Part shown: positions 1 through 64,000 of the stretch, in pieces
How the letters are laid out: every line of letters starts with the position of its first letter
Position numbering within the stretch: position 1 is the first letter of the stretch
UHGV virus genome: UHGV-1368192
Strand: one strand, 5' to 3'
Length of the DNA stretch: 64,000 bases
Source: a virus
Translations under genes and position numbers: made by a program
Notes under the pieces: generated by a model
Database searches by the model: none
The model's input: only the letters and a program-made list of their open reading frames with translations
Told to the model about the DNA's origin: nothing

Positions 1-240
1 TGGCGAGCTACGACGCGTGTCGCTCGCTATGCTCAGCGGTGGGGTACCCACTTTGTGGTGGTACCCATCGCTCCCTGACAAGGGATATTCCCCGCACCCG
101 GGGGGTGCCAACACGGGAGCTAATTGCCGGAGGGGGTCCGAAACGGGAGGATCCTGCGCGGACAAGTTTAGTAGGGAACGAAAATTTTTGGGGTATATTT
201 TTTTTAGCGCTGGTATAGTGATTATCTGTGTGGTGAGTAT

Positions 241-413
241 GGGTATTATGGTTGAGGAGGGGATGGTGTATTATGATTGAGGAGGCGAGAGTGGATGCGC
301 TTGGTGGTCTAGAGTGATGGTGCTGTAGGTATGTGGCCTTGGTGGTGTGGGTTTGAGGAAGAGGGTAATTTGGTTGAGGGTGGTGGAAGTGGCGTTGGGT
401 AATTTGGTTGAGG
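241..413 (+). repeat. Iteron-like direct repeats GGGTAWTWTGGTTGAGG, 4-5 copies. Exact 17-bp copies sit at 363-379 and 397-413; diverged copies at 241-257 and 266-282; a partial copy at 349-358.
   Basis: Direct reading. The repeats lie in a strongly G+T-skewed stretch, and the two exact copies are spaced 34 bp apart. Confidence 0.6.
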
Positions 414-496
414 AAAGATAAGTATGTATCTTTGGTCTGAGAAGTTTCGACATAACTGTTTGGTATTTATCGTAGGATACGTGTTGCCCGGGATGG

Positions 497-1190
497 GTGG
501 CACGTATTCGTTTTATATGTATCTTTGTGGTGCTGGGTTTTGAGCTTTTTCCCAGCAGATCATTTCCATTGGTTTATAGTTTGATTTAGGGTACGCGTTG
601 TCTGGGAAGATAGCGCGTATCACTTTTATGCATATCTTTGCGGTAGGGGAGTCTTCCCCTCGTGTGTGCCATTGTTTGTATGCATCACTTCTATTGAGGT
701 GGTGCATACTTCTTTATGTATGTATTATCTTTGCTGTGTAGATGATTGCTTCATCATATTGATTGTTTAGTTAGGGGTTACATGCGTCATTCTTAGGGGT
801 GGCGCATGTTTCTTATAAAGTGGTTATATTTGCAGAGGAAAGTCTTCTATCATATTAGGATTATCATTGTTGTTAAACTGAGTTATGCGCATTGCCTGTA
901 TAGGTAGTGCGCATTTCTTTTGTATCTTTGGGTGTGGATATAATAGGTAATTGGCTTATCAAGTATAGCTTGATATTGGTACGCACTGCCTGGGAAGGTG
1001 GTGCGTATTGCTTTTGGGGATTTGAGGAAGGAGTGGTATCTTTGCTGTGTAATAAATCTTATCGTTATTCTTGGGCTGTGGGGTTAGTCCCACAATTTCC
1101 ATTTCAAGTTTGTCTATCAGCTGTGCGCTACTCGGGAGAGTGGCGCATGGTGTTTTGGTAGGTTGTGGATTATATATACCTTTGCAGTGA
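497..1190 (+). repeat. Seven tandem promoter-like repeats: A 497-532, B 608-646, C 696-737, D 796-838, E 901-937, F 979-1049, G 1135-1188. Each has a GGTGGYGCRTA-like core followed by TAT(n)TTTG.
   Basis: Every unit ends in a match to the Bacteroidetes sigma-A -7 consensus TAnnTTTG, followed by YRGTG. Units F and G also have TTTG 19-20 nt upstream, which is the -33 element spacing. Confidence 0.6.
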
Positions 1191-1249
1191 AGGGTGGCGA
1201 CCTTTCTGCATCGTATCTTATCTTTTATCTCTGGCCCCTCGGGGCGTTA

Positions 1250-1323
1250 GGGTGTGATCCAAAGGCTTGGGCCTGACTTTGTCGGGTGGCTGACGCTGAG
1301 GTGGTTCGATTCCCCCGCACTCT
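1250..1323 (+). tRNA. tRNA-like element, possibly degenerate, about 74 nt, with a canonical T-loop GGTTCGATTCC.
   Basis: GGTTCGATTCC at 1303-1313. A 7-bp acceptor pairing gggtgtg/cgcactc is possible if two G-U wobbles are allowed. The D arm, anticodon arm and T-stem could not all be made canonical by hand. Confidence 0.3.
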
Positions 1324-1327
1324 ACTA

Positions 1328-1383
1328 CTGACTGGTGCTGTAGGCACGCGTGACGACGCTAGGGTTTGATTCCCTACGGTCAG
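1328..1383 (+). other. Truncated tRNA-like fragment with a clean T-arm (TAGGG-TTTGATT-CCCTA) and an acceptor pairing ctgactg/cggtcag. At about 56 nt it is too short for a full tRNA.
   Basis: Direct reading; it lacks room for both a D arm and an anticodon arm. Confidence 0.2.
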
Positions 1384-1737
1384 GTCTTATCACTGCTCTT
1401 TCCTCATGAGGAAGACAGTAAACACACATTGCGCTTGTAGGGCCCTATCCCCGAAGGCGATGGTCCGCGACTGATAGGTCGGTCATGCGGATAGTGGTGT
1501 GAGATGGCTGTATTTCTAGAGTATGGCTCGGTGCGCTTTACGACTCACGAATGGGGGACACCAAAAATCGTCCTAAGATCCCCTGCCAATCAAAAGACGC
1601 GTATCGTCTTCTTCATAGGGCCTAACCCCAAGGATGCCGTACAGGTCCTATAATGACGCTCACCTTTCCATAGGGTGGGCGTCGCCTTTTATACGCCACC
1701 ACAATATCCTCTTTCCTCAGGCCATATCTTTATGCCT

Positions 1738-1745
1738 TACCTTTG
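1738..1745 (+). promoter_or_regulatory. Bacteroidetes-type -7 box TACCTTTG, 25 nt upstream of the ATG at 1770.
   Basis: Matches TAnnTTTG; its position relative to the first structural-module gene fits a promoter. Confidence 0.45.
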
Positions 1746-1769
1746 TGGCATAACATAGTACGTACATAT

Positions 1770-3245
1770 ATGGCAAAAGATAATCAACCACAAATATCAG
1801 TACCTCTACGTGCGGCCGCTGACTCTACCAAGGTCAAGCGGTTCTACAGTAGTGGTAATGGCTCTGTCAACACTACTGGGTTTGGCGAGTATATAAGCCA
1901 GTCCAACAACGTGGCCAACGATACTGACACCGGGGACCTTGCTTCTAAGCTGGCTAATGCTGGGGCTATTGGATCTATAGGTGCTACGCTAGCTGCTATC
2001 ACAGGTAGGATAGGTGTCAATGCTGCCTACTCTGGTGGTAAGACCCTTGTGAAGCCCATTGCGAGGACCGCCTATGGTGTAAAAGCTATTGGGAGGAATA
2101 TCGCTGATAGGGTCATGAGGAAGGAGGTAATAGTTCCTATCGGAGAGAATGCCGCTCGATATGCAAGTGAGGCTGATAAGGCTGGCTCTTGGTTTGGTAA
2201 GGCAGCTAATGCTGAGGCTGCCATCGTTGGTGACAAGGCCCTCAAGGGTGGCGCTAAGCTGGCTAAGTTCGCAAAGTACTCTAAGTTCATCAAGTGGGCT
2301 GGTCCCTTGGCTACAGCCGCTGATGTGGGGATTTCAGCTATAGCCTCTAACGCCGCACTACATGGGAAGTACGATCCTGAAAAGCTGCCTAGGTATAACA
2401 CCGGCGAAGTGGGTGATGATATACCTGGCTATAGGATAGGAAGCCATGCAGGTCTCGTCAACCCTAGTGGTGTTGGCAATAATGTTCTTGGTACAGCTGG
2501 TGAGTTCATACACGGCACCGCCTCAATGTTTGATGGTGCGAGCTCTCTACCTGGCAAGGCGGCCAAGGGGCTGGTAGGCCTTGTCGCCTCCGATGAGACG
2601 GCGACAAAGTACCAGAAGGGTATGGATGGTATTGTCCGCACGATGAAGGGAGCTCTTGGGGTCAAAGAGAATCCTCTTAACCTGGTCAAGAAGGCGGCTA
2701 GCATGATAACGGTAGAGGGCGACCAGGATGTCAACAAGGTTTATGGCAAGGATATGCGCGGTCGTATGATGGCAGACCTCTTCGTCAGAGCTAAGATGCG
2801 CGGCATGGAGGGTGTACCTAACTCTTACATGGCTGTTAACTCAGCCGAAGCTGAAGCAGCTAAGCTCTATAAGGAAGGTAAGCTGGAGAAGGCTGCACTG
2901 GACCAGACACCTGCAGAGATATTCTACAACCCATCTAAGGAGCGTGGCTACAACAAGGACCCTATGATGAACATGGCTGCTTACTACCCTGGTGATGACA
3001 GGTACCCAGTCTATATGCACACCCTCAGGCAGGCATACGCTGAGAAGCATGCAGGTAACAACCCCAAGTCACTTGAGTATAAGAAGTTCGAGCAGGTCTT
3101 CGATAGCTATCTCTCCTCAACCGCTACTAACAGAGGTGGCGAGAATGAGGACATCAGAGATGAGATAAGGAAGGAAGCATTTGACTACTACCACCAGAAG
3201 CGCAAGGCAGCTGCAGAGAAGCGCTATGAGCCTATCAAGAAATAG
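1770..3245 (+). CDS. Gly/Ala-rich virion-associated protein with glycine-zipper-like segments; hypothetical.
   Basis: 491-aa ORF. The start was moved to MAKDNQ, downstream of the -7 box. It contains A/G-rich repeats such as LANAGAIGSIGATLAAITG. Confidence 0.6.
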   Translation: MAKDNQPQISVPLRAAADSTKVKRFYSSGNGSVNTTGFGEYISQSNNVANDTDTGDLASKLANAGAIGSIGATLAAITGRIGVNAAYSGGKTLVKPIARTAYGVKAIGRNIADRVMRKEVIVPIGENAARYASEADKAGSWFGKAANAEAAIVGDKALKGGAKLAKFAKYSKFIKWAGPLATAADVGISAIASNAALHGKYDPEKLPRYNTGEVGDDIPGYRIGSHAGLVNPSGVGNNVLGTAGEFIHGTASMFDGASSLPGKAAKGLVGLVASDETATKYQKGMDGIVRTMKGALGVKENPLNLVKKAASMITVEGDQDVNKVYGKDMRGRMMADLFVRAKMRGMEGVPNSYMAVNSAEAEAAKLYKEGKLEKAALDQTPAEIFYNPSKERGYNKDPMMNMAAYYPGDDRYPVYMHTLRQAYAEKHAGNNPKSLEYKKFEQVFDSYLSSTATNRGGENEDIRDEIRKEAFDYYHQKRKAAAEKRYEPIKK

Positions 3246-3264
3246 AATGTAGTATCTTCGTATC

Positions 3265-3510
3265 ATGATCTTGGATAGCAAGACGCTAAGCAAGGCGTTA
3301 CGAGACCATTACATCGCGGTAGCCAAGACCTATGGACTCTCTCCTCATGAGGTGGAAGCCATCTACAATGGGTATTGGTGCGCGGTGAAAGATATAATCA
3401 AAGAACGAAGCCCTAAAGCTGTGAATATCCACGGCCTGGGCGCATTTAGAAATAAGAAGAATGAAAGAAATCAAGACCAAGATGAAGGGCCTGCTCCTCA
3501 AGAGCTTTAA
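3265..3510 (+). CDS. Hypothetical small protein.
   Basis: 81-aa ORF with a low-complexity C-terminus that overlaps the next ORF by 50 nt. Confidence 0.35.
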   Translation: MILDSKTLSKALRDHYIAVAKTYGLSPHEVEAIYNGYWCAVKDIIKERSPKAVNIHGLGAFRNKKNERNQDQDEGPAPQEL

Positions 3511-3892
3511 GCCCTCGTTCAATCACGTGGTTGTCTCACCTGTAGATGTGGATGTCCTCGCCGACTCAAAGTTCAAGGACAGCAAGATCCTCATGAAGTA
3601 CCTCGATCCCAAGATCACGCCTATGCGCGTCATCTATGTGGGCACGAGCGTCAGGACCTGCGAGCCCGGGGATATCGTCCTTGTGAATATCATGAGACAC
3701 TTCCGAGGTGAAGGTGAGCAAGCACACATCGAATTGCCAGCCCTCGAGATTGGCGGCGTAGAGTGTCTCATTGTGTCTGAAGGCGACCTCTATGGTGTTG
3801 CTGATGCAGAGATCCTGGAGGTTGATGTCGCCGCGCAGGAGGAGAAGAAGTCTAGCCTCATCCTTCCCAAGAATGAAATCATCATGCCATGA
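3461..3892 (+). CDS. Hypothetical protein.
   Basis: 143-aa ORF with alternative in-frame Met codons at 3461 and 3482. It overlaps the ATG of the next gene by ATGA. Confidence 0.5.
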   Translation: MKEIKTKMKGLLLKSFKPSFNHVVVSPVDVDVLADSKFKDSKILMKYLDPKITPMRVIYVGTSVRTCEPGDIVLVNIMRHFRGEGEQAHIELPALEIGGVECLIVSEGDLYGVADAEILEVDVAAQEEKKSSLILPKNEIIMP

Positions 3893-4458
3893 TTAAGCTC
3901 TTCAAGAAAGAAGGGCTTGACATAGTGATCTCTGAGGAAGCCTACCTGCTGAAGCCCTTCGCGGATATCTGGAAGAAAGATAAGTCCAAGAATAAGGCTA
4001 CCGCTCAGCTGGAGCTGGCTTTCATATACTTCTTCGCAGACCCCAGATCAGAGTACCAGATGTACAATGATCCTGAGGAAAGGACGAAGATGATAGTAGA
4101 GGGTTTAGGGATGGAGTCCGGATGGGCCCCATCCCCTCTCGTTACTGAGGCTATCACTTTCTATGAGTCGTTCAAGCCCGTATCAGCCAAGCTACTCGAT
4201 AGCACAAGAGGACTCATAAATAAGCTCTCAGCATTCTTAGAGGAGATCGACTTCCATGCGGTGGATGATAAGGGCAAGCCCCTCTATCAGCCAAACACTA
4301 TCACTAACACCATCAAACAGCTCCCTGCACTGGTATCTACTCTCAATGAGGTAGAGAAGACCATGAACTCTGATATTGAGGAGAGCTCAGCTATCCGCGG
4401 TAGCATGAGGAAGGCTGTGGGTGAGGATGCCTTTGACTTTAGTGACGATGACGATTGA
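3889..4458 (+). CDS. Hypothetical protein; possibly the terminase small subunit, judged only by position upstream of TerL.
   Basis: 189-aa ORF immediately upstream of TerL and translationally coupled to it. Confidence 0.5.
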   Translation: MIKLFKKEGLDIVISEEAYLLKPFADIWKKDKSKNKATAQLELAFIYFFADPRSEYQMYNDPEERTKMIVEGLGMESGWAPSPLVTEAITFYESFKPVSAKLLDSTRGLINKLSAFLEEIDFHAVDDKGKPLYQPNTITNTIKQLPALVSTLNEVEKTMNSDIEESSAIRGSMRKAVGEDAFDFSDDDD

Positions 4459-6709
4459 GCTTAATGAATATCAGACACCGCTAGAGGTCCTCACGCCAGA
4501 CATGCCTGAGGAGGTGAAGGAGCAGATGGATGACTTCATCCAATCTGTCCCCTTCATCCAGCACCTCATAAGCCCACACCGCAAGCGCGCTAAGGACCTG
4601 CAGCGTGATGAGCGTGGTCGTATCATAGTAGACATCGCCCATCCTCATATCCTTGAGGACATGGACTACTTCAGGCCTGCAGCTATACACTTCGAGAAGT
4701 ACGGCTGCTACACCAAACTCAAGCCTAATACCAACCCTTCATCTCCCTTTGGGCAATGGCTCCGTGAGGAGACAAGAAGAGTCCTTGACGGCTACGTGCG
4801 TGAGTCTGATGGCGAGTGGATAACAGGCGACCTGTACTTTTACCTAAACTACAGTCCTATCATGGTCTCTAAGATCAGAGAGGACCAGCCAGGTGTAGCT
4901 GACCGCGTGGAGGCATTTCCTGAGATGTGGGAGGGTGTGTACTGGAGATACCACTACCTGTATCAAGCGCGTAATGGAGGTATGTATAATGCCTTCCAGG
5001 GTGGTAATCATGCCTTTGAGCTAGCTCGTCGTGGTGCAGGTAAGTCCTACTCTCTAGCCTCACTCATGGCTAAGCGTCTCCTTGTCGGTGAGTCTAAGAA
5101 GGTGCAGAAGCGCGTGACCAGCGTTCTTCTTGGCTATATCAAGGAATACCTGCAAGACAAGGACGGTACGCTCTCTAAGTTCGAGCCGATGATGAACTTC
5201 GTCAGATCTCATACCGAGTGGCCCAATAGTCTCGTGAGGAACAGCATGAGCGATATGATGTGGCGTTGCGCATACATCGATCCTCGCACAGGAGCGGTAG
5301 AAGGGAAGAACAACGTCGTCATGGGACTGCCTGTCAAGGATGATGACTCTAAGGCGCGTGGTAAGCGTGGTTGGATCTTCATCGAGGAGTTCGGTTCATT
5401 CCCTTCCCTCATCGACCTATACAACACCATCATGTACTCTGTTGAGGAAGGTGGTGTGACCTTCGCGCTTATCTATGGTGTTGGTACGGCTGGTTCTGAT
5501 GAGTCTGAGTTCTCCTCAGCACAGGAGATCATGTACCACCCTGTAGCCTACAAGGTCTACAACGTGCCTAACGTCTACGACAAGGCCACAGGTGGTAGCA
5601 AGGATCGCTTCTGCTTCTTCTTCCCGGCGTACGTCAATCGTAAGGGTTGCTACAACATCGATGGTGTCTCTGACGTGACTAGGGCTCTCTATGAGATCCT
5701 GATGGATAGGTACCGTATCAAGTACAGCACGACCAACCAGGACACGCTGATACGAAGGATCGCGGAAATGCCTATCGTTCCTCAGGAGGCTATCCTGCAG
5801 GTTAAGGCTAGCTACTTCCCATCCCACGCCTTGAGAGAGAGACTGGCTGAGATCGATAATGACCCATCCTTCTATGCAGGTGTAATCTCCTGTGAAGTGT
5901 CGCGCAAGGGTTATGATGTGAGTATCCATCCTGTCAATGACCTTCCCATCCGTAACTTCCCATTGCCAGACAATAAATCTGCAGGGCATGTTGAGATCTT
6001 CGCTATGCCAGAGAAGGATGCTGATGGCAAGGTGCAGCAGGGTAGGTACATCGCGGCTATGGACCCATACGACAACGACCAGGCGGATACCTCCTCCTTA
6101 GGATCGTTCTTCGTCCTGGACCTCTTCACCGATGAGATCGTCTGTGAATACACCGGTAGACCTACATTCTCAGATGACTTCTACCGCACCTGCTGTGACA
6201 TAGCTATCCTCTACGACTGCCGTATATGCTATGAGAATAACAAGAAGGGTCTCTTCGCCTACTGCTCAAGGTACAACCTCACGCACCTACTTGAGGACAC
6301 ACTTGAGTTCCTACGTGACAGGGACCTCCTCAAGGCAAGGCCTATTGGTAATGCAGCTAAGGGTGTGACAGCTACTGCCGGTATCAACGCCTATGCTAGG
6401 AAGAAGCTCGCTGAGTGGCTCGTCCAGCCTGTGAGTATAACAAGGCAGACAGATGAGGGTGAGGTCTACGAGCAGGATATGCCTAACCTATGCAGGATAA
6501 AGAATCGTGCTCTTCTTCAGGAGCTCATAGCGTGGAATGACATAGGTAACTTCGACCGCGTGTCAGCAATGGGTATCCTGATGTTGTACAGAGAATCAAT
6601 GCTCATAAACTTCCAAGAGCATGATGATGAGACGCAAGAAGAGATTGATAGCAAGATGAGCTTCTTTAATCGCAATCTGCGTAGGGATAGGCGCAAGCCT
6701 TATCTTTAA
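4448..6709 (+). CDS. terL: Terminase large subunit.
   Basis: Walker A-like motif RRGAGKSYS at about 5027-5050. The C-terminal half is Asp-rich (DPYDNDQAD) and nuclease-like. The size is about 750 aa. The start overlaps the upstream stop (ATGACGATTGA). Confidence 0.75.
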   Translation: MTIELNEYQTPLEVLTPDMPEEVKEQMDDFIQSVPFIQHLISPHRKRAKDLQRDERGRIIVDIAHPHILEDMDYFRPAAIHFEKYGCYTKLKPNTNPSSPFGQWLREETRRVLDGYVRESDGEWITGDLYFYLNYSPIMVSKIREDQPGVADRVEAFPEMWEGVYWRYHYLYQARNGGMYNAFQGGNHAFELARRGAGKSYSLASLMAKRLLVGESKKVQKRVTSVLLGYIKEYLQDKDGTLSKFEPMMNFVRSHTEWPNSLVRNSMSDMMWRCAYIDPRTGAVEGKNNVVMGLPVKDDDSKARGKRGWIFIEEFGSFPSLIDLYNTIMYSVEEGGVTFALIYGVGTAGSDESEFSSAQEIMYHPVAYKVYNVPNVYDKATGGSKDRFCFFFPAYVNRKGCYNIDGVSDVTRALYEILMDRYRIKYSTTNQDTLIRRIAEMPIVPQEAILQVKASYFPSHALRERLAEIDNDPSFYAGVISCEVSRKGYDVSIHPVNDLPIRNFPLPDNKSAGHVEIFAMPEKDADGKVQQGRYIAAMDPYDNDQADTSSLGSFFVLDLFTDEIVCEYTGRPTFSDDFYRTCCDIAILYDCRICYENNKKGLFAYCSRYNLTHLLEDTLEFLRDRDLLKARPIGNAAKGVTATAGINAYARKKLAEWLVQPVSITRQTDEGEVYEQDMPNLCRIKNRALLQELIAWNDIGNFDRVSAMGILMLYRESMLINFQEHDDETQEEIDSKMSFFNRNLRRDRRKPYL

Positions 6710-6734
6710 GCCTAAATAGTCTATCAGGGTTAGT

Positions 6735-9152
6735 ATGAACGAAAAGAAACAAAAGGGTGGATTTCCTCAACAGAATCTCCCTAATAGCAGAAAGACACGT
6801 GACTGGTGCATCCAGTGCGTGGACTGGGCGAAGGGAACATCCTCTGTTGCTTCCTCATCGTCCGTAAGGCATAGCATCGCAAGGAAGAAGATTAACTATG
6901 ACCTCATCAATGGTATCGTCCATGAGGAGGATATGATGGCTTTCTTCAACCCCTATGACTTCGCTGATCATGATGCCCCCGGCAAGGTACAGCACTTTCC
7001 TATCATCAACTCTAAGATCAATGTCCTCCTCGGTGAGGAATCGCGTAGGCCCTTTGACTACCGTGTCATCGTGACCAACCCTACTGCGGTGTCAGATATG
7101 GAGGAGATGAAGAAACAGCAGGTGATGGAGAACATCATGGCTGTTATGGAGTCTGGTATCCAGGACGAGGCACAGCTCAAGGAAGCCTTCAACGAGATAC
7201 AGCATAGGTACGCCTATAAGTGGCAAGACCTGCGTGAGATCCGTGGTAATGCCTTCCTCAAGCACTACTCCTCCGAACTCTCCCTACCACTGATGTTCAA
7301 CAAGGGATTCCTTGACGCACTCATCGTGGGTGAGGAGATATACAGGTGTGATATCGTAGCTGGTGAACCTACTATCGAGAGACTCGACCCTATGAAGGTG
7401 CGAGTGTTCAAGTCTGGATCATCAGGTAGCATTGAAGATGCCGACATCGTTGTGGTGGAAGACTACTGGTCCCCATCACGTATCCTTGATGTCTATGGAG
7501 ATAGTCTGACGAAGGAAGAGATCGACAAGATACACTCTGGCTCTTCCTCAGGACTTATAGGTGGTGAAGGAGATAACTTCACGGTCGCAGAGATGTTTGG
7601 TCGTTTTGGTATCCATTACTCTGGGCCTAACGATACAGCTATATACAACGGCACTACTGTGGCTTCCTCACTCACCCCTTATGACTTTGAAGGTAACGTG
7701 CGCGTCATGCAGGTCTACTGGAAGTCCATCAGGCAGGTGAAGAAGATTACCTCTGTCGATCCTATGACAGGTGCAGAGGTGTCTACGCTTATGCCTAGTG
7801 ACTACAAGGTTGATGAGCTCGCTGGTGAGACCGCGAAGATCATGTACATCAATGAGGCGTGGGAAGGTGTGCTTATCGGTAATGATATCTATGCTAACCT
7901 TGGCCCCAGGAAGATCCAGTTCAACAGGCTCTCCAATCCTTCCAAGTGCCACTTCGGTATTATCGGTAGTGTCTATAACCTCAGCGACGACAAGCCTTAT
8001 TCTCTCGTCGATATGATGAAGCCTTATAGCTACATGTACAATCTTGTGCATGATAAACTCAATAAGATCATCTACGACAACATCGGTAAGGTCGTGCAGC
8101 TGGATATGGCTAAGCTCCCCGGCAAGATGGAGTATCCAGAGTGGTGGTCCGTCCTGAGGAGGATGAAGATGGCTGTGACCAACTCTTTTGAGGAAGGGAA
8201 GGTAGGTGTTGCCAAGGGTAAGCTAGCCGGCGCACTGAACAACAACGTAGCTGCGTCTATCGACCTTGACCTCTCCTCATCTATCATGAACCACATACAG
8301 CTCCTCGCCTCTATCAAGGAGGAGATGGCTGACGTGGCTGGTATCTCAAGACAGCGTGAAGGTCAGATCTACAATAGGGAGACCGTAGGAGGTGTCGAAC
8401 GCGCCACACTGCAGTCCTCGTATATCACAGAGTGGATATTCACTATCCATGAGGATGTCAAGAAGCGCGCGTTAGAGTGCTTCCTCGAGGTAGCAAAGAT
8501 TTCACTACGCTATGGATCAAAGAAGTTCGAGTACATCCTTCCAGACCAGTCTAGGCAGATCATGTCTGTCGGAGGAGAAGAGTTTGCAGAGTGCGACTAT
8601 GGTATCACTATTGATTCTTCTCGTGGGACGATGGAGATCAATCAGAAGCTGGATATGCTGGCTCAAGCCGCTCTCCAAAATCAGGCCATTGACTTCTCTG
8701 CTATCATCAAACTCTATCAGTCCATCTCTATCGCTGAGAAGGCAAGCATCATTGAGCAGGGTGAGCAGGCTATGCGTCAACGTCAGGCTGAGCAGGCACA
8801 GGCTCAACAGCAAGCTGAACAACAGGCTGCAGAACAGCAAATGCAGCTCAAGATGGCTGAGCTCGATCTCAAGGACCGAATTAGTCAACGTGAAGTGGAC
8901 GCCCAGCTTGAGATTGCTAAGATGAAGGAGGCGTTTGGCTTCGGTCAGACAATCTTCCGTATCGACGATGACGTGTTCTCTGAGGAAGAGCAAAAGACTC
9001 TCGAGCAGTCCGATAGGCAGTTCGATGAGAAAATGAAGCTCGAGAAGGAGAAGCTCGCGGCCAACAACAAATACAAGCAGCGACAACTGGAGATCCAGGA
9101 GCAAGCTGCAAAGGCAGCCAGTGCCAAGGTGGTATCTGGTAAAAAGAAGTAG
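6735..9152 (+). CDS. Putative portal protein.
   Basis: 805 aa, directly after TerL, which is the crAss-like gene order. The C-terminus is a Q/A/E-rich coiled coil. Confidence 0.5.
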   Translation: MNEKKQKGGFPQQNLPNSRKTRDWCIQCVDWAKGTSSVASSSSVRHSIARKKINYDLINGIVHEEDMMAFFNPYDFADHDAPGKVQHFPIINSKINVLLGEESRRPFDYRVIVTNPTAVSDMEEMKKQQVMENIMAVMESGIQDEAQLKEAFNEIQHRYAYKWQDLREIRGNAFLKHYSSELSLPLMFNKGFLDALIVGEEIYRCDIVAGEPTIERLDPMKVRVFKSGSSGSIEDADIVVVEDYWSPSRILDVYGDSLTKEEIDKIHSGSSSGLIGGEGDNFTVAEMFGRFGIHYSGPNDTAIYNGTTVASSLTPYDFEGNVRVMQVYWKSIRQVKKITSVDPMTGAEVSTLMPSDYKVDELAGETAKIMYINEAWEGVLIGNDIYANLGPRKIQFNRLSNPSKCHFGIIGSVYNLSDDKPYSLVDMMKPYSYMYNLVHDKLNKIIYDNIGKVVQLDMAKLPGKMEYPEWWSVLRRMKMAVTNSFEEGKVGVAKGKLAGALNNNVAASIDLDLSSSIMNHIQLLASIKEEMADVAGISRQREGQIYNRETVGGVERATLQSSYITEWIFTIHEDVKKRALECFLEVAKISLRYGSKKFEYILPDQSRQIMSVGGEEFAECDYGITIDSSRGTMEINQKLDMLAQAALQNQAIDFSAIIKLYQSISIAEKASIIEQGEQAMRQRQAEQAQAQQQAEQQAAEQQMQLKMAELDLKDRISQREVDAQLEIAKMKEAFGFGQTIFRIDDDVFSEEEQKTLEQSDRQFDEKMKLEKEKLAANNKYKQRQLEIQEQAAKAASAKVVSGKKK

Positions 9153-9159
9153 TTAATAT

Positions 9160-11286
9160 ATGAGTAACATTTTCGAGTTAAGGGACAAAATGAGCTCCCT
9201 TACAGGTAGGAGGGATACGGACTTCCCAGAGTCCGCCCCACTCCGAGGAGATGAGAAGATTCCTATCGTGCAGGGCAACGTCAATGTCCTGGCCACGGTA
9301 GCGGACCTCCTCTCTGTGGATCAGTCAACCTACCACTCCGTGCCTCCTAGCGTACGGACTATCGAAGCTCTGATGGATTACGTCGACAAGAAGCAGATCC
9401 CCTCGTTCAAGACGGCGGGATCTGTCTACTCATACTTCGATATGGACTCAGGTCTGTGGGAAGTGGTGAGGTACATCGGTGCGTCGACGCGATCTGAGGA
9501 TGTTAAGAACGTGGGTAACTGGGAATGGCTCTCCTCAGGATCAAGTTCCTTCAAGGGACTCTTCGGCACCAAGCGTGAGCTTGAGGTAGCTGTCCGTCGT
9601 CCAAGGGTAGGCGATCACGCCTTCGTGGGTGAGACGCTCGTCACCTCCACGATGTACAAGTGTCGTCTTGATGGCTTCTGGGAAGCATCAAGCACTAATC
9701 CCTTCCAGGACTTCATCTCCGGGCAGGGATACATCGTTTCTGAACCTACCGAGTATTTCGGTGCTCCTATTGAGGAGATCATCGCTGACAGGGCTATCGC
9801 CGACAGTGAGGGTCATGTGATCTCACAGACCTATGTCACGAGGTGTATGCTTGAGGAAGCAGTGCAGTACGCAAAGGGTAACATCGGTATTGAGGATCTA
9901 TCCCCTGAGGTCATCGCTTACCTCATTGGCATCCGTACTACTGGCATCCTTCCTAACAGTGAGGACCTGAAGTTCAACGATAAGAATGAGCTGTCCTTCG
10001 CTGACCGCAAGGCTTCAGAGACCGAGTATCTCGGGTATGGGTATGTCTACATGAGGAAGAACATAGTCGACAAGACCAACCTCCTCGAGCAGCACATGAT
10101 CGATAAGGAGAACACCATCTACGATGTTCGCTATACCTACGATCTTGATGGGCAGACTATCAACATCCCTAGTAATACTGTCCTTGACCTCACCAGCGGT
10201 GGTGCTTTCAAGAATGGTAAGATCCGTGTTGGCGAGAACGTCGTCATCAAGGTCTTCCGTATGGACCAGATCTGTGTCGATGTCGAAGGTGATCCTAAGT
10301 ACATCGATGCTGTGAGGAAGGGAGACAAGGGTGATCCCGGTGAGAAGGGTGCTGATGGTGCTCGTGGTCCACAGGGTCTTCCTGGTCGTGATGGCGCTCC
10401 TGGTGCCCCTGGACGTAACGGTATAGACGGTAGGCCCGGTCGTGATGGTCGTGATGGTATCAACGGCTCTAACGGTGCTAATGGTAAGGATGGTGCCCCT
10501 GGTATCACCCCAAGGCTCAAGGTAGAGGATAACAAGCTCTATGTGTCCTACGACAACAAGCAGACGTGGGAATGGCTGTACACCTTCACTAGCGGTGGTG
10601 GTGTAGTACCTGCACCTGAGCCTAGTCCTACGCCTGATCCTACACCTAAGCCTCCTACGCCACAGCCGGATCCCACTCCTGATCCTCCTCAACCAAAACC
10701 TGAGGAGCCTTCACAGCCTTCGTGCTCTACTGTCTTCCTCAACCGCGCAGACTACAACCTTGCATCTTACCACGACGGACTACCTGAAGGTATCTACGCA
10801 TATAGGGTCTGTGTAGAAGGTAACGCGAAGAGGAAGGATCACGGAAAGGTTCTGACCGTAGAGAGACTGCCTCTGCAGGATAAGCCTGATGAGAGGTGTG
10901 GTCCTGAAGAGTTTGTCAGTCCTATCATCGAGGATGAGATCTCTGTCGACTATGTCGATGTCGTGCAGTTCGTAGAGGACGTTGTCCCCAACGGCACTCG
11001 TGGTGTCCTCTCAGTGCTCCTGAGGAAGGGCGAGGCACGTAGGTACGATGAGAAGACCATTGATGCTCTCCTGGATAAGTACATGCGTCTTGAGCTCGCT
11101 ACATACTCTCTCTGTGAGGTTGTGAGGGATGGTCGCACTACGCTTGTCTACAAGCGCGTACACATCCTTGATCCTATCAACAGGGATAGAGATGTACTCT
11201 GCAATGTCGTAGAGAAGGATGCTATCGTAAGAGAACTGTCAGCAAGAACGTCTAACTACCCATTTGTCAAGTATGTCAAGAATTAG
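9160..11286 (+). CDS. Collagen-like repeat fibre protein.
   Basis: About 20 consecutive G-X-Y triplets at 10321-10503, then a Pro/Thr-rich linker PAPEPSPTPDPTPKPPTPQPDPTPDPPQPKPEEP at 10609-10716. Confidence 0.75.
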   Translation: MSNIFELRDKMSSLTGRRDTDFPESAPLRGDEKIPIVQGNVNVLATVADLLSVDQSTYHSVPPSVRTIEALMDYVDKKQIPSFKTAGSVYSYFDMDSGLWEVVRYIGASTRSEDVKNVGNWEWLSSGSSSFKGLFGTKRELEVAVRRPRVGDHAFVGETLVTSTMYKCRLDGFWEASSTNPFQDFISGQGYIVSEPTEYFGAPIEEIIADRAIADSEGHVISQTYVTRCMLEEAVQYAKGNIGIEDLSPEVIAYLIGIRTTGILPNSEDLKFNDKNELSFADRKASETEYLGYGYVYMRKNIVDKTNLLEQHMIDKENTIYDVRYTYDLDGQTINIPSNTVLDLTSGGAFKNGKIRVGENVVIKVFRMDQICVDVEGDPKYIDAVRKGDKGDPGEKGADGARGPQGLPGRDGAPGAPGRNGIDGRPGRDGRDGINGSNGANGKDGAPGITPRLKVEDNKLYVSYDNKQTWEWLYTFTSGGGVVPAPEPSPTPDPTPKPPTPQPDPTPDPPQPKPEEPSQPSCSTVFLNRADYNLASYHDGLPEGIYAYRVCVEGNAKRKDHGKVLTVERLPLQDKPDERCGPEEFVSPIIEDEISVDYVDVVQFVEDVVPNGTRGVLSVLLRKGEARRYDEKTIDALLDKYMRLELATYSLCEVVRDGRTTLVYKRVHILDPINRDRDVLCNVVEKDAIVRELSARTSNYPFVKYVKN

Positions 11287-12196
11287 AATTTGCAGGATCA
11301 ACAAGCCCGGACATCCTCTCCATGGCCTTGTTGTAAACTACCGCAACGCCGACGAGAATGAAGGTGGCGGTGGTGGTGGAGGTAACGTCCCTGTAGCTAC
11401 CGACAAGGAGGCTATCAAGAGTCTTATCTCTGAGGAGATGTACAGTGGTCACATCGGCGTAGGTGTACATCTTGTCGCGCAGGCTGAGGCTACCAATGAC
11501 GGCATGAACAACGCTGTGGTGCGTCCTCAGCTTGGATCTTACCTCGATATCACTGACGAGACCTTCAACAAGCTGAAGAGCAATGTCAGTAGGCTGAAGA
11601 TCAGGTGTGGTGACTTCGAGAGCTCCTTCAGGTTTGACTATAGGCCTTACCTTGATAGGGAGACCTATGACTTCCCTGACAACAAGACGATTGGTAACTT
11701 CGATCTCTACGGCTCTGCCGGTAGGAGGCTTCACATTGACGAGTTCGTCTGGGGTCAGATCCTCAACAACGCTGTTCGTGAGGAACGTAGGACGAATGTA
11801 TTCATCCCTAGTGGCTCAGGCGAAAGGGACTTCTCCGCTATCACAGCAAGGAGGGTAGCACCAGATCGGCTTAACAGGATCGGCGACCTGTCGCTCAAGA
11901 GTCCTGCCATGATTGAGAAGTTCGTTCAGTCGGCTGTGCCACTGCCATACGGACGAGCTAACTCAGCCATCCTCTCTAGGGAAGCTAACTGGGGTGATCT
12001 CATGATGCCTAATACCAACGCATCAGGTTATCCAACTCAGGAAGTCACGTACACCATTGAGTTCCTCGATGGCTCCTCCTTCTCTGGTAGTGCCACTGTT
12101 GAGCTGCGCCCCACCTTCTCCACCTACACGGCTACCAAGCTCCTGAGGAAGGATGAAGATGGATGGAGGTATGGCTTCATTAAATTCCATGCGTAA
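11273..12196 (+). CDS. Hypothetical structural protein with the N-terminal motif MSRIRICRINKPGHPLHG and a Gly7 linker.
   Basis: The ORF begins at ATG 11273; the listed upstream start is TTG. The poly-Gly run is at 11358-11390. Confidence 0.6.
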   Translation: MSRIRICRINKPGHPLHGLVVNYRNADENEGGGGGGGNVPVATDKEAIKSLISEEMYSGHIGVGVHLVAQAEATNDGMNNAVVRPQLGSYLDITDETFNKLKSNVSRLKIRCGDFESSFRFDYRPYLDRETYDFPDNKTIGNFDLYGSAGRRLHIDEFVWGQILNNAVREERRTNVFIPSGSGERDFSAITARRVAPDRLNRIGDLSLKSPAMIEKFVQSAVPLPYGRANSAILSREANWGDLMMPNTNASGYPTQEVTYTIEFLDGSSFSGSATVELRPTFSTYTATKLLRKDEDGWRYGFIKFHA

Positions 12197-13014
12197 TGGA
12201 ACTAGCATTCCAAATCATAGTAGCAGTAGTAATACTAGTAGTAATTTTAAGTATGGCTAGATACAGAATATGTAGAATAGTAAAGCCTGGGTCTCCTCTC
12301 AACGGACAGATCACTAGCAAGACTCTTGTTACTGATATCCCTAAGGAAGACACAAGCAAGCCAAGGCCAGGTGAGCGCGTCTGGATGGACCTCAGCAATG
12401 GCGGTTCCTCTGCTAAGCCCATCGAGAACTCAGAGCAGTTCTTCAAGTACAGGGTCTTCTCTTCGAGGTTCACTACAATTACCCAGATCCTGGTAGAGGC
12501 ATCTACCTACCTCGCTAAGGAGAAGGTAGGTCTAGTGGACTCTATCACGCCTAGGTTCGGTCTCATGGAGGCTGACAGCAAGGGTAGCCTCAAGGCTGTC
12601 GTAGGTGAAGACAACGCAGGTATAGCTTTCACAGCTCAGCTTGGTCTTGACACCGTAGCTGTAGCTGCTGCTCCTCAGAACCTCACCCCAGTGTCAGCTC
12701 ACTTTGTCAAGCTCTCTAAGAAGAACATCGCCGACAGAGATCGATTCAAGACCATGGCTCCAGCTGAAGCGTTCAAGCAGCTTGCTAAGGAGAAGAACAT
12801 CCCCAGCTCTGAGCTGGCAGGTAAGCAGCACACGACGCAAGACTACAACTTCAGGCTTCCTTATGCGCAGTCTGTAGATACGTCAGTCCAGTCTGGTGGG
12901 TACATCTTTACTGAGCATCGCCTTAATGTAGATCCCAAGTATGGTAGGCTCTCGTACTTCGTGATTAGCGACCAAGTGAATAACGAGCTTATTGTTTCAA
13001 CTGGTCAGTTATAA
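12196..13014 (+). CDS. Hypothetical protein with an N-terminal TM segment, then MARYRICRIVKPGSPLNG. The motif is paralogous to the upstream gene.
   Basis: 272-aa ORF coupled by a TAATG overlap. The hydrophobic stretch is IIVAVVILVVIL. Confidence 0.6.
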   Translation: MELAFQIIVAVVILVVILSMARYRICRIVKPGSPLNGQITSKTLVTDIPKEDTSKPRPGERVWMDLSNGGSSAKPIENSEQFFKYRVFSSRFTTITQILVEASTYLAKEKVGLVDSITPRFGLMEADSKGSLKAVVGEDNAGIAFTAQLGLDTVAVAAAPQNLTPVSAHFVKLSKKNIADRDRFKTMAPAEAFKQLAKEKNIPSSELAGKQHTTQDYNFRLPYAQSVDTSVQSGGYIFTEHRLNVDPKYGRLSYFVISDQVNNELIVSTGQL

Positions 13015-14987
13015 TGAGTATGGATACGGAAAATAAGAATCCAATAAGTGAGGTGTTCACCTCTGAGGGGTATGCTACCGCGCTCAAGATTAGTCCTGTA
13101 CCATACATCACGAGGCGTGAGGAAGGATCCGATTCTGTAAGTGCTATGATGGATGATTATCCCAGTATGATACTCTCTGCATTGCCTAACATGATCTTCG
13201 TTGGTCCTCCTAATCTCGTGCCTAACGACTTCGTGTATTTCGATGCTACACACAACTACGGGAATGGTGAGAAGGCGTACAGGTACAGCTATAAGGGTAA
13301 TCCCTGGGAGAGGCTTGTCTTAGACATGTTCTCTGAGGGCAAGCATGTCTATCATCGTGAGATTGACTTTGCTACTCTCCTCACCTTCGGTGTATTTGAG
13401 TCTCCTGTCACCTATGATTATCACATGACCACGCCTGAGGTTCATAAGGTTATTGGTGGTGGACGCAATGCGTATGATAACCCAAAGGTGTTCCAAACCC
13501 ACTTCGCTATGAAGCTGAGGAGAGGAGACGAGGATACTGATACGAGGATTCCTATCTTCAAGGAGATGCAGGACTACCCTTCGACGTTGTTCTACAATTC
13601 GGCTGTCGAGTCAGATGATACGACGTACAATCAGTACAATCCACTCTTCGGCGGATACCTGCGTCTTCTCTATGCTCTCCCAGGGAACGATCACTCTAAG
13701 GCTATCATCAGGCATCTCGTAGAGACGCTGAAGAGATATCCTATCGCAGGAGAGATCACCAACCTGTTTGGCAGTGAGAACATGAACCTTGGTAACTTGT
13801 CTATCGATGAGTTCCAGAATGTAGGTAACCACGTGCCTGAGGATATTGAGGAGGTAGTCATGACCATCCAGGGCAATGAGACCAACTCTGTCAATGGTGG
13901 TATCAACGCTAGGGCAGCTTTTGCCTACGCAAAGATCAACCCCACCATCAACATCGTTAGCGGGCACATCAACAACTGCCATGCTATGTTCATTGGTGCG
14001 CGAGGTACAACCACTAATCCTGAGAGGAAGAAGAATGAGGTGTTCTTCTCTCCTTGTAAGCTGAAGATCAACACCAATGGTCGTAAGAGTGGTAATGATG
14101 CTGGCAACTTCTTTGGCATAGTTCCAACGACCATCGCCGACTGCTTCAAGTTCTCCTACCTCAACCAGAAGAGCTATGACCAGTTCTTCCTCAACGCTGA
14201 CTTCAGGCACTGTAGGGACTTCTCCAACGCTTTTGCTGAGCAGGTCTTCAACAGGGTCTTCAACGCTGAGGAGGATGGCTTTGCTCCCGAGATGGTAGGG
14301 CACAGCTCCTTCGGTGACTACGGTAAGATCACTATTAAGGACCCAGCACTCTATAATGATAGTGGCGTTCGTAAGGATTTCATTACTGACGACATGAGGA
14401 GCCAATGGTTCCCAGCTATGGGTGAGTACGGAGAAGGTGACAAGAGGTGGTCGGTCAATCCTATTGGTGGTATCACTGGTATGTGTAAGTACTCTCACGT
14501 AGCAGTTATCGAGCCGATCATCAACTGTTACTATCTTTATACTGATGCTCAGTTCTACCAGGCCTTCCACTGTCCTCCTGGTCAGGTCAACTGGCCTGGC
14601 TATCGTGGCCTGAGGAGCCAGATACAGAGTGTGAGGCTGAGGAACCTCGGTAATCGCAACTTCAACTTTGCAGGCACCGTTACCGATTGGGGTACCACTA
14701 ATAGCCCAGACTGGAACCTTGAGTCTCTTGACAGGGAATCTGTAGTCTACCTCCTCAACAACATGAGGGACCAGTCACCATACGTCAATGGTAGGGAGGA
14801 CGAGCTCTTCCTTCTTGGCTCTTCCTTCACCCTCAGGATCCCTGAGAAGTGGGAAGCCTACATGACTGGTTACATGGTTGATCAGCTCATAAGGAAGGGA
14901 TGGAGAGTCTATATCGGTAATAACACTAAGCACCTTGGAGAATACATCGTATGCACTGAGGAGGAAGAAGAACCAGATCATTTATAG
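13014..14987 (+). CDS. Hypothetical structural (tail-associated?) protein.
   Basis: 657-aa ORF in the structural module. The long antisense ORF on the opposite strand is judged an artifact. Confidence 0.6.
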   Translation: MSMDTENKNPISEVFTSEGYATALKISPVPYITRREEGSDSVSAMMDDYPSMILSALPNMIFVGPPNLVPNDFVYFDATHNYGNGEKAYRYSYKGNPWERLVLDMFSEGKHVYHREIDFATLLTFGVFESPVTYDYHMTTPEVHKVIGGGRNAYDNPKVFQTHFAMKLRRGDEDTDTRIPIFKEMQDYPSTLFYNSAVESDDTTYNQYNPLFGGYLRLLYALPGNDHSKAIIRHLVETLKRYPIAGEITNLFGSENMNLGNLSIDEFQNVGNHVPEDIEEVVMTIQGNETNSVNGGINARAAFAYAKINPTINIVSGHINNCHAMFIGARGTTTNPERKKNEVFFSPCKLKINTNGRKSGNDAGNFFGIVPTTIADCFKFSYLNQKSYDQFFLNADFRHCRDFSNAFAEQVFNRVFNAEEDGFAPEMVGHSSFGDYGKITIKDPALYNDSGVRKDFITDDMRSQWFPAMGEYGEGDKRWSVNPIGGITGMCKYSHVAVIEPIINCYYLYTDAQFYQAFHCPPGQVNWPGYRGLRSQIQSVRLRNLGNRNFNFAGTVTDWGTTNSPDWNLESLDRESVVYLLNNMRDQSPYVNGREDELFLLGSSFTLRIPEKWEAYMTGYMVDQLIRKGWRVYIGNNTKHLGEYIVCTEEEEEPDHL

Positions 14988-14990
14988 AAT

Positions 14991-16952
14991 ATGAGTTGCG
15001 GATGTAACAAGGAGGTATATAAGCGACCTGAGCGTGAGCCTAAGAAGGTCCACGTCGAACAGCTTTACAGGCGCATCGATCAGACACCTTGCTCCATGGA
15101 GAGTAAGAGAGCCGTCTATCCTCAGACCGTCATGCAGGCTGTCTTTGATGGGTACACCGGCAAGCGTCTTGATCATGTGCTCACCATGGCCAACCATATC
15201 TATCTCCCATGGCGAGGCTGCCTCAAGGATACCCTTAGGCAGATCCCTCGTGGCGTTCGTCGTCGCGGGCTCGTCATCACTACGGTAGATGGTTCAGGTC
15301 AGGTTATCACGAGGCAGTACACCGGCTCCTGCAGCGATGGCTGTAAGGAGATCACCAATCCTAGGCACTGGTCTCCCATCGGCGCAAACAAGGATACGTT
15401 CTACAAGCCCTACAACATCAGGATGCAGGGTCAGAACCTCATCACTGAGTTTGTCGACGACCGCGGAAAGCTCCACGCTCTTCAGACGAAGATCGATGGT
15501 CTCTTCAGGTATGAGGTGAAGACCAGGGCATTCCTTGGCGCACCTGAGATGGCTGAGGAAGGAGTGATCTACCTGGTGCCTAACGATGATGCTCCCGGCA
15601 CGTTCCGCGAGTTCATGAAGGTTAGCTACATGCGTAATGGCCAGCTCGTCCACAAGCTCGAGCAGTTTGGTAGCGCCTCGGGTATCTGCCAGCGACAGGG
15701 TGCTCCTGATAGGAGTCTCAAGAGCGTAGTCTACGAGAACGGTGAGCTTGTCTTCCGTGTAGGTCTTAGTCCTGAGATTGATGCTGACGGATCACTTGAC
15801 GAGGTACTGCGTGTACCTTTTGCTGTTGAGAACGGTAACCTCGAGGCTCTGGAGCGTAGGGTGAAGGTTCTTGAGAACAAGGAGGACAAGGATACGATCT
15901 TCAATCCTTCTTCTCTCCTCAAGACCATTGAGGACCTGACGAACGAGTTGAAGGCTGTCAAGGCTAAGCAGGCAGAGCTGGAGCGTAAGCAGGATGTGTT
16001 CGCTGTCTCTGGTGAGTGGGTCAATGATGACACTATCAAGATCATCAACAACAACGGTACTAGCTTCCTCATCTCCAAGAATGTCGTGCAGGAATGGCGT
16101 GAGCTCCCAGCTAAGACGACCTTTGATCCTCCTCTGCCTGTAGAGTGGGACACGGCTACCGATCCTACACTCTACGCTGACGAGTCAACTGTCGTACGCA
16201 CCGCAGTTCTCGGCAAGCGAGTCGTGGTTGAGGAAGAGCTGTATCGCAATGGCCAGCCTACTGGTACCAAGCGCACGAAGAGCGATGTGCACACCCCAGG
16301 TGTAGCAGAGATGCGCAGGCGTGGTGCTAAGAAGCGTCCTGTCGTCACGACGCAGGTAGTAGTAGAGAAGGAGCCTATTCAGCCTGGACCTAACGGACCT
16401 GACCAGTACGACAATAACGCCTATGAGGATGTCATCGTCACCGTACAGCCTGTTGTTGGTGAGCGCCAGCGCAATGTCACCTACACGCTCATCGATGGTG
16501 TACGACAGGGTAATCCTCAGTACGGCGAGTGGACTGTCACTAAGCCTGCTAAGCCAGGGTACAGGGTCGTAGGTAGGAAGAAGAGGCCAGTGGCAGAGAC
16601 CTACACGACTTACCTCGGTAAGTACCCACATAGGAGCGGTGTCGGTGAGGAAGGACATCCTATAACATCTGCAGACCTCAAGGGGCTTACAGCTACTGTA
16701 GCTTCCTCACCTGCAGAGGTCTTCAAGGAGATCACTGTGGTGTCTCACGAGAACTCTAAGTTCTCCTATGCTTATCCCAAGAGTCTCGGTCCTGTGACCA
16801 AGATCATCGATGGTTCCAATGATGACATTAGGGAGAACTTCGATGAGACCACGGTGAGCGTTGATGGTGTAGACTATCTCGTCTATACGATCGCTGCACC
16901 TTTCGGCTCCACGAGAAAGCGTCAAGAAATCCCATTCACTTTTGTTAAGTAA
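14991..16952 (+). CDS. Hypothetical structural, fibre-like protein.
   Basis: 653-aa ORF with an internal coiled coil (LEALERRVKVLENKEDKD). Confidence 0.6.
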   Translation: MSCGCNKEVYKRPEREPKKVHVEQLYRRIDQTPCSMESKRAVYPQTVMQAVFDGYTGKRLDHVLTMANHIYLPWRGCLKDTLRQIPRGVRRRGLVITTVDGSGQVITRQYTGSCSDGCKEITNPRHWSPIGANKDTFYKPYNIRMQGQNLITEFVDDRGKLHALQTKIDGLFRYEVKTRAFLGAPEMAEEGVIYLVPNDDAPGTFREFMKVSYMRNGQLVHKLEQFGSASGICQRQGAPDRSLKSVVYENGELVFRVGLSPEIDADGSLDEVLRVPFAVENGNLEALERRVKVLENKEDKDTIFNPSSLLKTIEDLTNELKAVKAKQAELERKQDVFAVSGEWVNDDTIKIINNNGTSFLISKNVVQEWRELPAKTTFDPPLPVEWDTATDPTLYADESTVVRTAVLGKRVVVEEELYRNGQPTGTKRTKSDVHTPGVAEMRRRGAKKRPVVTTQVVVEKEPIQPGPNGPDQYDNNAYEDVIVTVQPVVGERQRNVTYTLIDGVRQGNPQYGEWTVTKPAKPGYRVVGRKKRPVAETYTTYLGKYPHRSGVGEEGHPITSADLKGLTATVASSPAEVFKEITVVSHENSKFSYAYPKSLGPVTKIIDGSNDDIRENFDETTVSVDGVDYLVYTIAAPFGSTRKRQEIPFTFVK

Positions 16953-16957
16953 TAAAC

Positions 16958-17497
16958 ATGGCAAGTAATTTCAAGAACATAGCCATCACCTTTGGCTATG
17001 AAGGGGATCTCCCCAACTTCGAGCGCGACCAGTTCGCCACTCTGTCGGATATGAAGCAGGTCGTCGACACCATCGACGAGGGTCACATGTCCTTCTGTAA
17101 GGAGACGAAGAAGCACTACGTCTTCCACTCTTCTAACACCCTCGATGCAACGACCGGTAAGTGGAGGGAGATCGCTGACCCTGCCGAGGTAGCTGCAAGC
17201 AAGCAGACCATCGAGGCTCAGAAGACTAAGCTCCAGTCTATCGAGGGCACCGTCAACCAGCAGAAGCAGACCATTAGCCAAGCTAAGGGTAAGGCTGATG
17301 AGAACGCTGGCAAGATCGCTACCCTTGAGTCTACTATCCAGCAGCTGCAGGCTAAGATCACTCAGCTGGAGTCCGCTCCTGCGCATGAGGATCAGATCAC
17401 TTTCCTCAAGTCGATCGCTGAGTATGAAGCTCTGCCTACGGAGAAGAAGAACAAGGACAAGCACCTCTTCGTAATCGGTAAGACTACTGAAGTATAA
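16958..17497 (+). CDS. Coiled-coil protein.
   Basis: 179 aa with a Q/K-rich heptad region. The overlapping antisense ORF 16922-17464 is L/S-rich and was rejected. Confidence 0.55.
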   Translation: MASNFKNIAITFGYEGDLPNFERDQFATLSDMKQVVDTIDEGHMSFCKETKKHYVFHSSNTLDATTGKWREIADPAEVAASKQTIEAQKTKLQSIEGTVNQQKQTISQAKGKADENAGKIATLESTIQQLQAKITQLESAPAHEDQITFLKSIAEYEALPTEKKNKDKHLFVIGKTTEV

Positions 17498-17502
17498 AGA
17501 CC

Positions 17503-18111
17503 ATGAAGGTGAACGTAACCCTACTGTTGATAGCTATCACGTTATCGGCGGTAGGGTACGCCTCCTTCCTCAGGAACGAAAACCACAGACTTCGCATTGA
17601 GGAAGAGAGAGCGTATGGAAATCTTCGCGCGGAGATAGCAGCATCAGATAGCTTGAAGAATCAGAGCAAGCTATACAAGATGACTATCGACGAGCTTGAG
17701 CAGAGAGGAGACAGCATCAGCATCGCTCTCCTCAAGACCAAGAAGGAACTCAAGGTTAAGGATAAGGATCTAAAGGCACTCGCTGAGTTCAGGTCCTCAT
17801 TCGTCACTAAGGATACCTTGGTTCTCCGCGATACTATATTTGCCCCTGGAGTCTCCGTAGATACTATCTTAGGAGATGAGTGGTACAAGCTGAGCTTAGC
17901 ATTACGCTATCCAGATACTCTAAGAACGGACCTGTCGGTGTTATCAAAGAAGCACATCGTAGTACATACGCGCAGGTTTATTCGCAAGCCATCGAAGATC
18001 TTCTTCATCCGTTGGTTCCAGAAGAGAAGCACGGAGGTCATCGTTGACGTTAAGGACTTGAACCCCTACATCAGTGAAGAAGGTAGTAGGTTCGTTGAGA
18101 TCGTAAATTAA
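17503..18111 (+). CDS. Membrane-anchored coiled-coil protein (spanin- or holin-like architecture).
   Basis: N-terminal hydrophobic segment LLLIAITLSAVGYASF followed by a coiled coil. Confidence 0.5.
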   Translation: MKVNVTLLLIAITLSAVGYASFLRNENHRLRIEEERAYGNLRAEIAASDSLKNQSKLYKMTIDELEQRGDSISIALLKTKKELKVKDKDLKALAEFRSSFVTKDTLVLRDTIFAPGVSVDTILGDEWYKLSLALRYPDTLRTDLSVLSKKHIVVHTRRFIRKPSKIFFIRWFQKRSTEVIVDVKDLNPYISEEGSRFVEIVN

Positions 18112-18113
18112 AG

Positions 18114-18467
18114 ATGCATGAGTTTATCGTTAGCAGTATTATCAGTATAGTCACCTCGACCATCAGTGCCTTCGTGACGTTCATCTTCACCAAGAAGAAG
18201 TATCAGGCGGAGACAGGTGCTATCGAGGTAGCTAACATGAAGGAGAGCCTTGAGTTCTATCAGACGCTCTCCGAGGACAACAAGAGGAGGTTGATAGTTC
18301 TCCTTGAGGAAAACGAGAAACAGCGCGAGAGCATCGAGAAGCAGCGCGAGGAGATCAGTAGGCAACGTGATGAGATCTCAGATCTCAAGGCGCAGATCGC
18401 CGAGCTGGCACACCTCGTAAGGGAAGCGACAAAGAACGCCGATGCTCACGCTGACCAAATACCCTAA
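18114..18467 (+). CDS. Small TM plus charged coiled-coil protein (holin- or i-spanin-like).
   Basis: One TM segment (FIVSSIISIVTSTISAFVTFIFT) followed by a highly charged helix. Confidence 0.5.
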   Translation: MHEFIVSSIISIVTSTISAFVTFIFTKKKYQAETGAIEVANMKESLEFYQTLSEDNKRRLIVLLEENEKQRESIEKQREEISRQRDEISDLKAQIAELAHLVREATKNADAHADQIP

Positions 18468-18471
18468 GCAA

Positions 18472-18906
18472 ATGAAGATAGAGTTAAAGAGAGTAGCGCT
18501 CAAGGATACATACACTATTGGTAAGCTGTATATCGATGGTGTGTATTTCTGCGATACGCTTGAGGACAAGGTCAGGGACCTGAACGAGAATGGTAAGTTT
18601 GACAATGGCGAGCGTAAGGTGATGCACGAGACTGCTATCCCTTATGGCAAGTACAAGGTCATCGTCAATATGTCACCACGCTTCGGTAAGGAACTTCCTC
18701 GCCTCCTCAATGTCCCTGAGTTTGACGGCATCCTTATCCACGCTGGCAACAACAAAGACCACACCTCAGGGTGTATCCTTGTGGGCAAGAATAAGGTTGT
18801 TGGTGGACTCGTGGACTCTAAGGCAACGTCTGAGGCTCTCACAGCCCGCCTAAAGGCTTCTCAGCAAAAAGGTGAAGAAATATATATCTTTATCACGCGA
18901 GGCTAA
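18472..18906 (+). CDS. Putative cell-wall hydrolase with a YkuD (L,D-transpeptidase)-like motif.
   Basis: IHAGNNKDHTSGCILVG resembles the YkuD catalytic signature HG..(S/T)HGC(I/V). Confidence 0.4.
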   Translation: MKIELKRVALKDTYTIGKLYIDGVYFCDTLEDKVRDLNENGKFDNGERKVMHETAIPYGKYKVIVNMSPRFGKELPRLLNVPEFDGILIHAGNNKDHTSGCILVGKNKVVGGLVDSKATSEALTARLKASQQKGEEIYIFITRG

Positions 18907-18951
18907 CAGAGCGCGTTTCTGAGCCTTGTAGTACATATTAAAAGAAAGAAC

Positions 18952-20130
18952 ATGAATCCAGAAGAATTTAGTCTTGCTTCATTCGGCCTTGAGGACGGTA
19001 GGTATGAACAGCCTACAGAAGCTCAGGGGACTTCAGACATCACTACTGGTGGTCCTGTAGGTCTTCCTGATATCTTCCTCAGAGGCGAGCTCAGCGAGCC
19101 GACACCGGAAGATGGCGGTAATGCAGAACCCGAACCTCAAGAAGCAAAGCAAGGCGAAGAACCAGCCGAACCCCAGCATGAAGAACCGGGCGTGGAACCT
19201 GTTGTTGAGGAAGGAGTAGAAGAGTCTAACCTCGGTGGTGATGTCTACTCTGCCTTTGCTCAGGACCTCGTGAAGGGTAACGTCCTAAAATTCATCGACC
19301 CCAAGGATATCAGTGGCGAGCTCACCCCAGAGCAGCTCTCAAGCCTTATCGATCAGGAAGCGGAGAACCGCGCTGGCGATAAGGTTAAGCGTTTTGAGGA
19401 GGCTATGGCTTCGAATGTCACGGTAGATGAGTACGCACAGTACTCTAACATCATTGATACTCTCAGCAATATCGATGAGGAGCAGCTCTCTAGGGAGAAT
19501 GACGCGCAAGCTGAATCGACCCGACGTGAGCTTATCTACATGTCGTACATCAACAAGGGGTTCTCTGAGGAAAGGGCAAAGCGTGAGGTAGAGAAGTCTA
19601 TCAATGCCGGCACTGATGTAGCCGACGCTATCGATGCTCTTGAAGACTGCAAGAACTTCTATGTAAGTTCCTACAACAATCTCCTTGCTCAGCGTGAGGC
19701 TGAGGTTAGGGAGCAGCAGGCACAGATAGAGATGCACGCTCAGGCTCTCCGCTCGGCTGTGTTAGAAGATAACCCATTCTATGAGGCTATTGGTATTGAC
19801 CCTGCTATCCGCGAGCAGGCGTACAAGGCTCTCACAGAACCAGCATACAAGGATAAGTCCACAGGGCAAACTCTCACCGCGTTGGAATACGCTATGCAGA
19901 GTGACCCTGTTTCATTCTCTCGCAATGTAGGCGTACTCTTTGCGCTGACGGATGGATTCAAGGACTTGTCTAAGATCGGCCAAAAGGCAGTACAGAAGGA
20001 GGTCTCCTCAAAGATGTCCGCCTTGGAAGCAAAGCTACGCACGCCAGAGAGGCGTGGTAACTCGCAATTAGTCAGCAGTGGTGGGCCCATCGCACATCTG
20101 ATAGATGGCACCCCTGTTAAAATCAGATAG
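18952..20130 (+). CDS. Putative scaffolding protein.
   Basis: 392 aa with an acidic N-terminus, helical, lying immediately upstream of the MCP-sized gene. Confidence 0.45.
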   Translation: MNPEEFSLASFGLEDGRYEQPTEAQGTSDITTGGPVGLPDIFLRGELSEPTPEDGGNAEPEPQEAKQGEEPAEPQHEEPGVEPVVEEGVEESNLGGDVYSAFAQDLVKGNVLKFIDPKDISGELTPEQLSSLIDQEAENRAGDKVKRFEEAMASNVTVDEYAQYSNIIDTLSNIDEEQLSRENDAQAESTRRELIYMSYINKGFSEERAKREVEKSINAGTDVADAIDALEDCKNFYVSSYNNLLAQREAEVREQQAQIEMHAQALRSAVLEDNPFYEAIGIDPAIREQAYKALTEPAYKDKSTGQTLTALEYAMQSDPVSFSRNVGVLFALTDGFKDLSKIGQKAVQKEVSSKMSALEAKLRTPERRGNSQLVSSGGPIAHLIDGTPVKIR

Positions 20131-20136
20131 TAATAT

Positions 20137-21699
20137 ATGAGTAAGTTAATTCAGAATGGGCTCCAGCCCTTACAGGTAGCAAGGACCTCTGGGTGGAATG
20201 GTCTGACGACCGAGAACCACCTCGCATCCATCGGCTATCGCTCTCCCCAGCTTCTGGCGGACTTCATGGTGAATCTTGTGTCACGAAACTCGAAGGGTAG
20301 TAACCTCGAGGCTTTCCTCCGCAAGTTCCCTATCAAGTACGTAGAAACGACCAACGACTACGAATGGGATGTTGTCGGTGGTTATAGGCGTAATATCCCT
20401 CTGATCCAGGCTCGCGACGAGAGCGGTGCGGTCATCGACGAGAACTACGGTAACGTCGGTCGCAACTTCTCTCCCTTCTTCCTCGTCTTCCCTGAGGACT
20501 ACTTCTTCAAGGGTGAGATCATCATGGGTGAGAAGAACGAAGTCTATCCTCTGCATATCCAGGATCACCCTGTCAACGAAGGTTCGCAGGTTGTCTACCG
20601 TGTAGTCCTCGCTAACGGTGATGAGAATGGTATCCCTGCAAGGGAACTTCTGGAAGGTCGTAGGTTCAGCTACTCTCACACGATCATCGAGAGTGAAATG
20701 TCTCGTAGTGTTGGTGGTATCCGCTTCGGTGAGGCCAACAGGATGCGTAACACCTTCACGAATATCCGTCTTGACTACAAGGTCGCTTCTGAGCGTTTCG
20801 TCAAGGAGAACAGCGGTATGATGTTCCTCTACCCCTTCATCGATCCCGACAACGAGAACAAGGTTGAGATCAAGGAGGCATGGGTACACTACACCGAGTG
20901 GCTTGCTGAAATCCAGTTCCGCGAAATGAAGGCTAACATGCTTGCCTATGGTCGCTCTACCAAGGGTGCTAACGGTGAGTTCACGCTCTTCGGTGCTTCT
21001 GGTAACAAGATCAAGACCGGTGCTGGTCTCTACGAGCAGATCTCTTACGGAAATCAGCACTACTACACGAAGTTCAACATCGAGATGTTCGAACGCGCGC
21101 TGGTAGACTTCTCTGTCGACAACAAGGAGTTCGGCGAACGTAAGTACATCCTTCGTACCGGTGAGTATGGTGCTATCGCCTTCCACAAGGCTGTCTCTGA
21201 CTCTGTCAAGGGTTGGTCTTACATCGGCGACGGTAACGCTCCTGCTATCACGAGGACGAACAGCCCTCTCCACGACAACGCTCTGGCTGCAGGCTATCAG
21301 TTCACTGAGTACCGTGCTCCTAACGGTGTCACGATCACTCTTGACGTTGACAGCATGTACGACGACATCGTCCGCAACAAGATCTCTCATCCCCAGGGTG
21401 GCACGGCGTTCTCTCACCGCTTCGACCTCTTCGACTGCGGTACGACGGACAACCCCAACATCCAGCTTGTACAGCCTAAGGGCGCAGAAGAACACCGCTC
21501 TGTCATCGTGGGTACGACGAGGTACAACGTCGCTGGCACGCTGATGCAGCACGCTCTTAGCGCTTATGGTGGTGGTACGTACCAGCACTCTGCTAACGAT
21601 GAGGATAGCGTACACTTCACTCGCACCGCTACGATGGGTGTATGTGTCCGTGACGCATCGCGCGTAATGTCGTTCATCCCTTCGATCCTCAGGGACTAA
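20137..21699 (+). CDS. Putative major capsid protein.
   Basis: 520 aa, a typical crAss-like MCP size, positioned after the scaffold-like gene. The 444-aa antisense ORF inside it is judged an artifact. Confidence 0.5.
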   Translation: MSKLIQNGLQPLQVARTSGWNGLTTENHLASIGYRSPQLLADFMVNLVSRNSKGSNLEAFLRKFPIKYVETTNDYEWDVVGGYRRNIPLIQARDESGAVIDENYGNVGRNFSPFFLVFPEDYFFKGEIIMGEKNEVYPLHIQDHPVNEGSQVVYRVVLANGDENGIPARELLEGRRFSYSHTIIESEMSRSVGGIRFGEANRMRNTFTNIRLDYKVASERFVKENSGMMFLYPFIDPDNENKVEIKEAWVHYTEWLAEIQFREMKANMLAYGRSTKGANGEFTLFGASGNKIKTGAGLYEQISYGNQHYYTKFNIEMFERALVDFSVDNKEFGERKYILRTGEYGAIAFHKAVSDSVKGWSYIGDGNAPAITRTNSPLHDNALAAGYQFTEYRAPNGVTITLDVDSMYDDIVRNKISHPQGGTAFSHRFDLFDCGTTDNPNIQLVQPKGAEEHRSVIVGTTRYNVAGTLMQHALSAYGGGTYQHSANDEDSVHFTRTATMGVCVRDASRVMSFIPSILRD

Positions 21700-21726
21700 G
21701 ACTAACTAAGAATACATAGAATAGAA

Positions 21727-22632
21727 ATGGCAAAGAAAGCAACCAACATCGAAGAGTCCGTCCTCGTGCAGAACGAGGGCGGGTTCTCGCTACCTAACAG
21801 GAGGGTCAATGTCACGATGATCCCCAAGAAGACACCACTGGTAACGAGCAAGAACCACGTTCTGGCTTCCGGTAGGGCTCCTGGGGCGACAGTGACGATC
21901 TGTGTACCTGTTAAGATCGATGGCTCGTACGTGCAAGTCCTCACTGAGGAAGAGCAGGAATGTCTCACTCGGCTCATGGGCCTTCCCAAAGATGCCCTGT
22001 CTAGCTATATCAGGGTGAATAACTACTGGGACAACTATTCCATCAGGCTCAACGCAGAGGACAAGTCTATCGATCTTAGCACTCCTGAAGGTTACATCGA
22101 GTATAAGGTCCTTGCAGCAAACAAGCATATCATTGCTACGTCGGCTGAGGAACATAGGAAGAATCCTGACTCTGAGCATCTGTACCTCCTGTCGTTTGAG
22201 GATGAGCGTGCTAAGCGTATTGAGGAAGAGGCAGACCTCTCTATCAATGCGATCATGCTCCTCAACAGCATTAGGGATGACCGCGACACCATGCGTGCCG
22301 TTCTCGAGCGTCTCACAGGCTCGTCGCTGTCTCTTAGGGTTGACAGGTCCTTCCTCCTCAACAAGCTCACTAAGATCGCACAGGAAGCGCCTAAGCGATT
22401 CATTGAGGTTGCTGGTAACGAGAACCTCGCTTCGATGGTTGTCATCAAGAAGGCTGCAGCTCTCAAGCTCATCTTCAACAAGGGCGGTAAGTTCTATCGC
22501 TTAGACAACACGCCCATCTGTAATGTTGATGAGGAGCCAACGCTGGAGAATGCATCAGCATATCTCTCGCGTCCCCAGAATCAGGAAGAGTTCCTGACTC
22601 TCAAGGCTAGTATTAAGGACGCAGAAAAGTAG
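21727..22632 (+). CDS. Hypothetical virion protein.
   Basis: 301-aa ORF. Confidence 0.55.
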   Translation: MAKKATNIEESVLVQNEGGFSLPNRRVNVTMIPKKTPLVTSKNHVLASGRAPGATVTICVPVKIDGSYVQVLTEEEQECLTRLMGLPKDALSSYIRVNNYWDNYSIRLNAEDKSIDLSTPEGYIEYKVLAANKHIIATSAEEHRKNPDSEHLYLLSFEDERAKRIEEEADLSINAIMLLNSIRDDRDTMRAVLERLTGSSLSLRVDRSFLLNKLTKIAQEAPKRFIEVAGNENLASMVVIKKAAALKLIFNKGGKFYRLDNTPICNVDEEPTLENASAYLSRPQNQEEFLTLKASIKDAEK

Positions 22633-22635
22633 GCT

Positions 22636-23292
22636 ATGACGGTACAGGAGCTCTCTCACGAGTTTGATCTTCTCTATAATAACCTGTCGAGCAATGGTGC
22701 TCCAGGTCTCAGTGAGTATGAGAAGAGTCGTCTCCTGACAACAGCACAGGAACAGGTCCTCTCCGCTATCATCGGCGGGGAGGATCTCCCTGGTCTGGAC
22801 GGCTCCGATGAGAACAGGTCTCGTCTACACACTCTCCTCAAGGACTATGAAGCTGTAGCGTCTGTCACAACGACCACTAAGGAGCTTAAAGGCATCCAGG
22901 GTGTGACAAGCTACTCTCGATTCTTTGCCACCCCAGAGGATATGATACAGCCTCTCTACGAATATGTCAGTGGTGTTGGCGGTTGCGCTATCACAGTAGC
23001 ACCGGTAAGCCACGACAAGATTGCCAAGAGGCTTGTCAATCCCTTCTCAGGTCCAACCATCCAGCCACTGCGTCTCATGGCCGGTGACATGGTTGAGATC
23101 ATCTACAAGAAGGATTTCTCTGGCTACTCTATGCGTTATCTTCGCATACCAAAGCCAATCATCTTGGACGATCTCCAGGATGGGCTCACAATAAATGGAG
23201 AGACGAAGGCTCGCACTAGTGAGCTCAATCCGTACCTCCACCGATCTATCGTTTTACAGGCCGTGCAACTAGCACGTGCCGCATGGAAATAA
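22636..23292 (+). CDS. Hypothetical virion protein.
   Basis: 218-aa ORF. Confidence 0.55.
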   Translation: MTVQELSHEFDLLYNNLSSNGAPGLSEYEKSRLLTTAQEQVLSAIIGGEDLPGLDGSDENRSRLHTLLKDYEAVASVTTTTKELKGIQGVTSYSRFFATPEDMIQPLYEYVSGVGGCAITVAPVSHDKIAKRLVNPFSGPTIQPLRLMAGDMVEIIYKKDFSGYSMRYLRIPKPIILDDLQDGLTINGETKARTSELNPYLHRSIVLQAVQLARAAWK

Positions 23293-23298
23293 TTATTT

Positions 23299-24363
23299 AT
23301 GGGTTACAAGGTTAATCAGGTACGACAGGTCTATGTCGTAAATAAGGTTGAGCTGGCTACTGGCTTTGGTCCCACCGACCATCTCCCCGAGAAGGGCGAC
23401 CTGGGGGAAGCCAAGCTCTTCATCAACGATGAGCATGGGTACATGTACTTCGAGTATCGCACTCACAATGGTGTCGTTCGCACCGACGAGATTCCTCTGG
23501 CGAGCATCAACAAGATCCGCCTGACGAAGAAGGAACAGCTGCGTCACCACAAGGACTGCTACAAGATCACTATCCCTGCTACGTCTCTCGCTCCTGACCA
23601 GGATGTCACGGTAAACGTAGACATCTTCGGTTCCTACACGAACACGCAGCTGAACAAGATCACTGAGTCTATCAACTTCAACTACGATGTGAACTCAAGT
23701 CTCGTGCAGAACAACTTCCTCCTCGCGGTCCTTGATCTTGCTAAGAGGCTGTACGAACAGCGTGAGAACGCTATCCAGGTCTTTATTGACACTGCTGGCA
23801 CGCCCGACACGATCGGCACGCTCGTAGAGGTTAAGCACGATATGACCTTTGATGATCTTAGCGCTGCTGCTACGGCTATCAATGGTATCGTCCTCAAGGA
23901 GAACCAGACGTTCTACTACAACCCTGCTCACTCTGCTCCCACGTACAGGCTTAGCTTCAAGCCCCGTGTGACGATGTCTAGCTATGAGGACAACCCTCAT
24001 ATCGTCTGCAAGCGTGTCAAGCTCGACTACACGAACGCTGACAACTACGAGATCAATGGTCCTGTAGTAGCAGACATGGAGCGCTTCCACTTCGGTTTCC
24101 GTGGTGATGAGTACCAGGGTCTGGGTCACGGCTACAAGATCCCTGTGGGTATGGTAGCTGATCCTACGCAGGAGTACGATGCTCTGGATATCCACTACGC
24201 TCACCTTGGTTCTGGCAATCAGACCTACCGCAGTGAGAAGGATATCACGCTCTACGGCAAGCACGACGAGCTGAAGGCTCTTGTTGAGGGCAAGCTCAAG
24301 ACGGCTATCAAGAAGGAACTCCATCCTGTGAAGGAAGGATCTCCTATTCTTGATGAATGCTAA
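23299..24363 (+). CDS. Hypothetical virion protein.
   Basis: 354-aa ORF followed by a strong terminator hairpin. Confidence 0.55.
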   Translation: MGYKVNQVRQVYVVNKVELATGFGPTDHLPEKGDLGEAKLFINDEHGYMYFEYRTHNGVVRTDEIPLASINKIRLTKKEQLRHHKDCYKITIPATSLAPDQDVTVNVDIFGSYTNTQLNKITESINFNYDVNSSLVQNNFLLAVLDLAKRLYEQRENAIQVFIDTAGTPDTIGTLVEVKHDMTFDDLSAAATAINGIVLKENQTFYYNPAHSAPTYRLSFKPRVTMSSYEDNPHIVCKRVKLDYTNADNYEINGPVVADMERFHFGFRGDEYQGLGHGYKIPVGMVADPTQEYDALDIHYAHLGSGNQTYRSEKDITLYGKHDELKALVEGKLKTAIKKELHPVKEGSPILDEC

Positions 24364-24383
24364 CCAACCTCATGTAGAATCTG

Positions 24384-24421
24384 GGGGTCATCTACACCTG
24401 TAGGTGGCCCCCTTATTTCTT
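24384..24421 (+). terminator. Intrinsic terminator: a 14-bp stem (gggggtcatctaca/tgtaggtggccccc, with 2 G-U pairs) followed by TTATTTCTT.
   Basis: Direct reading. Confidence 0.5.
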
Positions 24422-24429
24422 AAAGACAA

Positions 24430-25041
24430 ATGATCGAGATCAATGAATTGCTGGTAGACACCAGGGTAAATAAACTAATCATCGACATCAGCGTATCTTC
24501 GCTCTGTTACTACGATAACATGTGGCTGAAGAAGGTCAAGGTCACTGTTGGGGACAAGGTCAAGCACGAGCAGGACATCTCTGCCATCCCTGAGGATATT
24601 GCTACAGCTAACCTATGCCGTGAGTTCTGTGGTGTGCTCCCCACTGAGGCTGAGATGGCTCATAGTGACCTGAGGAGACGCAGAGCACGTCTAGAGCTCA
24701 AGCTGGACAAGATCAGCGCTAATGCTACTGATCTCTTCCTCATCGACGTAGAGCTTGCTGGTGCGCCTATGGAGAGCACACCATGTGGTCTTGACAAGAA
24801 TAAGTTCCAGCTTATCACCTACGATGAAGGGATCTTCTATCGTCGTCTGAGGAAGAGCATAGGTGTTGGTGAGGAAGGTAAGTATAACAAGTCAGCTGTT
24901 ATTGACACTATCCTCCTCATGGAGGGCATGCGTGCTGCTGTACGTTGTGGCGATGTCAATGCAGCTAACCGCTTCTGGGCTCTGGTTGCTGAACCTGTGG
25001 CTGAGGAGAAGAAGAAATGTAGCAGCTGCAATGACCGATAG
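24430..25041 (+). CDS. Hypothetical protein.
   Basis: 203-aa ORF. Confidence 0.5.
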   Translation: MIEINELLVDTRVNKLIIDISVSSLCYYDNMWLKKVKVTVGDKVKHEQDISAIPEDIATANLCREFCGVLPTEAEMAHSDLRRRRARLELKLDKISANATDLFLIDVELAGAPMESTPCGLDKNKFQLITYDEGIFYRRLRKSIGVGEEGKYNKSAVIDTILLMEGMRAAVRCGDVNAANRFWALVAEPVAEEKKKCSSCNDR

Positions 25042-25348
25042 AGAAATAGTAGACCTCCTGCTTGACTACTACGATTGTCTTAGCAGGGGCGAGACAAAGG
25101 ACGACAAGGATCTGCTCATCGCTATAGAGGTAGCTATCATTGACAGGACCTCGCTAGGGCTATATGCCACGGTAGAGGAATACAGGTCGATGCTATCTAT
25201 CCTTTCCTCAGAGCTATCTTTGTGTGGGGTTGACTTCGGCGCAGGCGATCTCATCCTCAATGACCCTGTAGAATCCAACAAGAGACTCAGGGTGACACAG
25301 CGTTGCGAGATACGCGTCGCTGATGGTACCTTTAGAATTGAAGTGTAA
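25031..25348 (+). CDS. Hypothetical small protein.
   Basis: The start was refined to ATG 25031, which overlaps the upstream stop (ATGACCGATAG). Confidence 0.45.
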   Translation: MTDREIVDLLLDYYDCLSRGETKDDKDLLIAIEVAIIDRTSLGLYATVEEYRSMLSILSSELSLCGVDFGAGDLILNDPVESNKRLRVTQRCEIRVADGTFRIEV

Positions 25349-26061
25349 TGGCAACGTATAGAGAACTCATATCCCTGATCACTGATCAGGTCAAGGGTGG
25401 CTCTGATGACTTCAGCTTCACCGACGCACACATCGCTTTCCTCATCGACAAGTACCGCGCGCTCCTTATTGAGAAGAAGTACAATGGTAAGGATCCTGGT
25501 AGCGAGAACAAGGTAGAGCTCTGCGTTAAGCTCAAGCTGAAGAGTGTCGACAAGTGTAATTGCAAGGGCGTGTTTGAGTCTGTCAGTGTCGACAAGCTAC
25601 CCTCTATGATCGGTAACTACAGCATCGAGGCTGGTGAGCTTACTATCAGCTCAGCTAACACTGATAGGTATAGGCACGCACTGTCAGGTGAGTTCGCCTC
25701 TAAGACCATCTACGGCACTATTGGCGGTGACAGGCACCTCAAGCTCAAAGGTCTTGATCCCAGGATGAAGTACCTTGGTGAGGTCCGTATCACGTGTATG
25801 CCTGCATCCATTCCTGATAGGAAGCTCCTCTGCGATCAGTCTGAGGAAGGACAGGGTGGAGAATGCGCTGATAACTATGACATTACCATTCCTCTTGAGG
25901 AAGGGCTAGTGATGCCTCTCATAGACGCTGTGAGGAAGGACATCCTTTCTACGATGTACAATGCTGATGACTACAAGAACAACGGCATGGACGACCTCCC
26001 AGATATCTACACACTTGCTTCAGCTATCTCACGTCAGCTGAGGAATAGGAAAGCTAAGTGA
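25348..26061 (+). CDS. Hypothetical virion protein.
   Basis: 237-aa ORF. Confidence 0.55.
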   Translation: MATYRELISLITDQVKGGSDDFSFTDAHIAFLIDKYRALLIEKKYNGKDPGSENKVELCVKLKLKSVDKCNCKGVFESVSVDKLPSMIGNYSIEAGELTISSANTDRYRHALSGEFASKTIYGTIGGDRHLKLKGLDPRMKYLGEVRITCMPASIPDRKLLCDQSEEGQGGECADNYDITIPLEEGLVMPLIDAVRKDILSTMYNADDYKNNGMDDLPDIYTLASAISRQLRNRKAK

Positions 26062-26504
26062 TGAAGAGTATCGGAAGTAAGGAGATCTATCCCTTCCTCA
26101 GGAAGGACCTCAAGAAGAAGGTGAAAAGAAGTATCTTCATAGACATAGTGAAGGACCTCAACGCCGCTCTCTTTGATGTCTTGCTTGAGGAAGGGATGGT
26201 TCGTCTACCTTTGGATCTCGCAGTCCTCTACCTTGAGCTCAGGGAGTACGAGCCTAAACTTGTCAATGGCAAGCTCACAGGGCTACCACCTATCAACTGG
26301 GCGAAGACCAACGAGATCAGGAAGAGCGGCCATAAAGGCTTAGTGAGGCAGGACTGGAAGCACAAGCTGATCCTGCGTAGCAAGAAGTCCATGAGGAGGC
26401 GCACAGTGATGCGTCATTACCTCTTTGAGTATTACAGGAGCGCTAAGACGCGTCTCCGCGAACATGAACAAAGACTAATATATGAACAGGTACATAGGTA
26501 TTGA
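26058..26504 (+). CDS. Basic hypothetical protein.
   Basis: 148 aa, K/R-rich. Confidence 0.5.
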   Translation: MMKSIGSKEIYPFLRKDLKKKVKRSIFIDIVKDLNAALFDVLLEEGMVRLPLDLAVLYLELREYEPKLVNGKLTGLPPINWAKTNEIRKSGHKGLVRQDWKHKLILRSKKSMRRRTVMRHYLFEYYRSAKTRLREHEQRLIYEQVHRY

Positions 26505-27087
26505 TAGCCTCCTTTCTAGGTTGACCAGGAATCCAAACTTGGCTACCCTGGATAAGGAGGCTGTTGCTGAGTACGTAGCTAGCTTCACGAGGAAGTATGC
26601 AGAGCCCGATAGTCTGGATATCTACGAAGACGAGGTAGAGATCAAGTCTTTCCGTGGCAGGCTACCTAAGGACTGCCTAAGGCTTGAGTCGGTCCACTTC
26701 GGTCGCATGCCCATGAATGAGGTGAGGAGAAGCGGTAGGATCGGCAAGTACGAGTATTCCCTACGCAACGGCGTTATGCAGTGCGGCTTTGAGAAAGGCA
26801 AGATCGACATCAAGTATCTCGCTATGCCTGTCGACGAGGATGGCTTCCCCATGGTATATGAGGATGAGCTACTCATCGATGCTATCATAGCGTACATCAA
26901 GATGGATCAGTACAAGCTCCTCTTCGACAACAATAAGATCAGCAGGGAGTCCTCTCATCAGGCACAGCAGGACTACTCATGGGCTGTTGGGCAGTACCTC
27001 GCATCACAGAGGATACCATCAGCACAGGAGATCATTGAGATCGGCATGAGAGCAAGATTTTCTGACGTTGGTACGAGAAGGCGATGA
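26482..27087 (+). CDS. Hypothetical protein.
   Basis: 201-aa ORF. Confidence 0.5.
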   Translation: MNRYIGIDSLLSRLTRNPNLATLDKEAVAEYVASFTRKYAEPDSLDIYEDEVEIKSFRGRLPKDCLRLESVHFGRMPMNEVRRSGRIGKYEYSLRNGVMQCGFEKGKIDIKYLAMPVDEDGFPMVYEDELLIDAIIAYIKMDQYKLLFDNNKISRESSHQAQQDYSWAVGQYLASQRIPSAQEIIEIGMRARFSDVGTRRR

Positions 27088-30000
27088 AAGAGAAGGTTAT
27101 CCGCCTAATGGCACGAGGCATGGCGCAAGACCACGCTGAGGCCAGGGCATCAAACGATTTGGCTTATGAGCTGAGGAATATCCGCATTTCCTCAGACGGC
27201 AGCAACACGCTCTTCTCTATAAGCAGCATCAAGGGGACGGAGGCTAAGAGCTCTGTCCCCGGACGCGTTGTAGCTACCACTGTCATCGGTGACAAGGCTG
27301 TCATCCTCAGTAAGTACAAGAAGGACGGTATGGTCTTCGTCTTCGATGGTGAGAATATCAAGAAGATCTACGAGACGGAAATGAACCTGAGCGACAACGT
27401 AGATATGATCGGTGTCGTTGAGCGCGATGATATCGAGAAGGTCTACTGGGTTGATGGTGTCAATCCGCTGAGGTCACTGAACATCCACGACAAGCGTCTG
27501 GCTACCAATCCTAACGTCGACTACATTAACAACACCTGGTCACTATCTTTTGAGGAAAAGGTAAATGTGACACAGAGCTGGGGACGTGGATCAAAGCTGC
27601 ATAGTGGTAACGTCACTTACGTCTTCACCTATTCCCTTATGCACGGCAAGGAGTCGAAGATCTTTGCTGAGTCTGATGTCTACTACATCACTCACTCTGA
27701 TGGTCGTGGCGGCTCAGGTGAGGACATCATCAACTGCTCCTTTGATATTGAGATCACCGGTCTGGATCAGAAAGCTGACTTCGTCAATGTGTATAGGATC
27801 CTCAGGACTAGTGAGGGAGGTACGCCTGATGTACAGCGCGTACAGTCCGTTCCTGTCAAGGGCAACGGCGTAGAGTTCCATGACTATGGCCAGCCAGGCA
27901 TCAGCATCGAGCCACAGGCTATCCTGTATCTCGGTAGCAACACCATCATCGCTTCTACTCTTGCTGCTAAGGACAACACTCTCTTCCTCGGCAACCTTTC
28001 TATCCCCGGCTTTAAGTTGTCTGAGGAAGAACAGAAGACGATCAAGGACCACTATGCTGCAGGCGGCATAACCTTCAACCCTGTCGATGTGGAGCCTTTC
28101 AGGGCTCGACAGGCAGGTAAGGGTCACAAGGATATCTCTGTGTTGATGCCGTATGAGCATTACCCTGTAGCTATTCAGCTTATCAGTAAGACAGGTCAGG
28201 AGTCTAACCCTGTGCCTGTCGGTGTGTTCATAGCACCTGACTCTCCCTCAAGGCTTGTAGTATCTCCTCCTCCTGTGGTAGGGGACTACGTGGGCTACAG
28301 GGTCCTCATCCATTATCCATCGACGAAGGAGCGTAGGACAATCGCTAATGGCGTTCTCTCTCCTACCCTCTATACGGTAGCTGATAGGGAGGACGGTGTA
28401 CCATACGCCTTCTCCTCATACTGCTTCAGGCCTATCACGCGCGATGAGCTGCTCCCAGAGAGTCTTGGTGATCTCACCGTGAATAAGTCTCTCTTCAGGA
28501 AGGAGGTGGACCAGCCGTTCTTCAAGTCAAGCTCCTCTACCGCTGGTCTTGCATCAGCTCAGGTAAGGGTGTGTGCTGAGATACAGACCTTCAATACCCC
28601 TGACATCCAGGACTGCTACGATGAGGATATCCAGCTTCACGTGAAGACCCTTGGTGCTCCCATCGAGTCATACGTCTACAGAGATACAAGGGTTGAGGAA
28701 GGGAAGTGGAGTGACATCTCTACTACATACGACCATGAGTCTCTCCTCAGGCCCTCATTGTCTACCACCATAGGATCAACGACGAGGCTTGAGCCAGGCT
28801 CTAAGATCCTGAAGGTGTCAAGCCTTGAGACCGACATGGTGGGTGTGGCTATTCCCCTCTTCTCTACCAAGGACACATCTGGCGGTAAGGTTGTCGAGAA
28901 TACCACAGCACGACTCTCTGTGTATGGTAGGGCAACGACAGACGAGAGGATACTCAATGGCAAGACCTCTACATGGAGGAATGGTGGAGCATCACTGCAG
29001 AAGGTTGATGGTGACACGTACCTTGGCGAGGTGGACAAGATCCTCCCGGCTATCAAGGGTGGCGTGTCGCGTTTCCTCGGTGTTGATGGTAAGGGACAGG
29101 CTAGGTCAGTATCTAGTATCAGCGGTCCCACGAGGATGAAGTACGGCACGTCAGACCACTTCGTCGTCAAGCTCAGCAAGGATGACCTTGTCACAAACGA
29201 GGTCAAGCGTGATGGTCTTCCTACTAGCGCTGTGAGTGACTTCATGAATACCATGGAGGGCAGATGGTTCACACATGACTTCGATCCTCAAGGTGGTGCT
29301 AACCTCGGTGGTGCTAAGAACTGTTGGGGACCTGTCTCTATCGAGTTCCACGATGGTGACTTCCCTGATACGTCCTACGCTGATATAGCTACCACCTTCT
29401 TCTCGAGTGTTGAGGAAGTGAGAGAGAAGCTGTTCCCAAGCTGGCTTACCCTTGACGCTGATAACGGCAAGGAGACGTTCTACTATGCTACACCTCCCGG
29501 TGGTGTCTACTGGAACAAGCATGAGGCCATGGACGACAAGAAGGGGAAGATGCGCATCATCAGTCCATATACCAAGGACTCTGGTGATGTCATTGACTCT
29601 AACGGCGTACCATTCAGGCATTCGCTCTACAAGACTGACGCTACCTCTGTAGGTCTATGGCTTGCTTTCGTGTCAAGAGGACAGATAGCTAAGGGTGTGG
29701 GATCATCAAGCAACGACAGGGATAATCTGAGGAGGCTGATGAGAGAGATCCTCAAGGTAACAGCTGAGAAGCTCATGAGTAGGTACAACCAAGTTCCTGT
29801 CTCCTCAAAGAGTGTTGTCAAGGCTCCTCTTACCGGCTCAGTCCTTCCCATCGCTCTCATGACGAGAGAGGCTCCTGGGTATGACATCGACAGTCTCAGG
29901 TGGGAGTCCTACTCTTACGTAACGCCCATTGCTAAGAGTGCTACCGGAGGAGGTGACACCTACTACCAGACGACAACGCTCTTCAAGACTATCCCTTCCT

Positions 30001-31214
30001 CAGAAGCTAATAAGGTGACTGATATCATTGATATTCCTCTCCTCACCAGGGTAAACCAGCTTGGTAGGTATGACAGGAACATCGGCATCAAGACACCGCA
30101 GGCTATGAGTATGGACAACGTCAATAGGATGAACGATGTCTACAACGATAGGATGACCCTCAAGACGTACGACATCATCCCTGATTACATGCTTACGTCA
30201 CATCACCCAGCGTCGTTCACCTGGAGTAAGACTAAGCAGAACGGAGAGTTCATTGACAACTACACGCACTTCAGTGGTGCATCTACAGCATCCCTTGATG
30301 GTATCTGTGGTAGTATCACTAGGATCCTCTCCTCATCAGACAGACTGTTCTTTGTACAGAGACAGGGCATAGGGCTCATCAACTACAACAGCAGAGTCCA
30401 GGTCCAAGCGTCTGATGGTGTGCCTATCGAGATCAGTAATAGTCGCAAGGTCGATGGCCACAGGTACATGTCTAAGGAGATCGGCACAGGTTCTCTGAGG
30501 AGGGTATGCCATTCCGCATCGGCCCTCTATCTCCTTGACGACCGCACCAGCACGCTTTACAGCCTCTCTGACGGCTTATCTCCCATCTCTAAGCAGAAGT
30601 CTATGCAAGACTATTTATCGGCCACCACAGGGGCTGTATTGCTCTCAGAGGGAGTTATGAATAGGATTCACGTCTGTACCAAGGATGAGGCGCTGTGCTA
30701 CAATGAGGAGCTGCAGGCTTTTGAGTCCTTCTACGACTACAAGAAGATTGAGGAGATGTTCGTCCTTGGTCAGTCGGTCTACAGCTTGGCTTATGGGTAT
30801 CTCTGGCATAACGAGTCGAAGTATGGTGCAGGTCTGTACAACCAAGCTCTTGACTGGTACATCCACTACAGGGTCAATCCTGAAGGTGCAGGCGAGGATA
30901 AGATCTTCACCAACCTCGACGTCCGTGGTGACACTTGGGATGGTGATAAGCTGATCACCCTTGACCTCACAGAGATGGACGTGTGGACGGAGTATCAGCG
31001 CACTATGGGCTATGGGATTACCTTTGTAAAGAACTATCCATCAGTGATGAAGGAGAAGTTTAGGATTTACAGAATACAGATCCCAAGGGACGCGCAGAGC
31101 AAGTTCAAGATGGATCGTATCAGGAATCCATGGATGCACCTCAGGCTCCACTCTAATGGTGGCTTGCTCTACAGGAGCATCATTCACGATATAACTGTTC
31201 ACTATTACGAGTGA
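27084..31214 (+). CDS. Large tail protein, muzzle- or tail-tube-like.
   Basis: 1376 aa, downstream of the head genes. Confidence 0.55.
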   Translation: MKEKVIRLMARGMAQDHAEARASNDLAYELRNIRISSDGSNTLFSISSIKGTEAKSSVPGRVVATTVIGDKAVILSKYKKDGMVFVFDGENIKKIYETEMNLSDNVDMIGVVERDDIEKVYWVDGVNPLRSLNIHDKRLATNPNVDYINNTWSLSFEEKVNVTQSWGRGSKLHSGNVTYVFTYSLMHGKESKIFAESDVYYITHSDGRGGSGEDIINCSFDIEITGLDQKADFVNVYRILRTSEGGTPDVQRVQSVPVKGNGVEFHDYGQPGISIEPQAILYLGSNTIIASTLAAKDNTLFLGNLSIPGFKLSEEEQKTIKDHYAAGGITFNPVDVEPFRARQAGKGHKDISVLMPYEHYPVAIQLISKTGQESNPVPVGVFIAPDSPSRLVVSPPPVVGDYVGYRVLIHYPSTKERRTIANGVLSPTLYTVADREDGVPYAFSSYCFRPITRDELLPESLGDLTVNKSLFRKEVDQPFFKSSSSTAGLASAQVRVCAEIQTFNTPDIQDCYDEDIQLHVKTLGAPIESYVYRDTRVEEGKWSDISTTYDHESLLRPSLSTTIGSTTRLEPGSKILKVSSLETDMVGVAIPLFSTKDTSGGKVVENTTARLSVYGRATTDERILNGKTSTWRNGGASLQKVDGDTYLGEVDKILPAIKGGVSRFLGVDGKGQARSVSSISGPTRMKYGTSDHFVVKLSKDDLVTNEVKRDGLPTSAVSDFMNTMEGRWFTHDFDPQGGANLGGAKNCWGPVSIEFHDGDFPDTSYADIATTFFSSVEEVREKLFPSWLTLDADNGKETFYYATPPGGVYWNKHEAMDDKKGKMRIISPYTKDSGDVIDSNGVPFRHSLYKTDATSVGLWLAFVSRGQIAKGVGSSSNDRDNLRRLMREILKVTAEKLMSRYNQVPVSSKSVVKAPLTGSVLPIALMTREAPGYDIDSLRWESYSYVTPIAKSATGGGDTYYQTTTLFKTIPSSEANKVTDIIDIPLLTRVNQLGRYDRNIGIKTPQAMSMDNVNRMNDVYNDRMTLKTYDIIPDYMLTSHHPASFTWSKTKQNGEFIDNYTHFSGASTASLDGICGSITRILSSSDRLFFVQRQGIGLINYNSRVQVQASDGVPIEISNSRKVDGHRYMSKEIGTGSLRRVCHSASALYLLDDRTSTLYSLSDGLSPISKQKSMQDYLSATTGAVLLSEGVMNRIHVCTKDEALCYNEELQAFESFYDYKKIEEMFVLGQSVYSLAYGYLWHNESKYGAGLYNQALDWYIHYRVNPEGAGEDKIFTNLDVRGDTWDGDKLITLDLTEMDVWTEYQRTMGYGITFVKNYPSVMKEKFRIYRIQIPRDAQSKFKMDRIRNPWMHLRLHSNGGLLYRSIIHDITVHYYE

Positions 31215-32926
31215 TTGATATGACAGAATCAGAAATAAGGGCGGCAAGGGCGAGCCGTATCGCAGGTAAGATCTCGGGGGCTATCTCCGGGATCTCTGCC
31301 GTGCGTGACGCTTTCCTCACGTCCAGCAAGCTAAAAGATACTAGCGGTCTTGAGAAGGAAGCGCAGTACTATACAGGTCCTGTAGGCGCAGACAATAATG
31401 ATGCCCTCATGGCTCAGTGGGAGGCTATCAAGCCACTTGAGTCCGTCTCCTACTCTCAGGTGAGAGATGACGGCAACGCTATTGGTGGTATCGCATCAGG
31501 TGTCCTTGGTGGTGCCGGTGCTGGTACCGCCTTCGGTCCTATAGGCTCTATCATCGGTGGTGGTCTAGGTCTCATCAGTGGTATTGCTGGTGCTTTCAAG
31601 GGTAGCGCTGATGCCAGAGAGCGACAGCGTCAGCTCAATGAGCAGAGGGCTATCGCCAACAATGAAGTAAATAGATCCTTCCTCACTGCAGCTCAGGCTG
31701 TGGATAGGAGTAACGACACCAGACTACAACAGCAGTTCTTCGCTGATGGTGGTGTCACTGAGTTTAACGCTGGTGGCACCCACGAGACTAACCCCAATGG
31801 CGGTGTCCAGTTCGGCATCAATGGTGAAGGCCAACCTATGTTGGCTGAGGAAGGAGAGATTAAGGTAGGTAACTATATGTTCTCAGATCGACTAGAAGAA
31901 AGCAAGGGTAAGAGCTTTGCCAAGGCGGCAAGGAAACTAGCTAAGTCCCTTGAGCAGCGTCCTAACGACCCTATCGAGAAGCGTAGGTTTGAAGTTGAGA
32001 CGGCAAGGCTTGCGCAGAGACAGGAACAGATCAAGGCTATGAGCCAACCATCTCTTCCTCAGGGACAGTTGTTTGCCAAGGGAGGTGCTATCTCTCCTCT
32101 CCTCAGGTACGCTCCTGCAGCCCTCTCAGGTCTCAATGTCCTTCGTGATGCCTTCGGTGCGACTAACAGGGATGACTTCTCTAGGGCTGATAGGATCGAG
32201 CGTGAGTATGTAAAGACGTTTAAGGAAGCTCCTGTGAGGACACCTGAGATCGTCAAGGATACGTACAAGCCCTTCGACACTGACTACACAGCTAGCAAGA
32301 TCATCGCACAGGGTAATGCCATCAGACAGGCTATCCTCAATGGCTCTGGCGGTAATGGCCTTGGTGCTACTGCAGGTCTCCTCGCAGCTGGTTACAACAC
32401 ACAGCAGGCTATCGCTGATGCTAAGATCAAGGCTGATGAGTTCAACGACCAGAGAAGGAGGGCAGCCATCGGCTTCAACCGACAGCAGGAAGCTCAGAAT
32501 CTCCAGTTCATCCTACAGCAGGAAGCAGCTAACAGGCAGATCGCAGCACAGAGGTTGCAGGGTATTGAAAGGTCTGAGGCGATGAGAATGGCTGAGGAAG
32601 CAGCAAATGCGCAGGCTAGGTCTGCTAACCTCAACAACTTCGCTATGAACCTTAGCGCTATTGGTGAGACAGCCCTCAACAGGAGGCTGGTAGCTGCAGT
32701 CCATGGGTACACCTTCGATGATCTTGGTAACATCATAAGGACACCTGGGTACTCTCCAGACTATGCTTCTCCTCAGACCACGACACAGCCGGCTAATACT
32801 GGCACTGTCGATCTGACTAAGCTGTTCGACTGGACTAAGAAGTATGACCTATCTCTAGGAGCGAACCCTAGCGGTGTTGTATCACCGCCACTACAAGGGT
32901 TAGCCCTCCTCAAGAGACCTAAGTAA
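31211..32926 (+). CDS. Gly-zipper and Q-rich internal (cargo or ejection-like) protein.
   Basis: Contains GGIASGVLGGAGAGTAFGPIGSIIGGGLGLISGIAG followed by Q/A-rich helices. Confidence 0.5.
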   Translation: MIDMTESEIRAARASRIAGKISGAISGISAVRDAFLTSSKLKDTSGLEKEAQYYTGPVGADNNDALMAQWEAIKPLESVSYSQVRDDGNAIGGIASGVLGGAGAGTAFGPIGSIIGGGLGLISGIAGAFKGSADARERQRQLNEQRAIANNEVNRSFLTAAQAVDRSNDTRLQQQFFADGGVTEFNAGGTHETNPNGGVQFGINGEGQPMLAEEGEIKVGNYMFSDRLEESKGKSFAKAARKLAKSLEQRPNDPIEKRRFEVETARLAQRQEQIKAMSQPSLPQGQLFAKGGAISPLLRYAPAALSGLNVLRDAFGATNRDDFSRADRIEREYVKTFKEAPVRTPEIVKDTYKPFDTDYTASKIIAQGNAIRQAILNGSGGNGLGATAGLLAAGYNTQQAIADAKIKADEFNDQRRRAAIGFNRQQEAQNLQFILQQEAANRQIAAQRLQGIERSEAMRMAEEAANAQARSANLNNFAMNLSAIGETALNRRLVAAVHGYTFDDLGNIIRTPGYSPDYASPQTTTQPANTGTVDLTKLFDWTKKYDLSLGANPSGVVSPPLQGLALLKRPK

Positions 32927-32966
32927 TAGATATGGAAGAGTGGTGGCGAGAGTGCCATCATTCTTC

Positions 32967-32974
32967 CGTACCTT
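32967..32974 (+). promoter_or_regulatory. -7 box TACCTTTG, 27 nt upstream of the ATG at 33001.
   Basis: Matches TAnnTTTG. A GGTGGCGAG motif lies 22 nt upstream. Confidence 0.4.
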
Positions 32975-33000
32975 TGAAGAGATACTAATAATAATAGATA

Positions 33001-34860
33001 ATGGCTAAAACGACAGTTACCACAGCGGTAATGCAGCCTACCTCCTTCGACCAGATGGCACGTATCATCGAGCCACTGGCCAGACGTGAGGAAGAGTACT
33101 ATACTACCGCCATACAGTCCCATACAGACCTTATGTCGCTTTCCTCAGCCCTGTCTGCCGAGGATAAGAATAGTGACTTCTACAAGGGCACTATCGCGCC
33201 TATACTCTCTAAGCTCAGCGGTTACGCTGATAGGATAGCTAAGGAAGGTGTCGTCTCTGATGGTGCCTACAACAGAGTGATGATGCAGGACCTTGTTAAG
33301 CTCAAGGGCCAGTATGCACAAGGCGCTACCCAGCTCAAGGACGCCCTCACAAGGCGTGCTCAGTACAACGATATGGCTTCTAAGGCCAGGCTACAGGATC
33401 CCTCTGCAGTCGTCCTTGGTAAGGACCTATCCATCCAATCATTCATTGATGATCCCAACAAGGTATCACCTCTCCTCTTCTCAGGTGAGGATGCGAAGAG
33501 GCGTGCCTTCGACTACCTTGCAGCTTGGAGGAACAGTACACAAGACCTCAAGCTCATCGGGAACATCGATAGGCTTACTAGGATTTTGCGAACAGTAAAG
33601 GGGTCTAAGGCTGAAGATGTGTACAAGGCTATTGGCCAGCACTTCTCAGATCCCAAGAATCCTCTCACCGAGCTTTACAACCAAGTCCTTCACCAGGTCA
33701 AGTCCTCCTATGGTGAGGACATCAGGAAGCACCTTGATGATCCAGAAGCAAACTTCGCCCTTGTCCATGGCGTACAGCGTGGTATGATCGGTGCTGCAGG
33801 TGGTGATACAATGACTCCATTTGAGGATAAGGAGGCCATCATGAGGCTTCAGGCTAGCCTCTCAGCTGCTCGTTCTGGCGGTGGACGCAGGAACGGTGGT
33901 GGAGGAGGCGGTGGTGGATCTACCGATGAAAAGGGTGGGTCCATCGATGTCATTGCTCGAGGTGGTGGTGTAGCTGTCGGCTCTGCAGGTGTTAAGGGTA
34001 AGACGCTCCTTAACTCTATCTACAAGTCCGCAAAGGACAGGTTTTATAGGCTCCCATCTCCAGCAAGAACGCCATCGAACTTCGACACTATCCTCACCGA
34101 GTCATACATGAAGGCCTTCGGTAGCCAGAACCTCCCAGAGGTGGCTAAGCTCCTCAAGCCTGCAGGGTTTGCCTGGAACGGTAATAAGCTGGTTGCGCCA
34201 TCCACTAGGTCAGCAGATGGTAAGGGTGTTCAGTTTAATCCCGACTTCGATAAGCTGGGCAGTACAGCTGCACTCAATAATAGGCTATATGCCATGACAG
34301 CAAGGAACAACGTCGCAGGTGAGTTCAACGTGTCAGCTCAGACGGCCAACGATATCCTCAAGAACGCAATCACCGGCGTTCATGGTGCTGTGTATGGCGA
34401 CAAGAATGCTTACGCCCAGCTCGGTCTTAATGACATTGAAGGTCAAAAGGTCGATGAGTTTATCACCCTTGTAAGAAGTGGCTATACGCCTAAGGATGCG
34501 AAGATTGGTATAACCTCTGACGGTAGGCCTTATTATGAAGCCTCGTTCTTTGACAACCAGAGTCAGACTAACAAGCGTTATAGAGTACCCCTTGCCGACT
34601 CTAAGAACTTCCAACAGCAAGCCGGCGTGGGTTCAGCATTAGACTTTAACCCCTCTGAAGAATCACTGATGAGGCTCAAGCTGTACCTTGCTAAGATAGA
34701 ATCAGTACAGAACCTCAAGCGAGAGTCTGGTAATATCGATGAAGAACAGGTCTTACAGGGCCAGCAAGTTTATGATATGGTCACCCAGCCAGTTGGTGCA
34801 CCTGACCCCGGACTTTTATTAGAACAACATTATGGGAAGAGCAAAACGAAAGGTTTTTAG
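33001..34860 (+). CDS. Hypothetical virion/cargo protein with a poly-Gly tract.
   Basis: 619 aa. GGGRRNGGGGGGGGS at 33891-33920. Confidence 0.55.
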   Translation: MAKTTVTTAVMQPTSFDQMARIIEPLARREEEYYTTAIQSHTDLMSLSSALSAEDKNSDFYKGTIAPILSKLSGYADRIAKEGVVSDGAYNRVMMQDLVKLKGQYAQGATQLKDALTRRAQYNDMASKARLQDPSAVVLGKDLSIQSFIDDPNKVSPLLFSGEDAKRRAFDYLAAWRNSTQDLKLIGNIDRLTRILRTVKGSKAEDVYKAIGQHFSDPKNPLTELYNQVLHQVKSSYGEDIRKHLDDPEANFALVHGVQRGMIGAAGGDTMTPFEDKEAIMRLQASLSAARSGGGRRNGGGGGGGGSTDEKGGSIDVIARGGGVAVGSAGVKGKTLLNSIYKSAKDRFYRLPSPARTPSNFDTILTESYMKAFGSQNLPEVAKLLKPAGFAWNGNKLVAPSTRSADGKGVQFNPDFDKLGSTAALNNRLYAMTARNNVAGEFNVSAQTANDILKNAITGVHGAVYGDKNAYAQLGLNDIEGQKVDEFITLVRSGYTPKDAKIGITSDGRPYYEASFFDNQSQTNKRYRVPLADSKNFQQQAGVGSALDFNPSEESLMRLKLYLAKIESVQNLKRESGNIDEEQVLQGQQVYDMVTQPVGAPDPGLLLEQHYGKSKTKGF

Positions 34861-37800
34861 ACCCATCTTCGGTAAGGACCTATCCTCCAGCGCAGGTCGT
34901 AGGTCTCAGGAACAAGTAGACAATTCGTTCCGCGCAGCGCAGCTACAGTACGAGATAAACGCTGAGAAGTACCGCGCTTCAGCTATCAGGAATCTCGGTG
35001 AGAGCCTTGAGGGTCTCAATGAAGCTGAGAAGCAGATTCTGATCGACAAGGCGATCGCCGACATCATGCCTAAGGAGGAGAACCCCTTTGCAGATATCAG
35101 CTCCAACCCTGATGCCGTAGGCGCTATTCAGGCAGACGAGGAGAGGTTCAAGGCTGGTAGTCAAGTTGACTATGGTCTTCTTGACAAGGCTGAGGTGTGG
35201 ATGAATGCATCTATGAATAAGCTCCTTGCTAACGCTACCCAGTCTATCAAGGCTGGGTCAGACGTTATCAGGGGAGCCTCTGACTACTTCTTCAGTGGGA
35301 ATGATGTATCACCTAATTACATGCTCAGTGAAGCCGTAGAGCGTGAAGGGAAGGGTGCGCTCTACAATATCTTCGGTGCAGGTAACAAGTACCTAGCTGA
35401 GACTGCTGAGTCTGCAGATAGAGCTATTCATGGTGCAGAAGCATCACTGGCTAGCCGAGGTATGGACTCTGGCTTCTGGCATGCTGCATCAGACATGGTG
35501 GGGCAATGGGGTTTCACCTATGGTGGTATGGGCACTGCTGCTCTTGGTCGTCTGGCAGGTGGTACCTTCTCAGTCTTCGGTAAGATTGCTAAGTCGGCCT
35601 CTACAGCAACTAGGTGGGCTAAGGCATCTGAATACACGAGGAAGCTGTTCTCTGCAGGGTCACATCTCTATGGCGCACTCAGTGAAGCCGCCGTAGAGTC
35701 GTACGGCGTGAGCAAGGCTCTTGAGGAAGCCAAGGGTAGTCAGCTCGCTCAACTGAGGAGCATGATGCAGAAGGACTTCGATCAAGACTTCTACTCCTAT
35801 GAGCGTAAGTACGGTGCCATCAAGTTCAGTGACTTTGCTGATAACATTCTTACTTCCTCAGGCATGGATCCTAGGCTCAAACGAGAAGTGGCCAACGTCC
35901 TATCTGGGAAGTCAGAGAATGCCTCTCCTAATGCCATAGCTGCAGCCAACGCTATCGTATCACAGTACAAGGATCAGGCTGAGAAGGCTATCCTGCAGAA
36001 CGCCAGTGATGAGATTGACCAGCGCAATGGTCTTGCCTCAGGATGGACCGCAGGTCTCAACACCTTCATCCTCACCTTCATGAATAAGTACTCCTACGAG
36101 CTGGCCACTGACAAGCTCGCTGGTGCTAACCGTCTGAAGAAGGCTGGTAGGTTTGGTGTTCTCGGTAGTACACTCATCAACGCTACATCAGAAGGTATTG
36201 AGGAAGTAGTACAGGGTGGTATCAGCAAGGGCGCAGAGAGTCTCGGTAAGAGAGCTGTTGATGAAATGCTCCGCGCCTCTACCATCTCAGAACGTAACAG
36301 CACTTCTATCGGCGTCCTTGGCTCTCTTGGTGAGATTGGTAAGGGCGTGTGGGACACTACATTCTCTGCGTCTCCATGGGTTGACGAGGCTCTCCCTGCT
36401 ATCGTCAGCACTCTCCTCATACCCATGTATAAGGGTAGTAAGATGGTTGGGTCAAGGGATATGGTCAATGAGAGGACCGATGCCTTTGGTGACCCTCGTG
36501 GTGAGAAGAAGAGCTGGTTAAGCAAGCTCTATGATAGTAGCCCCATTGGCTTCGCCGGCGTTGAGCGTTACCGAGACTACAAGTACAGCGGTGGCAAGCA
36601 GCGTACCTCTGATGAAGCTATTGAGGCTATGTCCAAGATCATCAAGGGTAAGCACGACGATCTCACCAAGGAAGAGAAGAGGGTAATGACTGAGGTCTTC
36701 GGTCAGAACTATGCTGAGACGGTCCATGAGACTTACCAGAGTGTGGTTGATGCTATGGCTTCAGCTGACCGTATGAACACTCTTCTTGAGAAGGTAGCTC
36801 AGTCCACCTCAGACTCTACCGATGTCGCCGTAGCAGAGGAGCTGGCTAAGGCTCACAATGTAGCTACTATGCTTAGTGTCATCGGCAACAGCTCTATCGG
36901 CTTGGCTAACTTCAATAAGCGAAACTTCGGTCAGTGGACCTCTGACCTTATGAGGTCTACTCGCGAGTTCGGCGCTGACATGGGTCACGCTATCTCTTCC
37001 CTCTTTGGTGCTAACACTGAGGAGAAGGAAGCCAGGTATCAGGCTGCCGTTGCTAAGCGTGAAGCTGATAAGGCTGCACGTGAGGAAGCAAGAAGGTCTG
37101 AGTCAGATCCATTCTCCGAAGTTCCTGACAATCTCAGACCCTTCCTCAACTTCCTTGATGTCAAGGAGACTGATGAGGCTACACTGGTCAGCATCGCTAG
37201 ACAACGTATCGAGAACACACTCGATTCTGAGGAGAGGCAGAAGATGCAGGAGGCCTACTTCCAGGGCGAGGGATCTGACAAGCTCACTGAGAAGGCCATC
37301 AAGGATATTGCTGGTGAGATCAACAAGCAGAAGCATACTCTCGCTGACATCGCTGTCGACTACACCAACACTATGAGGTACCTCGATCTTGGCACTAAGG
37401 CCGGAGAACTCAGTGGCAGAGAGAAGAGTCGTATCGCCGCAGCTGCAGCTAGCTTCAATCACCTCAGGAGGCTCTCCTTAGAACACATGGATGCGTTTGA
37501 GGAAGAGGTAGCTGGTCTATACAAGGAAGCCTCACAGAGTCTCGAGAAGCGTATTACCGAGCTTATCAAGGATCGTGAGGATATGCGCAGCAACCTCAAT
37601 ACTGATGATGAGAAAAGGAAGAGTCGTCTTGAGGACTACATCGATCAGACTAACAAGGCGATCGAAGAGCTTGAGAAGCAGATGCGCGCTCTTGAGGAAG
37701 CCCAGAAGAAGTATGAGGAATCTAAGAAGGGAGACTTCTCTCACGCCCTTGGTGGCTGGGATGAGTTCACCCAGAGATTCGACAGCTTCTCCAAGCTCAA

Positions 37801-40800
37801 TGAAGCTCACATCGATGCAGCCTTCATGGCAGGTAATGATGAGCTTGGTACTAAGCTCGCTGAGATGACCCTTGTTGATGAGAAGAAGTCTGAGAATGGC
37901 AAGCTGGCTCTCAGCTTTGCTAGGCAAGCTATGCAAGGTGTAGAAGCCCTTGACAAGATGCTCGAGGGGAAGAATAACACCGATATACTTGTAGCAAGGG
38001 CAGCTGAGGAAGAGAAGAGGCAGGCTGAGCAGGATGCGGCTGACGCTGTGAGGAATGGTGAGCCCAAGGAGGATGTTGACAGAGCCTTAGATAGTGCTGA
38101 GTCGAACGGCTTAGAAGGCGACGAGGTTGATGTCGCAAAGGCTGCAGCAGCTAAGGCCGCTGAAGGTGAAGGATCAGAACTGTCGAGGTACAGGTCCTCT
38201 GTCCGCAATGCTATCAAGAATACCCTCAAGGGTAATGAGGACTTCATGGGGATACTTCGTAGCTTCGAGCTTGATAGTGATGCCATCGATAAGTTTATCG
38301 ATGACCTCATCTCCATGGTAAACGATGTAGTCGATGTAGACCCCAATGGCGGGTACACCGATTACAAGGAGGCTATGACTGATGCCCTCAATCTTCTTAC
38401 GGATCGCCAAAACAATCCTGATCTAGCTAACCAGATCTTCGGGCTTAATAATGACGACCTCATCTCCGCTGTAGCTGAATGGATAAAGGGTAATATCGAT
38501 GAGTTCCCTCAGGATCCTACCACTCCAGCGCAGACTCTACAAGGTAAGCCATCAAAGCCTAATGGTGAGCGCATCGTGGACTCTATAGAGTTTGACCAGG
38601 CTACACAGCATGATATAGAGTCTGCATCTATTGGTGGCGTGACAGTCCTCAACTACAGCATGTCACAGCGCCTCCAGGAACTCTTCCATGGCAAGAATGC
38701 CATAGTCAACCTCCTGAGCAAAGGCAGTGCTACTATCAACACGTCTATCACCTTTGCTGATGGCAAGGCTACGATAAACGTGTCGATCAGTGCAGGGTCC
38801 GAAACATATGAGTTTAGCTTCAGCCTTGGGTATGATGATCTAAGGAATCGCCTGCAGATGGGTGTTAGCCTTAGCACTCTTATCGGCGACATCGTCAATA
38901 CGATGGTTAAGGTCAATGAGAGGAATATCAGGAAGGCGTTTGAGGCAGCAGGCAAGGACTATGCAAAGAAGAAGAATGAGGCTAAGAAGAGCGCTGTAGG
39001 CAATCAGAATAGCGGTGAGAAGAACAACGAGGGTCGACCTTCAGATACTAAACCTAAAGTACATGAAGGCCCAGTTCCAGGATCTACAGAGCCTACATCT
39101 CCAGCTACCGATCCTACAGATGATGATGGGAGCAAACCATCTCTTCCTCATACCGGACGACTCACGCTGTGGGATCAGTATAACCCTGGACTCAATGAGG
39201 CAAATCTCACCTCTCTGTCTGAAGAGTGGCAAGAGAAGATAAGGAAGTGGTATGAGGAAAAGAACGTAGGTCTCAACCTCAAGAACGCTAAGGGTAAGGA
39301 GGTCTTCTATGGCTTTGCTGAAGAGCTATCTGAGAATGGCGATGTCAGTAACTCCCCTATCGTTGTCTATGTAAAGGACGAGCAAGACCAGTTCGTGCCC
39401 ATCGGTCTTCTCCCTGATCACACGACAGGCAACACCCAGGTCCTTATCGACAACATTCGTGCTGTAGCTACTGAGGACAAGAAGTTCGACATCTTCTCTT
39501 CCTCAGACCTCAATGCTCCGAAGGCAGCTATCAGCAAGGTTAAGTACTCTCCATTCAAAGCCAAGCGTGTTCGTGGTGATAAGACTATCGACGCTGAGAC
39601 TATCGAGAATGGTATTGAGGAAGAGCTGAAGAGAGGTCAGGTAGCTATCTCTGTCACGGCGTTCCCCAATGGGGACAATCCTCCAACGATCAAAAGTACC
39701 ACTCACGACAAGGACCTTGATAGTGAGACCGCCGAGGTGATCGATGCGTTTATAAAAGAGAAGGAATCATTCCTAGCTCAAAATTACGGACAGACTTACC
39801 TGGTCGTTCTTGTCAATGGCAAGGATGGTCCTAAGCCTACACTGGTTGGTATTAAGGGCCGAGACTTGATCGTTGACCTCGTGCAAGGTACAGCAGAAGA
39901 TAGTGAGGTTTCAGATCTGGCTGATGAGTACATGGATAAGCTCACAGAAGAGTTTAAGAAGGCCATGGAGACACCAGATGGCGAGGCTTCAGGGGTTTAT
40001 GGAGAAAAGTACTCTAGTGTATTCGGCAGCTCCTTTGTCTATTCGGTTAAGCCTCTTCGCGATGCTGATGGTAATGTAACTCAAGTTGAGATCACATTCC
40101 CCAAGCGACTAAACGAGGGTAATATCCAGAGCTCAGCGCCTGTAGTCGTAGATATCGACCTCTCCTCAGGGGATACCATACAGGCTCTTGCTAACGCTAT
40201 CGTCGATGCGATGAAGAGTTCTGGCAAGGAGAAGCGTAGGACGGCTATCGCTGAGTCTATCATGGGGAATAAGGAGAAAGTTGAGGACGTTATGACCAGT
40301 GGCATGCGAATGACTGAGGTGCGTGACGAGGCCGGCTTTGAAGCTCTCTCTGAGGAGAAGGGTGGTGAGGAAGGCAACAAGACAACTCCTGAACCTACTA
40401 CTCCTCCTCAGGGACCTGAAGGCACGAAGACAATGCCTAGGGTGTCTACAGCTGCAGCGAGCAATGAAGGTAATGGTGACGGTTCATTCGGTTCCGCCGG
40501 CCAGGATTCACTTGAGAAGATCAAGGATGACTTTGCGAAGAACCTTGTTGACAAGGGGTACAGCGTCGTTGTCAAGAGCTCTACGTCTCCTCATATAGCA
40601 GCTGTCGATAATGGTAGGATCTACATGTTTGAGATCAACCCTGTCGACGGCACGTACAATAAGGTCGAGTGGAGCGCGATGCATCCTACCCTCAAGGCTG
40701 ATGCTTTCGCCCTTATCAATAGCGCGCTGTCATCAGATTTCAAGAGTAGCAAGAATGGTAGGCTCCTCGAGTACGGTGAGGAGATGGGTGGTTCCACTCA

Positions 40801-42640
40801 TACTATAACTGTACGTAGGTCTACCAAGGGTATGTCTACTGGTGGCAAGAAGAAGAGTAGTGGTAGCAATGCTGATAGGATTGTCAGGCTAGCTAAGGAA
40901 GAGAAGCACGTTGCGGCTCATGCTATCAAGACAGAGCCAACGCTTAGAGGTCTTGTCCTTGAGCTTGCAGCTAAGGGTGTCTCATCTGGCACGCCAATCT
41001 ACTTCTCTGAGCACACCATCAATGGCAAGACCTATGGCGGTGGTCATAAGGTTATCCTACAGGCTGAGGATGAACATGGCAATGTCCACAGTGTAGAGGT
41101 TGAGATCGACAATGAGCTCGGTGCCAAGATGGACAAGATCGCAGAGGATGTGCGAGAGCTATCTGTCAAGAAGGTCTCCGAGGGGTTTGCTATGATCTCT
41201 GACGTGAAGATGAAGGATCTCAACAGGGATGTAATCACTGGCGAAGCAGATATCATCTTCCTCAGGAACGATGGAGAGAAGGGTGAGGGCATAGTCGCCG
41301 ACATCAAGAGCACTCTTATTGCGTCTGAGGACTCATCTCCAGCTGAGGCGATCCGAAGGAGCCAGCACGATGGTGTCTATGCTACAACTAAGTATAAGGC
41401 CCAGATTGATGGCTATGAGACGCATATCAAATCTCTCGGCTTCAAGATAGCTGAGCAAGGGTATGTTATTGCTGTCGGCTATGCTACAAGTAACGGCGCA
41501 ACCGTTGTCGAGGCTATGTCTCTAGACGAAAAGGATCTTAACAGGCACAGGAAGACACTCAATCGCGGTACAAAAACTGGTCGTAATGGTCTTAACCCTA
41601 ACGATGAGGTTGAGGCTGATCCTTACGAAGAGAGGGAAGCTCTTTTGCCATTTGAGCGTGGAGACGTATACAAGGAAGCTCACGATGTAGCTAAGCTCCT
41701 ACCTCAGGGTCTGCTATACCAGGCTATCAGGATCCATCAAGGTATCGCTGAAGTGACTCCTGGTGTCTGGGGTAGGTACCGTAATGGCATTATCGAAGTT
41801 GCTAGTGGTGCGTCAGCTGGTACACTCTACCATGAGGCTATGCACTTCATCTATGAGAAGCTCCTAACGGACGCTGATAGGGGTATGCTAGTCTCAGGCT
41901 TGTCAGAGGTGACTGAGGAACAGATCAGAGAGATCTTTGGCAACCAGATACCTATCGCCTACGCTCGTGATGTCAGAGAGCTCTCTGCCGAACTCTTCCG
42001 TCTGTGGATGCAGACTAAGGGCGACAAGAAGGCTCGTAAGGCTCTTGAGGAGAAGATTACTAAGCTAGCGCCTAAGAAGAAAGGCTTCTGGGGTCGATTG
42101 CAGGCCCTCTGGGAGCGTATCAAGGCAGCTCTGGGGTATACTCCCACATCGAGCGTCGTAAGCGTCCTGACGGGCATTGAGGGCGGTAACTACTCTCATG
42201 TGTCTGTAGCCTCAAGAGTGAACGCTACTAACCTCTCCTCACCTATGGAGGGCGTGGTAGAGTCAATGCTCAGGTACGGTCTTATGAGTGAGGAAGAGTT
42301 TAACTCTTCTTATGATCCTTCCTCAATCATGGCCTCAAGGAATCTAGCTCAACTTATCCATAAGAAGCTCATGGAGCTTGCGTATGAAGCCCTGAGTGAC
42401 CTCGAAGGCGACAAGATCGAGACGAGCCACGCTGGTAGTATCAGGCGTAGAGAGGGCGATATTGACGATGCCATTGCTGTCCTTCGTGATGCAGCATCTA
42501 CATCTGAGAAGGCTAAGCACACTGTTGAGATCATCGATGAGCTTGGTATCGATAGCCAGACCAAGACGGTCCAGGAGATGGATGCTCTTGAGGAAAGGAC
42601 AGATAATCTCCTTGGTCAAACGCTTGCAGGCTGTAGGTAG
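34832..42640 (+). CDS. Giant virion protein (2602 aa) with an HEXXH zincin motif near the C-terminus.
   Basis: Uninterrupted ORF. HEAMH at 41831-41845, with glutamates 24-28 residues downstream. Several long coiled coils. It overlaps the upstream gene by 29 nt. Confidence 0.6.
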   Translation: MGRAKRKVFRPIFGKDLSSSAGRRSQEQVDNSFRAAQLQYEINAEKYRASAIRNLGESLEGLNEAEKQILIDKAIADIMPKEENPFADISSNPDAVGAIQADEERFKAGSQVDYGLLDKAEVWMNASMNKLLANATQSIKAGSDVIRGASDYFFSGNDVSPNYMLSEAVEREGKGALYNIFGAGNKYLAETAESADRAIHGAEASLASRGMDSGFWHAASDMVGQWGFTYGGMGTAALGRLAGGTFSVFGKIAKSASTATRWAKASEYTRKLFSAGSHLYGALSEAAVESYGVSKALEEAKGSQLAQLRSMMQKDFDQDFYSYERKYGAIKFSDFADNILTSSGMDPRLKREVANVLSGKSENASPNAIAAANAIVSQYKDQAEKAILQNASDEIDQRNGLASGWTAGLNTFILTFMNKYSYELATDKLAGANRLKKAGRFGVLGSTLINATSEGIEEVVQGGISKGAESLGKRAVDEMLRASTISERNSTSIGVLGSLGEIGKGVWDTTFSASPWVDEALPAIVSTLLIPMYKGSKMVGSRDMVNERTDAFGDPRGEKKSWLSKLYDSSPIGFAGVERYRDYKYSGGKQRTSDEAIEAMSKIIKGKHDDLTKEEKRVMTEVFGQNYAETVHETYQSVVDAMASADRMNTLLEKVAQSTSDSTDVAVAEELAKAHNVATMLSVIGNSSIGLANFNKRNFGQWTSDLMRSTREFGADMGHAISSLFGANTEEKEARYQAAVAKREADKAAREEARRSESDPFSEVPDNLRPFLNFLDVKETDEATLVSIARQRIENTLDSEERQKMQEAYFQGEGSDKLTEKAIKDIAGEINKQKHTLADIAVDYTNTMRYLDLGTKAGELSGREKSRIAAAAASFNHLRRLSLEHMDAFEEEVAGLYKEASQSLEKRITELIKDREDMRSNLNTDDEKRKSRLEDYIDQTNKAIEELEKQMRALEEAQKKYEESKKGDFSHALGGWDEFTQRFDSFSKLNEAHIDAAFMAGNDELGTKLAEMTLVDEKKSENGKLALSFARQAMQGVEALDKMLEGKNNTDILVARAAEEEKRQAEQDAADAVRNGEPKEDVDRALDSAESNGLEGDEVDVAKAAAAKAAEGEGSELSRYRSSVRNAIKNTLKGNEDFMGILRSFELDSDAIDKFIDDLISMVNDVVDVDPNGGYTDYKEAMTDALNLLTDRQNNPDLANQIFGLNNDDLISAVAEWIKGNIDEFPQDPTTPAQTLQGKPSKPNGERIVDSIEFDQATQHDIESASIGGVTVLNYSMSQRLQELFHGKNAIVNLLSKGSATINTSITFADGKATINVSISAGSETYEFSFSLGYDDLRNRLQMGVSLSTLIGDIVNTMVKVNERNIRKAFEAAGKDYAKKKNEAKKSAVGNQNSGEKNNEGRPSDTKPKVHEGPVPGSTEPTSPATDPTDDDGSKPSLPHTGRLTLWDQYNPGLNEANLTSLSEEWQEKIRKWYEEKNVGLNLKNAKGKEVFYGFAEELSENGDVSNSPIVVYVKDEQDQFVPIGLLPDHTTGNTQVLIDNIRAVATEDKKFDIFSSSDLNAPKAAISKVKYSPFKAKRVRGDKTIDAETIENGIEEELKRGQVAISVTAFPNGDNPPTIKSTTHDKDLDSETAEVIDAFIKEKESFLAQNYGQTYLVVLVNGKDGPKPTLVGIKGRDLIVDLVQGTAEDSEVSDLADEYMDKLTEEFKKAMETPDGEASGVYGEKYSSVFGSSFVYSVKPLRDADGNVTQVEITFPKRLNEGNIQSSAPVVVDIDLSSGDTIQALANAIVDAMKSSGKEKRRTAIAESIMGNKEKVEDVMTSGMRMTEVRDEAGFEALSEEKGGEEGNKTTPEPTTPPQGPEGTKTMPRVSTAAASNEGNGDGSFGSAGQDSLEKIKDDFAKNLVDKGYSVVVKSSTSPHIAAVDNGRIYMFEINPVDGTYNKVEWSAMHPTLKADAFALINSALSSDFKSSKNGRLLEYGEEMGGSTHTITVRRSTKGMSTGGKKKSSGSNADRIVRLAKEEKHVAAHAIKTEPTLRGLVLELAAKGVSSGTPIYFSEHTINGKTYGGGHKVILQAEDEHGNVHSVEVEIDNELGAKMDKIAEDVRELSVKKVSEGFAMISDVKMKDLNRDVITGEADIIFLRNDGEKGEGIVADIKSTLIASEDSSPAEAIRRSQHDGVYATTKYKAQIDGYETHIKSLGFKIAEQGYVIAVGYATSNGATVVEAMSLDEKDLNRHRKTLNRGTKTGRNGLNPNDEVEADPYEEREALLPFERGDVYKEAHDVAKLLPQGLLYQAIRIHQGIAEVTPGVWGRYRNGIIEVASGASAGTLYHEAMHFIYEKLLTDADRGMLVSGLSEVTEEQIREIFGNQIPIAYARDVRELSAELFRLWMQTKGDKKARKALEEKITKLAPKKKGFWGRLQALWERIKAALGYTPTSSVVSVLTGIEGGNYSHVSVASRVNATNLSSPMEGVVESMLRYGLMSEEEFNSSYDPSSIMASRNLAQLIHKKLMELAYEALSDLEGDKIETSHAGSIRRREGDIDDAIAVLRDAASTSEKAKHTVEIIDELGIDSQTKTVQEMDALEERTDNLLGQTLAGCR

Positions 42641-42664
42641 TCATCACCTGTAGCTTATACAAAA

Positions 42665-42706
42665 AGAATCCCCCATCCTTCTTCAGGGTGGGGGATCTTT
42701 CTTCTC
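42665..42706. terminator. Bidirectional intrinsic terminator between convergent giant genes.
   Basis: 12-bp stem atcccccatcct/agggtgggggat with T-runs on both strands. Confidence 0.5.
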
Positions 42707-42719
42707 TTACAGTTCGTGA

Positions 42720-45700
42720 TTATTCATCATCATCAGAGTCTCGGTGGAAGACTCCGTAATCGAGGACTGCATCACCGGCTAGGTTGTTGTACTTCATGAA
42801 GAAGTTATCAGGTAGCGGCGTGAGGTATGTAGGCTGGTACTTCTTGATATCCTTCATCTGCTTCTCGCGGAATGAGTCGCCCACGAATGGTATGTTGAAC
42901 ATGTTCCTACCGATGATACCGACAACGAAGACATTCCAGAAGGTCCTGTCTGCAGGAGATCCATTCTCCATGTCATTCTTGTACCTTCTCCAGGCCTTGA
43001 CAATGAAGCTATCATCAGACTCCTCGATGTACCTGTTCTCGTTCTCCCACTCAGTAGGGTTAGCCTTCTTCTTCCCCTCCTGACTGTTATTCACGATCCT
43101 GTTGTACGTGTCACCTATACCGCTAAACAGGCTCATCATGGTCTTGTACCCTGCTACACCACTAGTTGCCATAGACTCGATACTCTGACCGAAGTCCATC
43201 TTCTTCACGCCTGCACCAGCACCAAACATATTGTTCTGCACCATAGCCATAGCGAAGGCGATAGGATCGCCAGGATGAAGCTCGTTAGAACCAGCGCTGG
43301 CTAGACCGTAGAGGTCAGCGATGATGCCAAGGCTTATATCCTTCATCTGCTTATTCAGGAACCTCTTCGCCGTCTCCAACTGCTGAGATGTTGATTTATC
43401 TGCAGCCTCATTGTACCTTGCGTAGTTCCTCCTCATGCGATCATAGAGGTCTGTATGGATCAATCCGAGTTTAACAGCGTAGGGACCGAGAAGCGGGGTA
43501 AGGGACGTGAGGAAGTGCAAGGCTAGCTGAGCCAGCGTTTCATACCAAGGCTCATCATCATCGTCATCAGCAAAGCCCATGGTGAGCATAGCTACGTATA
43601 GAGTGTCAGTAAGAGCCCTCATGGCGTGCACGATCAATGCTGACCTACCGAGACGATGCAGGTTGTTAGCCTGCATATCTGACAGGTGGAACTTCTTCTG
43701 CACTGCACCTCTAAGCGTCTTGCTGATCATGAAAGGAACAAACATTGCCACTGCAGCTGTACCCAGCGCGTGCATAGCACTGATGCTATCCTTTCCATCT
43801 TCACCCTTGACGTGCATCATCTTCCACAAGGTAGTATATGCTCCTTCCTCAAACTCCTGGTTCTGCGCGTTGTACCTAGTACCCCTGAACATATCAGAGA
43901 TAATCACAGGCATCCAGTTGCGGAAGGTGAGGACTGCCCTACCAATAGCGTACGAGTTTGCAGCCGCCCTGTCATTGTCGTTATAGGCACCGAGAGTTCT
44001 CTGTGTACCAAGGAGCAACCTCTGAGAGTGACCGCCAAGCCAGTTGTACATCTCTTCTCTGTTCTTAGCACCAGAGAACGCTATAAGAGAATCCTCGACG
44101 AACTTGGTCATCCTTACCCCCTCGGGAGCTTTGAGGTCCTTCATATAGTCGTAGAGAGACTTCCCCTTGAACTTCTCCTTAGCCTCTGGGTTCAGCTCAC
44201 CAGCCTCTACATTGAGAAGATAGGCAATAGCGAAGCTCGTCTTCATCCACTCATCACCCATGGTTAGAGGAGCCATAAGCGTCTCAGTGGAGAACAAGCT
44301 CATCAGTGACCTGACCTGCGAGACATTGCCTTGCATGAAGGCTTCTCGTCCATCGTGGCTAGAGTCCATGAGGAAGAGAAGAGATGTGAGAGGATCCTCA
44401 ACGATACCCCTCTTATTGAACTTCCACCTACTGGGGATCTCTCTATGAGCGAGAAGGATGGCCTTTACCAGTGATGTGGCGTTATATCCTGTACGACTAT
44501 CACCTAAGGCTGTAGCCCTGAGGAAGCCGTTGATGAGGTTCTTAATACCTGACACAGCATTCAGACCAAGGCCTGTCACATAGACAAGGTCGTTGAAGGG
44601 ATCCATCGCTGCATCCAACCTCTTATCCCAGTCAGGTCTCTCATCATTGATGACGTTCTTCTCGTAGATAGTACGATTAATGTACGCATCATAGTCAGCC
44701 ATCTTGTCTCGTCCGACTCCATTCTTTCTGCTGTGGTAGCCTCGATTCTCTACGTCAAGGATACGCGTCAGCTCTACGATATGCCTGATAGCTGCCATCC
44801 TAGTATAGTAGGCCGAGGAAGCAGCATAATTCTTCATCGCACCGATAGGGTCAGTGAGATAGTCTACATCTGGATTCTTCGACAGCTCAAGGCCAAACTG
44901 GGTGTAGCCCTTAGGCTTATGCACGAAGAGTAGCGTTCCAAGTGGGTCACGTGTATGCACGCCCTCATACTCCTCAATACCAATAACACCACCAAGGATT
45001 TTCTGCTTCCAGTTGATAGCTGCAACCCTCTTGATAGGATTGAGCTCCTTTGAGGATCCACGCCTGGCAAAGAGTGGTAGCTTCCATGGCTCGGGCTTTA
45101 ACCCAGACCATACATCCAGATCCTTCTTTATGTCATACAGCGCGTCGACAAATTCCTTCTGTCCATCACTGAGGTTATAGTACTCCTCATTCCTAAAGAA
45201 GTCCCCAGGTAACGTCTCTACTATATCAGAGCCGTCTTCTCTCTGTCCAACGATGTACTCCTCTGTGAGCTTTGAGCCATGCTCTCGTTCCCACTCTTCC
45301 TTATAGTATTCTTCTAAGCCTCTCCTTTCTTGATGGACAGACTCATAGTCCATGTTGGCTTTGTGTATCCTTCGATACTCCGCCAATTTCTCATTGAGTC
45401 CTTTCTCTACCTTCTCTGCGATCTTCTCCTTCTCGGCTTCGAACTCCAGCCACTTGAATGGTGATACGATCTCACCGGTGATACGGCCATTCTTGTCACG
45501 TCTCAAAGACCACTGATCCTCGTTCTGCAGATTGTGCTTCTCCTTGATCTCAGTGAGCTTGCTCTCTGTTGCCTGAGACCTGGCCATAATAGCCATGTTC
45601 CCTCTGTTCTCCGTAGCCTTGATGAATCGAGCAATGAGAACGTGGATGAGGTCTCCGTTGGTAGCTACTGGCGTGAGGAAGGCCGAGAACTTGTTGTTCT

Positions 45701-47471
45701 TCGATGAGTACTTCCCCATGTCTCGGATAATCTCATCCTTCAGAGCTGCTCTTGCAGCGCCTTCGGTTTCAAATAGCTTGTTGCCATAGCCATCCTTTGC
45801 ATCCTTAAAGTACTTGATGACCAGGTCTATTATGATCTCAGCCATCTTATCCTTGAGGTCGTACTTCTTTATAGATGCATCAATACTCGTCTTGTTATCC
45901 GAGATGTTCTTCCTGATTTTCTCTGTAAACGCTATCAGCCTAGCTCTCTCGCTATCAGACATCTGTATAGCCTCTGACCCCTCCGTCTTATTAAGCATCA
46001 ATATGATGTCATTGGCAAGTTCTTCGTTTTCCTCAAGATTCTTTGCCACCATATAGATGTTCCTGAGGAGAGAGGCAGAGACGTTATACGCAACAAGACT
46101 CTTATCACCATTCGTTAGGATGTTATCCACGTCCTTCATCTGGTCTACAACGGCAGACGCATAGTCGTTCATGATAGTCAGGCCCTCAATGAGGCTATCT
46201 ATAGCGTCCACAGCGATAGCCGTGCCAAGGGCTGAGTTCACTCGACCTGATGCAACACCAAGCAGGTTTCGGGCTCCATCGATGTAATCGATCCTATCCT
46301 CGTCAAGGTTAGTCCTAAAGAGCTCGCCCTTCTTGACTGACTGACTGTAGAAGGCGTTGATCCTACTCTTTAGCTCCTCTGCGATCCTATTGATCCCAGC
46401 GATCTCATTCTTGATTCCTGTGCTGTTAGCGATGGCAGCATACAAGCTCCTACCCTTCACGATCTCAGAGAGGTGCTCATTAGAAAGCAGCGCCTTCTTG
46501 GCTACAATCTTACTGGCATAATCCCTGAAGAGTCTGTCGGTGTGCTCTACCTCATTGAGGAAGACTCCGTCAGTGATGCCATGGAAGAGATCCTTGATAG
46601 CCTGCCAGATGCGGCTGAGGAAGGAATAGTGTTTTCCTTCGTACTGTCCGAGGATATGCTGAGTGAGGAGCTTGGCCATTGCCTCTCTCCTCAGAAGGTC
46701 CTGTGAGCCATCATAGAGCTCGCTGTACGTCTCAAACTCCTTGCCTAGTATCTCCTTCACCTGGGCACTAGATATCGCGTTAGAGAGCCTCTCACGCAAT
46801 GCTGGTGGTGCAAACTCCAACGCGATGTGTGCAAGCTCCTCGGTGAGGACCTCATTAGATGAGCCATTAGCCACGCGGATGAGTGCAGCCAGCTTATTGG
46901 TGGCTTGTGCGGTCTCGAGGAAGACGGTCTCGCCTGCCTGTCTCAGTCCTTCCTCAATGGCCTCGAAGTGCTCTACAGGAATGCCGTAGTGTTCAAGGAG
47001 CGCCATGATCCTACCACGTAGGACAGCCTGCCTCTCAGCATCAGCCTTGGCTTCCCTATCCTCGGTATAGGACAACTTGTATCCTTCCTCAGTCACCTCA
47101 GGCACCAAGGGCGTACGCTCGGAGATAGGATCCTTGTTACCTTTCCTCACAGCCGCAAAGGCAGAATCGTAGGTCTCAAAGTGATTATCCTCGCCAGCAT
47201 ACGTACGGACCATATAGGATCCGTACGAGCTAGCAGGGAACATATCCCCGACCGGGGTCAGGGCCAGGACATCTCGTCCTGACCACTGGCCTTGATCGTT
47301 TTTCTTTAGGTCATGCCCATAGTCTTCAAACCACTTGCTGATGGATGCGTAGTAGGCATCTACTGTCGCGTTCCTATCTTGCAAGATGTCTCCAAGCTCC
47401 ATGAACATCTTACTTCTCTCTTTCCCACGCGGTGTCTCAACCGTTGGGTACATTACACATGACTTACTCAT
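42720..47471 (-). CDS. Large virion protein (1583 aa), co-transcribed with the RNA polymerase-like gene.
   Basis: Uninterrupted ORF; a 4-nt ATGA-type overlap with the upstream gene. Confidence 0.6.
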   Translation of the reverse strand: MSKSCVMYPTVETPRGKERSKMFMELGDILQDRNATVDAYYASISKWFEDYGHDLKKNDQGQWSGRDVLALTPVGDMFPASSYGSYMVRTYAGEDNHFETYDSAFAAVRKGNKDPISERTPLVPEVTEEGYKLSYTEDREAKADAERQAVLRGRIMALLEHYGIPVEHFEAIEEGLRQAGETVFLETAQATNKLAALIRVANGSSNEVLTEELAHIALEFAPPALRERLSNAISSAQVKEILGKEFETYSELYDGSQDLLRREAMAKLLTQHILGQYEGKHYSFLSRIWQAIKDLFHGITDGVFLNEVEHTDRLFRDYASKIVAKKALLSNEHLSEIVKGRSLYAAIANSTGIKNEIAGINRIAEELKSRINAFYSQSVKKGELFRTNLDEDRIDYIDGARNLLGVASGRVNSALGTAIAVDAIDSLIEGLTIMNDYASAVVDQMKDVDNILTNGDKSLVAYNVSASLLRNIYMVAKNLEENEELANDIILMLNKTEGSEAIQMSDSERARLIAFTEKIRKNISDNKTSIDASIKKYDLKDKMAEIIIDLVIKYFKDAKDGYGNKLFETEGAARAALKDEIIRDMGKYSSKNNKFSAFLTPVATNGDLIHVLIARFIKATENRGNMAIMARSQATESKLTEIKEKHNLQNEDQWSLRRDKNGRITGEIVSPFKWLEFEAEKEKIAEKVEKGLNEKLAEYRRIHKANMDYESVHQERRGLEEYYKEEWEREHGSKLTEEYIVGQREDGSDIVETLPGDFFRNEEYYNLSDGQKEFVDALYDIKKDLDVWSGLKPEPWKLPLFARRGSSKELNPIKRVAAINWKQKILGGVIGIEEYEGVHTRDPLGTLLFVHKPKGYTQFGLELSKNPDVDYLTDPIGAMKNYAASSAYYTRMAAIRHIVELTRILDVENRGYHSRKNGVGRDKMADYDAYINRTIYEKNVINDERPDWDKRLDAAMDPFNDLVYVTGLGLNAVSGIKNLINGFLRATALGDSRTGYNATSLVKAILLAHREIPSRWKFNKRGIVEDPLTSLLFLMDSSHDGREAFMQGNVSQVRSLMSLFSTETLMAPLTMGDEWMKTSFAIAYLLNVEAGELNPEAKEKFKGKSLYDYMKDLKAPEGVRMTKFVEDSLIAFSGAKNREEMYNWLGGHSQRLLLGTQRTLGAYNDNDRAAANSYAIGRAVLTFRNWMPVIISDMFRGTRYNAQNQEFEEGAYTTLWKMMHVKGEDGKDSISAMHALGTAAVAMFVPFMISKTLRGAVQKKFHLSDMQANNLHRLGRSALIVHAMRALTDTLYVAMLTMGFADDDDDEPWYETLAQLALHFLTSLTPLLGPYAVKLGLIHTDLYDRMRRNYARYNEAADKSTSQQLETAKRFLNKQMKDISLGIIADLYGLASAGSNELHPGDPIAFAMAMVQNNMFGAGAGVKKMDFGQSIESMATSGVAGYKTMMSLFSGIGDTYNRIVNNSQEGKKKANPTEWENENRYIEESDDSFIVKAWRRYKNDMENGSPADRTFWNVFVVGIIGRNMFNIPFVGDSFREKQMKDIKKYQPTYLTPLPDNFFMKYNNLAGDAVLDYGVFHRDSDDDE

Positions 47472-50400
47472 TGTCTACATGCATTATTATTCTCTTCTGT
47501 TTGAGTCTTCTCAACCTCTGCTATCACGCCAAAGAGCGGAGAGTATGATACGGCTTCTGAATGAGCCTTGGCCTTGAGTGGTCCGGACTGCTCTATCAAC
47601 CCATTCTCAGCCAGGCGAACGAGATTCAGCTTCTCAGGCTGCGCTCTCTGGAGCGAAGGTAATAGATAGTCTCCGTCCATCCTATAGTCGTTGTACAGCG
47701 TTCCATCCTCGGTCACGATACCCCTTGGGTCGATCCTGGTGTAGACCGTGTCCCCTGCGTAGGCTCTACTGTCTATGCCCTGGACGTAGATGATGCCACG
47801 GTTGGGCTGATCCTTATCTGCGATGACATAGACAGGATCCCTCTTCTCACTTGTCACCATGATATAGTCAGGAGCGATACCGCCTGTGGTCTCCAGTAGT
47901 GCGACAGCGTCTTGCTGTGGCACAACACGGCCAATCTTCCTGATGTTCTCCCTGACGTAGTTCTGCATGAACTGATGAGTGAACTCAGTATCTAGCTCCT
48001 GTCCAGCCCTCAGCTCAAGGGCATCGAACTTGATCCTCTCAAGCATCGCGTTGCGCCCCATCATAAGAGCCTTCACTGACTGAGGTATAGCCTGTAGCAT
48101 AGCCTTCATGTTCGGATTACCACTCATGTAGGTTGCGTACAGAGCTAAGCCCTTGAGGAGCTCATAGTCCCTAAGAGCCTTTGCACGCTCTACACCGGTC
48201 AGTCGAGTGTTGTGCGCCTGCTCGATGATATCCTCAAAGGCAGCTGTAGCCTTCGCCATGGCCTTCTCCTCACTCGGAGTACCAAGACTCTTGAAGACCA
48301 ACGACTGGAACGTCCTCTTCTTCCATTGCTTGTCGATGAGGACAGGTACGATGTTCTCCTTGCCGAGACCTACTATCTTCTTCAGGGACTCTGGTGCAGT
48401 CCTATTGAAAATGTCTGGGAACTTGGTGATAATCTCCTGCGCCAGGACATTCTTCTTTTCCTCATCCTCAGAGTAGGTAGTGATAGCTGAGCTTACGTAC
48501 TGATCGTATGCAGAGAGGAACTTCTTAGTAAAGTCCATCGTAGGCTTTACACCGAGTCTCCTAGCCGTCTCTACGATAGAGAGGGCAAACATAGGTGATA
48601 CCTTAGGGTTGTAGACAGACTCTGCATACATCGTTCCGAAAAGACCAAGGCCCAGATACATCCTGTAGAAGTGCCCATCCTTGTTCTGCTCGATGAAGGT
48701 CTTAGTGGTAGCATTAGGACTGAGCCCTGGCAGAGTCCTCAGTGGTACGATGATACCCTCATGCCTGATATACCTGTGATTCTGCGCGCGCTCGATCTGG
48801 TCGATAGACTTGACCATAGCGAAGACAGACTCATTGACACCACCCTTAGGTCCGCTTGAGGAGACATCAGACTTGCTCTGGAAGACAAGGTCCTTGATCT
48901 CTGATGCAGCATTCACCACGTCTATGAGGAGGTCAGCAACACGCTTGACGGACTCCTTCGTTCTTAGATCCAACTTATTGAATGCCTCTACTACCTTGTC
49001 GTCAGTAGCATTGAGAGCCTCCTTGATGAGATCCTGGGTCTCGAACTTAGAACATTCTATAAGGTCCTCCATAGACACGTCTACAGATCTATTGCTTTTA
49101 ACCTCACCGCCCTGAGCTAGCGCCTTGAAGAGAGCCTGTGATCGTCCCTCATCACCCTCGAGGTTGGCAATGTGCTTCCACAGAGGTGTGGCAGTGATAA
49201 GACCAATGATGCTCCCTGGCACACCCATCCTCACCATAGTGGCGATGATAGACGCATTATCCATAGTGATGTCAGCAAGACCGATCACAGGGTCCTTAGC
49301 GTTATCCACAGATGCAGCGCTGTACTCCTCAAGGATACGAGAGACATACGTCTTGTCGTCGCCTATCATTCCATTGAGTGACTGATATGTTGCGCCAGCG
49401 ATCTTAATGGGTTTCTCCAGCTCGAGGAGCTGTGCCTGCTGGAAGACGCTCGTAGCGGTGTTCTCATTAGCGAATACACCTACGAGACCGAGACCAGCCT
49501 TGTTCTGTCTCTGCATCTCCATCTCCACCTCAGACAGGGCGATGTTCTTGCCTGACCTAAAGATATCTACGATCTCATTGATCTTGTCGAGGTCGAGGTT
49601 ATGCAGGTATTCAAAGATGACCTTGTCACCGATCTTCTTGTCAGCCTTGTCGTCAAGGACCTGCTCAAGGATCTCCTCAAGCCTCTCCTTGCTTATCTTA
49701 CTGATGATGTAGCCAATCTTCAGGTCCTTCTTCACACCATCATAACCGCCAGGCTGTGCCATCTCTAAGGCCGCCTGTGGGCTCCTCAGAACGCCTCTGA
49801 TGATGTCAAAGAGTACGTTGGTTCTCTGCCTTTGGTTGAGATCCCTGGTGTTGACACCGCCATTCTTGAAGACTTCTGCAGCTGAGTAGTTGATGTCAAG
49901 AACTGCGGGCCTCTTAGGCATCTTCTTGTCACCTCTGATCTGAGCCTGACGCACCTTCTCATCATAGTCCTTCTTGATTTCAGCGATCTTCTTTTTGCCA
50001 GGACCAACATCCTTCTTCATAAAGAAGAGCTTGTCGACGTCGAAGTCAAAGCCCGCCTGAGCAATACACTCATGAGGAACCTGGATAACACCACCGGCAA
50101 CACGAGGCAGGAAGCCCACGATACGGAGAGGGAAGGCTGAGTACTTAGACTCGGTAGGAATACGATAAGCTACAAGCTCAAGGAGATCCTCTCTACCATC
50201 CTTCTCAATCTTCTTGACATCGATCTCTCCCTTCTCATTAGCGTACTCAAGGATCTCGCTAGAGTGTGGCGTGACACGTACAGGTACGTAGTCGATGGAC
50301 CCATCCTCCTTGTACTGAACCTTCAGGTCGTTAGACGCTTCAGCTGAGCTCATCTGGATGAGTGATCCCCCAGGGACCATCATCTTATAGATCTTCTTCG

Positions 50401-53400
50401 CTGCCATCGCGTAGAAGGCAGAGTGCAGAGCATCCTGGAACGAAGGATCGTAGATGTCGTTCGTGAAGTGCTTACGTCCGTACTCGTCTACGTGAACCTC
50501 AAGGTAGTCCTCGCTAGATGGATCGTAATAGTCACTATCCATAAGTGCATCAAGTATCTTTCTCCTCAGACGATCGAAGCGCTTGTTGTAGCTCTTGACA
50601 CTCTTCTTGCTGATACCCTCGCTGTCAGGGTTCATCTCGATACCTGACTTGATGAACTCATCGATAGCGTGCTGACCTACGATCTCATTGATGGCTGCCT
50701 TGATCTGATAGCCAGACACCTCTACTCCGGCGATCTCAAAGGTATCCAGGTTATTGAGGTTGGTCGTGATGATCTTCCTCAGCTGTGTACCAAGCCTCTG
50801 CCACGTGTTGAAAGAGTGAAGGGGCGTTGAGGTCTGGATACCATAGTACTTATACGGCATGTCCTTGACCTTCTTTTCGTCAAGTTTGATACGACCATTC
50901 TCATCTCTATCCACTATGTGTCTCTTCCTACCATCGATCTCCACCTCTGTGCTAGACTCTACTAGCTGCGCGGTGATAAAGTCAGAGATATCATCAGTCA
51001 TGATCTTTGAGAACTCAGCCCTGTACTTCTCTACCTCTTCCTCAGACAGCTCCTTCTTCTTTACGTAGTCTGCCATATTCTCATCGAACTCCTCAAGACT
51101 AGCAGCTGTGATGGTCCTCTTCTTGCCGTTGTTGACCTCGAACGTGTACTTGATAGGAGCGATATTATCCAGGCTGAGGTCTACGGTAGCATAGTTACCT
51201 ACCTTAGATGCACTATTATACTCAATAGCGTCGATCTGGTTATCCTCCATGAACTTCACAAGCGCATTGAGGAAAGGAGAAGATACCCCTTCCTCATTAA
51301 GTCCAGTGAGGAGAGCCTCAGAGTGCTTGTACTGCTGAATGACCTTGGTATCCCTATCACCGTCCTTGACATGGATGTCGCCGTAGTACAGGCTCTTGAT
51401 GACATTAAAGCGGTGGTCCTTGATCTTGGCGTAGTCAGGCTCACGACCTTCCTTGATAGCATTAGCCATCTCCTCAAGAGCTTCGATAGCTCCATCAGTA
51501 TAACCCTGCCCTGAACCCTCAAGGATACGCTTGTAGCCTGAAGGTGACAGCCAAGCCTGTCCGTCGGTAGCTGTGATCTCGCTATAGGCCTTGAGTGAAG
51601 CGTCATAGCCAGCCTTGGTGATAAGCCCAAGCTCTTTCTTCTTATCGAGGATAGCCTTGATCTCCTTGGTTAGCCTATCAGCCATACGGTCATTGATGAC
51701 GACAGTACGCCTTACAGCGTTCTTCTCCATGTCAAGCCTCTGGGTATTACTCTGCGCCTGCTTAGCACGCTTGACCTCATTGACCATACTACCAAGTACA
51801 GCCTTATCACCATAGAGCAGATGTCCGATCTGGATCCTCCAGAACACACCATTGAAGGCAAGTGCATATTGCTCCATTGCTTCACCCTTATGGTCAAGGG
51901 CAAACTCATCCCATGACTGTACCTCATTCTGAACCTCCTGATTGAACTGTATCTCTACCTCATTCCTCAGGACCTCCTCTAGTTTAGTGAGGTCCGTGTT
52001 ACGAGCTCTGTTATACGCGTGGATGAATTTCACCCTGTCGAGATCCGAGAGGTTCTTGTCAATCATGGCACTCATGATGTTGTACTCGATACCCTCGACC
52101 TTCGCTGTGAAGTCATTGAGCCCAGGTAGCGATACGAACCTATGAGCCATGCTATCCCTCTTACCGATCTTCATAGCCTTCTCCTTGCCAAAGAGCACGT
52201 GCTGAGCTCTCCTGGCTTCATTGTAGGCAAGCATGGTGAGGTGGTTTATAGCGAACTCTCTGTCGACCTTCCTCTTGTTTTCATCCTCCTTCATAGGATC
52301 GAGTCTCCTCACCTTGACGAACTCAAGGGTGGATGCTTCTGCGGCTACAGGTAGGTGAGCCCAGTAGTAGGCGTTGTCCTTATCCCTCTGAGAGTCGTAG
52401 TAGAGGTTAGCAAGCTCATTGCTATTCCACTTGTTCATCTTGCGACCATTGTGCACAACGACTCTCTTCCTTGAGAATAACCCTGACACAAAGCTCTTCG
52501 CAACGTAAGCGTCATTGAGGAAGGCGTTAGCTGTATGATACTTGCCCTGTATTCCCTCTAACGCAACCTGATTCCTGTAGATCTCATCCTTGTCAAGATA
52601 CTCGCGCCGTATTGTATCTACGATCTTAGGATGCCTGTTGTTGCCCCTAAACTGTAGCTCCTGGAACGCCATATCACGATATGACGGTGCGAGGCTTGAT
52701 GCAAAGAGGAGACCCTCTACGCTTGTTCCAGTAGTGTCATAGCTCAATACTCCTGTGTAGAATACTGCGCTAATCTTTGATAGGCTACTATAGACGTATG
52801 AGAAGTCTGAACCCCTCGTGAAGTCTATTGGCGACTTCAGCGTGAACTTCTTGCCGTCACCCATCTGAGCGGCAAGCTTTCTCAGGTTCTTTGCGTAGTC
52901 AGCTATTGAGAATCTCAGCATGGTGAGGATGTCGTGACGTGATCCCGAAAGATTCCTATCCCCTGTTGGAGGCACAGTGCTTGCTGAATTGTTGTACCCT
53001 CTCGTTGTCTGTGCTGCCTTAGTCCATTCGATAGACAGCATCCTTGGCTCAACAAATATCCCAAACTTCTGCAGCAACTTAGACACGCGCTCCTGTAGCT
53101 GAATGAGTCTTTCGGCTTCAGTCAGCTTCATTTCAAGTCCACTGTCCATGCTGAAGTCCAGACCGACCAGGTCTATCATAGATTGGTCTATCTCTGTGGC
53201 GATCTTGTCTATCTCCTCAACCGACAGTGTTAGACCATCTACACCAAAGGCTTCTGTGAACTTGCTTGCCCACTTACTGATGACATCAAGATTTGATGAC
53301 CTATCCGCCATGAACACAAATCCCTGGCTATCTCTGACAGCGTACTTTATCCTGATCTTGTTTATCGCAGAGAACAGCTGTGATGCCATAGCCCTCATCC

Positions 53401-55339
53401 TCTTGCGCTTCTGGATGGACTCTTCGTTCCTGTAGTCAATGTAAGGGCGCAGCTGCTTTATCCATGGCTCTACGGTCTCCATAACTTCAAGACGCTCAAG
53501 CATGTCCTCGCTGTTCTCAATGCCCTCCATAAGAGAGGCAAGGGTATTGTAGGTCTCACCAAGTGACTTGAACTTAGTGTACCCGAACGAGTCGGTGATA
53601 GGCTTGCCGTCAAGATCCACATCCTCGATGACTGAGAATAGAGCCCTTACCGCTGGGGTGATAGTCGACATTACTGACTTCTCCTCAGCCTCAAGGAACC
53701 TGACATCCTCTCCAGCATCTCCTTCCTCAGAACTCCCTGTCTCCTCAGAGTCTTCTGCCTGGTCTCCTTCCTCATCGAAGAGGTCGTCAAAGAGATTACC
53801 CTCATATAGGTCGTCATCTCCGTCTTCTTCCTCATCAGCATCTTTGAGCTCCTCAGCCTCGCTGATCTTCTCAAGAGCTATGGTAGAGCCAAGTATCGAT
53901 CTTGCGACCTTGTTGGTGGCAAGGTGGAACATCCTCTCATCCTTATCGATATTCGTCTCGATATTCTTTAGGGTGTCCCTCTCACTCATCACGAAGCCAT
54001 AGGATGCCGCTACGGCCTCTATAATAGCATCACGCTGCTTTGATATCTCTGGGTCGTTCTGAAGCCGTACAGCCTTGATGATAGCCTCGTCAAGGGCTGT
54101 CCTGTCGAGGAGCCCATTAGGATCCTCACTAAATACCAAGTACGTCTTGAGTGCCTCAGCAAAGATTTCCTTGTCCTCAAGCCCTACGTTCCTCAGTGCC
54201 CTATCAATGATGACATCCTTAGCCATCTTATCAGCCTTGTCTATGCGATTGCTGATAGCGGCCTTGGTTAGAGCGTATAGAGTCTCCTTAGATTCCTTGC
54301 TCTTGAAGTCATGTAGGAACCCACCATCTTCCTTGAGGAGAGAAGAGACAACGCCCTTGACAACATCTGTAAGGACTCTCTGTTCCCTTCTGTTCTTCCT
54401 GCTCTCTATAGCTCGTGCGGAAGCGTCTGCGTTCTGTCGGTAGCCAAGGACCGATGCGTCATGAAGAACCCTGACACCCTTATCCACCATATTCTTAGCT
54501 TCTGTCGCTATAAGGCTATAGATCGTTGAGTCTACTACACCCATGGCGTTTCGCTCGGCTACAGATAGCATCCTGATCTCTCCGTTACCAGCCAAGCTAT
54601 GAAGCACATCGATGACCGACATCTTAGCCTTCATGGCTTCGTTGACCATATTAGTAGAGACATCGACAAACTCTTCCTTGATCCTTGCTACAGCGTCATC
54701 GCTAAGCCTCGTCTTGCCGTCTCCGTTCTTGATAAGCTCATTGAGCACAGCGCCGGTATCGACGCTCCCATCTGACTTACGGTAGTCCTTGAAGCCCGAC
54801 TGAATGATCTTGGCAACTCGCTCGATGTTCTTCTCAAGGTCACTCCTATCCAGGGCGTATCTCGCGCGCTTCTTGTAAACATTGTCAAGGATACGAACGA
54901 GGATAGCCGAGTTGAGATCGTTGATCTTACCTATAGCGTCCTGCGTCAGGAACTCATAGGCGTTGTTCTCCAATGCGTTCTGGATATAGAGTGGCACGTA
55001 AGACATGACAGCCTTGTACCCATCAGTCTCCTGGATGGGTCGACCATCAGGCTTCATCTTTCCGATCTTATCCAGTACTGCATCAACCTCCTCATTATTC
55101 TTGATAAGCTCCTGGAACTTGCGCTCAAGGATACGGATCGTGCTCTTCTTAGTAAGCTGATCGTTAGTAAACTCGTACCCTTGCGTCATCTCGGTATAAG
55201 CAATAAGCGCCTGGACCTTTTCTACTTTGTCGGCCAGGTGCTTGATTGGACTCATACCTTCTTGCCCTTCATACTCGGACTCGTTGATCAACTTCTTGAT
55301 CTCCTCGTATGTCTCGGGGCTCAGTATTCTACAATGCAT
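47468..55339 (-). CDS. Virion-packaged RNA polymerase-like giant protein of the crAss-like two-DPBB type.
   Basis: 2623 aa. AQAGFDFDVDKLFF carries a DxDxD metal-binding motif, DFDVD, encoded at 50033-50047. Confidence 0.55.
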   Translation of the reverse strand: MHCRILSPETYEEIKKLINESEYEGQEGMSPIKHLADKVEKVQALIAYTEMTQGYEFTNDQLTKKSTIRILERKFQELIKNNEEVDAVLDKIGKMKPDGRPIQETDGYKAVMSYVPLYIQNALENNAYEFLTQDAIGKINDLNSAILVRILDNVYKKRARYALDRSDLEKNIERVAKIIQSGFKDYRKSDGSVDTGAVLNELIKNGDGKTRLSDDAVARIKEEFVDVSTNMVNEAMKAKMSVIDVLHSLAGNGEIRMLSVAERNAMGVVDSTIYSLIATEAKNMVDKGVRVLHDASVLGYRQNADASARAIESRKNRREQRVLTDVVKGVVSSLLKEDGGFLHDFKSKESKETLYALTKAAISNRIDKADKMAKDVIIDRALRNVGLEDKEIFAEALKTYLVFSEDPNGLLDRTALDEAIIKAVRLQNDPEISKQRDAIIEAVAASYGFVMSERDTLKNIETNIDKDERMFHLATNKVARSILGSTIALEKISEAEELKDADEEEDGDDDLYEGNLFDDLFDEEGDQAEDSEETGSSEEGDAGEDVRFLEAEEKSVMSTITPAVRALFSVIEDVDLDGKPITDSFGYTKFKSLGETYNTLASLMEGIENSEDMLERLEVMETVEPWIKQLRPYIDYRNEESIQKRKRMRAMASQLFSAINKIRIKYAVRDSQGFVFMADRSSNLDVISKWASKFTEAFGVDGLTLSVEEIDKIATEIDQSMIDLVGLDFSMDSGLEMKLTEAERLIQLQERVSKLLQKFGIFVEPRMLSIEWTKAAQTTRGYNNSASTVPPTGDRNLSGSRHDILTMLRFSIADYAKNLRKLAAQMGDGKKFTLKSPIDFTRGSDFSYVYSSLSKISAVFYTGVLSYDTTGTSVEGLLFASSLAPSYRDMAFQELQFRGNNRHPKIVDTIRREYLDKDEIYRNQVALEGIQGKYHTANAFLNDAYVAKSFVSGLFSRKRVVVHNGRKMNKWNSNELANLYYDSQRDKDNAYYWAHLPVAAEASTLEFVKVRRLDPMKEDENKRKVDREFAINHLTMLAYNEARRAQHVLFGKEKAMKIGKRDSMAHRFVSLPGLNDFTAKVEGIEYNIMSAMIDKNLSDLDRVKFIHAYNRARNTDLTKLEEVLRNEVEIQFNQEVQNEVQSWDEFALDHKGEAMEQYALAFNGVFWRIQIGHLLYGDKAVLGSMVNEVKRAKQAQSNTQRLDMEKNAVRRTVVINDRMADRLTKEIKAILDKKKELGLITKAGYDASLKAYSEITATDGQAWLSPSGYKRILEGSGQGYTDGAIEALEEMANAIKEGREPDYAKIKDHRFNVIKSLYYGDIHVKDGDRDTKVIQQYKHSEALLTGLNEEGVSSPFLNALVKFMEDNQIDAIEYNSASKVGNYATVDLSLDNIAPIKYTFEVNNGKKRTITAASLEEFDENMADYVKKKELSEEEVEKYRAEFSKIMTDDISDFITAQLVESSTEVEIDGRKRHIVDRDENGRIKLDEKKVKDMPYKYYGIQTSTPLHSFNTWQRLGTQLRKIITTNLNNLDTFEIAGVEVSGYQIKAAINEIVGQHAIDEFIKSGIEMNPDSEGISKKSVKSYNKRFDRLRRKILDALMDSDYYDPSSEDYLEVHVDEYGRKHFTNDIYDPSFQDALHSAFYAMAAKKIYKMMVPGGSLIQMSSAEASNDLKVQYKEDGSIDYVPVRVTPHSSEILEYANEKGEIDVKKIEKDGREDLLELVAYRIPTESKYSAFPLRIVGFLPRVAGGVIQVPHECIAQAGFDFDVDKLFFMKKDVGPGKKKIAEIKKDYDEKVRQAQIRGDKKMPKRPAVLDINYSAAEVFKNGGVNTRDLNQRQRTNVLFDIIRGVLRSPQAALEMAQPGGYDGVKKDLKIGYIISKISKERLEEILEQVLDDKADKKIGDKVIFEYLHNLDLDKINEIVDIFRSGKNIALSEVEMEMQRQNKAGLGLVGVFANENTATSVFQQAQLLELEKPIKIAGATYQSLNGMIGDDKTYVSRILEEYSAASVDNAKDPVIGLADITMDNASIIATMVRMGVPGSIIGLITATPLWKHIANLEGDEGRSQALFKALAQGGEVKSNRSVDVSMEDLIECSKFETQDLIKEALNATDDKVVEAFNKLDLRTKESVKRVADLLIDVVNAASEIKDLVFQSKSDVSSSGPKGGVNESVFAMVKSIDQIERAQNHRYIRHEGIIVPLRTLPGLSPNATTKTFIEQNKDGHFYRMYLGLGLFGTMYAESVYNPKVSPMFALSIVETARRLGVKPTMDFTKKFLSAYDQYVSSAITTYSEDEEKKNVLAQEIITKFPDIFNRTAPESLKKIVGLGKENIVPVLIDKQWKKRTFQSLVFKSLGTPSEEKAMAKATAAFEDIIEQAHNTRLTGVERAKALRDYELLKGLALYATYMSGNPNMKAMLQAIPQSVKALMMGRNAMLERIKFDALELRAGQELDTEFTHQFMQNYVRENIRKIGRVVPQQDAVALLETTGGIAPDYIMVTSEKRDPVYVIADKDQPNRGIIYVQGIDSRAYAGDTVYTRIDPRGIVTEDGTLYNDYRMDGDYLLPSLQRAQPEKLNLVRLAENGLIEQSGPLKAKAHSEAVSYSPLFGVIAEVEKTQTEENNNACRQ

Positions 55340-55356
55340 AGTCTATATTATATGTG

Positions 55357-55393
55357 ATTCTATCCCAAAAAGAAGGGGTACGCACCCGAAAGT
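55357..55393 (-). terminator. Intrinsic terminator with a UUCG tetraloop.
   Basis: On the minus-strand RNA: ggggugcguacu-UUCG-gggugcguacccc followed by UUCUUUUU. Confidence 0.5.
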
Positions 55394-55406
55394 ACGCACC
55401 CCTAAG

Positions 55407-56222
55407 TTACTGCTTATCCAGGAGATCCCTTGCCTTGGTCATCACATCCTTGGCATCTGCGTGTGGCTTCCCGGTCTCTCCATCAACACGCTTTCGGAAG
55501 ATCTCGTCCCACTCTCGCCTGGTGTAAGTGTAGACAACCTTTGTTGCCGTGCCTAAGGGGAGGTGCTTCCTTGCGTAATCCGTTGGGACTCCCTTCCTGA
55601 GGAGAGAGAAGTAGTACTCCTCATCTATCTTGAACTTCCTCAGGCTATCCTCCCATCTCTCAGTATCCTCATCGGCAAACACTGTCTTGAGGATAGGCAG
55701 GTCAGGTCTCTTCTTAGTGCCGTAGGCTATGAACCTCGTACTGCTCTCTGCTATGGCGTTAGGGGATACCCTATTCAGCTCTCGCGAGATATCGATAGAT
55801 GTAACGCACTCTATGGTGTACCTGCGGATGGACTCCGGTACTTTCTCTGCAGGGATCCTCCATTCCTCACGTAGGTACTCCTTGTCGTTCTCCTCATAAG
55901 CCTGACCGTTGCTGGCCACATAGGCTATAACGCCAGGATCGCCAAAGACGTATCCAGGTTGCTCGCTCATATTGACATGCTCAAATACCACATGGGTAAA
56001 CTTGCTAAGGCGTGACGCTATATGGGCATGCTCTGGTGGTATCATGTAGTACCTCGTGGTATGCCTGAACATAGACCTATGCCCAGAGCGCCACAAATGC
56101 TCGCAGAGACGCTTATTATCCTTCGGTGAGGAATCGTAGCACACGCTCGCACATCGTGAGATATGGGCCTCTAAATCGCTCCCACACTCGTAAAGAGCGA
56201 CTGATGGTTCTAAAATGATCAT
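55407..56222 (-). CDS. thyX: Flavin-dependent thymidylate synthase (ThyX)-like.
   Basis: GVPTDYARKHLPLG corresponds to the ThyX GVPREVARxxLPL motif. GHRSMFRHTTRYY is a shortened version of the RHRxxS..S.RY signature. Confidence 0.5.
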   Translation of the reverse strand: MIILEPSVALYECGSDLEAHISRCASVCYDSSPKDNKRLCEHLWRSGHRSMFRHTTRYYMIPPEHAHIASRLSKFTHVVFEHVNMSEQPGYVFGDPGVIAYVASNGQAYEENDKEYLREEWRIPAEKVPESIRRYTIECVTSIDISRELNRVSPNAIAESSTRFIAYGTKKRPDLPILKTVFADEDTERWEDSLRKFKIDEEYYFSLLRKGVPTDYARKHLPLGTATKVVYTYTRREWDEIFRKRVDGETGKPHADAKDVMTKARDLLDKQ

Positions 56223-57004
56223 GATTCTACTATATGGGGTTTAACTGATGATGCCGGTTGAGGAAGAGATGAAGGCATAAGGTCGTAACGTTTCCTATCT
56301 AAACGGTAAGGGTGTATAGAAGCGCTAAGGGTCGGGGAACCTTTCAATGCTTGCTCTGTGGTGGCTACATACGTATAGCCGTTCTCGTTAGTATTGATAA
56401 CCTGCACGTCAATACTCTGCGGTACAAGCTCCTGAGGAATAAGGGCAACAACAATAGCATCCTTTGGCTCCTCCTCAAGCACAGGTACAATGCCTACTTC
56501 CTCCTCAAGAGAGATAGTATTAGCTTCCTCAATGGGATCCACCACGTCACGCATGTAAGCCTGATAAAGCCGTACTCGGTTAACTCTGGACATAAAAATA
56601 GGATTAACCCAGTAACGGCGTATCTGCCGGCGAGCAATTACAGACTTCTCGATCAGCTCACGCAAGCCACGATACACAGAGTTGAGAGCAATACCCTCTT
56701 CCTCAGAAATAACCTTTGCGTCGAGCACTACACAGTTTTCCTCATCAAGACCCTGTGAGAGCCTCGCAAAGATGATCAGCGCTGATGGGGATAGTCTAGA
56801 CATTACCTGGAATCCCTTAGGGTAGACACGCACGTGCTGTGATGTGTCTACCATCTCTTTCTGTCGGAGAGCTATATCCACATCAGTTATCTCCCCTTCG
56901 CCTGTGACGACGTGGAGATCCTTCTGTGTGGTGTACCTATACCTGTTCTGAAAGTCTGCCTCAAGGGCTAAGTCCATGGCGAATGGACATCTTGGAGTTG
57001 CCAT
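56219..57004 (-). CDS. Winged-helix DNA-binding protein; possibly a RepL-like initiator or an autoregulator.
   Basis: Contains LNSVYRGLRELIEKSVIARRQIRRY. Palindromic operators lie upstream. Confidence 0.4.
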   Translation of the reverse strand: MATPRCPFAMDLALEADFQNRYRYTTQKDLHVVTGEGEITDVDIALRQKEMVDTSQHVRVYPKGFQVMSRLSPSALIIFARLSQGLDEENCVVLDAKVISEEEGIALNSVYRGLRELIEKSVIARRQIRRYWVNPIFMSRVNRVRLYQAYMRDVVDPIEEANTISLEEEVGIVPVLEEEPKDAIVVALIPQELVPQSIDVQVINTNENGYTYVATTEQALKGSPTLSASIHPYRLDRKRYDLMPSSLPQPASSVKPHIVES

Positions 57005-57032
57005 ATCTATCTGTTGTTATCGTTCTGTACTG

Positions 57033-57040
57033 CAAAGGTA
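57033..57040 (-). promoter_or_regulatory. -7 box TACCTTTG, 28 nt upstream of the ATG at 57004.
   Basis: The reverse complement of caaaggta matches TAnnTTTG. Confidence 0.45.
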
Positions 57041-57058
57041 ATGAAACTATTTGGATTT

Positions 57059-57106
57059 TATACAATGCTGTATACTAAATTCAGATTCTTTATACAGCGC
57101 TGTATA
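57059..57106. promoter_or_regulatory. Two 16-bp palindromic operators of form TATACA-N4-TGTATA: 57059-57074 (tatacaatgctgtata) and 57091-57106 (tatacagcgctgtata, a perfect palindrome).
   Basis: Direct reading. The centres are 32 bp apart, about three helical turns, and the sites sit at the -33 position of the promoter. Confidence 0.55.
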
Positions 57107-57148
57107 ATAAAAAAAGGGGAAAGCACTGATAATCAGCACCTTCCCCCT
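57107..57148 (-). terminator. Intrinsic terminator: a 13-bp stem followed by U7 on the minus strand.
   Basis: On the minus-strand RNA: ggggaaggugcug/cagugcuuucccc followed by uuuuuuu. Confidence 0.5.
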
Positions 57149-57187
57149 TTCGTCTATATATATTTATAGTTAGTATAGTAGCGAGCG

Positions 57188-57775
57188 TTATAGCGGATCG
57201 ATTATGTCCAGGTATTCCTGCGTGTGGAATACGTAGTAGACATTCTTCCATCCCTGTACGCTCTTGCCTTTCATAACCCAGAGTAGACTCATGAAGGCTG
57301 CGTCCTGCAGTAGTCGCTCTGGACTCATCTTACCTGACAGCTTCATGGGTAGCTGGTAGTGGCTATCGATGAACTCAATCTCCTCTACCGCATATTCTTC
57401 CATAGATTCAAATCTACCAAAGTACTCGGTCTCAAAAGCGTCTGGCGAGGCTAGCGCTTCGTATTCGAATACTTCGTCCTGTCTCTGTAGCCACATCTCG
57501 TATGGCTCTCTTAGCGAAGCCTTCAGCTTTCTGTTTGCTTCAAAGAACTCGCAGTCGATACCTCCTTTATTAAGTAGTACCTCTGGAACTCCATATAAAG
57601 CTATGATTTGCTGATTGACCTCTCTTAGGTTTTTCCATACGTATCTATCGAAGTCGTCTTTGTCCGTCATGTTTGACAGATCTACCTTGATTGCATCCTT
57701 AGGTGAGACCATGCCGTCTATCACTGGTGCTACAGCTACCCATGCCCCATCAAAGATTCTCTTTTCTTGTTCCAT
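57188..57775 (-). CDS. Small acidic protein; anti-defence candidate.
   Basis: 195-aa ORF, D/E-rich. Confidence 0.5.
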   Translation of the reverse strand: MEQEKRIFDGAWVAVAPVIDGMVSPKDAIKVDLSNMTDKDDFDRYVWKNLREVNQQIIALYGVPEVLLNKGGIDCEFFEANRKLKASLREPYEMWLQRQDEVFEYEALASPDAFETEYFGRFESMEEYAVEEIEFIDSHYQLPMKLSGKMSPERLLQDAAFMSLLWVMKGKSVQGWKNVYYVFHTQEYLDIIDPL

Positions 57776-57787
57776 GTCTTTTGCTTA

Positions 57788-58372
57788 TTACCAGTTAGGT
57801 ATCTTGAAGAAGTAGTTGTACTCTCCTCCATGTACGAAGCAATTCATAAACTCTTCTGAAGAGAGCATCTCCTCCTTGGTCATCCCGGTTACATCCACGT
57901 CAAGCTCGTACCTGATGGGATCTGACTTTACTGAGTCTGCGAAGTCCTCTACGTCATCGTATGATCCCAGGTGGTTGTCCCAGAAAGAATCGATATCCAG
58001 TCTCACCTTCTCCTCGTTTCCCTTGAAGTGCTCGAGCTGAGCCTCTACCCAGAACTCGTATGCCTTGGTGTCACACTTATTCAGGTTCTGGTTGATCTCG
58101 AAGAACTCTGGCCGTAGCTCGAAGTTCTTCATGAAGAATGCTGGCATATCGCTAGTACCGATAATCTTTGGTGGCATCCTCTCGTATCCGTAGTTCAACT
58201 CCCTGCAGTAGGCGTTAAACATGTGGGCGCTTGAGAATGGGTATAGTAGTACCCAGTCACCGCACGTATGCTTTGTCTCAGTGTCGTTGAGGTCCATCTT
58301 CTGGAACTCTTCATATGGCACTACATACACCTTGGCGGTGGGGTAGGCCACAAATAATGGGCTCTTATTCAT
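57788..58372 (-). CDS. Small acidic protein; anti-defence candidate.
   Basis: 194-aa ORF, D/E-rich. Confidence 0.5.
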   Translation of the reverse strand: MNKSPLFVAYPTAKVYVVPYEEFQKMDLNDTETKHTCGDWVLLYPFSSAHMFNAYCRELNYGYERMPPKIIGTSDMPAFFMKNFELRPEFFEINQNLNKCDTKAYEFWVEAQLEHFKGNEEKVRLDIDSFWDNHLGSYDDVEDFADSVKSDPIRYELDVDVTGMTKEEMLSSEEFMNCFVHGGEYNYFFKIPNW

Positions 58373-58391
58373 AGTTGTCTTGTTGTTTAGC

Positions 58392-58778
58392 TTATTCCTC
58401 TGGCATCAGTACTTCTGCATCCCAGTATAGTTGATCGTTGTTGAGTAGCTCGTATAGGCTCTCACCTGTACTCTCAAGTACCCAGCATCCTCTAGAGAAT
58501 ACTACGACATCATCGATCTCTCTTGACATCGCTGTGCCGTCTCTATCCATCCACTGATAGCCACCTACGATTCTGCATCCTTCAAAGACTAGCTTACCGT
58601 TTAAGTCTATTCCTGTGTATTGATAGACATAGGCTACGCGCGCTACGTCTGTTTCCTCACTCATGTATGGACCTAGGATCAGCCAATCTATGCCGTTATC
58701 ATCATGGCAAGCTGATCCAGTGACCCACTCATTCCTGGCGTTGTACCCGCCAAATAGTATATCTCTTTCTTCTTTCAT
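58392..58778 (-). CDS. Hypothetical small protein.
   Basis: 128-aa ORF. Confidence 0.45.
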   Translation of the reverse strand: MKEERDILFGGYNARNEWVTGSACHDDNGIDWLILGPYMSEETDVARVAYVYQYTGIDLNGKLVFEGCRIVGGYQWMDRDGTAMSREIDDVVVFSRGCWVLESTGESLYELLNNDQLYWDAEVLMPEE

Positions 58779-58841
58779 CTTGGTTATAGTGGTTGAGGAA
58801 GAGAGAAAGATGTTTCCACCTACTCTCCCTTCCTCAGGTGA

Positions 58842-59489
58842 TTATTCTCCGGTAAGACTCTCAGCTACCTGATACAGCCTGTATCGCTTAGCAAAGTCCT
58901 TAACCATATTTAGGTCGTTGTCAGTGTAGATAACCTCCTTGACGGTATCTTCTGAGTCTAGACAGCTCTTTATCTCTAGGTAATACCTTCCGGTAGCACC
59001 TTGTGAAATGAGGAAGTACAGCTCACCATCCTTGCTCAGGCTGAGAATCTTTGCGTACATGCATGACTTCAAGCCTGACGTAGTCGGTAGCTCTACATCC
59101 TTCCAGTTCAGTGGTGGCATCATACTCTCTAGGACTTCCGACTGAGTGACTCTTCGATATATCAAGCTGTTAATGTTATTAGCTCGATCATTCTCCGCTA
59201 GCTCCATTAACTCACCAATATCACCTCTCGTTTCTGCGAATGGTTCAAGTTCATACTCTTCCCCATTGTCCTTCACGATTACGATATTGAGCTTTGATGG
59301 TGTACTCATGTCTCCTCTTACTATTTGATAGTATGAAGTCTCATTCTTGGAGAGCCGGATGTTGAGTGCCCTAATAAACCTGATCATCTCGATCTTCCCG
59401 GTTGCCTCAGGATTGATGGGGTTCGCTATCTTATCGACTATCTTCCAGTCTAGTGGTTGTTTTGTCTTGTATAATCCTATCTTGTTCAT
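58842..59489 (-). CDS. Hypothetical protein.
   Basis: 215-aa ORF. Confidence 0.5.
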   Translation of the reverse strand: MNKIGLYKTKQPLDWKIVDKIANPINPEATGKIEMIRFIRALNIRLSKNETSYYQIVRGDMSTPSKLNIVIVKDNGEEYELEPFAETRGDIGELMELAENDRANNINSLIYRRVTQSEVLESMMPPLNWKDVELPTTSGLKSCMYAKILSLSKDGELYFLISQGATGRYYLEIKSCLDSEDTVKEVIYTDNDLNMVKDFAKRYRLYQVAESLTGE

Positions 59490-59500
59490 ATCCTTGTTGT

Positions 59501-60052
59501 TTAGATGTACCCCTCTAAGTGAAACACGTAGATTACCTCTTCGCCTTTCTTCTCAGGGTGGGGGCCATTTATCATTACTACACTGCTCATATAGCACCTA
59601 TCCTCAAGCACGTCCTCTGGCTTTAACTTTTCAGACAGCATGATGGGGATGGTATTTAGATCATCCCAGGTCTTTATGATATGCCGTGCGTAGTCCTCCT
59701 TATTATCGAAGAAGCCGTAGTACATCTCCATTACATCCTGTGGATCTACATCTCCCTTCAGATCATCAATGTACAGCTCATAGGCAATTAGCTCCTCATC
59801 GTTTAGAGTCCCTACAGCCTTAAAGAAGTTATCCTTGATGATCTCCTTGCTCTCCCAGTCCACAAGGGCTGCAGGCATATCAAATCCGATAGAGTGCTTT
59901 TCCCAGCCATTAGACAGATATTCCTGTAGCTCATTGGCAAACTGGTCCTTTGTCATCTTGCCTACGGAGAACCTCTTGTCTTTGTAGACTAGCTCTCCAG
60001 CCTTCATCTTCTTTGCGATCAGGACGATGGCTTCGTCTTTTAATGTATTCAT
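59501..60052 (-). CDS. Small acidic protein; anti-defence candidate.
   Basis: 183-aa ORF. Confidence 0.5.
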   Translation of the reverse strand: MNTLKDEAIVLIAKKMKAGELVYKDKRFSVGKMTKDQFANELQEYLSNGWEKHSIGFDMPAALVDWESKEIIKDNFFKAVGTLNDEELIAYELYIDDLKGDVDPQDVMEMYYGFFDNKEDYARHIIKTWDDLNTIPIMLSEKLKPEDVLEDRCYMSSVVMINGPHPEKKGEEVIYVFHLEGYI

Positions 60053-60558
60053 TGTTGTTCTTTCTTGAATGATTCTTTTGTGATGATGGTGTGATGCTTG
60101 GCGATGTCGTAGTCTATCATTCCATCCGTTATCTCGTCTGTGGCAACGAAGATATCCACCTCGTCCTTTTCCTTGTCGTATGAGGCGTGGTACAAGATAG
60201 AGCTTTCATCTGGGTACTCCTCATTGATTATCGAGGTAAGCTCTCTGGCGGTACCAGCATTAAGACCATCAGCTTCCTCATAGAAGTTGACAAGATTTTC
60301 CTGTACCATCTTGATGAGTCGGATCTGGCCGTCTTCCCATCCCTGGATACCCTCTACAGGGCTCCAGCTTACGTCTCCTTGATCAGCCAAGGCCTTGAGT
60401 TCCTCGGCAGTCTTGTCGTACTTGATGCTGATGTATAGATCTGCTGATTCATAGTTGCCTTCTGAACAGACCGTTTCTAAGCCTGTGGTCATTGTTATGA
60501 CAAACTCAGCCCCATTGATCTTGACTGGGTTGCCCTGCATTCTTATGATTTCTCTCAT
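60049..60558 (-). CDS. Small acidic protein; anti-defence candidate.
   Basis: 169-aa ORF. Confidence 0.5.
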   Translation of the reverse strand: MREIIRMQGNPVKINGAEFVITMTTGLETVCSEGNYESADLYISIKYDKTAEELKALADQGDVSWSPVEGIQGWEDGQIRLIKMVQENLVNFYEEADGLNAGTARELTSIINEEYPDESSILYHASYDKEKDEVDIFVATDEITDGMIDYDIAKHHTIITKESFKKEQQ

Positions 60559-60564
60559 TGTTTC

Positions 60565-61188
60565 TTACTTAATATCGATTGGTACATCTAGCTGCTTGAG
60601 GAAGATCCTACCCTTGTAGGCCTCATAGCAAGCCTTCACTGCCTCTTCCTCAGCCATATCGAATGAGGAGAGGAATTGGAATTGAGGAAAGCGATGATCC
60701 ATCCAGCGCTTATTTCCGTGAATGAAGTCCTCAAGATTAGCATAGCCCTTACCTACCAGCTGCATCCTGAAGAGTGCAGGCTCGCAGACATACATAGGCC
60801 AGTCGTAAGGCTGTCCTGGCTTTCCCTTGCAGCCTCTGTTGGCCCATTCCTCCCAGACAAGGTAATCCTCCAGCTCTTCCTCAAGAAGGTCTCTGTGGAC
60901 CTTGTAGAAGGCCTGAGAGAGTCTTCCCTCGCAGATAAGCCCTTGAGGAAAGTTAGAGGTGTTGAGGAAGAGGATATCTGGATTCCTCTCCTTAGGGAAG
61001 AGGGCTTTGCAAGCCGCCATATACTCCTCTACAGAGCTATAGTTGCCTGGCGTGGTCCACTTCCCGATGCTTAACTTCTTAGTGTCGTCATTGCGCATAG
61101 CAATGAGCTGTGTCGTGACGTATAGTCGCGCGCGTCTTAGTCCTCCGTCCATATTAGTAGTCTGAAAATACGAAGCCTGGCTTGCCAA
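60565..61188 (-). CDS. Hypothetical protein.
   Basis: 207-aa ORF. Confidence 0.5.
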   Translation of the reverse strand: MASQASYFQTTNMDGGLRRARLYVTTQLIAMRNDDTKKLSIGKWTTPGNYSSVEEYMAACKALFPKERNPDILFLNTSNFPQGLICEGRLSQAFYKVHRDLLEEELEDYLVWEEWANRGCKGKPGQPYDWPMYVCEPALFRMQLVGKGYANLEDFIHGNKRWMDHRFPQFQFLSSFDMAEEEAVKACYEAYKGRIFLKQLDVPIDIK

Positions 61189-61747
61189 TCACTTCGTTGT
61201 CAACGTATGTGTAGTCACTGATGAAGAGGTCTCTCTTGAAGGCATCAAGGTCGAAGTAGAAGTATGGTGATATATTCTCTACCTTCTCGATCTCTTCTCC
61301 GTAGCACTCATTCATTAGCTCCTCTGCGAAGTCCTCTTCGCTGTAGTACTGACCTTTGTATCGGTCCTCAAACTTCGATGCGTCCACTGAGCTTACACTC
61401 CAAGGGTTGTTGTGGTAGTTGTGGATGTAAGCCTCAAAGGCCTCATGTAGATCCTCATCCAGCTCGTCAAACGCATCCTTGGTGGTGAAGAAGGACCAAT
61501 CGATCTCGTTACTGCCTTCCTGATAGATGCGGTCATCATCGATGCCCTCTACCTCAAGGATCTTAACCTCGAGTTCTCCTTCCTCATCGTCCCCATAGTA
61601 TTCCTCTAGGAGATCTTCTACATCTTCCCAGTAGTCTAGATCCTTGAGTTCGATCTCAAGACCTCTCTCATTGGGATCTTCAAGGTATCGCTTGCTTGTG
61701 GTCACTCGTACCTTGGATTCATAGATCTGTTCTCTGATAGTTGCCAT
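61154..61747 (-). CDS. ArdA/Ocr-like DNA-mimic antirestriction protein.
   Basis: Very acidic. DLDYWEDVEDLLEEYY resembles the Ocr segment DLWEDAEDLLNEY. YFDLDAFKRDLFISDY resembles the ArdA segment Y.DY.AYGRDL.LSG. Confidence 0.45.
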   Translation of the reverse strand: MATIREQIYESKVRVTTSKRYLEDPNERGLEIELKDLDYWEDVEDLLEEYYGDDEEGELEVKILEVEGIDDDRIYQEGSNEIDWSFFTTKDAFDELDEDLHEAFEAYIHNYHNNPWSVSSVDASKFEDRYKGQYYSEEDFAEELMNECYGEEIEKVENISPYFYFDLDAFKRDLFISDYTYVDNEVIGKPGFVFSDY

Positions 61748-61770
61748 AGCTGTTGCTTATTAGTTTGTTG

Positions 61771-62145
61771 TTAGAGCTCTACTATTTCGGAGCCGTCGTG
61801 TTCCTTAGCCTCAGGTTTTTCGTATGGTTCTCGCACGGAGCCCTTCTTCAGGTACTTGAAGGCCTCCTGATCCAGCTCGTTCTCAATATCCCTGATGAGC
61901 ATCTCGTAACTCATACGCTCCATACCCAGAGCCACCGATGCTGGCAGGTTACTCATGATCTCCTTACGGAAGCGGCGTGAGGAGAAGAGGCCACCGAACC
62001 ATACTGTCTCTTCCTCATAAAGGAATCCTGTGACCTTGATATTTGATACCTTGAGATCAAGGATAGTACGCTGCTCGTACTTGCGTGTGATGCTTGTGAT
62101 AGCTTTAGTCTCTCGAGTGAAGACAAAGTTCTTGATCGTTTTCAT
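61771..62145 (-). CDS. Hypothetical small protein.
   Basis: 124-aa ORF. Confidence 0.45.
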   Translation of the reverse strand: MKTIKNFVFTRETKAITSITRKYEQRTILDLKVSNIKVTGFLYEEETVWFGGLFSSRRFRKEIMSNLPASVALGMERMSYEMLIRDIENELDQEAFKYLKKGSVREPYEKPEAKEHDGSEIVEL

Positions 62146-62246
62146 TGCGCTTATATTTGTTTTGTTCTTAGTATTTCTATTCTTTCTTTGATTGTACTAC
62201 ATATAGGGGTAATAAGGGGGATCAGCTGCAACTGATCCCCCTTTTC

Positions 62247-63113
62247 CTATTCTCTTAGTGCGTCTTCTTTTGACATAGACCTTAAAGCAATACCGTTGCG
62301 TGCGGCAAATCGTATGGGCTCATCTGTACCCGGGAAGTACACGTTACACACATTGTCCCACTCCCTATCCTCCAGGATCCTCTTGACCGCAAGGTCATTC
62401 TCCTGTAGCCTCGGGATGAACTTAGGCCCGAAGGGTCCGTGTCCTATATACCACATGCCAGAAACACAGGACATCTTGATCTCCTCATCGGACATATCTG
62501 CCATCCTGTATATGACTGCGTGATCGTTGTAGGCGTTAGTAATCTCCTTAGTCAGTCCGGACATCAGGCCTCGCAAGTACGCAACCTTATGCTTAACTGA
62601 TACCTGACTGCTGGAAATCACGTCACCCCTATTAGATACCGCTATGGTATTAAGGACACGGAAACCTCTCTGACCTTCCTTGATGTATAGTAGTGCGCTC
62701 TTCTGTAGCTTGGTGAAGGCGTGCTCATCAAAGACAGTTAGTGTGTCCGTCATCATCCTTTCCTCACGCCTGTGTACCCCAACCAAAACACCATAGGCAA
62801 ACCACTCCCTCTCAGATTCTCTCTCGATCATCAGATAAGAAAGAGGAAGAGTAACAGAAAAAGAAGGAAGGAAAAGACCATCACGCCTTTCCTCAATCTC
62901 TTCTGGCATGACTGCCACTGGTGTCTGTATTGATCCCAACATAGGGATAGGTACATAGGAACAGGTCTTGAGCCTCGTGGGTTCTCCATACATGATACGT
63001 CCCCTACGGAGCCCCTCCTCAGTGAGGAAGGTGCAACCGTTAGCGTCCCTCAATGGTATAGGACCTTTCTCTGCCGTCATCACAACGGTGGATGCTTTAT
63101 ATCCTCTTCGCAT
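62247..63113 (-). CDS. Hypothetical protein; a possible partner of the downstream nuclease.
   Basis: 288-aa ORF that overlaps the nuclease gene. Confidence 0.5.
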   Translation of the reverse strand: MRRGYKASTVVMTAEKGPIPLRDANGCTFLTEEGLRRGRIMYGEPTRLKTCSYVPIPMLGSIQTPVAVMPEEIEERRDGLFLPSFSVTLPLSYLMIERESEREWFAYGVLVGVHRREERMMTDTLTVFDEHAFTKLQKSALLYIKEGQRGFRVLNTIAVSNRGDVISSSQVSVKHKVAYLRGLMSGLTKEITNAYNDHAVIYRMADMSDEEIKMSCVSGMWYIGHGPFGPKFIPRLQENDLAVKRILEDREWDNVCNVYFPGTDEPIRFAARNGIALRSMSKEDALRE

Positions 63114-63894
63114 ATATGTCCTCGATAGAGTTCACTTCTTCAGCGTTGATCTCTTTGTAGTGTCTAACGCCTGAGGAGAGATAGTATTCAAGCTCTGCAG
63201 CGACCTTACGCCACGATGGTACGCTGTGATCACCGATAGAGTAACCTGTGCTACCATCCTTCGTCTGGCTGAACTTAAATGCTAGAGGTCGTGGCGTTCC
63301 GTTGTTACGCACCACGATAAAGTGGAAGTCGTCAAGCTCATAGTCCTTGAACTGCTCATGCTGATTCATCCTAGCCCTGATGATATCATAGTACATCTGA
63401 GCTTGAATGCCGTAGTTCCATTCGATGACTGACTCTGGGAAGTCATCTTCTACCTTGCTGGTGGTCTTGAGGTCAATGATCCTCACAAGCTTCTTAGCGT
63501 GGTCCACAGTGATGATGTCAGCCATACAGCGCAATCCTACACGGCCCATCTTAGCTGTGAACTTCAGCTGGTAGAAGATCTCACCGTCGAAGGGTGGTAC
63601 CTCCAGGACCTTTGATACACCTGTGTTAGCTCGTAGGGCATTCACACACGCCATAGCCTTATCCAGCTGGTCCTGGGTGATGATGTTCTTACCTTGCGTC
63701 TTCCTCACAGCGTCAAAGTACTCAGCACAGCCGTGTACGTTCTTCAGTCGTGAGGACTTGTACCGATCATCGATGTAGTACTTACACTCAATGCATGCCT
63801 TGTGTATCTCTTCCTCAGGAACTTCTACCACCTTACTATAAGTGGTTGAGGAGAGAAGAAGGTCTACAACGTCCTTTAATTTCCCTGATGGCAC
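63097..63894 (-). CDS. PD-(D/E)XK family nuclease.
   Basis: MADIITVD...RIIDLKTTS gives a D...D-x-K motif. There is an N-terminal Cys cluster, CIECK...HGC. Confidence 0.5.
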   Translation of the reverse strand: MPSGKLKDVVDLLLSSTTYSKVVEVPEEEIHKACIECKYYIDDRYKSSRLKNVHGCAEYFDAVRKTQGKNIITQDQLDKAMACVNALRANTGVSKVLEVPPFDGEIFYQLKFTAKMGRVGLRCMADIITVDHAKKLVRIIDLKTTSKVEDDFPESVIEWNYGIQAQMYYDIIRARMNQHEQFKDYELDDFHFIVVRNNGTPRPLAFKFSQTKDGSTGYSIGDHSVPSWRKVAAELEYYLSSGVRHYKEINAEEVNSIEDIYAKRI

Positions 63895-64000
63895 ATTGTC
63901 TTCCTTTCCTACTACATAGCGCTCAGGGAACTCCTCTGGCGCTGTGAAGAGGCAATCGACTAACGAACCGAAGGTTAGTGATGCAGATGTGACCTTGTCG

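Follow-up and report, generated by a model that had tools for sequence, protein, structure and literature searches.

The window analysed here, a stretch of 64,000 nucleotides from a crAss-like phage, begins with 1.77 kb in which no gene is apparent, and the question raised by this stretch, called the hub below, is whether it serves the phage as DNA, in the manner of a replication origin or packaging site, or is read into RNA. Both possibilities had been put forward in an earlier note made from the sequence alone, together with a role as an early-promoter region. No phages of the human gut are more abundant than the Crassvirales, whose RNA biology is almost unexplored. The function of strongly transcribed long non-coding regions in a crAss-like transcriptome has been left unassigned (bioRxiv 10.1101/2020.03.07.982082), and a limited literature search on the crAss-like phage order returned neither an arrangement such as the one described here nor a paper on the small RNAs of these phages.

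The gene-free region and its relatives

The hub (positions 1–1769 of the window) forms the right-hand 80% of a divergent intergenic region of ~2.2 kb, which is kept in all of the ~20 relatives found, with nucleotide identities of 77–98%. In full-length relatives the region runs ~430 nt farther to the left, up to the start of a minus-strand gene (7825–10000 in relative L009). The 1.77-kb stretch is therefore not the complete unit that it had been taken for, as the window edge cuts it, whilst the minus-strand genes that had been guessed to lie opposite are present in full-length relatives such as L009. Downstream of the hub lies the packaging and structural operon, as had been stated, with the large terminase encoded at 4421–6709.

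The region might, as the earlier note allowed, have been absent or unconserved in close relatives; instead, 14 of the 15 loci found in IMG/VR share 81–95% identity with it across the entire hub length, the fifteenth contig spanning only the right end. Conservation of the promoter array (86.5–98% nucleotide identity) is comparable to that of the adjoining genes (83–95%). A DNA search of GenBank phages with positions 1–1800 as the query gave no match, and GTDB genomes contained neither an exact match to one of the tRNA-like elements described below (TLS2) nor a terminase relative. Homologues of Gene 1, the first gene of the operon, are close ones only among 5.8 billion proteins, and distant copies of the hub are therefore not to be expected.

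The hub holds no conserved reading frame, in agreement with the previous statement that it has no credible ORF. Nine ORFs of 47–87 aa within 1–1769 were compared with the relatives, in nearly all of which eight are disrupted by frameshifts or stops; the remaining one (959–1102, minus strand) is mostly intact and lies in near-invariant sequence, yet is disrupted in four of 16 relatives. No PHROG match was obtained for the two longest hub ORFs. The largest other gap in the window (306 nt, 25042–25347) is occupied by a frame that extends from within 24863 as far as 25348, and the next-largest intergenic gap is 183 nt, so that the description of all other gaps as shorter than 200 bp also stands.

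The five repeat or structure classes named in the earlier note are all present, namely GC-rich hairpins, G+T repeats, a promoter array, tRNA-like elements and 3′ GC-rich hairpins. No Rfam family reached its gathering threshold in the hub or in the whole window. The features are as follows.

1–158, no strand assigned: GC-rich conserved hairpins, extending ~430 nt past the left window edge in full-length relatives
183–210, no strand assigned: AT-rich tract AAAATTTTTGGGGTATATTTTTTTT between the GC-rich hairpins and the G+T repeats, read from the sequence
231–419, plus strand: G+T-rich, C-poor repeats, a unit of ~19 nt in four copies (240–258, 265–283, 362–380, 396–414)
427–514, plus strand: candidate unit U1, with −7 box TATCTTTG at 427–434, predicted RNA ~440–514, terminator 475–509 followed by TTTT; z-score −3.1
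520–627, plus strand: candidate unit U2, with −7 box 520–527, 5′ hairpin 532–556, terminator 590–621 followed by TTTT; z-score −4.5
633–715, plus strand: candidate unit U3, with −7 box 633–640, 5′ hairpin 646–659, terminator 678–709; z-score −6.3
726–815, plus strand: candidate unit U4, with −7 box 726–733, 5′ hairpin 741–755, block GATTGTTTAGTTAGGG, terminator 780–809; z-score −5.4
825–921, plus strand: candidate unit U5, with −7 box TATATTTG at 825–832, block GTTGTTAAACTGAGT, terminator 885–914 followed by a T-run; z-score −4.3
923–1015, plus strand: candidate unit U6, with −7 box 923–930, 5′ hairpin 957–975, terminator 978–1009 followed by TTGCTTTT; z-score −3.9
1037–1157, plus strand: candidate unit U7, with −7 box 1037–1044, hairpin 1077–1094, terminator 1120–1151 followed by TTTT; z-score −4.3
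1177–1690, plus strand: candidate unit U8, predicted RNA of ~500 nt, with −7 box TACCTTTG at 1177–1184, terminator 1655–1683 followed by TTTT
1248–1324, plus strand: TLS1, cloverleaf-like, from the consensus fold and a below-threshold Rfam tRNA-Sec match
1328–1383, plus strand: TLS2, a 56-nt mini-cloverleaf, from the consensus fold and a below-threshold Rfam mascRNA-menRNA match
1384–1503, plus strand: near-invariant structured domain with hairpins P1–P3 (helices 22–28), P1 being CTCTTTCCTCA/TGAGGAAGACAG
1504–1653, plus strand: variable part of U8, with hairpin positions kept and sequences replaced among relatives (judged by eye)
1738–1769, plus strand: operon promoter and leader, with −7 box TACCTTTG at 1738–1745; the start codon of the packaging and structural operon is at 1770

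Plus-strand units between 420 and 1690

The plus strand of positions 420–1690 probably consists of RNA genes, seven short units and a long one, and for this part of the hub the proposed cluster of small RNA genes is well supported: host-type promoter boxes and terminators confined to a single strand are joined by compensatory base changes and by G·U pairs that form in the plus-strand reading alone. Nine TAnnTTTG boxes, all on the plus strand (427, 520, 633, 726, 825, 923, 1037, 1177 and 1738), lie within 1.3 kb, against ~0.5 expected from the window-wide rate; the whole 64-kb window holds 26 on both strands, against 17.8 expected. Eight of the nine are then followed by a hairpin and T-run. The TAnnTTTG motif is the −7 consensus of sigma-ABfr and is found upstream of 81% of the primary start sites of B. 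thetaiotaomicron (PMC7366714). Among the ~150 instances of the box in the relatives, nearly every one preserves TA and TTTG whilst the middle two bases vary, and the boxes of U8 (17 of 17 relatives) and of the operon at 1738 (18 of 18 sequences) are invariant. When the aligned sequences upstream of the boxes were inspected by eye, no consistent −33 TTTG element stood at the distance expected for it; this element was likewise not recovered in some Bacteroidota (PMC7366714). In the form TA(T/C)CTTTG the box also precedes protein operons, at 1738 and 32969 on the plus strand and at 57033 on the minus strand.

The tandem promoter-like array of the earlier note can thus be retained, as nine boxes of sigma-ABfr type, but its role in early transcription is not supported as stated. 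The boxes are of host type, no TAnnTTTG box was found for the minus-strand operon facing the hub, and in phage phi14:2 it is the middle and late genes that are transcribed by the host RNA polymerase, the early genes being served by a virion polymerase without a recognizable upstream motif (bioRxiv 10.1101/2020.03.07.982082).

Terminator-like hairpins are equally one-sided, with eight on the plus strand, where 2.3 would be expected, and none on the minus strand. The scan recovered seven of the eight unit terminators, the tail of U6 being TTGCTTTT. The terminator stems are maintained by compensatory changes, and all eight share the 3′-arm word RGGTRGYGCRYR (GGUGGYGCRUA), within which the positions of the G·U pairs are constant; this word occurs nine times in the hub and seven times elsewhere in the window, the latter close to the ~8 that chance alone would give for the whole window. 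The 5′ ends of the RNAs are predicted to lie a few bases 3′ of each TTTG, and the 3′ ends near 514, 627, 715, 815, 921, 1015, 1157 and 1690.

Conservation of structure was assessed in 17 genomes from three clades, over 215 pairs in 29 helices (3606 base-pair cells). Of these cells, 98.8% are paired, compared with 38–51% when the partners are slid, although the structure was derived from the window sequence itself and the percentage paired is thereby inflated. Changes on both sides were seen in 21 pairs, against 8.9 ± 1.8 in shuffles (none of 500 reached 21) and 1–7 when slid; as the 17 genomes amount to only three clades, the number of independent events behind these compensatory changes is small. 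G·U pairs account for 17.1% of the cells and only 82.0% would pair if read as the minus strand, so that the fold works on the plus strand only. Each unit also folds 8–16 kcal/mol better on the plus strand, with z-scores of −3.1 to −6.3.

The seven short units (U1–U7) share an anatomy of −7 box, body of 35–70 nt and terminator hairpin of 13–15 bp with a U-run, giving a predicted RNA of ~70–110 nt, and their bodies usually comprise a small 5′ hairpin and a conserved single-stranded U/G-rich block. Compensatory pairs support U1 (two in helix 1, whose 15 pairs are 100% paired), U4 (three in helix 7), U5 (two in helix 8) and U6 (three in helix 10), whilst in helix 5 of U3 five pairs are altered on one side only, via G·U intermediates, and U2 and U7 are backed by the alignment and by helices 2 and 3, and 11 and 12, respectively. 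Invariant blocks of 12–27 nt, predicted to be unpaired or weakly paired, lie outside the hairpins of U1, U2, U4, U5 and U7 in all three clades; that of U2 is ATTGGTTTATAG and that at the 5′ end of U7 is AAATCTTATCGTTATTCTTG. The 5′ hairpins change or are replaced among the relatives, whereas these single-stranded blocks stay invariant. The terminators of U1–U7 are mutually related, suggesting that the units arose by duplication. Being intergenic, each with its own promoter and terminator, the seven units have what was required of high-confidence small RNAs in Bacteroides, read coverage aside (PMC7366714).

A CRISPR array was considered and rejected, given that the shared hairpins are 66–79% alike and spaced 93–140 nt apart and that every unit has a promoter and T-run. 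Other arrays were sought in IMG/VR with the pattern CTTTG-N(83-113)-TAYCTTTG-N(80-110)-TAYCTTTG, and the dense matches, among those listed, were coding tandem repeats (periods of 24–54 nt) or microsatellite rather than RNA arrays.

Eight co-oriented promoter–terminator units directly upstream of a packaging and structural operon also bring to mind the PR′–6S RNA–tR′ arrangement of phage lambda, in which a constitutive promoter and a nearby terminator give a short RNA in the same position. On this model the hub would be a stack of promoter-proximal terminated transcripts controlling the late operon through anti-termination; the conserved bodies could then hold factor-loading sites, and the weak T-run of the U4 terminator in the second clade would fit. 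The model is nonetheless quite unlikely. The lambda locus differs in that the hub has eight units and that the operon has a consensus promoter of its own, at 1738, after the last terminator. No Q-like factor or other anti-terminator gene was found, the neighbouring proteins having no informative family match. Seven distinct conserved bodies and a tRNA-like operon would be superfluous, and read-through would burden the operon with a structured leader of up to 1.3 kb.

The long unit is best considered apart from the other seven. U8 opens with a leader, after which come the two tRNA-like elements, a domain that is conserved, hairpins that vary and, at the end, the terminator (helix 29); GC-rich hairpins span 1384–1690. 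In its variable part, hairpins found by eye at the same place in different relatives include AAGACG..CGTCTT, AAGGC..GCCTT and GAAGGTA..TACCTTC. The first tRNA-like element, TLS1, has an extended acceptor, a D-like stem (loop of 4 nt), an anticodon-like stem (loop of 3–5 nt), a variable arm and a T-arm with the loop TTCGATT, and scores 27.9 bits against the Rfam tRNA-Sec model (gathering threshold 47). Its anticodon-like stem has two covarying pairs, and the loop triplet varies between relatives. The second, TLS2, combines a 7-bp acceptor and a D-like hairpin with a T-arm (loop TTTGATT), the anticodon arm being replaced by a 4-bp tetraloop hairpin; three of its pairs covary, and mascRNA-menRNA is the Rfam family that it matches best, at 34.1 bits (gathering threshold 42.5, E 1.3e-4). 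A consensus fold of 15 sequences gives TLS2 a four-arm and TLS1 a five-arm cloverleaf-like shape, with five covarying pairs in total.

TLS1 and TLS2 are not decoding tRNAs, as ARAGORN called no tRNA in the window or in five relatives, the 3–5 nt loops are closed by covarying pairs, the triplet is unstable and the Rfam scores are below threshold. The G3·U70 alanine identity was rejected for TLS1, where A-U or G-C replaces G·U in five of 17 genomes. A tmRNA was likewise rejected for U8, with no ARAGORN or Rfam match in the window; the same tools found the tmRNA of phi14:2, showing that the method works on crAss-like phages. In clade 3, two genuine tRNA-Ser genes lie directly 3′ of TLS2, replacing P1 and part of P2, which suggests that U8 is a tRNA-type precursor there.

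Arrays of 1–34 tRNAs occupy the same or a nearby genomic place in other crAss-like phages (Steigviridae and others). That of cr111_1 is upstream of the operon with HU, chaperonin and terminase, and in the sister genus the distance from the junction is 2.5–4 kb. The host-polymerase middle/late motif often precedes a tRNA gene in other crAss-like phages (bioRxiv 10.1101/2020.03.07.982082). Clade 3 resembles these arrays in having two real tRNA-Ser genes inside U8, whereas the window is without any tRNA gene and seven of its eight units are not tRNA-shaped. The syntenic position, together with the failure of both cloverleaf-like elements in tRNA detection, would agree with the hub being a decayed tRNA cluster, made up of non-functional remnants of such an array. 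This is extremely improbable, however, as U1–U7 have no cloverleaf and are each equipped with a promoter and terminator, conservation equals that of coding genes with stems kept by compensatory changes, and remnants would drift and vanish in so compact a genome.

In shape, TLS2 is similar to the mascRNA of MALAT1/MEN-beta (RF01684), also a mini-cloverleaf in which the acceptor and T arms are combined with a stunted anticodon arm. Both mascRNA and the tRNA-like units of murine gammaherpesvirus 68 are likewise embedded in a longer non-coding transcript, beside another RNA domain. From these transcripts they are excised by RNase P and RNase Z. Common descent of TLS2 with the mascRNA-type families of eukaryotes and animal viruses is not plausible, and the likeness is one of shape only.

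A gene-free stretch of similar length (1.7 kb) is present in phi14:2, with a TACCTTTG box at its start. Two long intergenic regions of that phage, at the g004–g006 junctions, show rightward transcription exceeding that of most protein genes (bioRxiv 10.1101/2020.03.07.982082), and they are taken to be this stretch. It differs from the window in having no sequence similarity to it, only two terminator-like sites, no promoter–terminator array, and a tmRNA gene, which the window does not have.

Possible roles of the RNAs

If the units are transcribed as predicted, the host (Bacteroidota) RNA polymerase would read 420–1690 from the plus strand, U1–U7 acting as seven independent small-RNA genes multiplied by duplication, and U8 giving a ~500-nt transcript laid out like a tRNA operon. 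The short units are built like GibS and MasB (BTnc201, RF04177) of Bacteroides, which are also ~100 nt long with a sigma-ABfr promoter and a Rho-independent terminator, and in which a 5′ hairpin, a single-stranded U/G-rich block and a long terminator hairpin follow one another in the same layout. In cmscan, the best small-RNA match is the MasB model, with which U1 and U4 align end to end, at 20.8 and 18.0 bits against a gathering threshold of 105, a resemblance in shape only and not family membership. The units described here differ from GibS and MasB in being phage-encoded, with seven related ones arranged head to tail.

A conserved single-stranded seed of GibS pairs with translation-initiation regions (PMC7366714), and by analogy the seven small RNAs may act in trans as GibS and MasB do, their U/G-rich single-stranded blocks pairing with translation-initiation regions that are rich in A and belong most likely to mRNAs of the host. 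This pairing mechanism is offered tentatively, as a possibility somewhat short of an even chance. Hosts of this type are not known to have Hfq or ProQ, or to use Shine-Dalgarno pairing. Searches for targets covered phage sequence: the small-RNA bodies showed no complementarity above chance to the rest of the 64-kb window (blastn-short), to the left-arm genes of L009 (blastn-short) or to the start regions of 42 phage genes (RNAduplex, judged against windows inside genes). As for U8, RNase P and RNase Z could recognize both tRNA-like elements, and their cuts would then release two small tRNA mimics, with the leader on one side and a stable 3′ RNA of ~300 nt on the other.

The lack of mRNA targets among phage genes would also agree with the RNAs serving instead as decoys or sponges that titrate proteins of the host, for instance an RNA chaperone, an RNase or a defence toxin directed at tRNA. 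The terminator word RGGTRGYGCRYR common to all eight units could be read in this way, as could the retention of acceptor and T arms in elements that have lost a usable anticodon loop, and the addition of two tRNA-Ser genes at this place in one clade. Duplication of the units explains the shared hairpins equally well, however, and the invariant blocks differ from unit to unit, a difference more readily reconciled with sequence-specific pairing than with a protein ligand common to all. As no candidate protein partner was found either, a decoy role is considered unlikely. Less likely still, and at best an outside chance, is that the eight units are guide-like RNAs, with a variable 5′ targeting part and a shared 3′ hairpin handle bound by a phage or host protein. 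Such a reading fits the handle word found in all eight units and the bodies that differ yet are individually conserved; if true, the phage would carry a small programmable silencing set directed against transcripts of the host or of rival phages.

Whichever role is considered, the conserved locus has sharp limits and precisely predicted ends, and offers seven candidate small RNAs and a candidate tRNA-like operon under consensus host promoters. Should these RNAs prove to be made, they would constitute the first candidate small-RNA regulon of a phage infecting Bacteroidota and a direct way into how these phages reprogram their host. The tRNA look-alikes beside the tRNA-Ser genes of clade 3 may additionally provide a natural series from phage tRNA genes to non-decoding mimics.

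The left 420 bp

The left 420 bp of the hub form a separate element, which may be regulatory or bear an origin. Positions 1–158 align to all relatives and contain no TAnnTTTG on either strand; their consensus folds with three to four covarying pairs on either strand, the plus strand being slightly better (−48.1 vs −38.5 kcal/mol). The G+T-rich tract at 231–419 reaches a GC skew of 0.78, and in the relatives its copy number varies, with indels of 25–50 nt and an identity of only 71–83%. TTGAGGA is contained in each of the ~19-nt repeat units. The G+T iterons of the earlier note therefore exist as repeats, in four copies, but the idea that TGAGGA repeats are specific to the hub was rejected, since the word is hyper-abundant genome-wide and is as dense in the hub as in the genome on average.

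That the hub is a replication origin, a packaging site or both, with hairpins, AT-rich tract and iterons acting as DNA where the gene arms diverge, is rather doubtful. The position is suggestive, as the hub sits where the two arms part and the cumulative GC skew climbs from it to a peak near 43 kb, where they converge; the skew merely follows gene orientation, however, and is therefore confounded as an origin signal. The either-strand covarying hairpins, AT-rich tract and copy-variable G+T repeats of the left part would suit such a site, whilst the signals of 420–1690 are strand-specific and of RNA type (boxes, T-runs and a 17% share of G·U pairs, which do not pair in the opposite strand), and TGAGGA is no denser here than elsewhere in the genome. 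Three independently assembled contigs, those of the window, L177 and L007, terminate in the left part no more than ~200 nt apart, and long terminal repeats are known from crAss001 (PMC10136315), but other contig ends are scattered over 2.5 kb and six assemblies pass straight through. An origin or packaging site is thus possible only for the left ~420 bp, and the points that support it are weak. Within this part, relative L006 carries an insertion of ~170 nt at 183–210 that duplicates the AT tract and the neighbouring motif.

Extent and conservation of the gene-free stretch

The part of the hub (window 1-1769) between positions 420 and 1690 is predicted from its sequence to hold a cluster of small-RNA genes, one of the readings offered in the earlier note, as evidenced through host-type promoters, terminators, plus-strand structure and conserved unpaired blocks. 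The gene-free character of the hub is itself confirmed, the stretch being present in all relatives at 77-98% nucleotide identity. In full-length genomes it runs for ~2.2 kb, bounded by gene 1 on one side and by the start of a minus-strand gene on the other (L009 7825-10000), and the window copy therefore lacks ~430 nt at its left. The claim that it holds no credible ORF also stands, with eight of the nine ORFs checked (47-87 aa) frameshifted or stopped in nearly all relatives; the single mostly intact one lies in near-invariant sequence, yet is broken in 4 of 16, and the two longest had no match in PHROG. The remaining intergenic gaps in the window are small, as had been noted, a 306-nt gap (25042-25347) being occupied by an open frame, and the hairpins, G+T iterons, promoter-like array, tRNA-like elements and paired repeats described earlier were all found in the hub. 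A lone 180-aa minus-strand ORF (16922-17464) lies within the plus-strand structural operon; were it spurious, 16953-17502 (~550 nt) would be another gap free of genes.

In its portal and terminase region the window matches Bacteroides crAss-like phages with a nucleotide identity of 65-69%; the large terminase is a protein of 762 aa (4421-6709). Genes are tightly packed, on the plus strand up to 42.6 kb and on the minus strand beyond. Positions 1-1800 had no match in 50,697 GenBank phage records, and relatives were collected through gene 1 (1770-3242), the first gene of the packaging and structural operon, giving 15 IMG/VR loci together with contigs in ENA and Logan; further relatives were reached through the terminase. 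A survey of 5.8 billion proteins gave only close homologues of gene 1 (66-95% identity, 13 clusters), so that the group is roughly genus-wide. The terminase of a sister genus (L046, L048, L053 and L054) is 58% identical and its gene order is the same. The GC content of that genus is 34%, against 50% in the window, a large compositional shift that presumably reflects different hosts.

The array is as well conserved as the flanking genes, with nucleotide identities of 86.5-98% and 83-95%, respectively. Identity is also mosaic: the array (420-1700) of L009 and L003 shares 98% identity with that of the window, their gene 1 (1770-3245) only 84-89%, and the reverse holds for L002 and L013, a pattern indicative of a recombination boundary lying between gene 1 and the hub.

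Promoters, terminators and plus-strand structure

The word TAnnTTTG, the -7 box of the Bacteroidota primary sigma factor (PMC7366714), is present in 26 copies, counting both strands of the window, where 17.8 would be expected, and the hub carries the following:

427, 520, 633, 726, 825, 923, 1037, 1177 and 1738, plus strand: nine TAnnTTTG boxes

More intergenic copies stand upstream of other operons in the correct orientation, at 32969 (plus) and 57033 (minus), suggesting that this promoter type is used by the phage. Relatives keep TA and TTTG and differ in the two bases between them. On the plus strand, eight terminator-like hairpins, each with a T-run, were identified (2.3 expected), and on the minus strand none; every hairpin is followed after 5-30 nt by the next -7 box. 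Boxes and terminators together thus delimit seven predicted units of ~70-110 nt (U1-U7) and one of ~500 nt (U8). The same succession could be read as a stack of transcripts, each cut short by its terminator until anti-termination sets in, in the manner of lambda PR'-tR', a reading that is unlikely; gene 1 has a predicted promoter of its own, at 1738.

Folding of every unit is better on the plus strand, by 8-16 kcal/mol, with z-scores of -3.1 to -6.3. The structure was counted on alignment A3 (17 genomes, three clades) as 29 helices, comprising eight terminators, five 5' hairpins, both tRNA-like elements and three hairpins of the 3' domain. Pairing is kept in 98.8% of 3606 cells, compared with 38-51% after the partners have been shifted by 1-3 columns, the former percentage being inflated by derivation of the structure from the window sequence. 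Changes on both sides occur in 21 pairs; shuffling gives 8.9±1.8, with none of 500 shuffles attaining 21, and sliding gives 1-7. The changes represent few independent events, as only three clades lie behind them. Of all cells, 17.1% are G·U pairs, many of them at positions that do not vary; read on the minus strand, only 82.0% of all cells pair.

The small units and the tRNA-like operon

The 5' hairpins within the small units show compensatory changes or are replaced in clade 3 (L018, L177). Invariant single-stranded blocks of 12-27 nt are found in U1 (GTTTCGACATAACTGTTTG), U2 (ATTGGTTTATAG), U5 (GTTGTTAAACTGAGT) and U7 (AAATCTTATCGTTATTCTTG), and that of U4 (GATTGTTTAGTTAGGG) is closely similar among relatives; most of these blocks contain a U/G-rich core of the UUGUUU type. 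All eight terminators have the 3'-arm word RGGTRGYGCRYR in common, which suggests that the units are related by duplication. The hub has nine copies of this word; seven more matches lie elsewhere in the window, close to the ~8 that chance would give over its full length. A pyrimidine-rich 5' block, nearly invariant in all three clades, is present in U7 (1056-1076, ATCTTATCGTTATTCTTGG) and in the U8 leader (1215-1235, ATCTTATCTTTTATCTCTGG), for which it could provide a seed or a binding site in common.

The layout of U1-U7 is that of GibS (PMC7366714) and MasB, which pair with the start regions of mRNAs, and U1-U7 may likewise act in trans. Their targets would probably be host mRNAs, since none were found in the phage (rest of the window, 42 phage gene starts and L009 left-arm genes). 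That the RNAs serve instead as protein decoys is unlikely.

In U8, two adjacent cloverleaf-like folds were recovered with RNAalifold from 15 sequences, followed by a well-conserved domain:

1248-1324, plus strand: TLS1, tRNA look-alike with an extended acceptor stem, D-like stem (4-nt loop), variable arm and T-loop TTCGATT
1328-1383, plus strand: TLS2, 56-nt mini-cloverleaf in which a 4-bp tetraloop hairpin replaces the anticodon arm
1384-1503, plus strand: near-invariant U8 domain downstream of TLS1 and TLS2
L018 543-628 and 635-720; L177 1379-1464 and 1471-1556: tRNA-Ser genes of clade 3

Neither look-alike was called by ARAGORN, and the best Rfam matches are below threshold (tRNA-Sec, 27.9 bits against 47; mascRNA, 34.1 bits against 42.5, E 1.3e-4). 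That the region is a cluster of decayed tRNA genes is very improbable. The anticodon-like stem of TLS1 is closed by covarying pairs, its loop having 3-5 nt and a triplet that varies between relatives. Hairpins 3' of the 1384-1503 domain keep their positions, as read by eye, whilst their sequences are replaced between clades. In clade 3, TLS2 is directly followed by two genuine genes for tRNA-Ser, with UGA and GCU as anticodons and scores of 57.5 and 50.4 bits, where the U8 of the window has hairpin P1 and a portion of P2; in this clade, U8 is thus a precursor of tRNA type. TLS1 and TLS2 may be handled by RNase P and RNase Z, whose cuts would release a leader, two tRNA mimics and a ~300-nt 3' RNA.

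The left domain, other crAss-like phages and a frequent word

An origin or packaging site acting at the DNA level, as also proposed previously, is rather unlikely for the hub as a whole and viable only for positions 1-420, where it competes with a physical end and an assembly break. This part holds GC-rich hairpins in which some pairs covary, whichever strand is read, as well as an AT tract and G+T repeats of varying number, and contains no host-type box on either strand. GC skew climbs from here to a maximum at the convergence point, tracking gene orientation. Three independent assemblies (window, L177 and L007) have their position 1 within ~200 nt of one another in this part, L177 beginning with a poly-G run, and other contigs end 0.5-2.5 kb further left; the ends near window -185 to +40 suggest either that the assembly breaks there or that the genome physically ends. 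In L006, an insertion of ~170 nt at the equivalent of window ~176 duplicates a module of AT tract and 'GCGGGAGG' motif, which suggests that the left domain is itself made of repeatable modules. No TAnnTTTG box accompanies the minus-strand operon that faces the hub (L009 7825-8060, minus strand). Some 85-110 nt before the start codon of this operon lies GGCTATACTTAGCTGTTGTTGCC, which is invariant and may be another promoter type, for example for the virion RNA polymerase.

Other phages of this order also carry RNA genes. In cr111_1, a tRNA array (record numbering up to tRNA 26) lies upstream of the syntenic operon for HU, chaperonin and terminase. The divergent region of the sister genus is 700 nt long and has no promoter array; ordinary tRNA genes, 6-7 of them, lie 2.5-4 kb off. 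In phi14:2, two long intergenic regions of unknown function out-transcribe most genes (Drobysheva et al., bioRxiv 10.1101/2020.03.07.982082), and these are taken to lie in its 1.7-kb gene-free stretch. That stretch (L178, NC_021806) contains a tmRNA gene (4031-4500, plus strand) detected by ARAGORN and Rfam, with the tag GSSVQKLAMVA* (ARAGORN) and 46 bits in Rfam (E 2.6e-16), one bit below the gathering score, and missing from the RefSeq feature table. The tRNA arrays and this tmRNA suggest that RNA-gene islands are recurrent in the order, that of the window being one whose content is new. No paper dealing with small RNAs in crAss-like phages turned up in a strict literature search. Taken singly, sRNA genes and tRNA arrays of phages are already known, as are tRNA-like processing elements; what is new in Crassvirales is the combination of seven related autonomous units with a tRNA-mimic operon, rather than a new kind of system.

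The commonest 6-mer of the window is TGAGGA (reverse complement TCCTCA), with 319 copies against ~31 expected (253-260, 1023-1030, 1407-1414 and ~310 more throughout); TGAGGARR occurs 205 times against 17.0±3.8. Coding regions hold 185 sense and 116 antisense copies, compared with 74.5±6.6 and 31.6±5.2 under synonymous-codon shuffling, an excess that argues for selection at the DNA level. A Chi-like, protein-binding or modification site are among the possible roles, and the density is ~5 per kb in all close relatives against 0.3-0.7 per kb in the sister genus.

Follow-up and report, generated by a model that had tools for sequence, protein, structure and literature searches.

Bacteria such as Listeria (LhrC1-4) and Pseudomonas (PrrF1/PrrF2) carry tandem sibling small RNA (sRNA) genes, in which every copy has a promoter and a terminator to itself and the members have a common sequence and seed. 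Among phages, T7 carries three tandem host promoters (A1, A2 and A3) that lie about 100-125 bp apart and are not each followed by a terminator, and the PR'-6S RNA-tR' region of lambda is one unit giving a short terminated RNA and loading an antiterminator. Few viruses of the human body are as abundant as the crAss-like phages, and to our knowledge almost nothing is known of their RNA biology; likewise, as far as we know, Bacteroidota lack Hfq and ProQ, and sRNA mechanisms in these bacteria are only starting to be studied. The rule used in Bacteroides is that a start site together with an intrinsic terminator makes a canonical intergenic sRNA, one of which, GibS, pairs with translation-initiation regions (Ryan et al. 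2020, PMC7366714). In the one crAss-like transcriptome on record, that of phi14:2, abundant non-coding transcripts of unexplained function come from the g004-g006 intergenic regions, where over 1.5 kb of non-coding sequence is transcribed unidirectionally, beginning with the first time point and lasting through the whole infection; middle and late genes of this phage use host RNA polymerase, and no upstream motif is common to its early transcripts, which the virion polymerase makes (Drobysheva et al., bioRxiv 10.1101/2020.03.07.982082). An intergenic region of LUZ7, an N4-like phage with a virion RNA polymerase, gives several small RNAs bounded by start sites and terminators (PMC9163698).

Here we analysed a 64,000-nt stretch of the virus genome UHGV-1368192 (the window), from an uncultured crAss-like phage, in which a preliminary description had listed seven tandem promoter-like repeats upstream of the structural genes. 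We consider it probable that positions 427-1160 hold seven genes for small non-coding RNAs (U0-U6), clustered head to tail, and that a further promoter, P7, drives a long structured RNA. This reading draws on features seen in the sequence, namely the promoter boxes, strand-specific hairpins, compensatory changes, conserved bodies and the lack of similarity between those bodies; the predicted genes each have their own promoter and terminator, are non-coding and are conserved between relatives. They resemble Bacteroides sRNA genes in combining a sigma-ABfr-type promoter and an intrinsic terminator with a non-coding transcript of 70-150 nt, part of which is unpaired, and differ in being phage-encoded, in forming a head-to-tail series of seven where every terminator directly adjoins the promoter that follows it, and in being predicted here from sequence. 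Like the sibling sRNA genes, several stand in a row with their own promoters and terminators, but here the bodies are unrelated while promoters and terminators are alike, and the carrier is a lytic phage. The array shares with lambda and T7 the placement of strong host-type promoters before a large phage operon, whereas it has eight units, individually conserved bodies and a structural operon with a promoter of its own.

Within the crAss-like phages, phi14:2 belongs to the same family (Steigviridae) and has a long intergenic non-coding region as well, but that region contains a single TACCTTTG (at 2929) and few terminators, is in part a tmRNA gene, and has no sequence similarity to the array. 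The tRNA arrays of crAss001 (23 tRNAs within the 12 kb analysed) and IAS virus (18 tRNAs) both occupy the genome position of the array described here, between divergent modules and upstream of the terminase/portal block, and are likewise dense in small RNA genes; in contrast, the units described here are not tRNAs, only the modules at 1248-1383 recall tRNAs, and no regular series of -7 boxes was found among the tRNAs of crAss001 and IAS virus. LUZ7 differs in that its late-expressed small RNAs are three overlapping species with a single start site in common, with no array of separate promoter-terminator units (PMC9163698). The earlier statement that such an element had not been described was roughly right: we found no paper describing this layout in crAss-like phages; phage sRNA genes themselves are a known kind, and the abundant intergenic non-coding transcripts of phi14:2 were already on record.

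Promoter boxes and terminator hairpins

The -7 consensus TAnnTTTG, which is taken from Bacteroides work (PMC7366714), occurs on the + strand at 427, 520, 633, 726, 825, 923, 1037 and 1177, giving eight boxes within 427-1184, and again at 1738, 32 nt upstream of the first structural gene (ATG 1770). These nine are among only 26 matches on both strands of the whole window, and the eight array boxes make up most of the 12-13 or so plausible consensus boxes in the 64 kb. With a shuffled background of 17.8 matches per 128 kb, about 0.1 would be expected per 760 nt of one strand, and a Poisson estimate for at least eight boxes in 760 nt is about 3e-13. Successive boxes are 93, 113, 93, 99, 98, 114 and 140 nt apart. 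The repeats and their -7 boxes are real, as first described, but they number eight rather than seven, the extra unit lying upstream. This unit, P0, has the box TATCTTTG at 427-434 and a -33 TTTG at 403-406 with a 20-nt spacer, is not preceded by a hairpin (as expected if the hairpin is part of the preceding gene), and keeps its box in 21 of 22 distinct relatives. P1 (520-527), P2 (633-640), P3 (726-733), P4 (TATATTTG, 825-832) and P5 (923-930) have no -33 TTTG; a stable hairpin occupies that position, and its T-run lies directly 5' of the box. In P6 (1037-1044) and P7 (TACCTTTG, 1177-1184), the terminator tails of U5 and U6 supply the -33 TTTG (1013-1016 and 1154-1157, respectively), with spacers of 20 and 19 nt. 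The two -33 elements reported previously are those of P6 and P7, and that of P0 had been missed. The coding-gene promoters of this phage lack a -33 TTTG as well, and the motif is reported to be weak or undetectable in some other Bacteroidota (PMC7366714). The YRGTG said to follow each box is exact in two of the seven units (TGGTG and CAGTG), the common form being Y-N-G-T-G. Because TAnnTTTG also sits about 32-36 nt 5' of three ATGs, at 1770, 33001 and 57004 (- strand), the phage appears to use it as a gene promoter. Host RNA polymerase would transcribe each unit of the array once the DNA enters the cell.

The second shared element, the GGTGGYGCRTA core, had been taken for part of the promoter. 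It is exact at 698 and 997, the only exact matches in the window, and has one or two mismatches at 496, 609, 798, 903 and 1139; minus-strand matches at 679 and 980 show it to be one arm of an inverted repeat. Rather than a promoter element, it is the descending 3' arm of the terminator hairpin of the preceding unit, and each unit accordingly reads as a promoter, a non-coding body and a terminator. The hairpins have stems of 13-16 bp and loops of 4-5 nt, mostly tetraloops (GGGA in three units), and are followed by a T-run. A terminator scan returned eight sites against 2.3 expected, all on the + strand, of which six close units and one closes the long RNA; the terminator of U5 is absent from the scan list and is supported by RNA folds. 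Fold z-scores range from -2.5 to -5.8, and the + strand RNA hairpins have energies of -17.6 to -23.0 kcal/mol compared to -8.1 to -13.8 kcal/mol for the opposite strand, which folds 6-12 kcal/mol worse. Each terminator stem includes 2-4 G.U pairs (22 in total). In the 22 distinct sequences compared, pairing is kept in 95-100% of cells of the seven terminator helices; a control with partners slid by 1-3 columns gave pairing of only 38-50%. A test of the whole structure counted 8 pairs with changes on both sides, where shuffles averaged 4.3 and 6 in 500 of them attained 8, and 6 of these 8 pairs fall in terminator helices; the covariation rests on few events because the relatives are shallow (about 90% nucleotide identity), and a measure counting further pair types was not above shuffles. 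On this evidence the array hairpins are intrinsic terminators, selected as RNA on one strand, and every transcript would stop at its own terminator. Such compact, well-insulated promoter-terminator cassettes are possible parts for Bacteroidota engineering.

The same hairpins bear on two other explanations. In phage N4, promoter hairpins recognized by the injected virion RNA polymerase have stems of 5-7 bp, loops of 3 nt, conserved bases and a fixed distance from the start site. The idea, raised in the preliminary description, that the units are recognition sites for such a polymerase has in its favour that crAss-like phages carry a virion RNA polymerase and seven of the boxes are preceded by a hairpin. 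The array stems and loops with their T-runs are unlike those of N4, however, and the stems depend on G.U pairs, whose G.T counterparts in DNA are weak; moreover, a hairpin is missing at P0, what is conserved is the host sigma-A -7 box that also stands before structural genes, and the leftward genes (early by analogy with phi14:2) lie on the other side with no such motif facing them. Together with the lack of a common upstream motif in the early transcripts of phi14:2, these points make a virion-polymerase promoter array highly improbable. Transcription-dependent replication origins exist in T7, T4 and lambda, and the hairpin/promoter units could accordingly be origin repeats, or their transcripts could prime or activate replication. 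The array does lie in a divergent intergenic region of about 2.2 kb between the leftward and rightward modules, and cumulative GC skew is lowest at both window ends, one of which adjoins this region, although transcription direction could explain the skew equally well. We regard an origin as very unlikely, as hairpins that function on one strand only, via G.U pairs, do not suit it, the array has no AT-rich unwinding block, identical short iterons are missing (the units are about 48-61% alike, and TRF finds no tandem repeat in the array), and a 90-kb genome without units 1-6 exists. There is also no near-identical repeat in 420-1200.

Sequence and conservation of the units

The seven predicted transcripts are 70-111 nt long, all on the + strand, and often have a short 5' hairpin followed by an unpaired stretch. 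Predicted U0 (441-516, about 76 nt), whose 5' end would lie about 6-8 nt past the box, ends in a terminator hairpin at 475-509 followed by GTTTTAT; its helix 2 is 100% paired among the relatives and includes two pairs that have changed on both sides, and its body diversity is 0.027. Predicted U1 (about 534-629) has a 5' hairpin, GCTGGG..CCCAGC, at 532-557 and a terminator hairpin at 590-621 followed by ACTTTTAT, and its helix 6 is 100% paired in relatives. In the putative U2 (about 647-716; helices 7 and 8), a 5' hairpin GGGGA-GTCT-TCCCC precedes the terminator hairpin (678-709, then TTCTTTA), and the body at 647-677 is identical in all relatives. For predicted U3 (about 740-816), with its terminator hairpin at 780-809 followed by TTCTTAT, helix 10 has changed on both sides from ATGCG/CGCAT to ATGCA/TGCAT. 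Predicted U4 (about 839-921; terminator hairpin 885-914, then TTCTTTT) exists as two diverged alleles with a common invariant block of 12 nt, GTTGTTAAACTG (868-879), and its helix 13 is 100% paired with two pairs changed on both sides. The candidate U5 (about 937-1016; helices 15 and 16) carries an internal hairpin ATCAAG..CTTGAT and a terminator hairpin at 978-1009 followed by GCTTTTG, and U6, predicted at about 1051-1160 (helices 18 and 20), carries an internal hairpin TGTGGG..CCCACA at 1077-1094 and a terminator hairpin at 1120-1151 followed by GTTTTG.

Small ORFs within the units were considered and rejected, because every ORF of at least 30 aa in the array region crosses terminators and because the indels inside units among relatives (1, 2 and 5 nt) are not multiples of three; the earlier observation that no coding sequence follows the individual units thus holds. 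Among the functions that had been proposed, promoters for short non-coding RNAs fit best: downstream of every box in the array come a non-coding body that is conserved and then a hairpin, specific to one strand, with a T-run.

Identity of the array to relatives is 82-97% in most 100-nt bins, like that of neighbouring genes, and 67% in the U4 bin, whereas window positions 101-400 are only 46-66% identical. Body diversity ranges from 0 (U2) to 0.12 (U4), with 0.027-0.046 for U0, U5 and U6, and the spacers that separate a T-run from the following box are far more variable, with values up to 0.265. Between units, promoters and terminators are 61% alike and bodies only about 48%, and no word common to the seven bodies was found beyond chance (a candidate seed, ATTGTT, had P = 0.6 and was dropped). 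Since the bodies are conserved between relatives yet differ from unit to unit, each unit carries its own conserved sequence, which argues for seven distinct RNAs rather than a stack of promoters, and the products would act in trans as seven different RNAs. The stack had been suggested as a possible sigma-factor sink: eight promoters would titrate or recruit host RNA polymerase-sigma A, with terminators recycling the enzyme and the RNAs as by-products. The concentration of the plausible consensus boxes of the window in the array would suit such a sink, as would the rank of the boxes among the most conserved elements (diversity 0-0.055) and the tolerated loss of six units in one relative, as expected of a dosage-type element. 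It gives no reason, however, for bodies conserved as well as the boxes and differing between units, nor for the invariant 12-nt block that U4 retains within an otherwise diverged body, and we consider it rather unlikely.

Relatives and distribution of the array

About 20 contigs from independent assemblies contain this array with all its boxes matching, in several cases many kb away from either contig end, and 22 distinct versions from two collections have eight non-identical units in the same order. An assembly artefact or a terminal redundancy might be suspected because the window itself begins in this intergenic region and the ends of several related contigs fall in or near it, 1.9-4.3 kb upstream of gene 1. 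The independent assemblies, the position of the array more than 6 kb from any end in six 90-kb contigs, and units too dissimilar for collapse or duplication by an assembler leave this explanation a negligible probability, and the redundancy arising only from assembly, named earlier as a possible refutation, is ruled out. One relative with a 90-kb genome, L171 (contig OWMB01000007.1), is without units 1-6, with the deletion junction at TACCTTTG, so these units are not essential. The array predicts eight start sites and eight 3' ends, for which this six-unit deletion variant is a natural comparison.

Neither megablast nor sensitive blastn of the region against 50,697 GenBank phages gave a match, and tblastn of gene 1 against the same phages gave none either. 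At a permissive threshold, Rfam returned nothing credible for 420-1200, with all E values above 1; the best match of the array to a Bacteroides sRNA was BTnc201, which scored 18 bits where the threshold is 105 (E = 2.2). The possibility that the units are degenerate tRNAs was rejected, as ARAGORN finds no tRNA or tmRNA in the 64-kb window, and no Rfam match of the tRNA clan was obtained in 420-1200 even at E up to 10. A CRISPR array or type III antitoxin repeats were likewise rejected in view of the period of 93-140 nt, the non-identical repeats and the presence of one promoter per unit; the array matches CRISPR-DR53 with 15.7 bits (E = 7.7).

A sister clade (58% terminase identity) has an AT-rich intergenic region of 750 nt and a leftward tRNA array instead, and a regular series of boxes is absent from crAss001, IAS virus and phi14:2. 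A layout scan of IMG/VR with the pattern TATCTTTG-N80-110-TANNTTTG-N80-110-TATCTTTG retrieved, among the matches listed, only this clade together with coding repeats and chance matches in AT-rich DNA. Among the genomes compared and the IMG/VR matches listed, the array thus appears to occur only in this clade. A search for a host by terminase in 185,579 species genomes gave nothing. If the seven units are expressed, small RNAs take up over 1 kb in this clade, along with the majority of its consensus host-type promoters.

The predicted long RNA and possible targets of U4

Behind the eighth promoter lies a conserved structured RNA of about 500 nt on the + strand (1192-1690; from P7 the region extends to 1692), with two tRNA-like modules at 1248-1324 and 1328-1383 and a terminator hairpin at 1654-1684 followed by CCTTTTAT. 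The modules give sub-threshold Rfam matches to tRNA-Sec (27.9 bits) and mascRNA (34.1 bits), and 7 pairs of the consensus fold are changed on both sides. The promoter at 1177 is the predicted driver of this RNA. Downstream, P8 (TACCTTTG, 1738-1745, + strand), which is invariant in relatives, precedes the ATG at 1770 of the first structural-module gene.

This arrangement bears on a late-promoter battery of the lambda PR' type, in which short terminated RNAs would be made until a phage antiterminator permits read-through into the structural operon. The array is directly upstream of, and co-oriented with, the 41-kb structural module, and a short transcript and a terminator follow each promoter as in PR'-6S RNA-tR'. 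Before gene 1, however, the 500-nt RNA with its strong terminator and then the separate promoter at 1738 intervene, and the initially transcribed regions have no common sequence or structure beyond Y-N-G-T-G on which an antiterminator could be loaded. Such a battery is therefore unlikely in our view.

A broader picture, speculative and less likely than not, is that a 1.3-kb "RNA island", ending at P8, replaces in this lytic crAss-like phage the tRNA array of its relatives. Seven host-transcribed sRNAs and a long RNA with tRNA-like modules might then form an RNA-based control layer, in which U4, as it accumulates, would shut down translation of the leftward replication module via (U)AACAACAA(UG) and so act as an sRNA-driven temporal switch, while the other RNAs might reprogramme the host. 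For the seven predicted sRNA genes themselves, the mode of action that we propose, and the weakest step of the reading, is base-pairing with translation-initiation regions.

We found no antisense match of at least 14 nt between the array and phage transcripts (those of the window and of about 24 kb from the remainder of the genome, taken from relatives), and duplex energies with start regions were at null level for all units. The six units other than U4 had no significant phage target. The word (U)AACAACAA(UG) stands ahead of many leftward-gene start codons, and its complement, UCAUUGUUGUUAAAC, lies in U4, which could on this account damp translation of these (early/replication) genes. Examples of start regions with AACAACAA are those of the genes that begin at 60052, 59489, 58372 and 61747, all on the - strand. 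Complementarity of at least 8 nt to U4 was present in 13 of 57 leftward-gene start regions and 0 of 30 rightward ones, compared to a shuffle mean of 2.36 (P = 0.0002); corrected for about 42 tests, P is about 0.008 and survives only modestly. The pairing of U4 with AACAACAA start regions may thus serve as a lead, not as proof, and provides one concrete sRNA-target hypothesis. A matched change of the seed and of one orthologous start region fits in five of six genomes, with one exception, and is anecdotal, as it possibly reflects a single event. The other U4 allele, compared with its own genome, gave 16 of 52 start regions at k = 7 (P = 0.0017), and within the body of U4 no block other than the seed is invariant.

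Predicted promoter boxes and terminator hairpins

A -7 consensus and a weak -33 motif have been documented for Bacteroides (PMC7366714). In the array, the -7 box TAnnTTTG was found on the + strand at 427, 520, 633, 726, 825, 923, 1037 and 1177 (P0-P7) and then at 1738, where it precedes the first structural gene's ATG by 32 nt; together these sites account for 9 of the 26 matches on both strands of the whole window, with ~0.1 expected in 760 nt of one strand. All eight array boxes occupied the same offsets in nearly all relatives, a few genomes carrying a point change in one single box. The seven repeat units of the preliminary description proved real, with a box-bearing eighth just upstream of its starting point, and a tandem-repeat search of the window found no simple repeat structure in the array. 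The common core proposed in that description, GGTGGYGCRTA, was exact on the + strand at 698 and 997 only and had 1-2 mismatches in the other five units; because its reverse complement matches at 679 and 980, this motif makes up one side of an inverted repeat. Only boxes 427, 1037 and 1177 have a TTTG at the -33 distance. That element was absent at all three sites where TACCTTTG precedes a coding gene (1738 (+), 32969 (+) and 57040 (-), ~32-36 nt before the ATGs at 1770, 33001 and 57004(-)), which are likely host-type promoters.

With the units laid in register, an inverted repeat followed by a T-run was observed ahead of each box except the first. As + strand RNA, these repeats form uninterrupted stems of 13-16 pairs with loops of 4-5 nt and U-rich tails, and a generic terminator scan of positions 1-2000 returned eight sites compared to 2.3 expected, all on the + strand, including six at the ends of units and one at the end of the long RNA; the U5 terminator was visible in folds only, without a scan match. 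Every terminator stem contained 2-4 G.U pairs, and hairpin energies ranged from -17.6 to -23.0 kcal/mol on the + strand versus -8.1 to -13.8 kcal/mol on the opposite strand, which together indicate selection of the structure on a single strand. An RNA terminator would be expected to behave in this way, and a protein-binding palindrome in double-stranded DNA would not. The conserved core, with its inverted repeat, T-run and strand-specific fold, is accordingly assigned to a terminator arm rather than to the promoter of which it had been described as a part. Box 427 has a proper -33 element and no hairpin upstream, which fits the assignment of every hairpin to the preceding unit, so that a unit would comprise a -7 box, a body of 70-111 nt and a terminator. 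For P1-P5, the box comes immediately after the T-run of the preceding terminator; for P6 and P7, that T-run provides the promoter's -33 TTTG.

Conservation of the units among relatives

Protein-anchored searches yielded loci that share this first gene, 15 of them in IMG/VR and 14 in metagenomes, all from close relatives (~90% nucleotide identity in terminase and portal), and the array was aligned in 22 distinct versions, which refutes the assembly artefact that had been raised against it. Most 100-nt bins of window 401-1500 were 82-97% identical to relatives, a level resembling coding DNA (U4 bin, 67%), and window 101-400 was just 46-66% identical. The seven terminator helices were paired in 95-100% of alignment cells, and pairing fell to 38-50% when helix partners were slid by 1-3 columns. 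Over the whole tested structure, eight pairs had changed on both sides, compared to a mean of 4.3 in shuffles, only 6 of 500 of which reached eight. Terminator helices hold six of these pairs; examples are unit 0, where ACGTG/CACGT is replaced by ACGCG/CGCGT, and unit 3, where ATGCG/CGCAT is replaced by ATGCA/TGCAT. Some predicted body-internal helices, just 65-89% paired, were poorly supported and not relied on.

Pairwise diversity was 0-0.055 in the boxes, 0-0.12 in the bodies and up to 0.265 in the spacer from T-run to next box, and 31 nt of the U2 body were invariant among relatives. Between units, bodies were 48% and terminators 61% alike, with no word common to the bodies beyond shuffle level. 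Relatives differed by indels of 1, 2 and 5 nt inside units, and no plausible ORF was found in the units. Bodies that are conserved between relatives yet mutually dissimilar are what seven distinct RNA genes would show; neither a bare stack of promoters nor a cis-element of a generic kind would be expected to have them, and both readings appear improbable. The reading as promoters for short non-coding RNAs is thus the earlier one that gained support, from conserved individual bodies and strand-specific terminators, while recognition sites for the virion RNA polymerase were not supported; in phi14:2, early virion-polymerase transcripts lack a common upstream motif (Drobysheva et al., bioRxiv 10.1101/2020.03.07.982082). 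We consider it reasonably probable that the array is a cluster of seven small-RNA genes, whose transcription is predicted. The canonical intergenic sRNA of Bacteroides combines a start site with an intrinsic terminator (PMC7366714), and an intergenic small-RNA cluster has been described in an N4-like phage (PMC9163698). Phage-encoded sRNA genes as such are already known; a tight array of seven predicted ones with a long RNA bearing tRNA-like modules appears unprecedented, and our literature search found no paper on such a promoter-terminator array in crAss-like phages.

The predicted long RNA and a probable natural deletion

Box 1177, the eighth predicted promoter, would drive the ~500 nt of highly conserved sequence that follow it (window 1192-1690) and end in a terminator at 1654-1684. 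Consensus folding revealed two cloverleaf-like modules on the + strand, module 1 at 1248-1324 and the mascRNA-like module 2 at 1328-1383, both with stems changed on both sides, and several hairpins of this RNA showed wholesale sequence swaps between relatives with pairing kept. No Rfam family scored above threshold for window 1192-1690 (below threshold: tRNA-Sec, 27.9 bits; mascRNA, 34.1 bits, E=3.9e-05), neither module was called a tRNA by ARAGORN, and the would-be anticodon arm of module 1 ends in a 3-nt loop. These modules may be RNase P/Z processing signals. Taken with the predicted units, this conserved structured RNA makes the whole of 427-1690 an island of predicted RNA genes.

In L171, a 90-kb contig (OWMB01000007.1), the unit 0 terminator leads at ~1825-1925 into a single TACCTTTG box and then the long RNA, without units 1-6. 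The junction suggests that the -7 boxes of P1 and P7 crossed over. Identity of ~10 nt is too short to make an assembler collapse the units; L171 is therefore probably a real variant, and as assembled it shows units 1-6 to be dispensable in some settings at least.

Genome setting and a possible role of U4

Matches to crAss-like families were obtained for the genes of the terminase (4421-6709), portal (6735-9152) and major head protein (20137-21699), and the terminase shares ~50% identity with its counterparts in crAss001 and IAS virus (family Steigviridae); window G+C is ~50%. Rightward structural genes span 1770-42640 and leftward genes run from 42720 to the window end. Since relatives also carry leftward genes left of position 1, the array lies within a ~2.2-kb divergent intergenic region between two modules. 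A G+C-rich block with several short hairpins adjoins the first leftward gene (window 1-170 plus ~400 nt leftward in relatives, as at 3825-4232 of locus L009), and conservation of the first 100 nt of the window is ~84%. In this block the leftward genes have no TAnnTTTG directed towards them, which would fit their not being read by host RNA polymerase.

We searched for targets in the phage itself and in most of the remaining genome taken from close relatives. The array had no antisense match of at least 14 nt to phage transcripts, and duplex energies with start regions were at null level. One signal stood out: AACAACAA, the word found most often in the 36-nt start regions of leftward genes, is part of the complement of UCAUUGUUGUUAAAC, a sequence in U4. 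Read in leftward-gene sense, this word occurs six times in the window, one copy being the array's own complement and 4 of the other 5 preceding a start codon by no more than 25 nt. Complementarity to U4 of at least 8 nt was detected in 13 of 57 leftward-gene start regions and in none of 30 rightward ones (mean of 2.36 over 5000 dinucleotide-shuffled U4 sequences, P=0.0002; ~0.008 allowing for ~42 tests), and a second, strongly diverged U4 allele matched 16 of 52 in its own genome at 7 nt (P=0.0017). The sole invariant block of the U4 body, GTTGTTAAACTG, is the putative seed. A change in the seed was matched in one orthologous start region in five of six genomes, with one exception; this is anecdotal and maybe a single event. 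Pairing between an sRNA seed and translation-initiation regions is documented in Bacteroides (PMC7366714). Damping of leftward-gene translation by U4 is a lead; the same searches gave no phage targets for the other six RNAs.

(T)AACAACAA stands within 25 nt ahead of many leftward start codons (window 42720-64000 (-), and locus L191), and ACAACA and TAACAA are each found in 10 of the 57 leftward start regions. Rightward structural genes favour (T)ATATG(A/G) instead, which suggests translation-initiation contexts specific to each module.

The G-rich word TGGGTAWTWTGGTTGAGGA, which includes GAGGAGG, occurs four times in window 239-414. Relatives vary strongly over this hypervariable stretch (46-66% identity), which differs in its sequence, its indels and its copy number. 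The ends of several related contigs fall in or near the array's intergenic region, and the stretch could be a point where assemblies break or could lie close to the physical genome ends. A second short hypervariable patch was noted at 3801-3900. The first gene of the structural module (1770-3245) has no PHROG match; its middle (window 2500-2700) falls into two allele groups with ~27-40% DNA identity, the remainder being 85-95% identical.

Nucleotide searches of the region found no similar DNA in GenBank phages, and among the matches listed, an IMG/VR pattern scan for three boxes at array spacing returned this clade, coding repeats and chance matches. A sister clade with 6-7 tRNAs, whose terminase is 58% identical, has a leftward tRNA array and an intergenic region rich in AT in place of the RNA units; crAss001 has 23 tRNA genes at the equivalent position and IAS virus has 18, neither with a regular box series. 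ARAGORN detected no tRNA genes in the 64-kb window or in the 18-kb loci of two close relatives (L022 and L030). In phi14:2, two long intergenic regions outtranscribe most genes from the first time point on (bioRxiv 10.1101/2020.03.07.982082). Inside one of these highly transcribed non-coding regions, at 4031-4500 of NC_021806, we observed a tmRNA gene not annotated in the RefSeq record, with an ARAGORN tag peptide of GSSVQKLAMVA* and an Rfam tmRNA score of 46 bits against a threshold of 47 (E=6.8e-16).

Follow-up and report, generated by a model that had tools for sequence, protein, structure and literature searches.

A variable accessory island in a crAss-like phage with a predicted five-copy array of ArdA-family genes

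The 64,000-nucleotide stretch of DNA analysed here (the window) belongs to the virus genome UHGV-1368192, an uncultured crAss-like phage of the gut (order Crassvirales), and its minus strand holds at positions 57188–62145 a series of nine tightly packed open reading frames, running from g9 (first) to g1 (last) with intergenic gaps of −4 to 63 nt. The series and the two hairpins that enclose it are as follows:

62214–62243, minus strand: upstream boundary hairpin, 12-bp G+C-rich stem with a 6-nt loop
61771–62145, minus strand: g9, 124 aa, pI 6.63, net charge 0; first gene of the operon, a backbone gene
61154–61747, minus strand: g8, 197 aa, pI 4.05, net charge −40; predicted near-canonical ArdA
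60565–61152, minus strand: g7, 195 aa, pI 5.98, net charge −2; predicted ArdA-family member, non-acidic
60049–60558, minus strand: g6, 169 aa, pI 4.32, net charge −20; acidic orphan, variable cassette
59501–60052, minus strand: g5, 183 aa, pI 4.64, net charge −15; predicted acidic ArdA derivative
58842–59489, minus strand: g4, 215 aa, pI 5.10, net charge −5; two-domain protein, mildly acidic
58392–58778, minus strand: g3, 128 aa, pI 4.13, net charge −16; acidic, predicted YopX fold
57788–58372, minus strand: g2, 194 aa, pI 4.57, net charge −17; predicted acidic ArdA derivative
57188–57775, minus strand: g1, 195 aa, pI 4.55, net charge −15; predicted acidic ArdA derivative, last cassette
57111–57151, minus strand: intrinsic terminator, 19-pair stem (7 G-C) with a 3-nt loop, then a T-run; closes the operon

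The start of g7 is likely the ATG at 61152, because all of its relatives are 195 aa long. With dN/dS values of 0.10–0.33 against orthologues, all nine reading frames are real genes under purifying selection. A pI below 4.7 was calculated for six of the nine island genes and for two of the 35 other genes of the window (Fisher p = 3e-4), and the excess of acidic genes is also found for the same window genes by a Mann–Whitney test (p = 8e-4). The original prediction had described eight minus-strand genes of 124–215 aa, mostly strongly acidic and set off by a strong terminator. The tight minus-strand series stands with its count corrected to nine, the acidity holds for those six genes and not for g7 and g9, with g4 only mildly acidic, and the terminator was confirmed as a 19-pair stem with a T-run that is conserved in 16 genomes. 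The neighbours of the island are genes of replication, recombination and nucleotide metabolism, namely a PD-(D/E)XK nuclease, ThyX and a RepL-like protein. Across the window the plus strand has a negative AT skew, being depleted in A, and the coding minus strand is hence A-rich.

Comparison of 16 genomes, the window and 15 related IMG/VR loci, revealed flanking genes that are 95–100% identical on either side of an island whose length ranges from 3.9 to 6.9 kb and whose ArdA copy number ranges from 2 to 5. Both boundaries are conserved non-coding hairpins. The downstream boundary consists of the terminator and of a conserved stretch of about 25 nt that immediately precedes it, and the position of the terminator is fixed in all 16 genomes, whichever cassette comes last. 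Upstream, the hairpin lies between a conserved 288-aa gene and g9, is kept in 16 of 16 genomes (one of which, L012, alters both arms together) and has no T-run on the minus strand. Between these boundaries, g1 is present in only four of the 16 genomes, g3 in ten and g6 in 12, in one of them as a 72-aa fragment, and g7 and g8 are always present. The same syntenic island of one relative (L099) holds a g1 allele that is 55% identical to that of the window; g5 and g8 also occur as alleles just 39–52% identical to the window copies, those of g5 measuring 80, about 115, 183 and 197 aa among the relatives, and g7 retains 90–98% identity. The locus is thus a variable accessory island, in which cassettes are present, absent or swapped for divergent alleles between conserved flanks.

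Judged by profile comparisons, five of the nine genes (g8, g7, g2, g1 and g5) are paralogues of the ArdA family. When an ArdA HMM was trained on 97 outside representatives alone, it matched just these five among the reading frames of the window, at 90.6, 66.2, 56.9, 39.4 and 31.0 bits, respectively, scores that may be somewhat inflated because the reference set was gathered with a profile that included window proteins. Against Pfam ArdA (PF07275, gathering threshold 27 bits), g8 scored 28.8 bits and lies above the threshold, g2 reached a sub-threshold 14.7 bits, and g1, g5 and g7 gave no Pfam match. In hhalign comparisons with the ArdA profile, probabilities fell from 99.9 for g8 (E = 1.4e-37, 160 columns) through 98.7 for g7 (E = 1.4e-16, 128 columns), 98.4 for g2 (E = 7e-15, 127 columns) and 97.2 for g1 (E = 3.5e-11) to 95.8 for g5 (E = 7.6e-9), and g3, g4, g6 and g9 all remained below a probability of 0.5. 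Local-mode HMM-HMM alignments of g1, g2, g5 and g7 with ArdA end after the EDFA motif; a combined g1/g5 profile was aligned with ArdA end to end (probability 98.0, 173 columns) under relaxed settings only, with low confidence over the last ~50 residues. A g8-led profile matched residues 2–161 of the 165 of Tn916 Orf18 (PDB 2W82; E = 7e-11), with g8 colinear across all three Orf18 domains, taken here as residues 3–61, 62–103 and 104–165. The paralogues also recognize one another in an all-against-all phmmer search (g1–g5 at E = 1e-11 to 1e-13, g5 being the closest paralogue of g1; g1–g2 at 2e-9; g2–g7 at 2e-6; g2–g8 at 2e-4). When the five-paralogue profile was run against 1.84 billion representative proteins it returned 134 matches, and the Pfam ArdA family was found in 77 of 79 scanned proteins, comprising 78 of the more distant profile matches and g8. 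The closest canonical ArdA clade comes mainly from Bacteroidota genomes.

These assignments change what had been expected of the cluster, which was said to have Ocr/ArdA-like segments in at least one protein and no recognizable family in the others. The ArdA part holds, for g8 by the Pfam threshold and in all for five genes, and the Ocr part does not, as none of the nine proteins matched Pfam Ocr (PF08684) at E <= 1. Nor are the remaining proteins without a family: four more appear to be ArdA paralogues and g3 is predicted to have a YopX fold, and with five ArdA paralogues most of the supposed new inhibitors would be diverged copies of one known family. The proposed check of pI, charge and family membership did not return ordinary pI values with housekeeping matches, and nothing in this analysis suggests that BREX, Gabija or CRISPR systems are targeted.

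Canonical ArdA forms an elongated dimer and, by mimicking ~42 bp of B-DNA, fills the DNA-binding groove of Type I restriction-modification (R-M) enzymes; its dimer-interface tyrosine has been described as essential (McMahon et al. 2009, PMC2731889), and its domain 1 has been proposed to mimic the DNA that contacts HsdR (PMC2731889). Compared with ArdA/Orf18 (PDB 2W82; EcoR124I complexes 7BTO and 7BTR), g8 shares the three domains, the dimer-interface motif and, close to its C-terminus, the VF motif, keeping the equivalents of Orf18 Y137, I138 (as F), D139, D146, I160 (as V) and F161. At the positions of the dimer-interface motif (Y137/I138/D139 and D146) g8 thus reads Y, F, D and D, whereas the motif is not kept in g2 (D, V, D), g1 (K, M, S) or g5 (K, L, K) and is deleted in g7, such that four of the five paralogues lack the tyrosine. 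The likeness of g7, g2, g1 and g5 to ArdA lies instead in the N-terminal and central domains, in the common motif Y-x-G-x-Y/F...E-D/E-F/Y-A, and in the equivalent of F161, which is kept in all five paralogues (at the I160/F161 positions V-F in g8, I-F in g7, F-F in g2, V-F in g1 and V-F in g5). Each of the three domains contributes to the strong negative charge of g8 (net −40; −18/−11/−11), as in Orf18 (net −32; −13/−10/−9). The N-terminal domain is by contrast nearly uncharged in g2 (−2/−5/−10), g1 (−4/−5/−6) and g5 (−1/−8/−6), and g7 (+3/−4/−1) lacks strong negative charge in any domain and is uncharged overall.

The four other genes are a heterogeneous set. For g3 and g6, the two genes whose structures were predicted, the AlphaFold2 models are confident, and the model of g3 indicates a YopX fold (PDB 2i2l, 2ox7, 2qyz and 2p84); g3 differs from that family in its acidic pI of 4.13 and in having no match to the Pfam YopX HMM at E <= 1, and the profile of the g3 family found no match among PDB sequences. 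The two halves of g4 differ: the sequence varies in the N-terminal one, a possible specificity module, and is conserved in the C-terminal one, which weakly resembles DUF5517 (PF17639, gathering threshold 27 bits): the window copy scored 21 bits, under the threshold, and seven of ten g4-family members matched weakly, the best at E = 4.8e-5 and below the curated cut-off. The alleles of g6 fall into two classes of ~58% and ~92% identity, and g6 is the sole acidic protein of the island without a characterized relative. The first gene, g9, is nearly invariant among relatives and had no match in Pfam, PHROGs, NCBIfam, PADLOC or PDB sequences; searches of the island proteins against PHROGs, NCBIfam and PADLOC likewise gave no match.

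Multiple copies set the locus apart from other ArdA loci. A second intact ArdA copy was found in none of 160 other ArdA loci, and the island has five in tandem, residing in a crAss-like phage, unlike the ArdA genes of conjugative elements. Only 12 of the 1.84 billion representative proteins matched the five-paralogue profile at E <= 1e-10, and those examined correspond to genes of the window itself, either as alleles or as fragments, which suggests that the g1, g2, g5 and g7 subfamilies are seen only in this phage lineage. Cultured phages do carry ArdA-like genes annotated as anti-restriction, among them Mycobacterium and Rhodococcus phages, Desulfovibrio phage ProddE and Pseudomonas phage vB_PsyP_3MF5, but as a single match in each of 129 INPHARED records, and in the matched records identity to g8 is at most 42% over 35–43% of its length; g7 had no match among the phage records. 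As a phage counter-defence of a known kind, the array would be unusual in its multiple copies. Ocr (T7 gp0.3, PF08684), whose acidic dimer mimics DNA and inhibits Type I R-M enzymes, is a functional analogue only, since its fold and family differ from those of the island proteins. A parallel in organization is provided by phage accessory and anti-defence hotspots and by the leading-region anti-defence islands of conjugative plasmids, which likewise have small packed genes, conserved boundaries, changing content and a known anti-restriction family; here one family is expanded by paralogy, and any anti-defence activity is a predicted one.

We consider it fairly probable that the locus is a nine-gene operon in which a recombining array of accessory cassettes, with a lineage-specific ArdA expansion as its core, serves anti-restriction. 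According to this model, g9 is the invariant first gene and the eight downstream cassettes are shuffled by recombination. The operon would be expressed early, and g8 most likely acts as a canonical ArdA, an elongated dimer mimicking ~42 bp of B-DNA that would occupy the DNA-binding groove of host Type I R-M enzymes soon after genome entry. The acidic derivatives g2, g1 and g5 probably act as specialized decoys, directed at further Type I families or at other DNA-binding defence complexes, and g3 and g6 would be acidic accessory proteins in the array. Since g7 has no charge despite its ArdA sequence pattern, it probably does not mimic DNA, and any anti-defence role of g3, g4, g6 and g7 would be a presumptive one. 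Against the model stand the missing interface tyrosine of g1, g2, g5 and g7, the absence of charge from g7, the local alignments of these four paralogues that end after the EDFA motif, and the empty searches of PHROGs, NCBIfam and PADLOC.

Several other explanations can be envisioned for such a cluster. The ArdA-derived proteins, g3 and g6 may mimic nucleic acid in order to take over the host rather than to counter its defences, acting on DNA-binding proteins without an immune role; possible targets include nucleoid proteins, RNA polymerase, RecBCD/AddAB-type nucleases and uracil-DNA glycosylase. Small size and acidity suit any target of a DNA mimic, the island sits among PD-(D/E)XK nuclease, ThyX and RepL-like genes, and in g1, g2 and g5 neither the canonical dimer motif nor the charge of domain 1, the part proposed to mimic the DNA that contacts HsdR, has been kept. 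We nevertheless regard host takeover as unlikely, because ArdA is the only confidently identified family, with Type I R-M enzymes as its known targets, and because rapid turnover of cassettes between near-identical flanks is more typical of arms-race genes than of proteins directed against conserved machinery of the host.

It is also conceivable, if distinctly improbable, that g8 alone is anti-restriction, that the other ArdA-fold paralogues have been repurposed (for example, in regulatory or replication-linked roles), and that the rest are ordinary phage genes whose acidity is meaningless. This would account for the fact that g7 is uncharged and yet the most conserved member, present in all genomes, for the loss of the interface tyrosine from four of five paralogues, and for the presence of a YopX-like protein, as YopX proteins, for which no function is known, are common in phages. 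However, a net charge of −15 to −17 has been held in g1, g2 and g5 under purifying selection, and these three genes are dispensable, exchangeable cassettes, which would be unexpected for core regulatory or replication roles.

DNA mimics can themselves be detected, as the PARIS defence system is triggered by Ocr, and by analogy the extra paralogues could be decoys or anti-sensors directed against abortive-infection systems rather than restriction inhibitors. Such a role would accommodate several diverged copies beside one canonical copy, but nothing in the sequences points to it, and it seems very unlikely. That the reading frames are chance frames or decaying pseudogenes, acidic through base composition, has only the negative AT skew of the strand in its favour and is hardly credible, being refuted by dN/dS values of 0.10–0.33, orthologues in 16 genomes and significant HMM matches, along with confident AlphaFold2 models for two genes.

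A more specific and decidedly tentative extension of the anti-restriction reading is that the ArdA scaffold has radiated in this crAss-like lineage into exchangeable decoys, each acidic paralogue (g8, g2, g1 and g5) being tuned to a different Type I family or to another DNA-binding defence complex, with g7 putting the ArdA fold to a new use other than mimicry and g6 representing a new inhibitor family that has no characterized relative in structure. Canonical ArdA proteins of different mobile elements are reported to bind the EcoKI Type I methyltransferase of E. coli (Chen et al. 2014); if ArdA acts broadly, one copy could suffice, and this counts to some degree against the anti-restriction array itself, which has five. 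Were the extension true, the swapping of cassettes between hairpin boundaries would re-arm phage strains against the highly variable restriction repertoires of Bacteroidota, the phylum to which all hosts named for the crAss-like relatives belong.

The gene array on the minus strand at 57188-62145 is best described, from its sequence and that of its relatives, as a probable anti-restriction operon of a crAss-like phage, shaped by recombination and with an unusual five-fold expansion of the ArdA family at its core. The original prediction had placed eight small, mostly acidic genes here and read them as a candidate cluster of DNA-mimic anti-defence proteins, at least one of them with Ocr/ArdA-like segments. 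The observation is confirmed, whereas the interpretation survives only in part: homology to ArdA is borne out, and an Ocr match is found by Pfam in none of the proteins. The cluster lies where it was placed, although it comprises nine back-to-back ORFs rather than eight, numbered downwards from g9 in order of transcription.

Genes of the array and the hairpin upstream of it
62243-62214, minus strand, second, G+C-rich hairpin, between g9 and the upstream gene
61771-62145, minus strand, g9, 124 aa, pI 6.63, net charge 0
61154-61747, minus strand, g8, 197 aa, pI 4.05, net charge -40
60565-61152, minus strand, g7, 195 aa, pI 5.98, net charge -2
60049-60558, minus strand, g6, 169 aa, pI 4.32, net charge -20
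59501-60052, minus strand, g5, 183 aa, pI 4.64, net charge -15
58842-59489, minus strand, g4, 215 aa, pI 5.10, net charge -5
58392-58778, minus strand, g3, 128 aa, pI 4.13, net charge -16
57788-58372, minus strand, g2, 194 aa, pI 4.57, net charge -17
57188-57775, minus strand, g1, 195 aa, pI 4.55, net charge -15

The g7 ORF as listed reaches a TTG at 61188, and the ATG at 61152 was taken as its start because a 195-aa product begins at the corresponding ATG in every relative. Calculation of pI and charge for each protein, the check that had been proposed, establishes that the acidic clustering is real: pI falls below 4.7 in 6 of the 9 island genes as against 2 of the 35 others in a simple gene set covering the whole window (Fisher p = 3e-4; Mann-Whitney p = 8e-4). 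The nine genes form an operon closed by the terminator that had been predicted (minus strand, 57151-57111; 19 stem pairs, a 3-nt loop and a T-run), and their spacing, from a 4-nt overlap up to 63 nt, looks like that of an operon. A sigma-70 promoter scan, the scope of which excludes Bacteroidota and phage-RNA-polymerase promoters, returned fewer sites than shuffled sequences did. A Shine-Dalgarno-like sequence was found upstream of none of the genes, the upstream regions of which are A-rich. An identical 11-mer, TAAACAACAAG, stands just 5′ of the g2 and g4 starts (58379-58389 and 59493-59503, minus strand); as a signal it is not significant, at least two matches occurring in 12 of 100 shuffles.

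Five of the nine genes (g8, g7, g2, g1 and g5) can be assigned to the ArdA family by profile comparison. The Pfam ArdA threshold of 27 bits is passed by g8 alone (28.8; g2 scores 14.7), and an all-against-all phmmer search joins the five in a chain (g1-g5, E = 1e-11 to 1e-13; g1-g2, 2e-9; g2-g7, 2e-6; g2-g8, 2e-4). When a profile of the five paralogues was run against 1.84 billion representative proteins, 134 matched at E <= 1e-3, and a Pfam scan of the 78 more distant matches plus g8 found ArdA in 77 of 79 (best E = 3e-34). An HMM of 97 outside ArdA proteins scored g8 at 90.6 bits, g7 at 66.2, g2 at 56.9, g1 at 39.4 and g5 at 31.0, values that may be somewhat inflated, the reference set having been collected with a profile containing the window proteins, its members being nonetheless Pfam ArdA independently; no other ORF of the window matched. 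In HMM-HMM comparison with the same reference, the five ArdA subfamilies reach probabilities of 99.9, 98.7, 98.4, 97.2 and 95.8, and g3, g4, g6 and g9 all stay below 0.5. Under relaxed settings, g1 and g5 joined in one profile can be aligned to ArdA along 173 columns (probability 98.0, with low confidence for the last ~50 residues). Each of the g8, g7 and g2 subfamilies stands nearer to the profile of canonical ArdA than to the other two, and g2, g1 and g5 make up a chain of rising divergence (g2-g1, 3e-12; g1-g5, 4e-21). The profile of the five paralogues alone had no match among PDB sequences; only a wider, g8-led alignment (A3) reached a solved ArdA structure, that of the Tn916 protein Orf18 (2W82; residues 2-161 of 165, E = 7e-11). 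PHROGs, NCBIfam and PADLOC held no meaningful match for any of the nine island proteins, nor did tblastn of g7 find one among phage records.

ArdA consists of three domains, the third of which provides a small dimer interface with the anti-restriction motif, where Y137 and I138 are essential (McMahon et al. 2009, PMC2731889). The VF motif (I160, F161) is essential too, and ribbons of acidic residues mimic ~42 bp of DNA; in the proposed model, domain 3 lies over the recognition target, with domain 1 standing in for the DNA in contact with HsdR (McMahon et al. 2009, PMC2731889). Aligned with Orf18, g8 has Y, F and D at 137-139, a match to D146 and V-F at 160-161, and its domain charges are -18, -11 and -11 against -13, -10 and -9. 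Since g8 keeps the tested features of ArdA (interface motif, VF and domain charge), it is by sequence a full member of the family. It would probably act as a canonical ArdA, a dimeric mimic that takes the place of DNA in the groove of Type I R-M enzymes; alternatively, the targets of the array could be host DNA-binding proteins other than immune systems.

All five paralogues keep the phenylalanine that matches F161 and the motif Y-x-G-x-Y/F...E-D/E-F/Y-A. Y137 has become D or K in g2, g1 and g5, with domain 1 nearly uncharged (-1 to -4), and in g7 the whole interface segment is missing and all three domains are uncharged. These four genes are derived from ArdA, yet they lack one of its defining features, the dimer-interface motif, and g7 departs from the family in charge as well. 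It may be that g8 is the sole anti-restriction protein and that the other genes serve unrelated roles; the extra copies could, on the other hand, act as decoys for host sensors of DNA mimics. The reading we favour has anti-restriction at its centre and gives the copies different parts. With oligomerisation and domain 1 altered, g2, g1 and g5 might be specialised acidic decoys, a proposal to which we give slightly less than even chances, and we infer that g7 has a role exercised by means other than DNA mimicry. More tentatively still, g3 (a YopX fold), g6 (an acidic orphan) and g4 could each be an accessory protein, and these may also act against host defences.

Among these, g4 is conserved in its C-terminal half and variable in its N-terminal half. 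The former resembles DUF5517 weakly, and below threshold, in 7 of 10 family members. Residues 16-101 were considered as Cas11a/Csa5, the type I-A Cascade small subunit, and set aside: the scores are all under the cut-offs (Pfam, 17.9 bits; TIGR01878, 18.5; PADLOC, 18.5), the signal is confined to 2 of 10 family members, and a profile of the N-terminal half reached no Csa5 structure. The resemblance is probably due to chance and is kept as a weak lead; a phage mimic of Cas11, if true, would be notable. The neutral g9 is nearly invariant among relatives and had no match anywhere, Pfam and PDB included; it belongs to the conserved backbone, outside the variable set.

How the array varies was followed in 16 genomes (the window and 15 related IMG/VR loci), from a conserved 288-aa gene to a RepL-like gene. 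The flanking genes are 95-100% identical, and the stretch between them ranges from 3.9 to 6.9 kb. Each of g9, g8 and g7 is found in all 16 genomes, two of which carry a divergent g8 allele 40-42% identical to the window copy. g5 occurs in 15 as alleles of 80, ~115, 183 and 197 aa at 39-52% identity (96% in one genome), the short ones without the N-terminal domain. g2 and g4 are each present in 14, g6 in 12 (two allele classes, one copy a fragment), g3 in 10 and g1 in only 4. A genome has between 2 and 5 ArdA-family ORFs. Between g3 and g2, nine relatives encode an additional ORF of 91-94 aa that the window lacks (L004, 14009-14284; L008, 14482-14766; and seven others). Protein P0065 is chimeric, its N-terminal half matching g6 and its C-terminal half this extra ORF, and is therefore direct evidence of cassette recombination. 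In one relative (L015, 11576-11974), an unrelated 132-aa ORF stands where the window has g1, and so the island's downstream end has a further alternative cassette. Regardless of which cassette is last, the hairpins at the two boundaries are conserved and keep their positions, as are ~25 nt just before the terminator and two palindromes beyond it, and the arms of the upstream hairpin carry paired changes in one genome. Cassettes thus turn over between conserved boundaries.

Compared codon by codon, the nine genes all have dN/dS of 0.10-0.33 as against 0.06-0.14 for the flanks, with dS generally higher within the island. The genes are under purifying selection, and the cassettes are functional genes swapped by recombination, not decaying remnants; that they are chance frames or pseudogenes is refuted by these ratios, by orthologues across the 16 genomes and by the HMM matches.

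Multi-copy ArdA arrays were seen nowhere else among the loci and records examined by sequence search. All 80 IMG/VR loci with a canonical ArdA gene have one ArdA-family ORF within 8 kb either side, as do 79 of 80 loci in bacterial genomes, mostly Bacteroidota; the remaining one shows a pair of adjacent ORFs, separated by 12 nt, which were read as a single split gene because together they span 528 nt, about one ArdA gene. A second intact copy was thus found in 0 of 160 other ArdA loci. Among cultured phages, 129 records contain an ArdA gene, and each gave one match by tblastn, which could miss very diverged extra copies. In the full-text literature, we found no paper connecting crAss-like phages with ArdA or describing such arrays. 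As the array is unmatched among the loci and records examined, it offers a natural series of ArdA variants for study (canonical, without the dimer motif, with an uncharged N-terminal domain, and fully uncharged), which could reveal the features that set target range.

Few viruses in the human gut are as abundant as crAss-like phages, and to our knowledge little has been established of their counter-defence against hosts. Bacteroidota genomes are rich in ArdA genes, borne on mobile elements of their own, and in variable Type I restriction systems. Of the canonical ArdA clades, the nearest is mainly in Bacteroidota, which fits a host in that phylum and an origin of the genes in its mobile-element pool; a host search with the capsid protein against genome contigs gave no match, and the cluster entries of the closest canonical ArdA proteins carried no taxonomy. 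The natural ArdA variants and one orphan acidic protein would be concrete experimental candidates, the island supplying five to seven such proteins to try out on Bacteroides defence systems.

The window comes from a crAss-like phage: its ORF at 20137-21699 has a match in the Crassvirus major capsid family (E = 4e-142). Among the capsids of 50,697 phage records (INPHARED), none exceeds 44% identity to the encoded protein, the nearest being those of uncultured phages cr106_1 and cr112_1 and of Bacteroides phages DAC15 and DAC17. Megablast of 55400-63900 against the 50,697 records had no match, so there is no annotated close relative among them, and the lineage has neither a cultured nor a curated representative there. 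Its close relatives come as contigs from IMG/VR and Logan, 54-93 kb long, and those of at least 72 kb are near-complete genomes.

Genes and features around the array
63097-64000, minus strand, PD-(D/E)XK (DUF3799) gene, upstream of the island, cut by the window end
Upstream of the island, conserved 288-aa gene
56219-57004, minus strand, winged-helix "HTH gene" with weak RepL resemblance, downstream of the island
55407-56222, minus strand, ThyX (Thy1) thymidylate synthase gene (E = 6e-15), overlapping the stop of the RepL-like gene
55374-55403, minus strand, terminator of the ThyX gene, 13-bp stem
47468-55339, minus strand, giant ORF, 2623 aa
42720-47471, minus strand, giant ORF, 1583 aa
34832-42640, plus strand, giant ORF, 2602 aa

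The listed 265-aa ORF of the PD-(D/E)XK gene, with a GTG start, is a truncation, as relatives encode 345 aa. The HTH gene has weak winged-helix matches to RepL (18.7 bits; cut-off 20.3), TrmB and PHROG 428 (replication initiation), and it may encode a replication initiator and not a transcription regulator. In the prototypic crAssphage, the replication-strand gene block reportedly has RepL genes at its ends (PMC10983915). Between the island terminator and this gene lie two 16-bp palindromes, 32 bp apart (57059-57074 and 57091-57106; TATACAGC(A/G)(T/C)TGTATA), at the same positions in all relatives; the pattern has no other match in the 64-kb window (0.4 expected). They look like operators or iterons for the RepL-like protein, whose gene comes next downstream. 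Beyond ThyX come the giant ORF of 2623 aa, whose product includes a low-complexity, highly acidic stretch (EEDGDDDLYEGNLFDDLFDEEGDQAEDSEE...), and that of 1583 aa, whose product had no match in Pfam.
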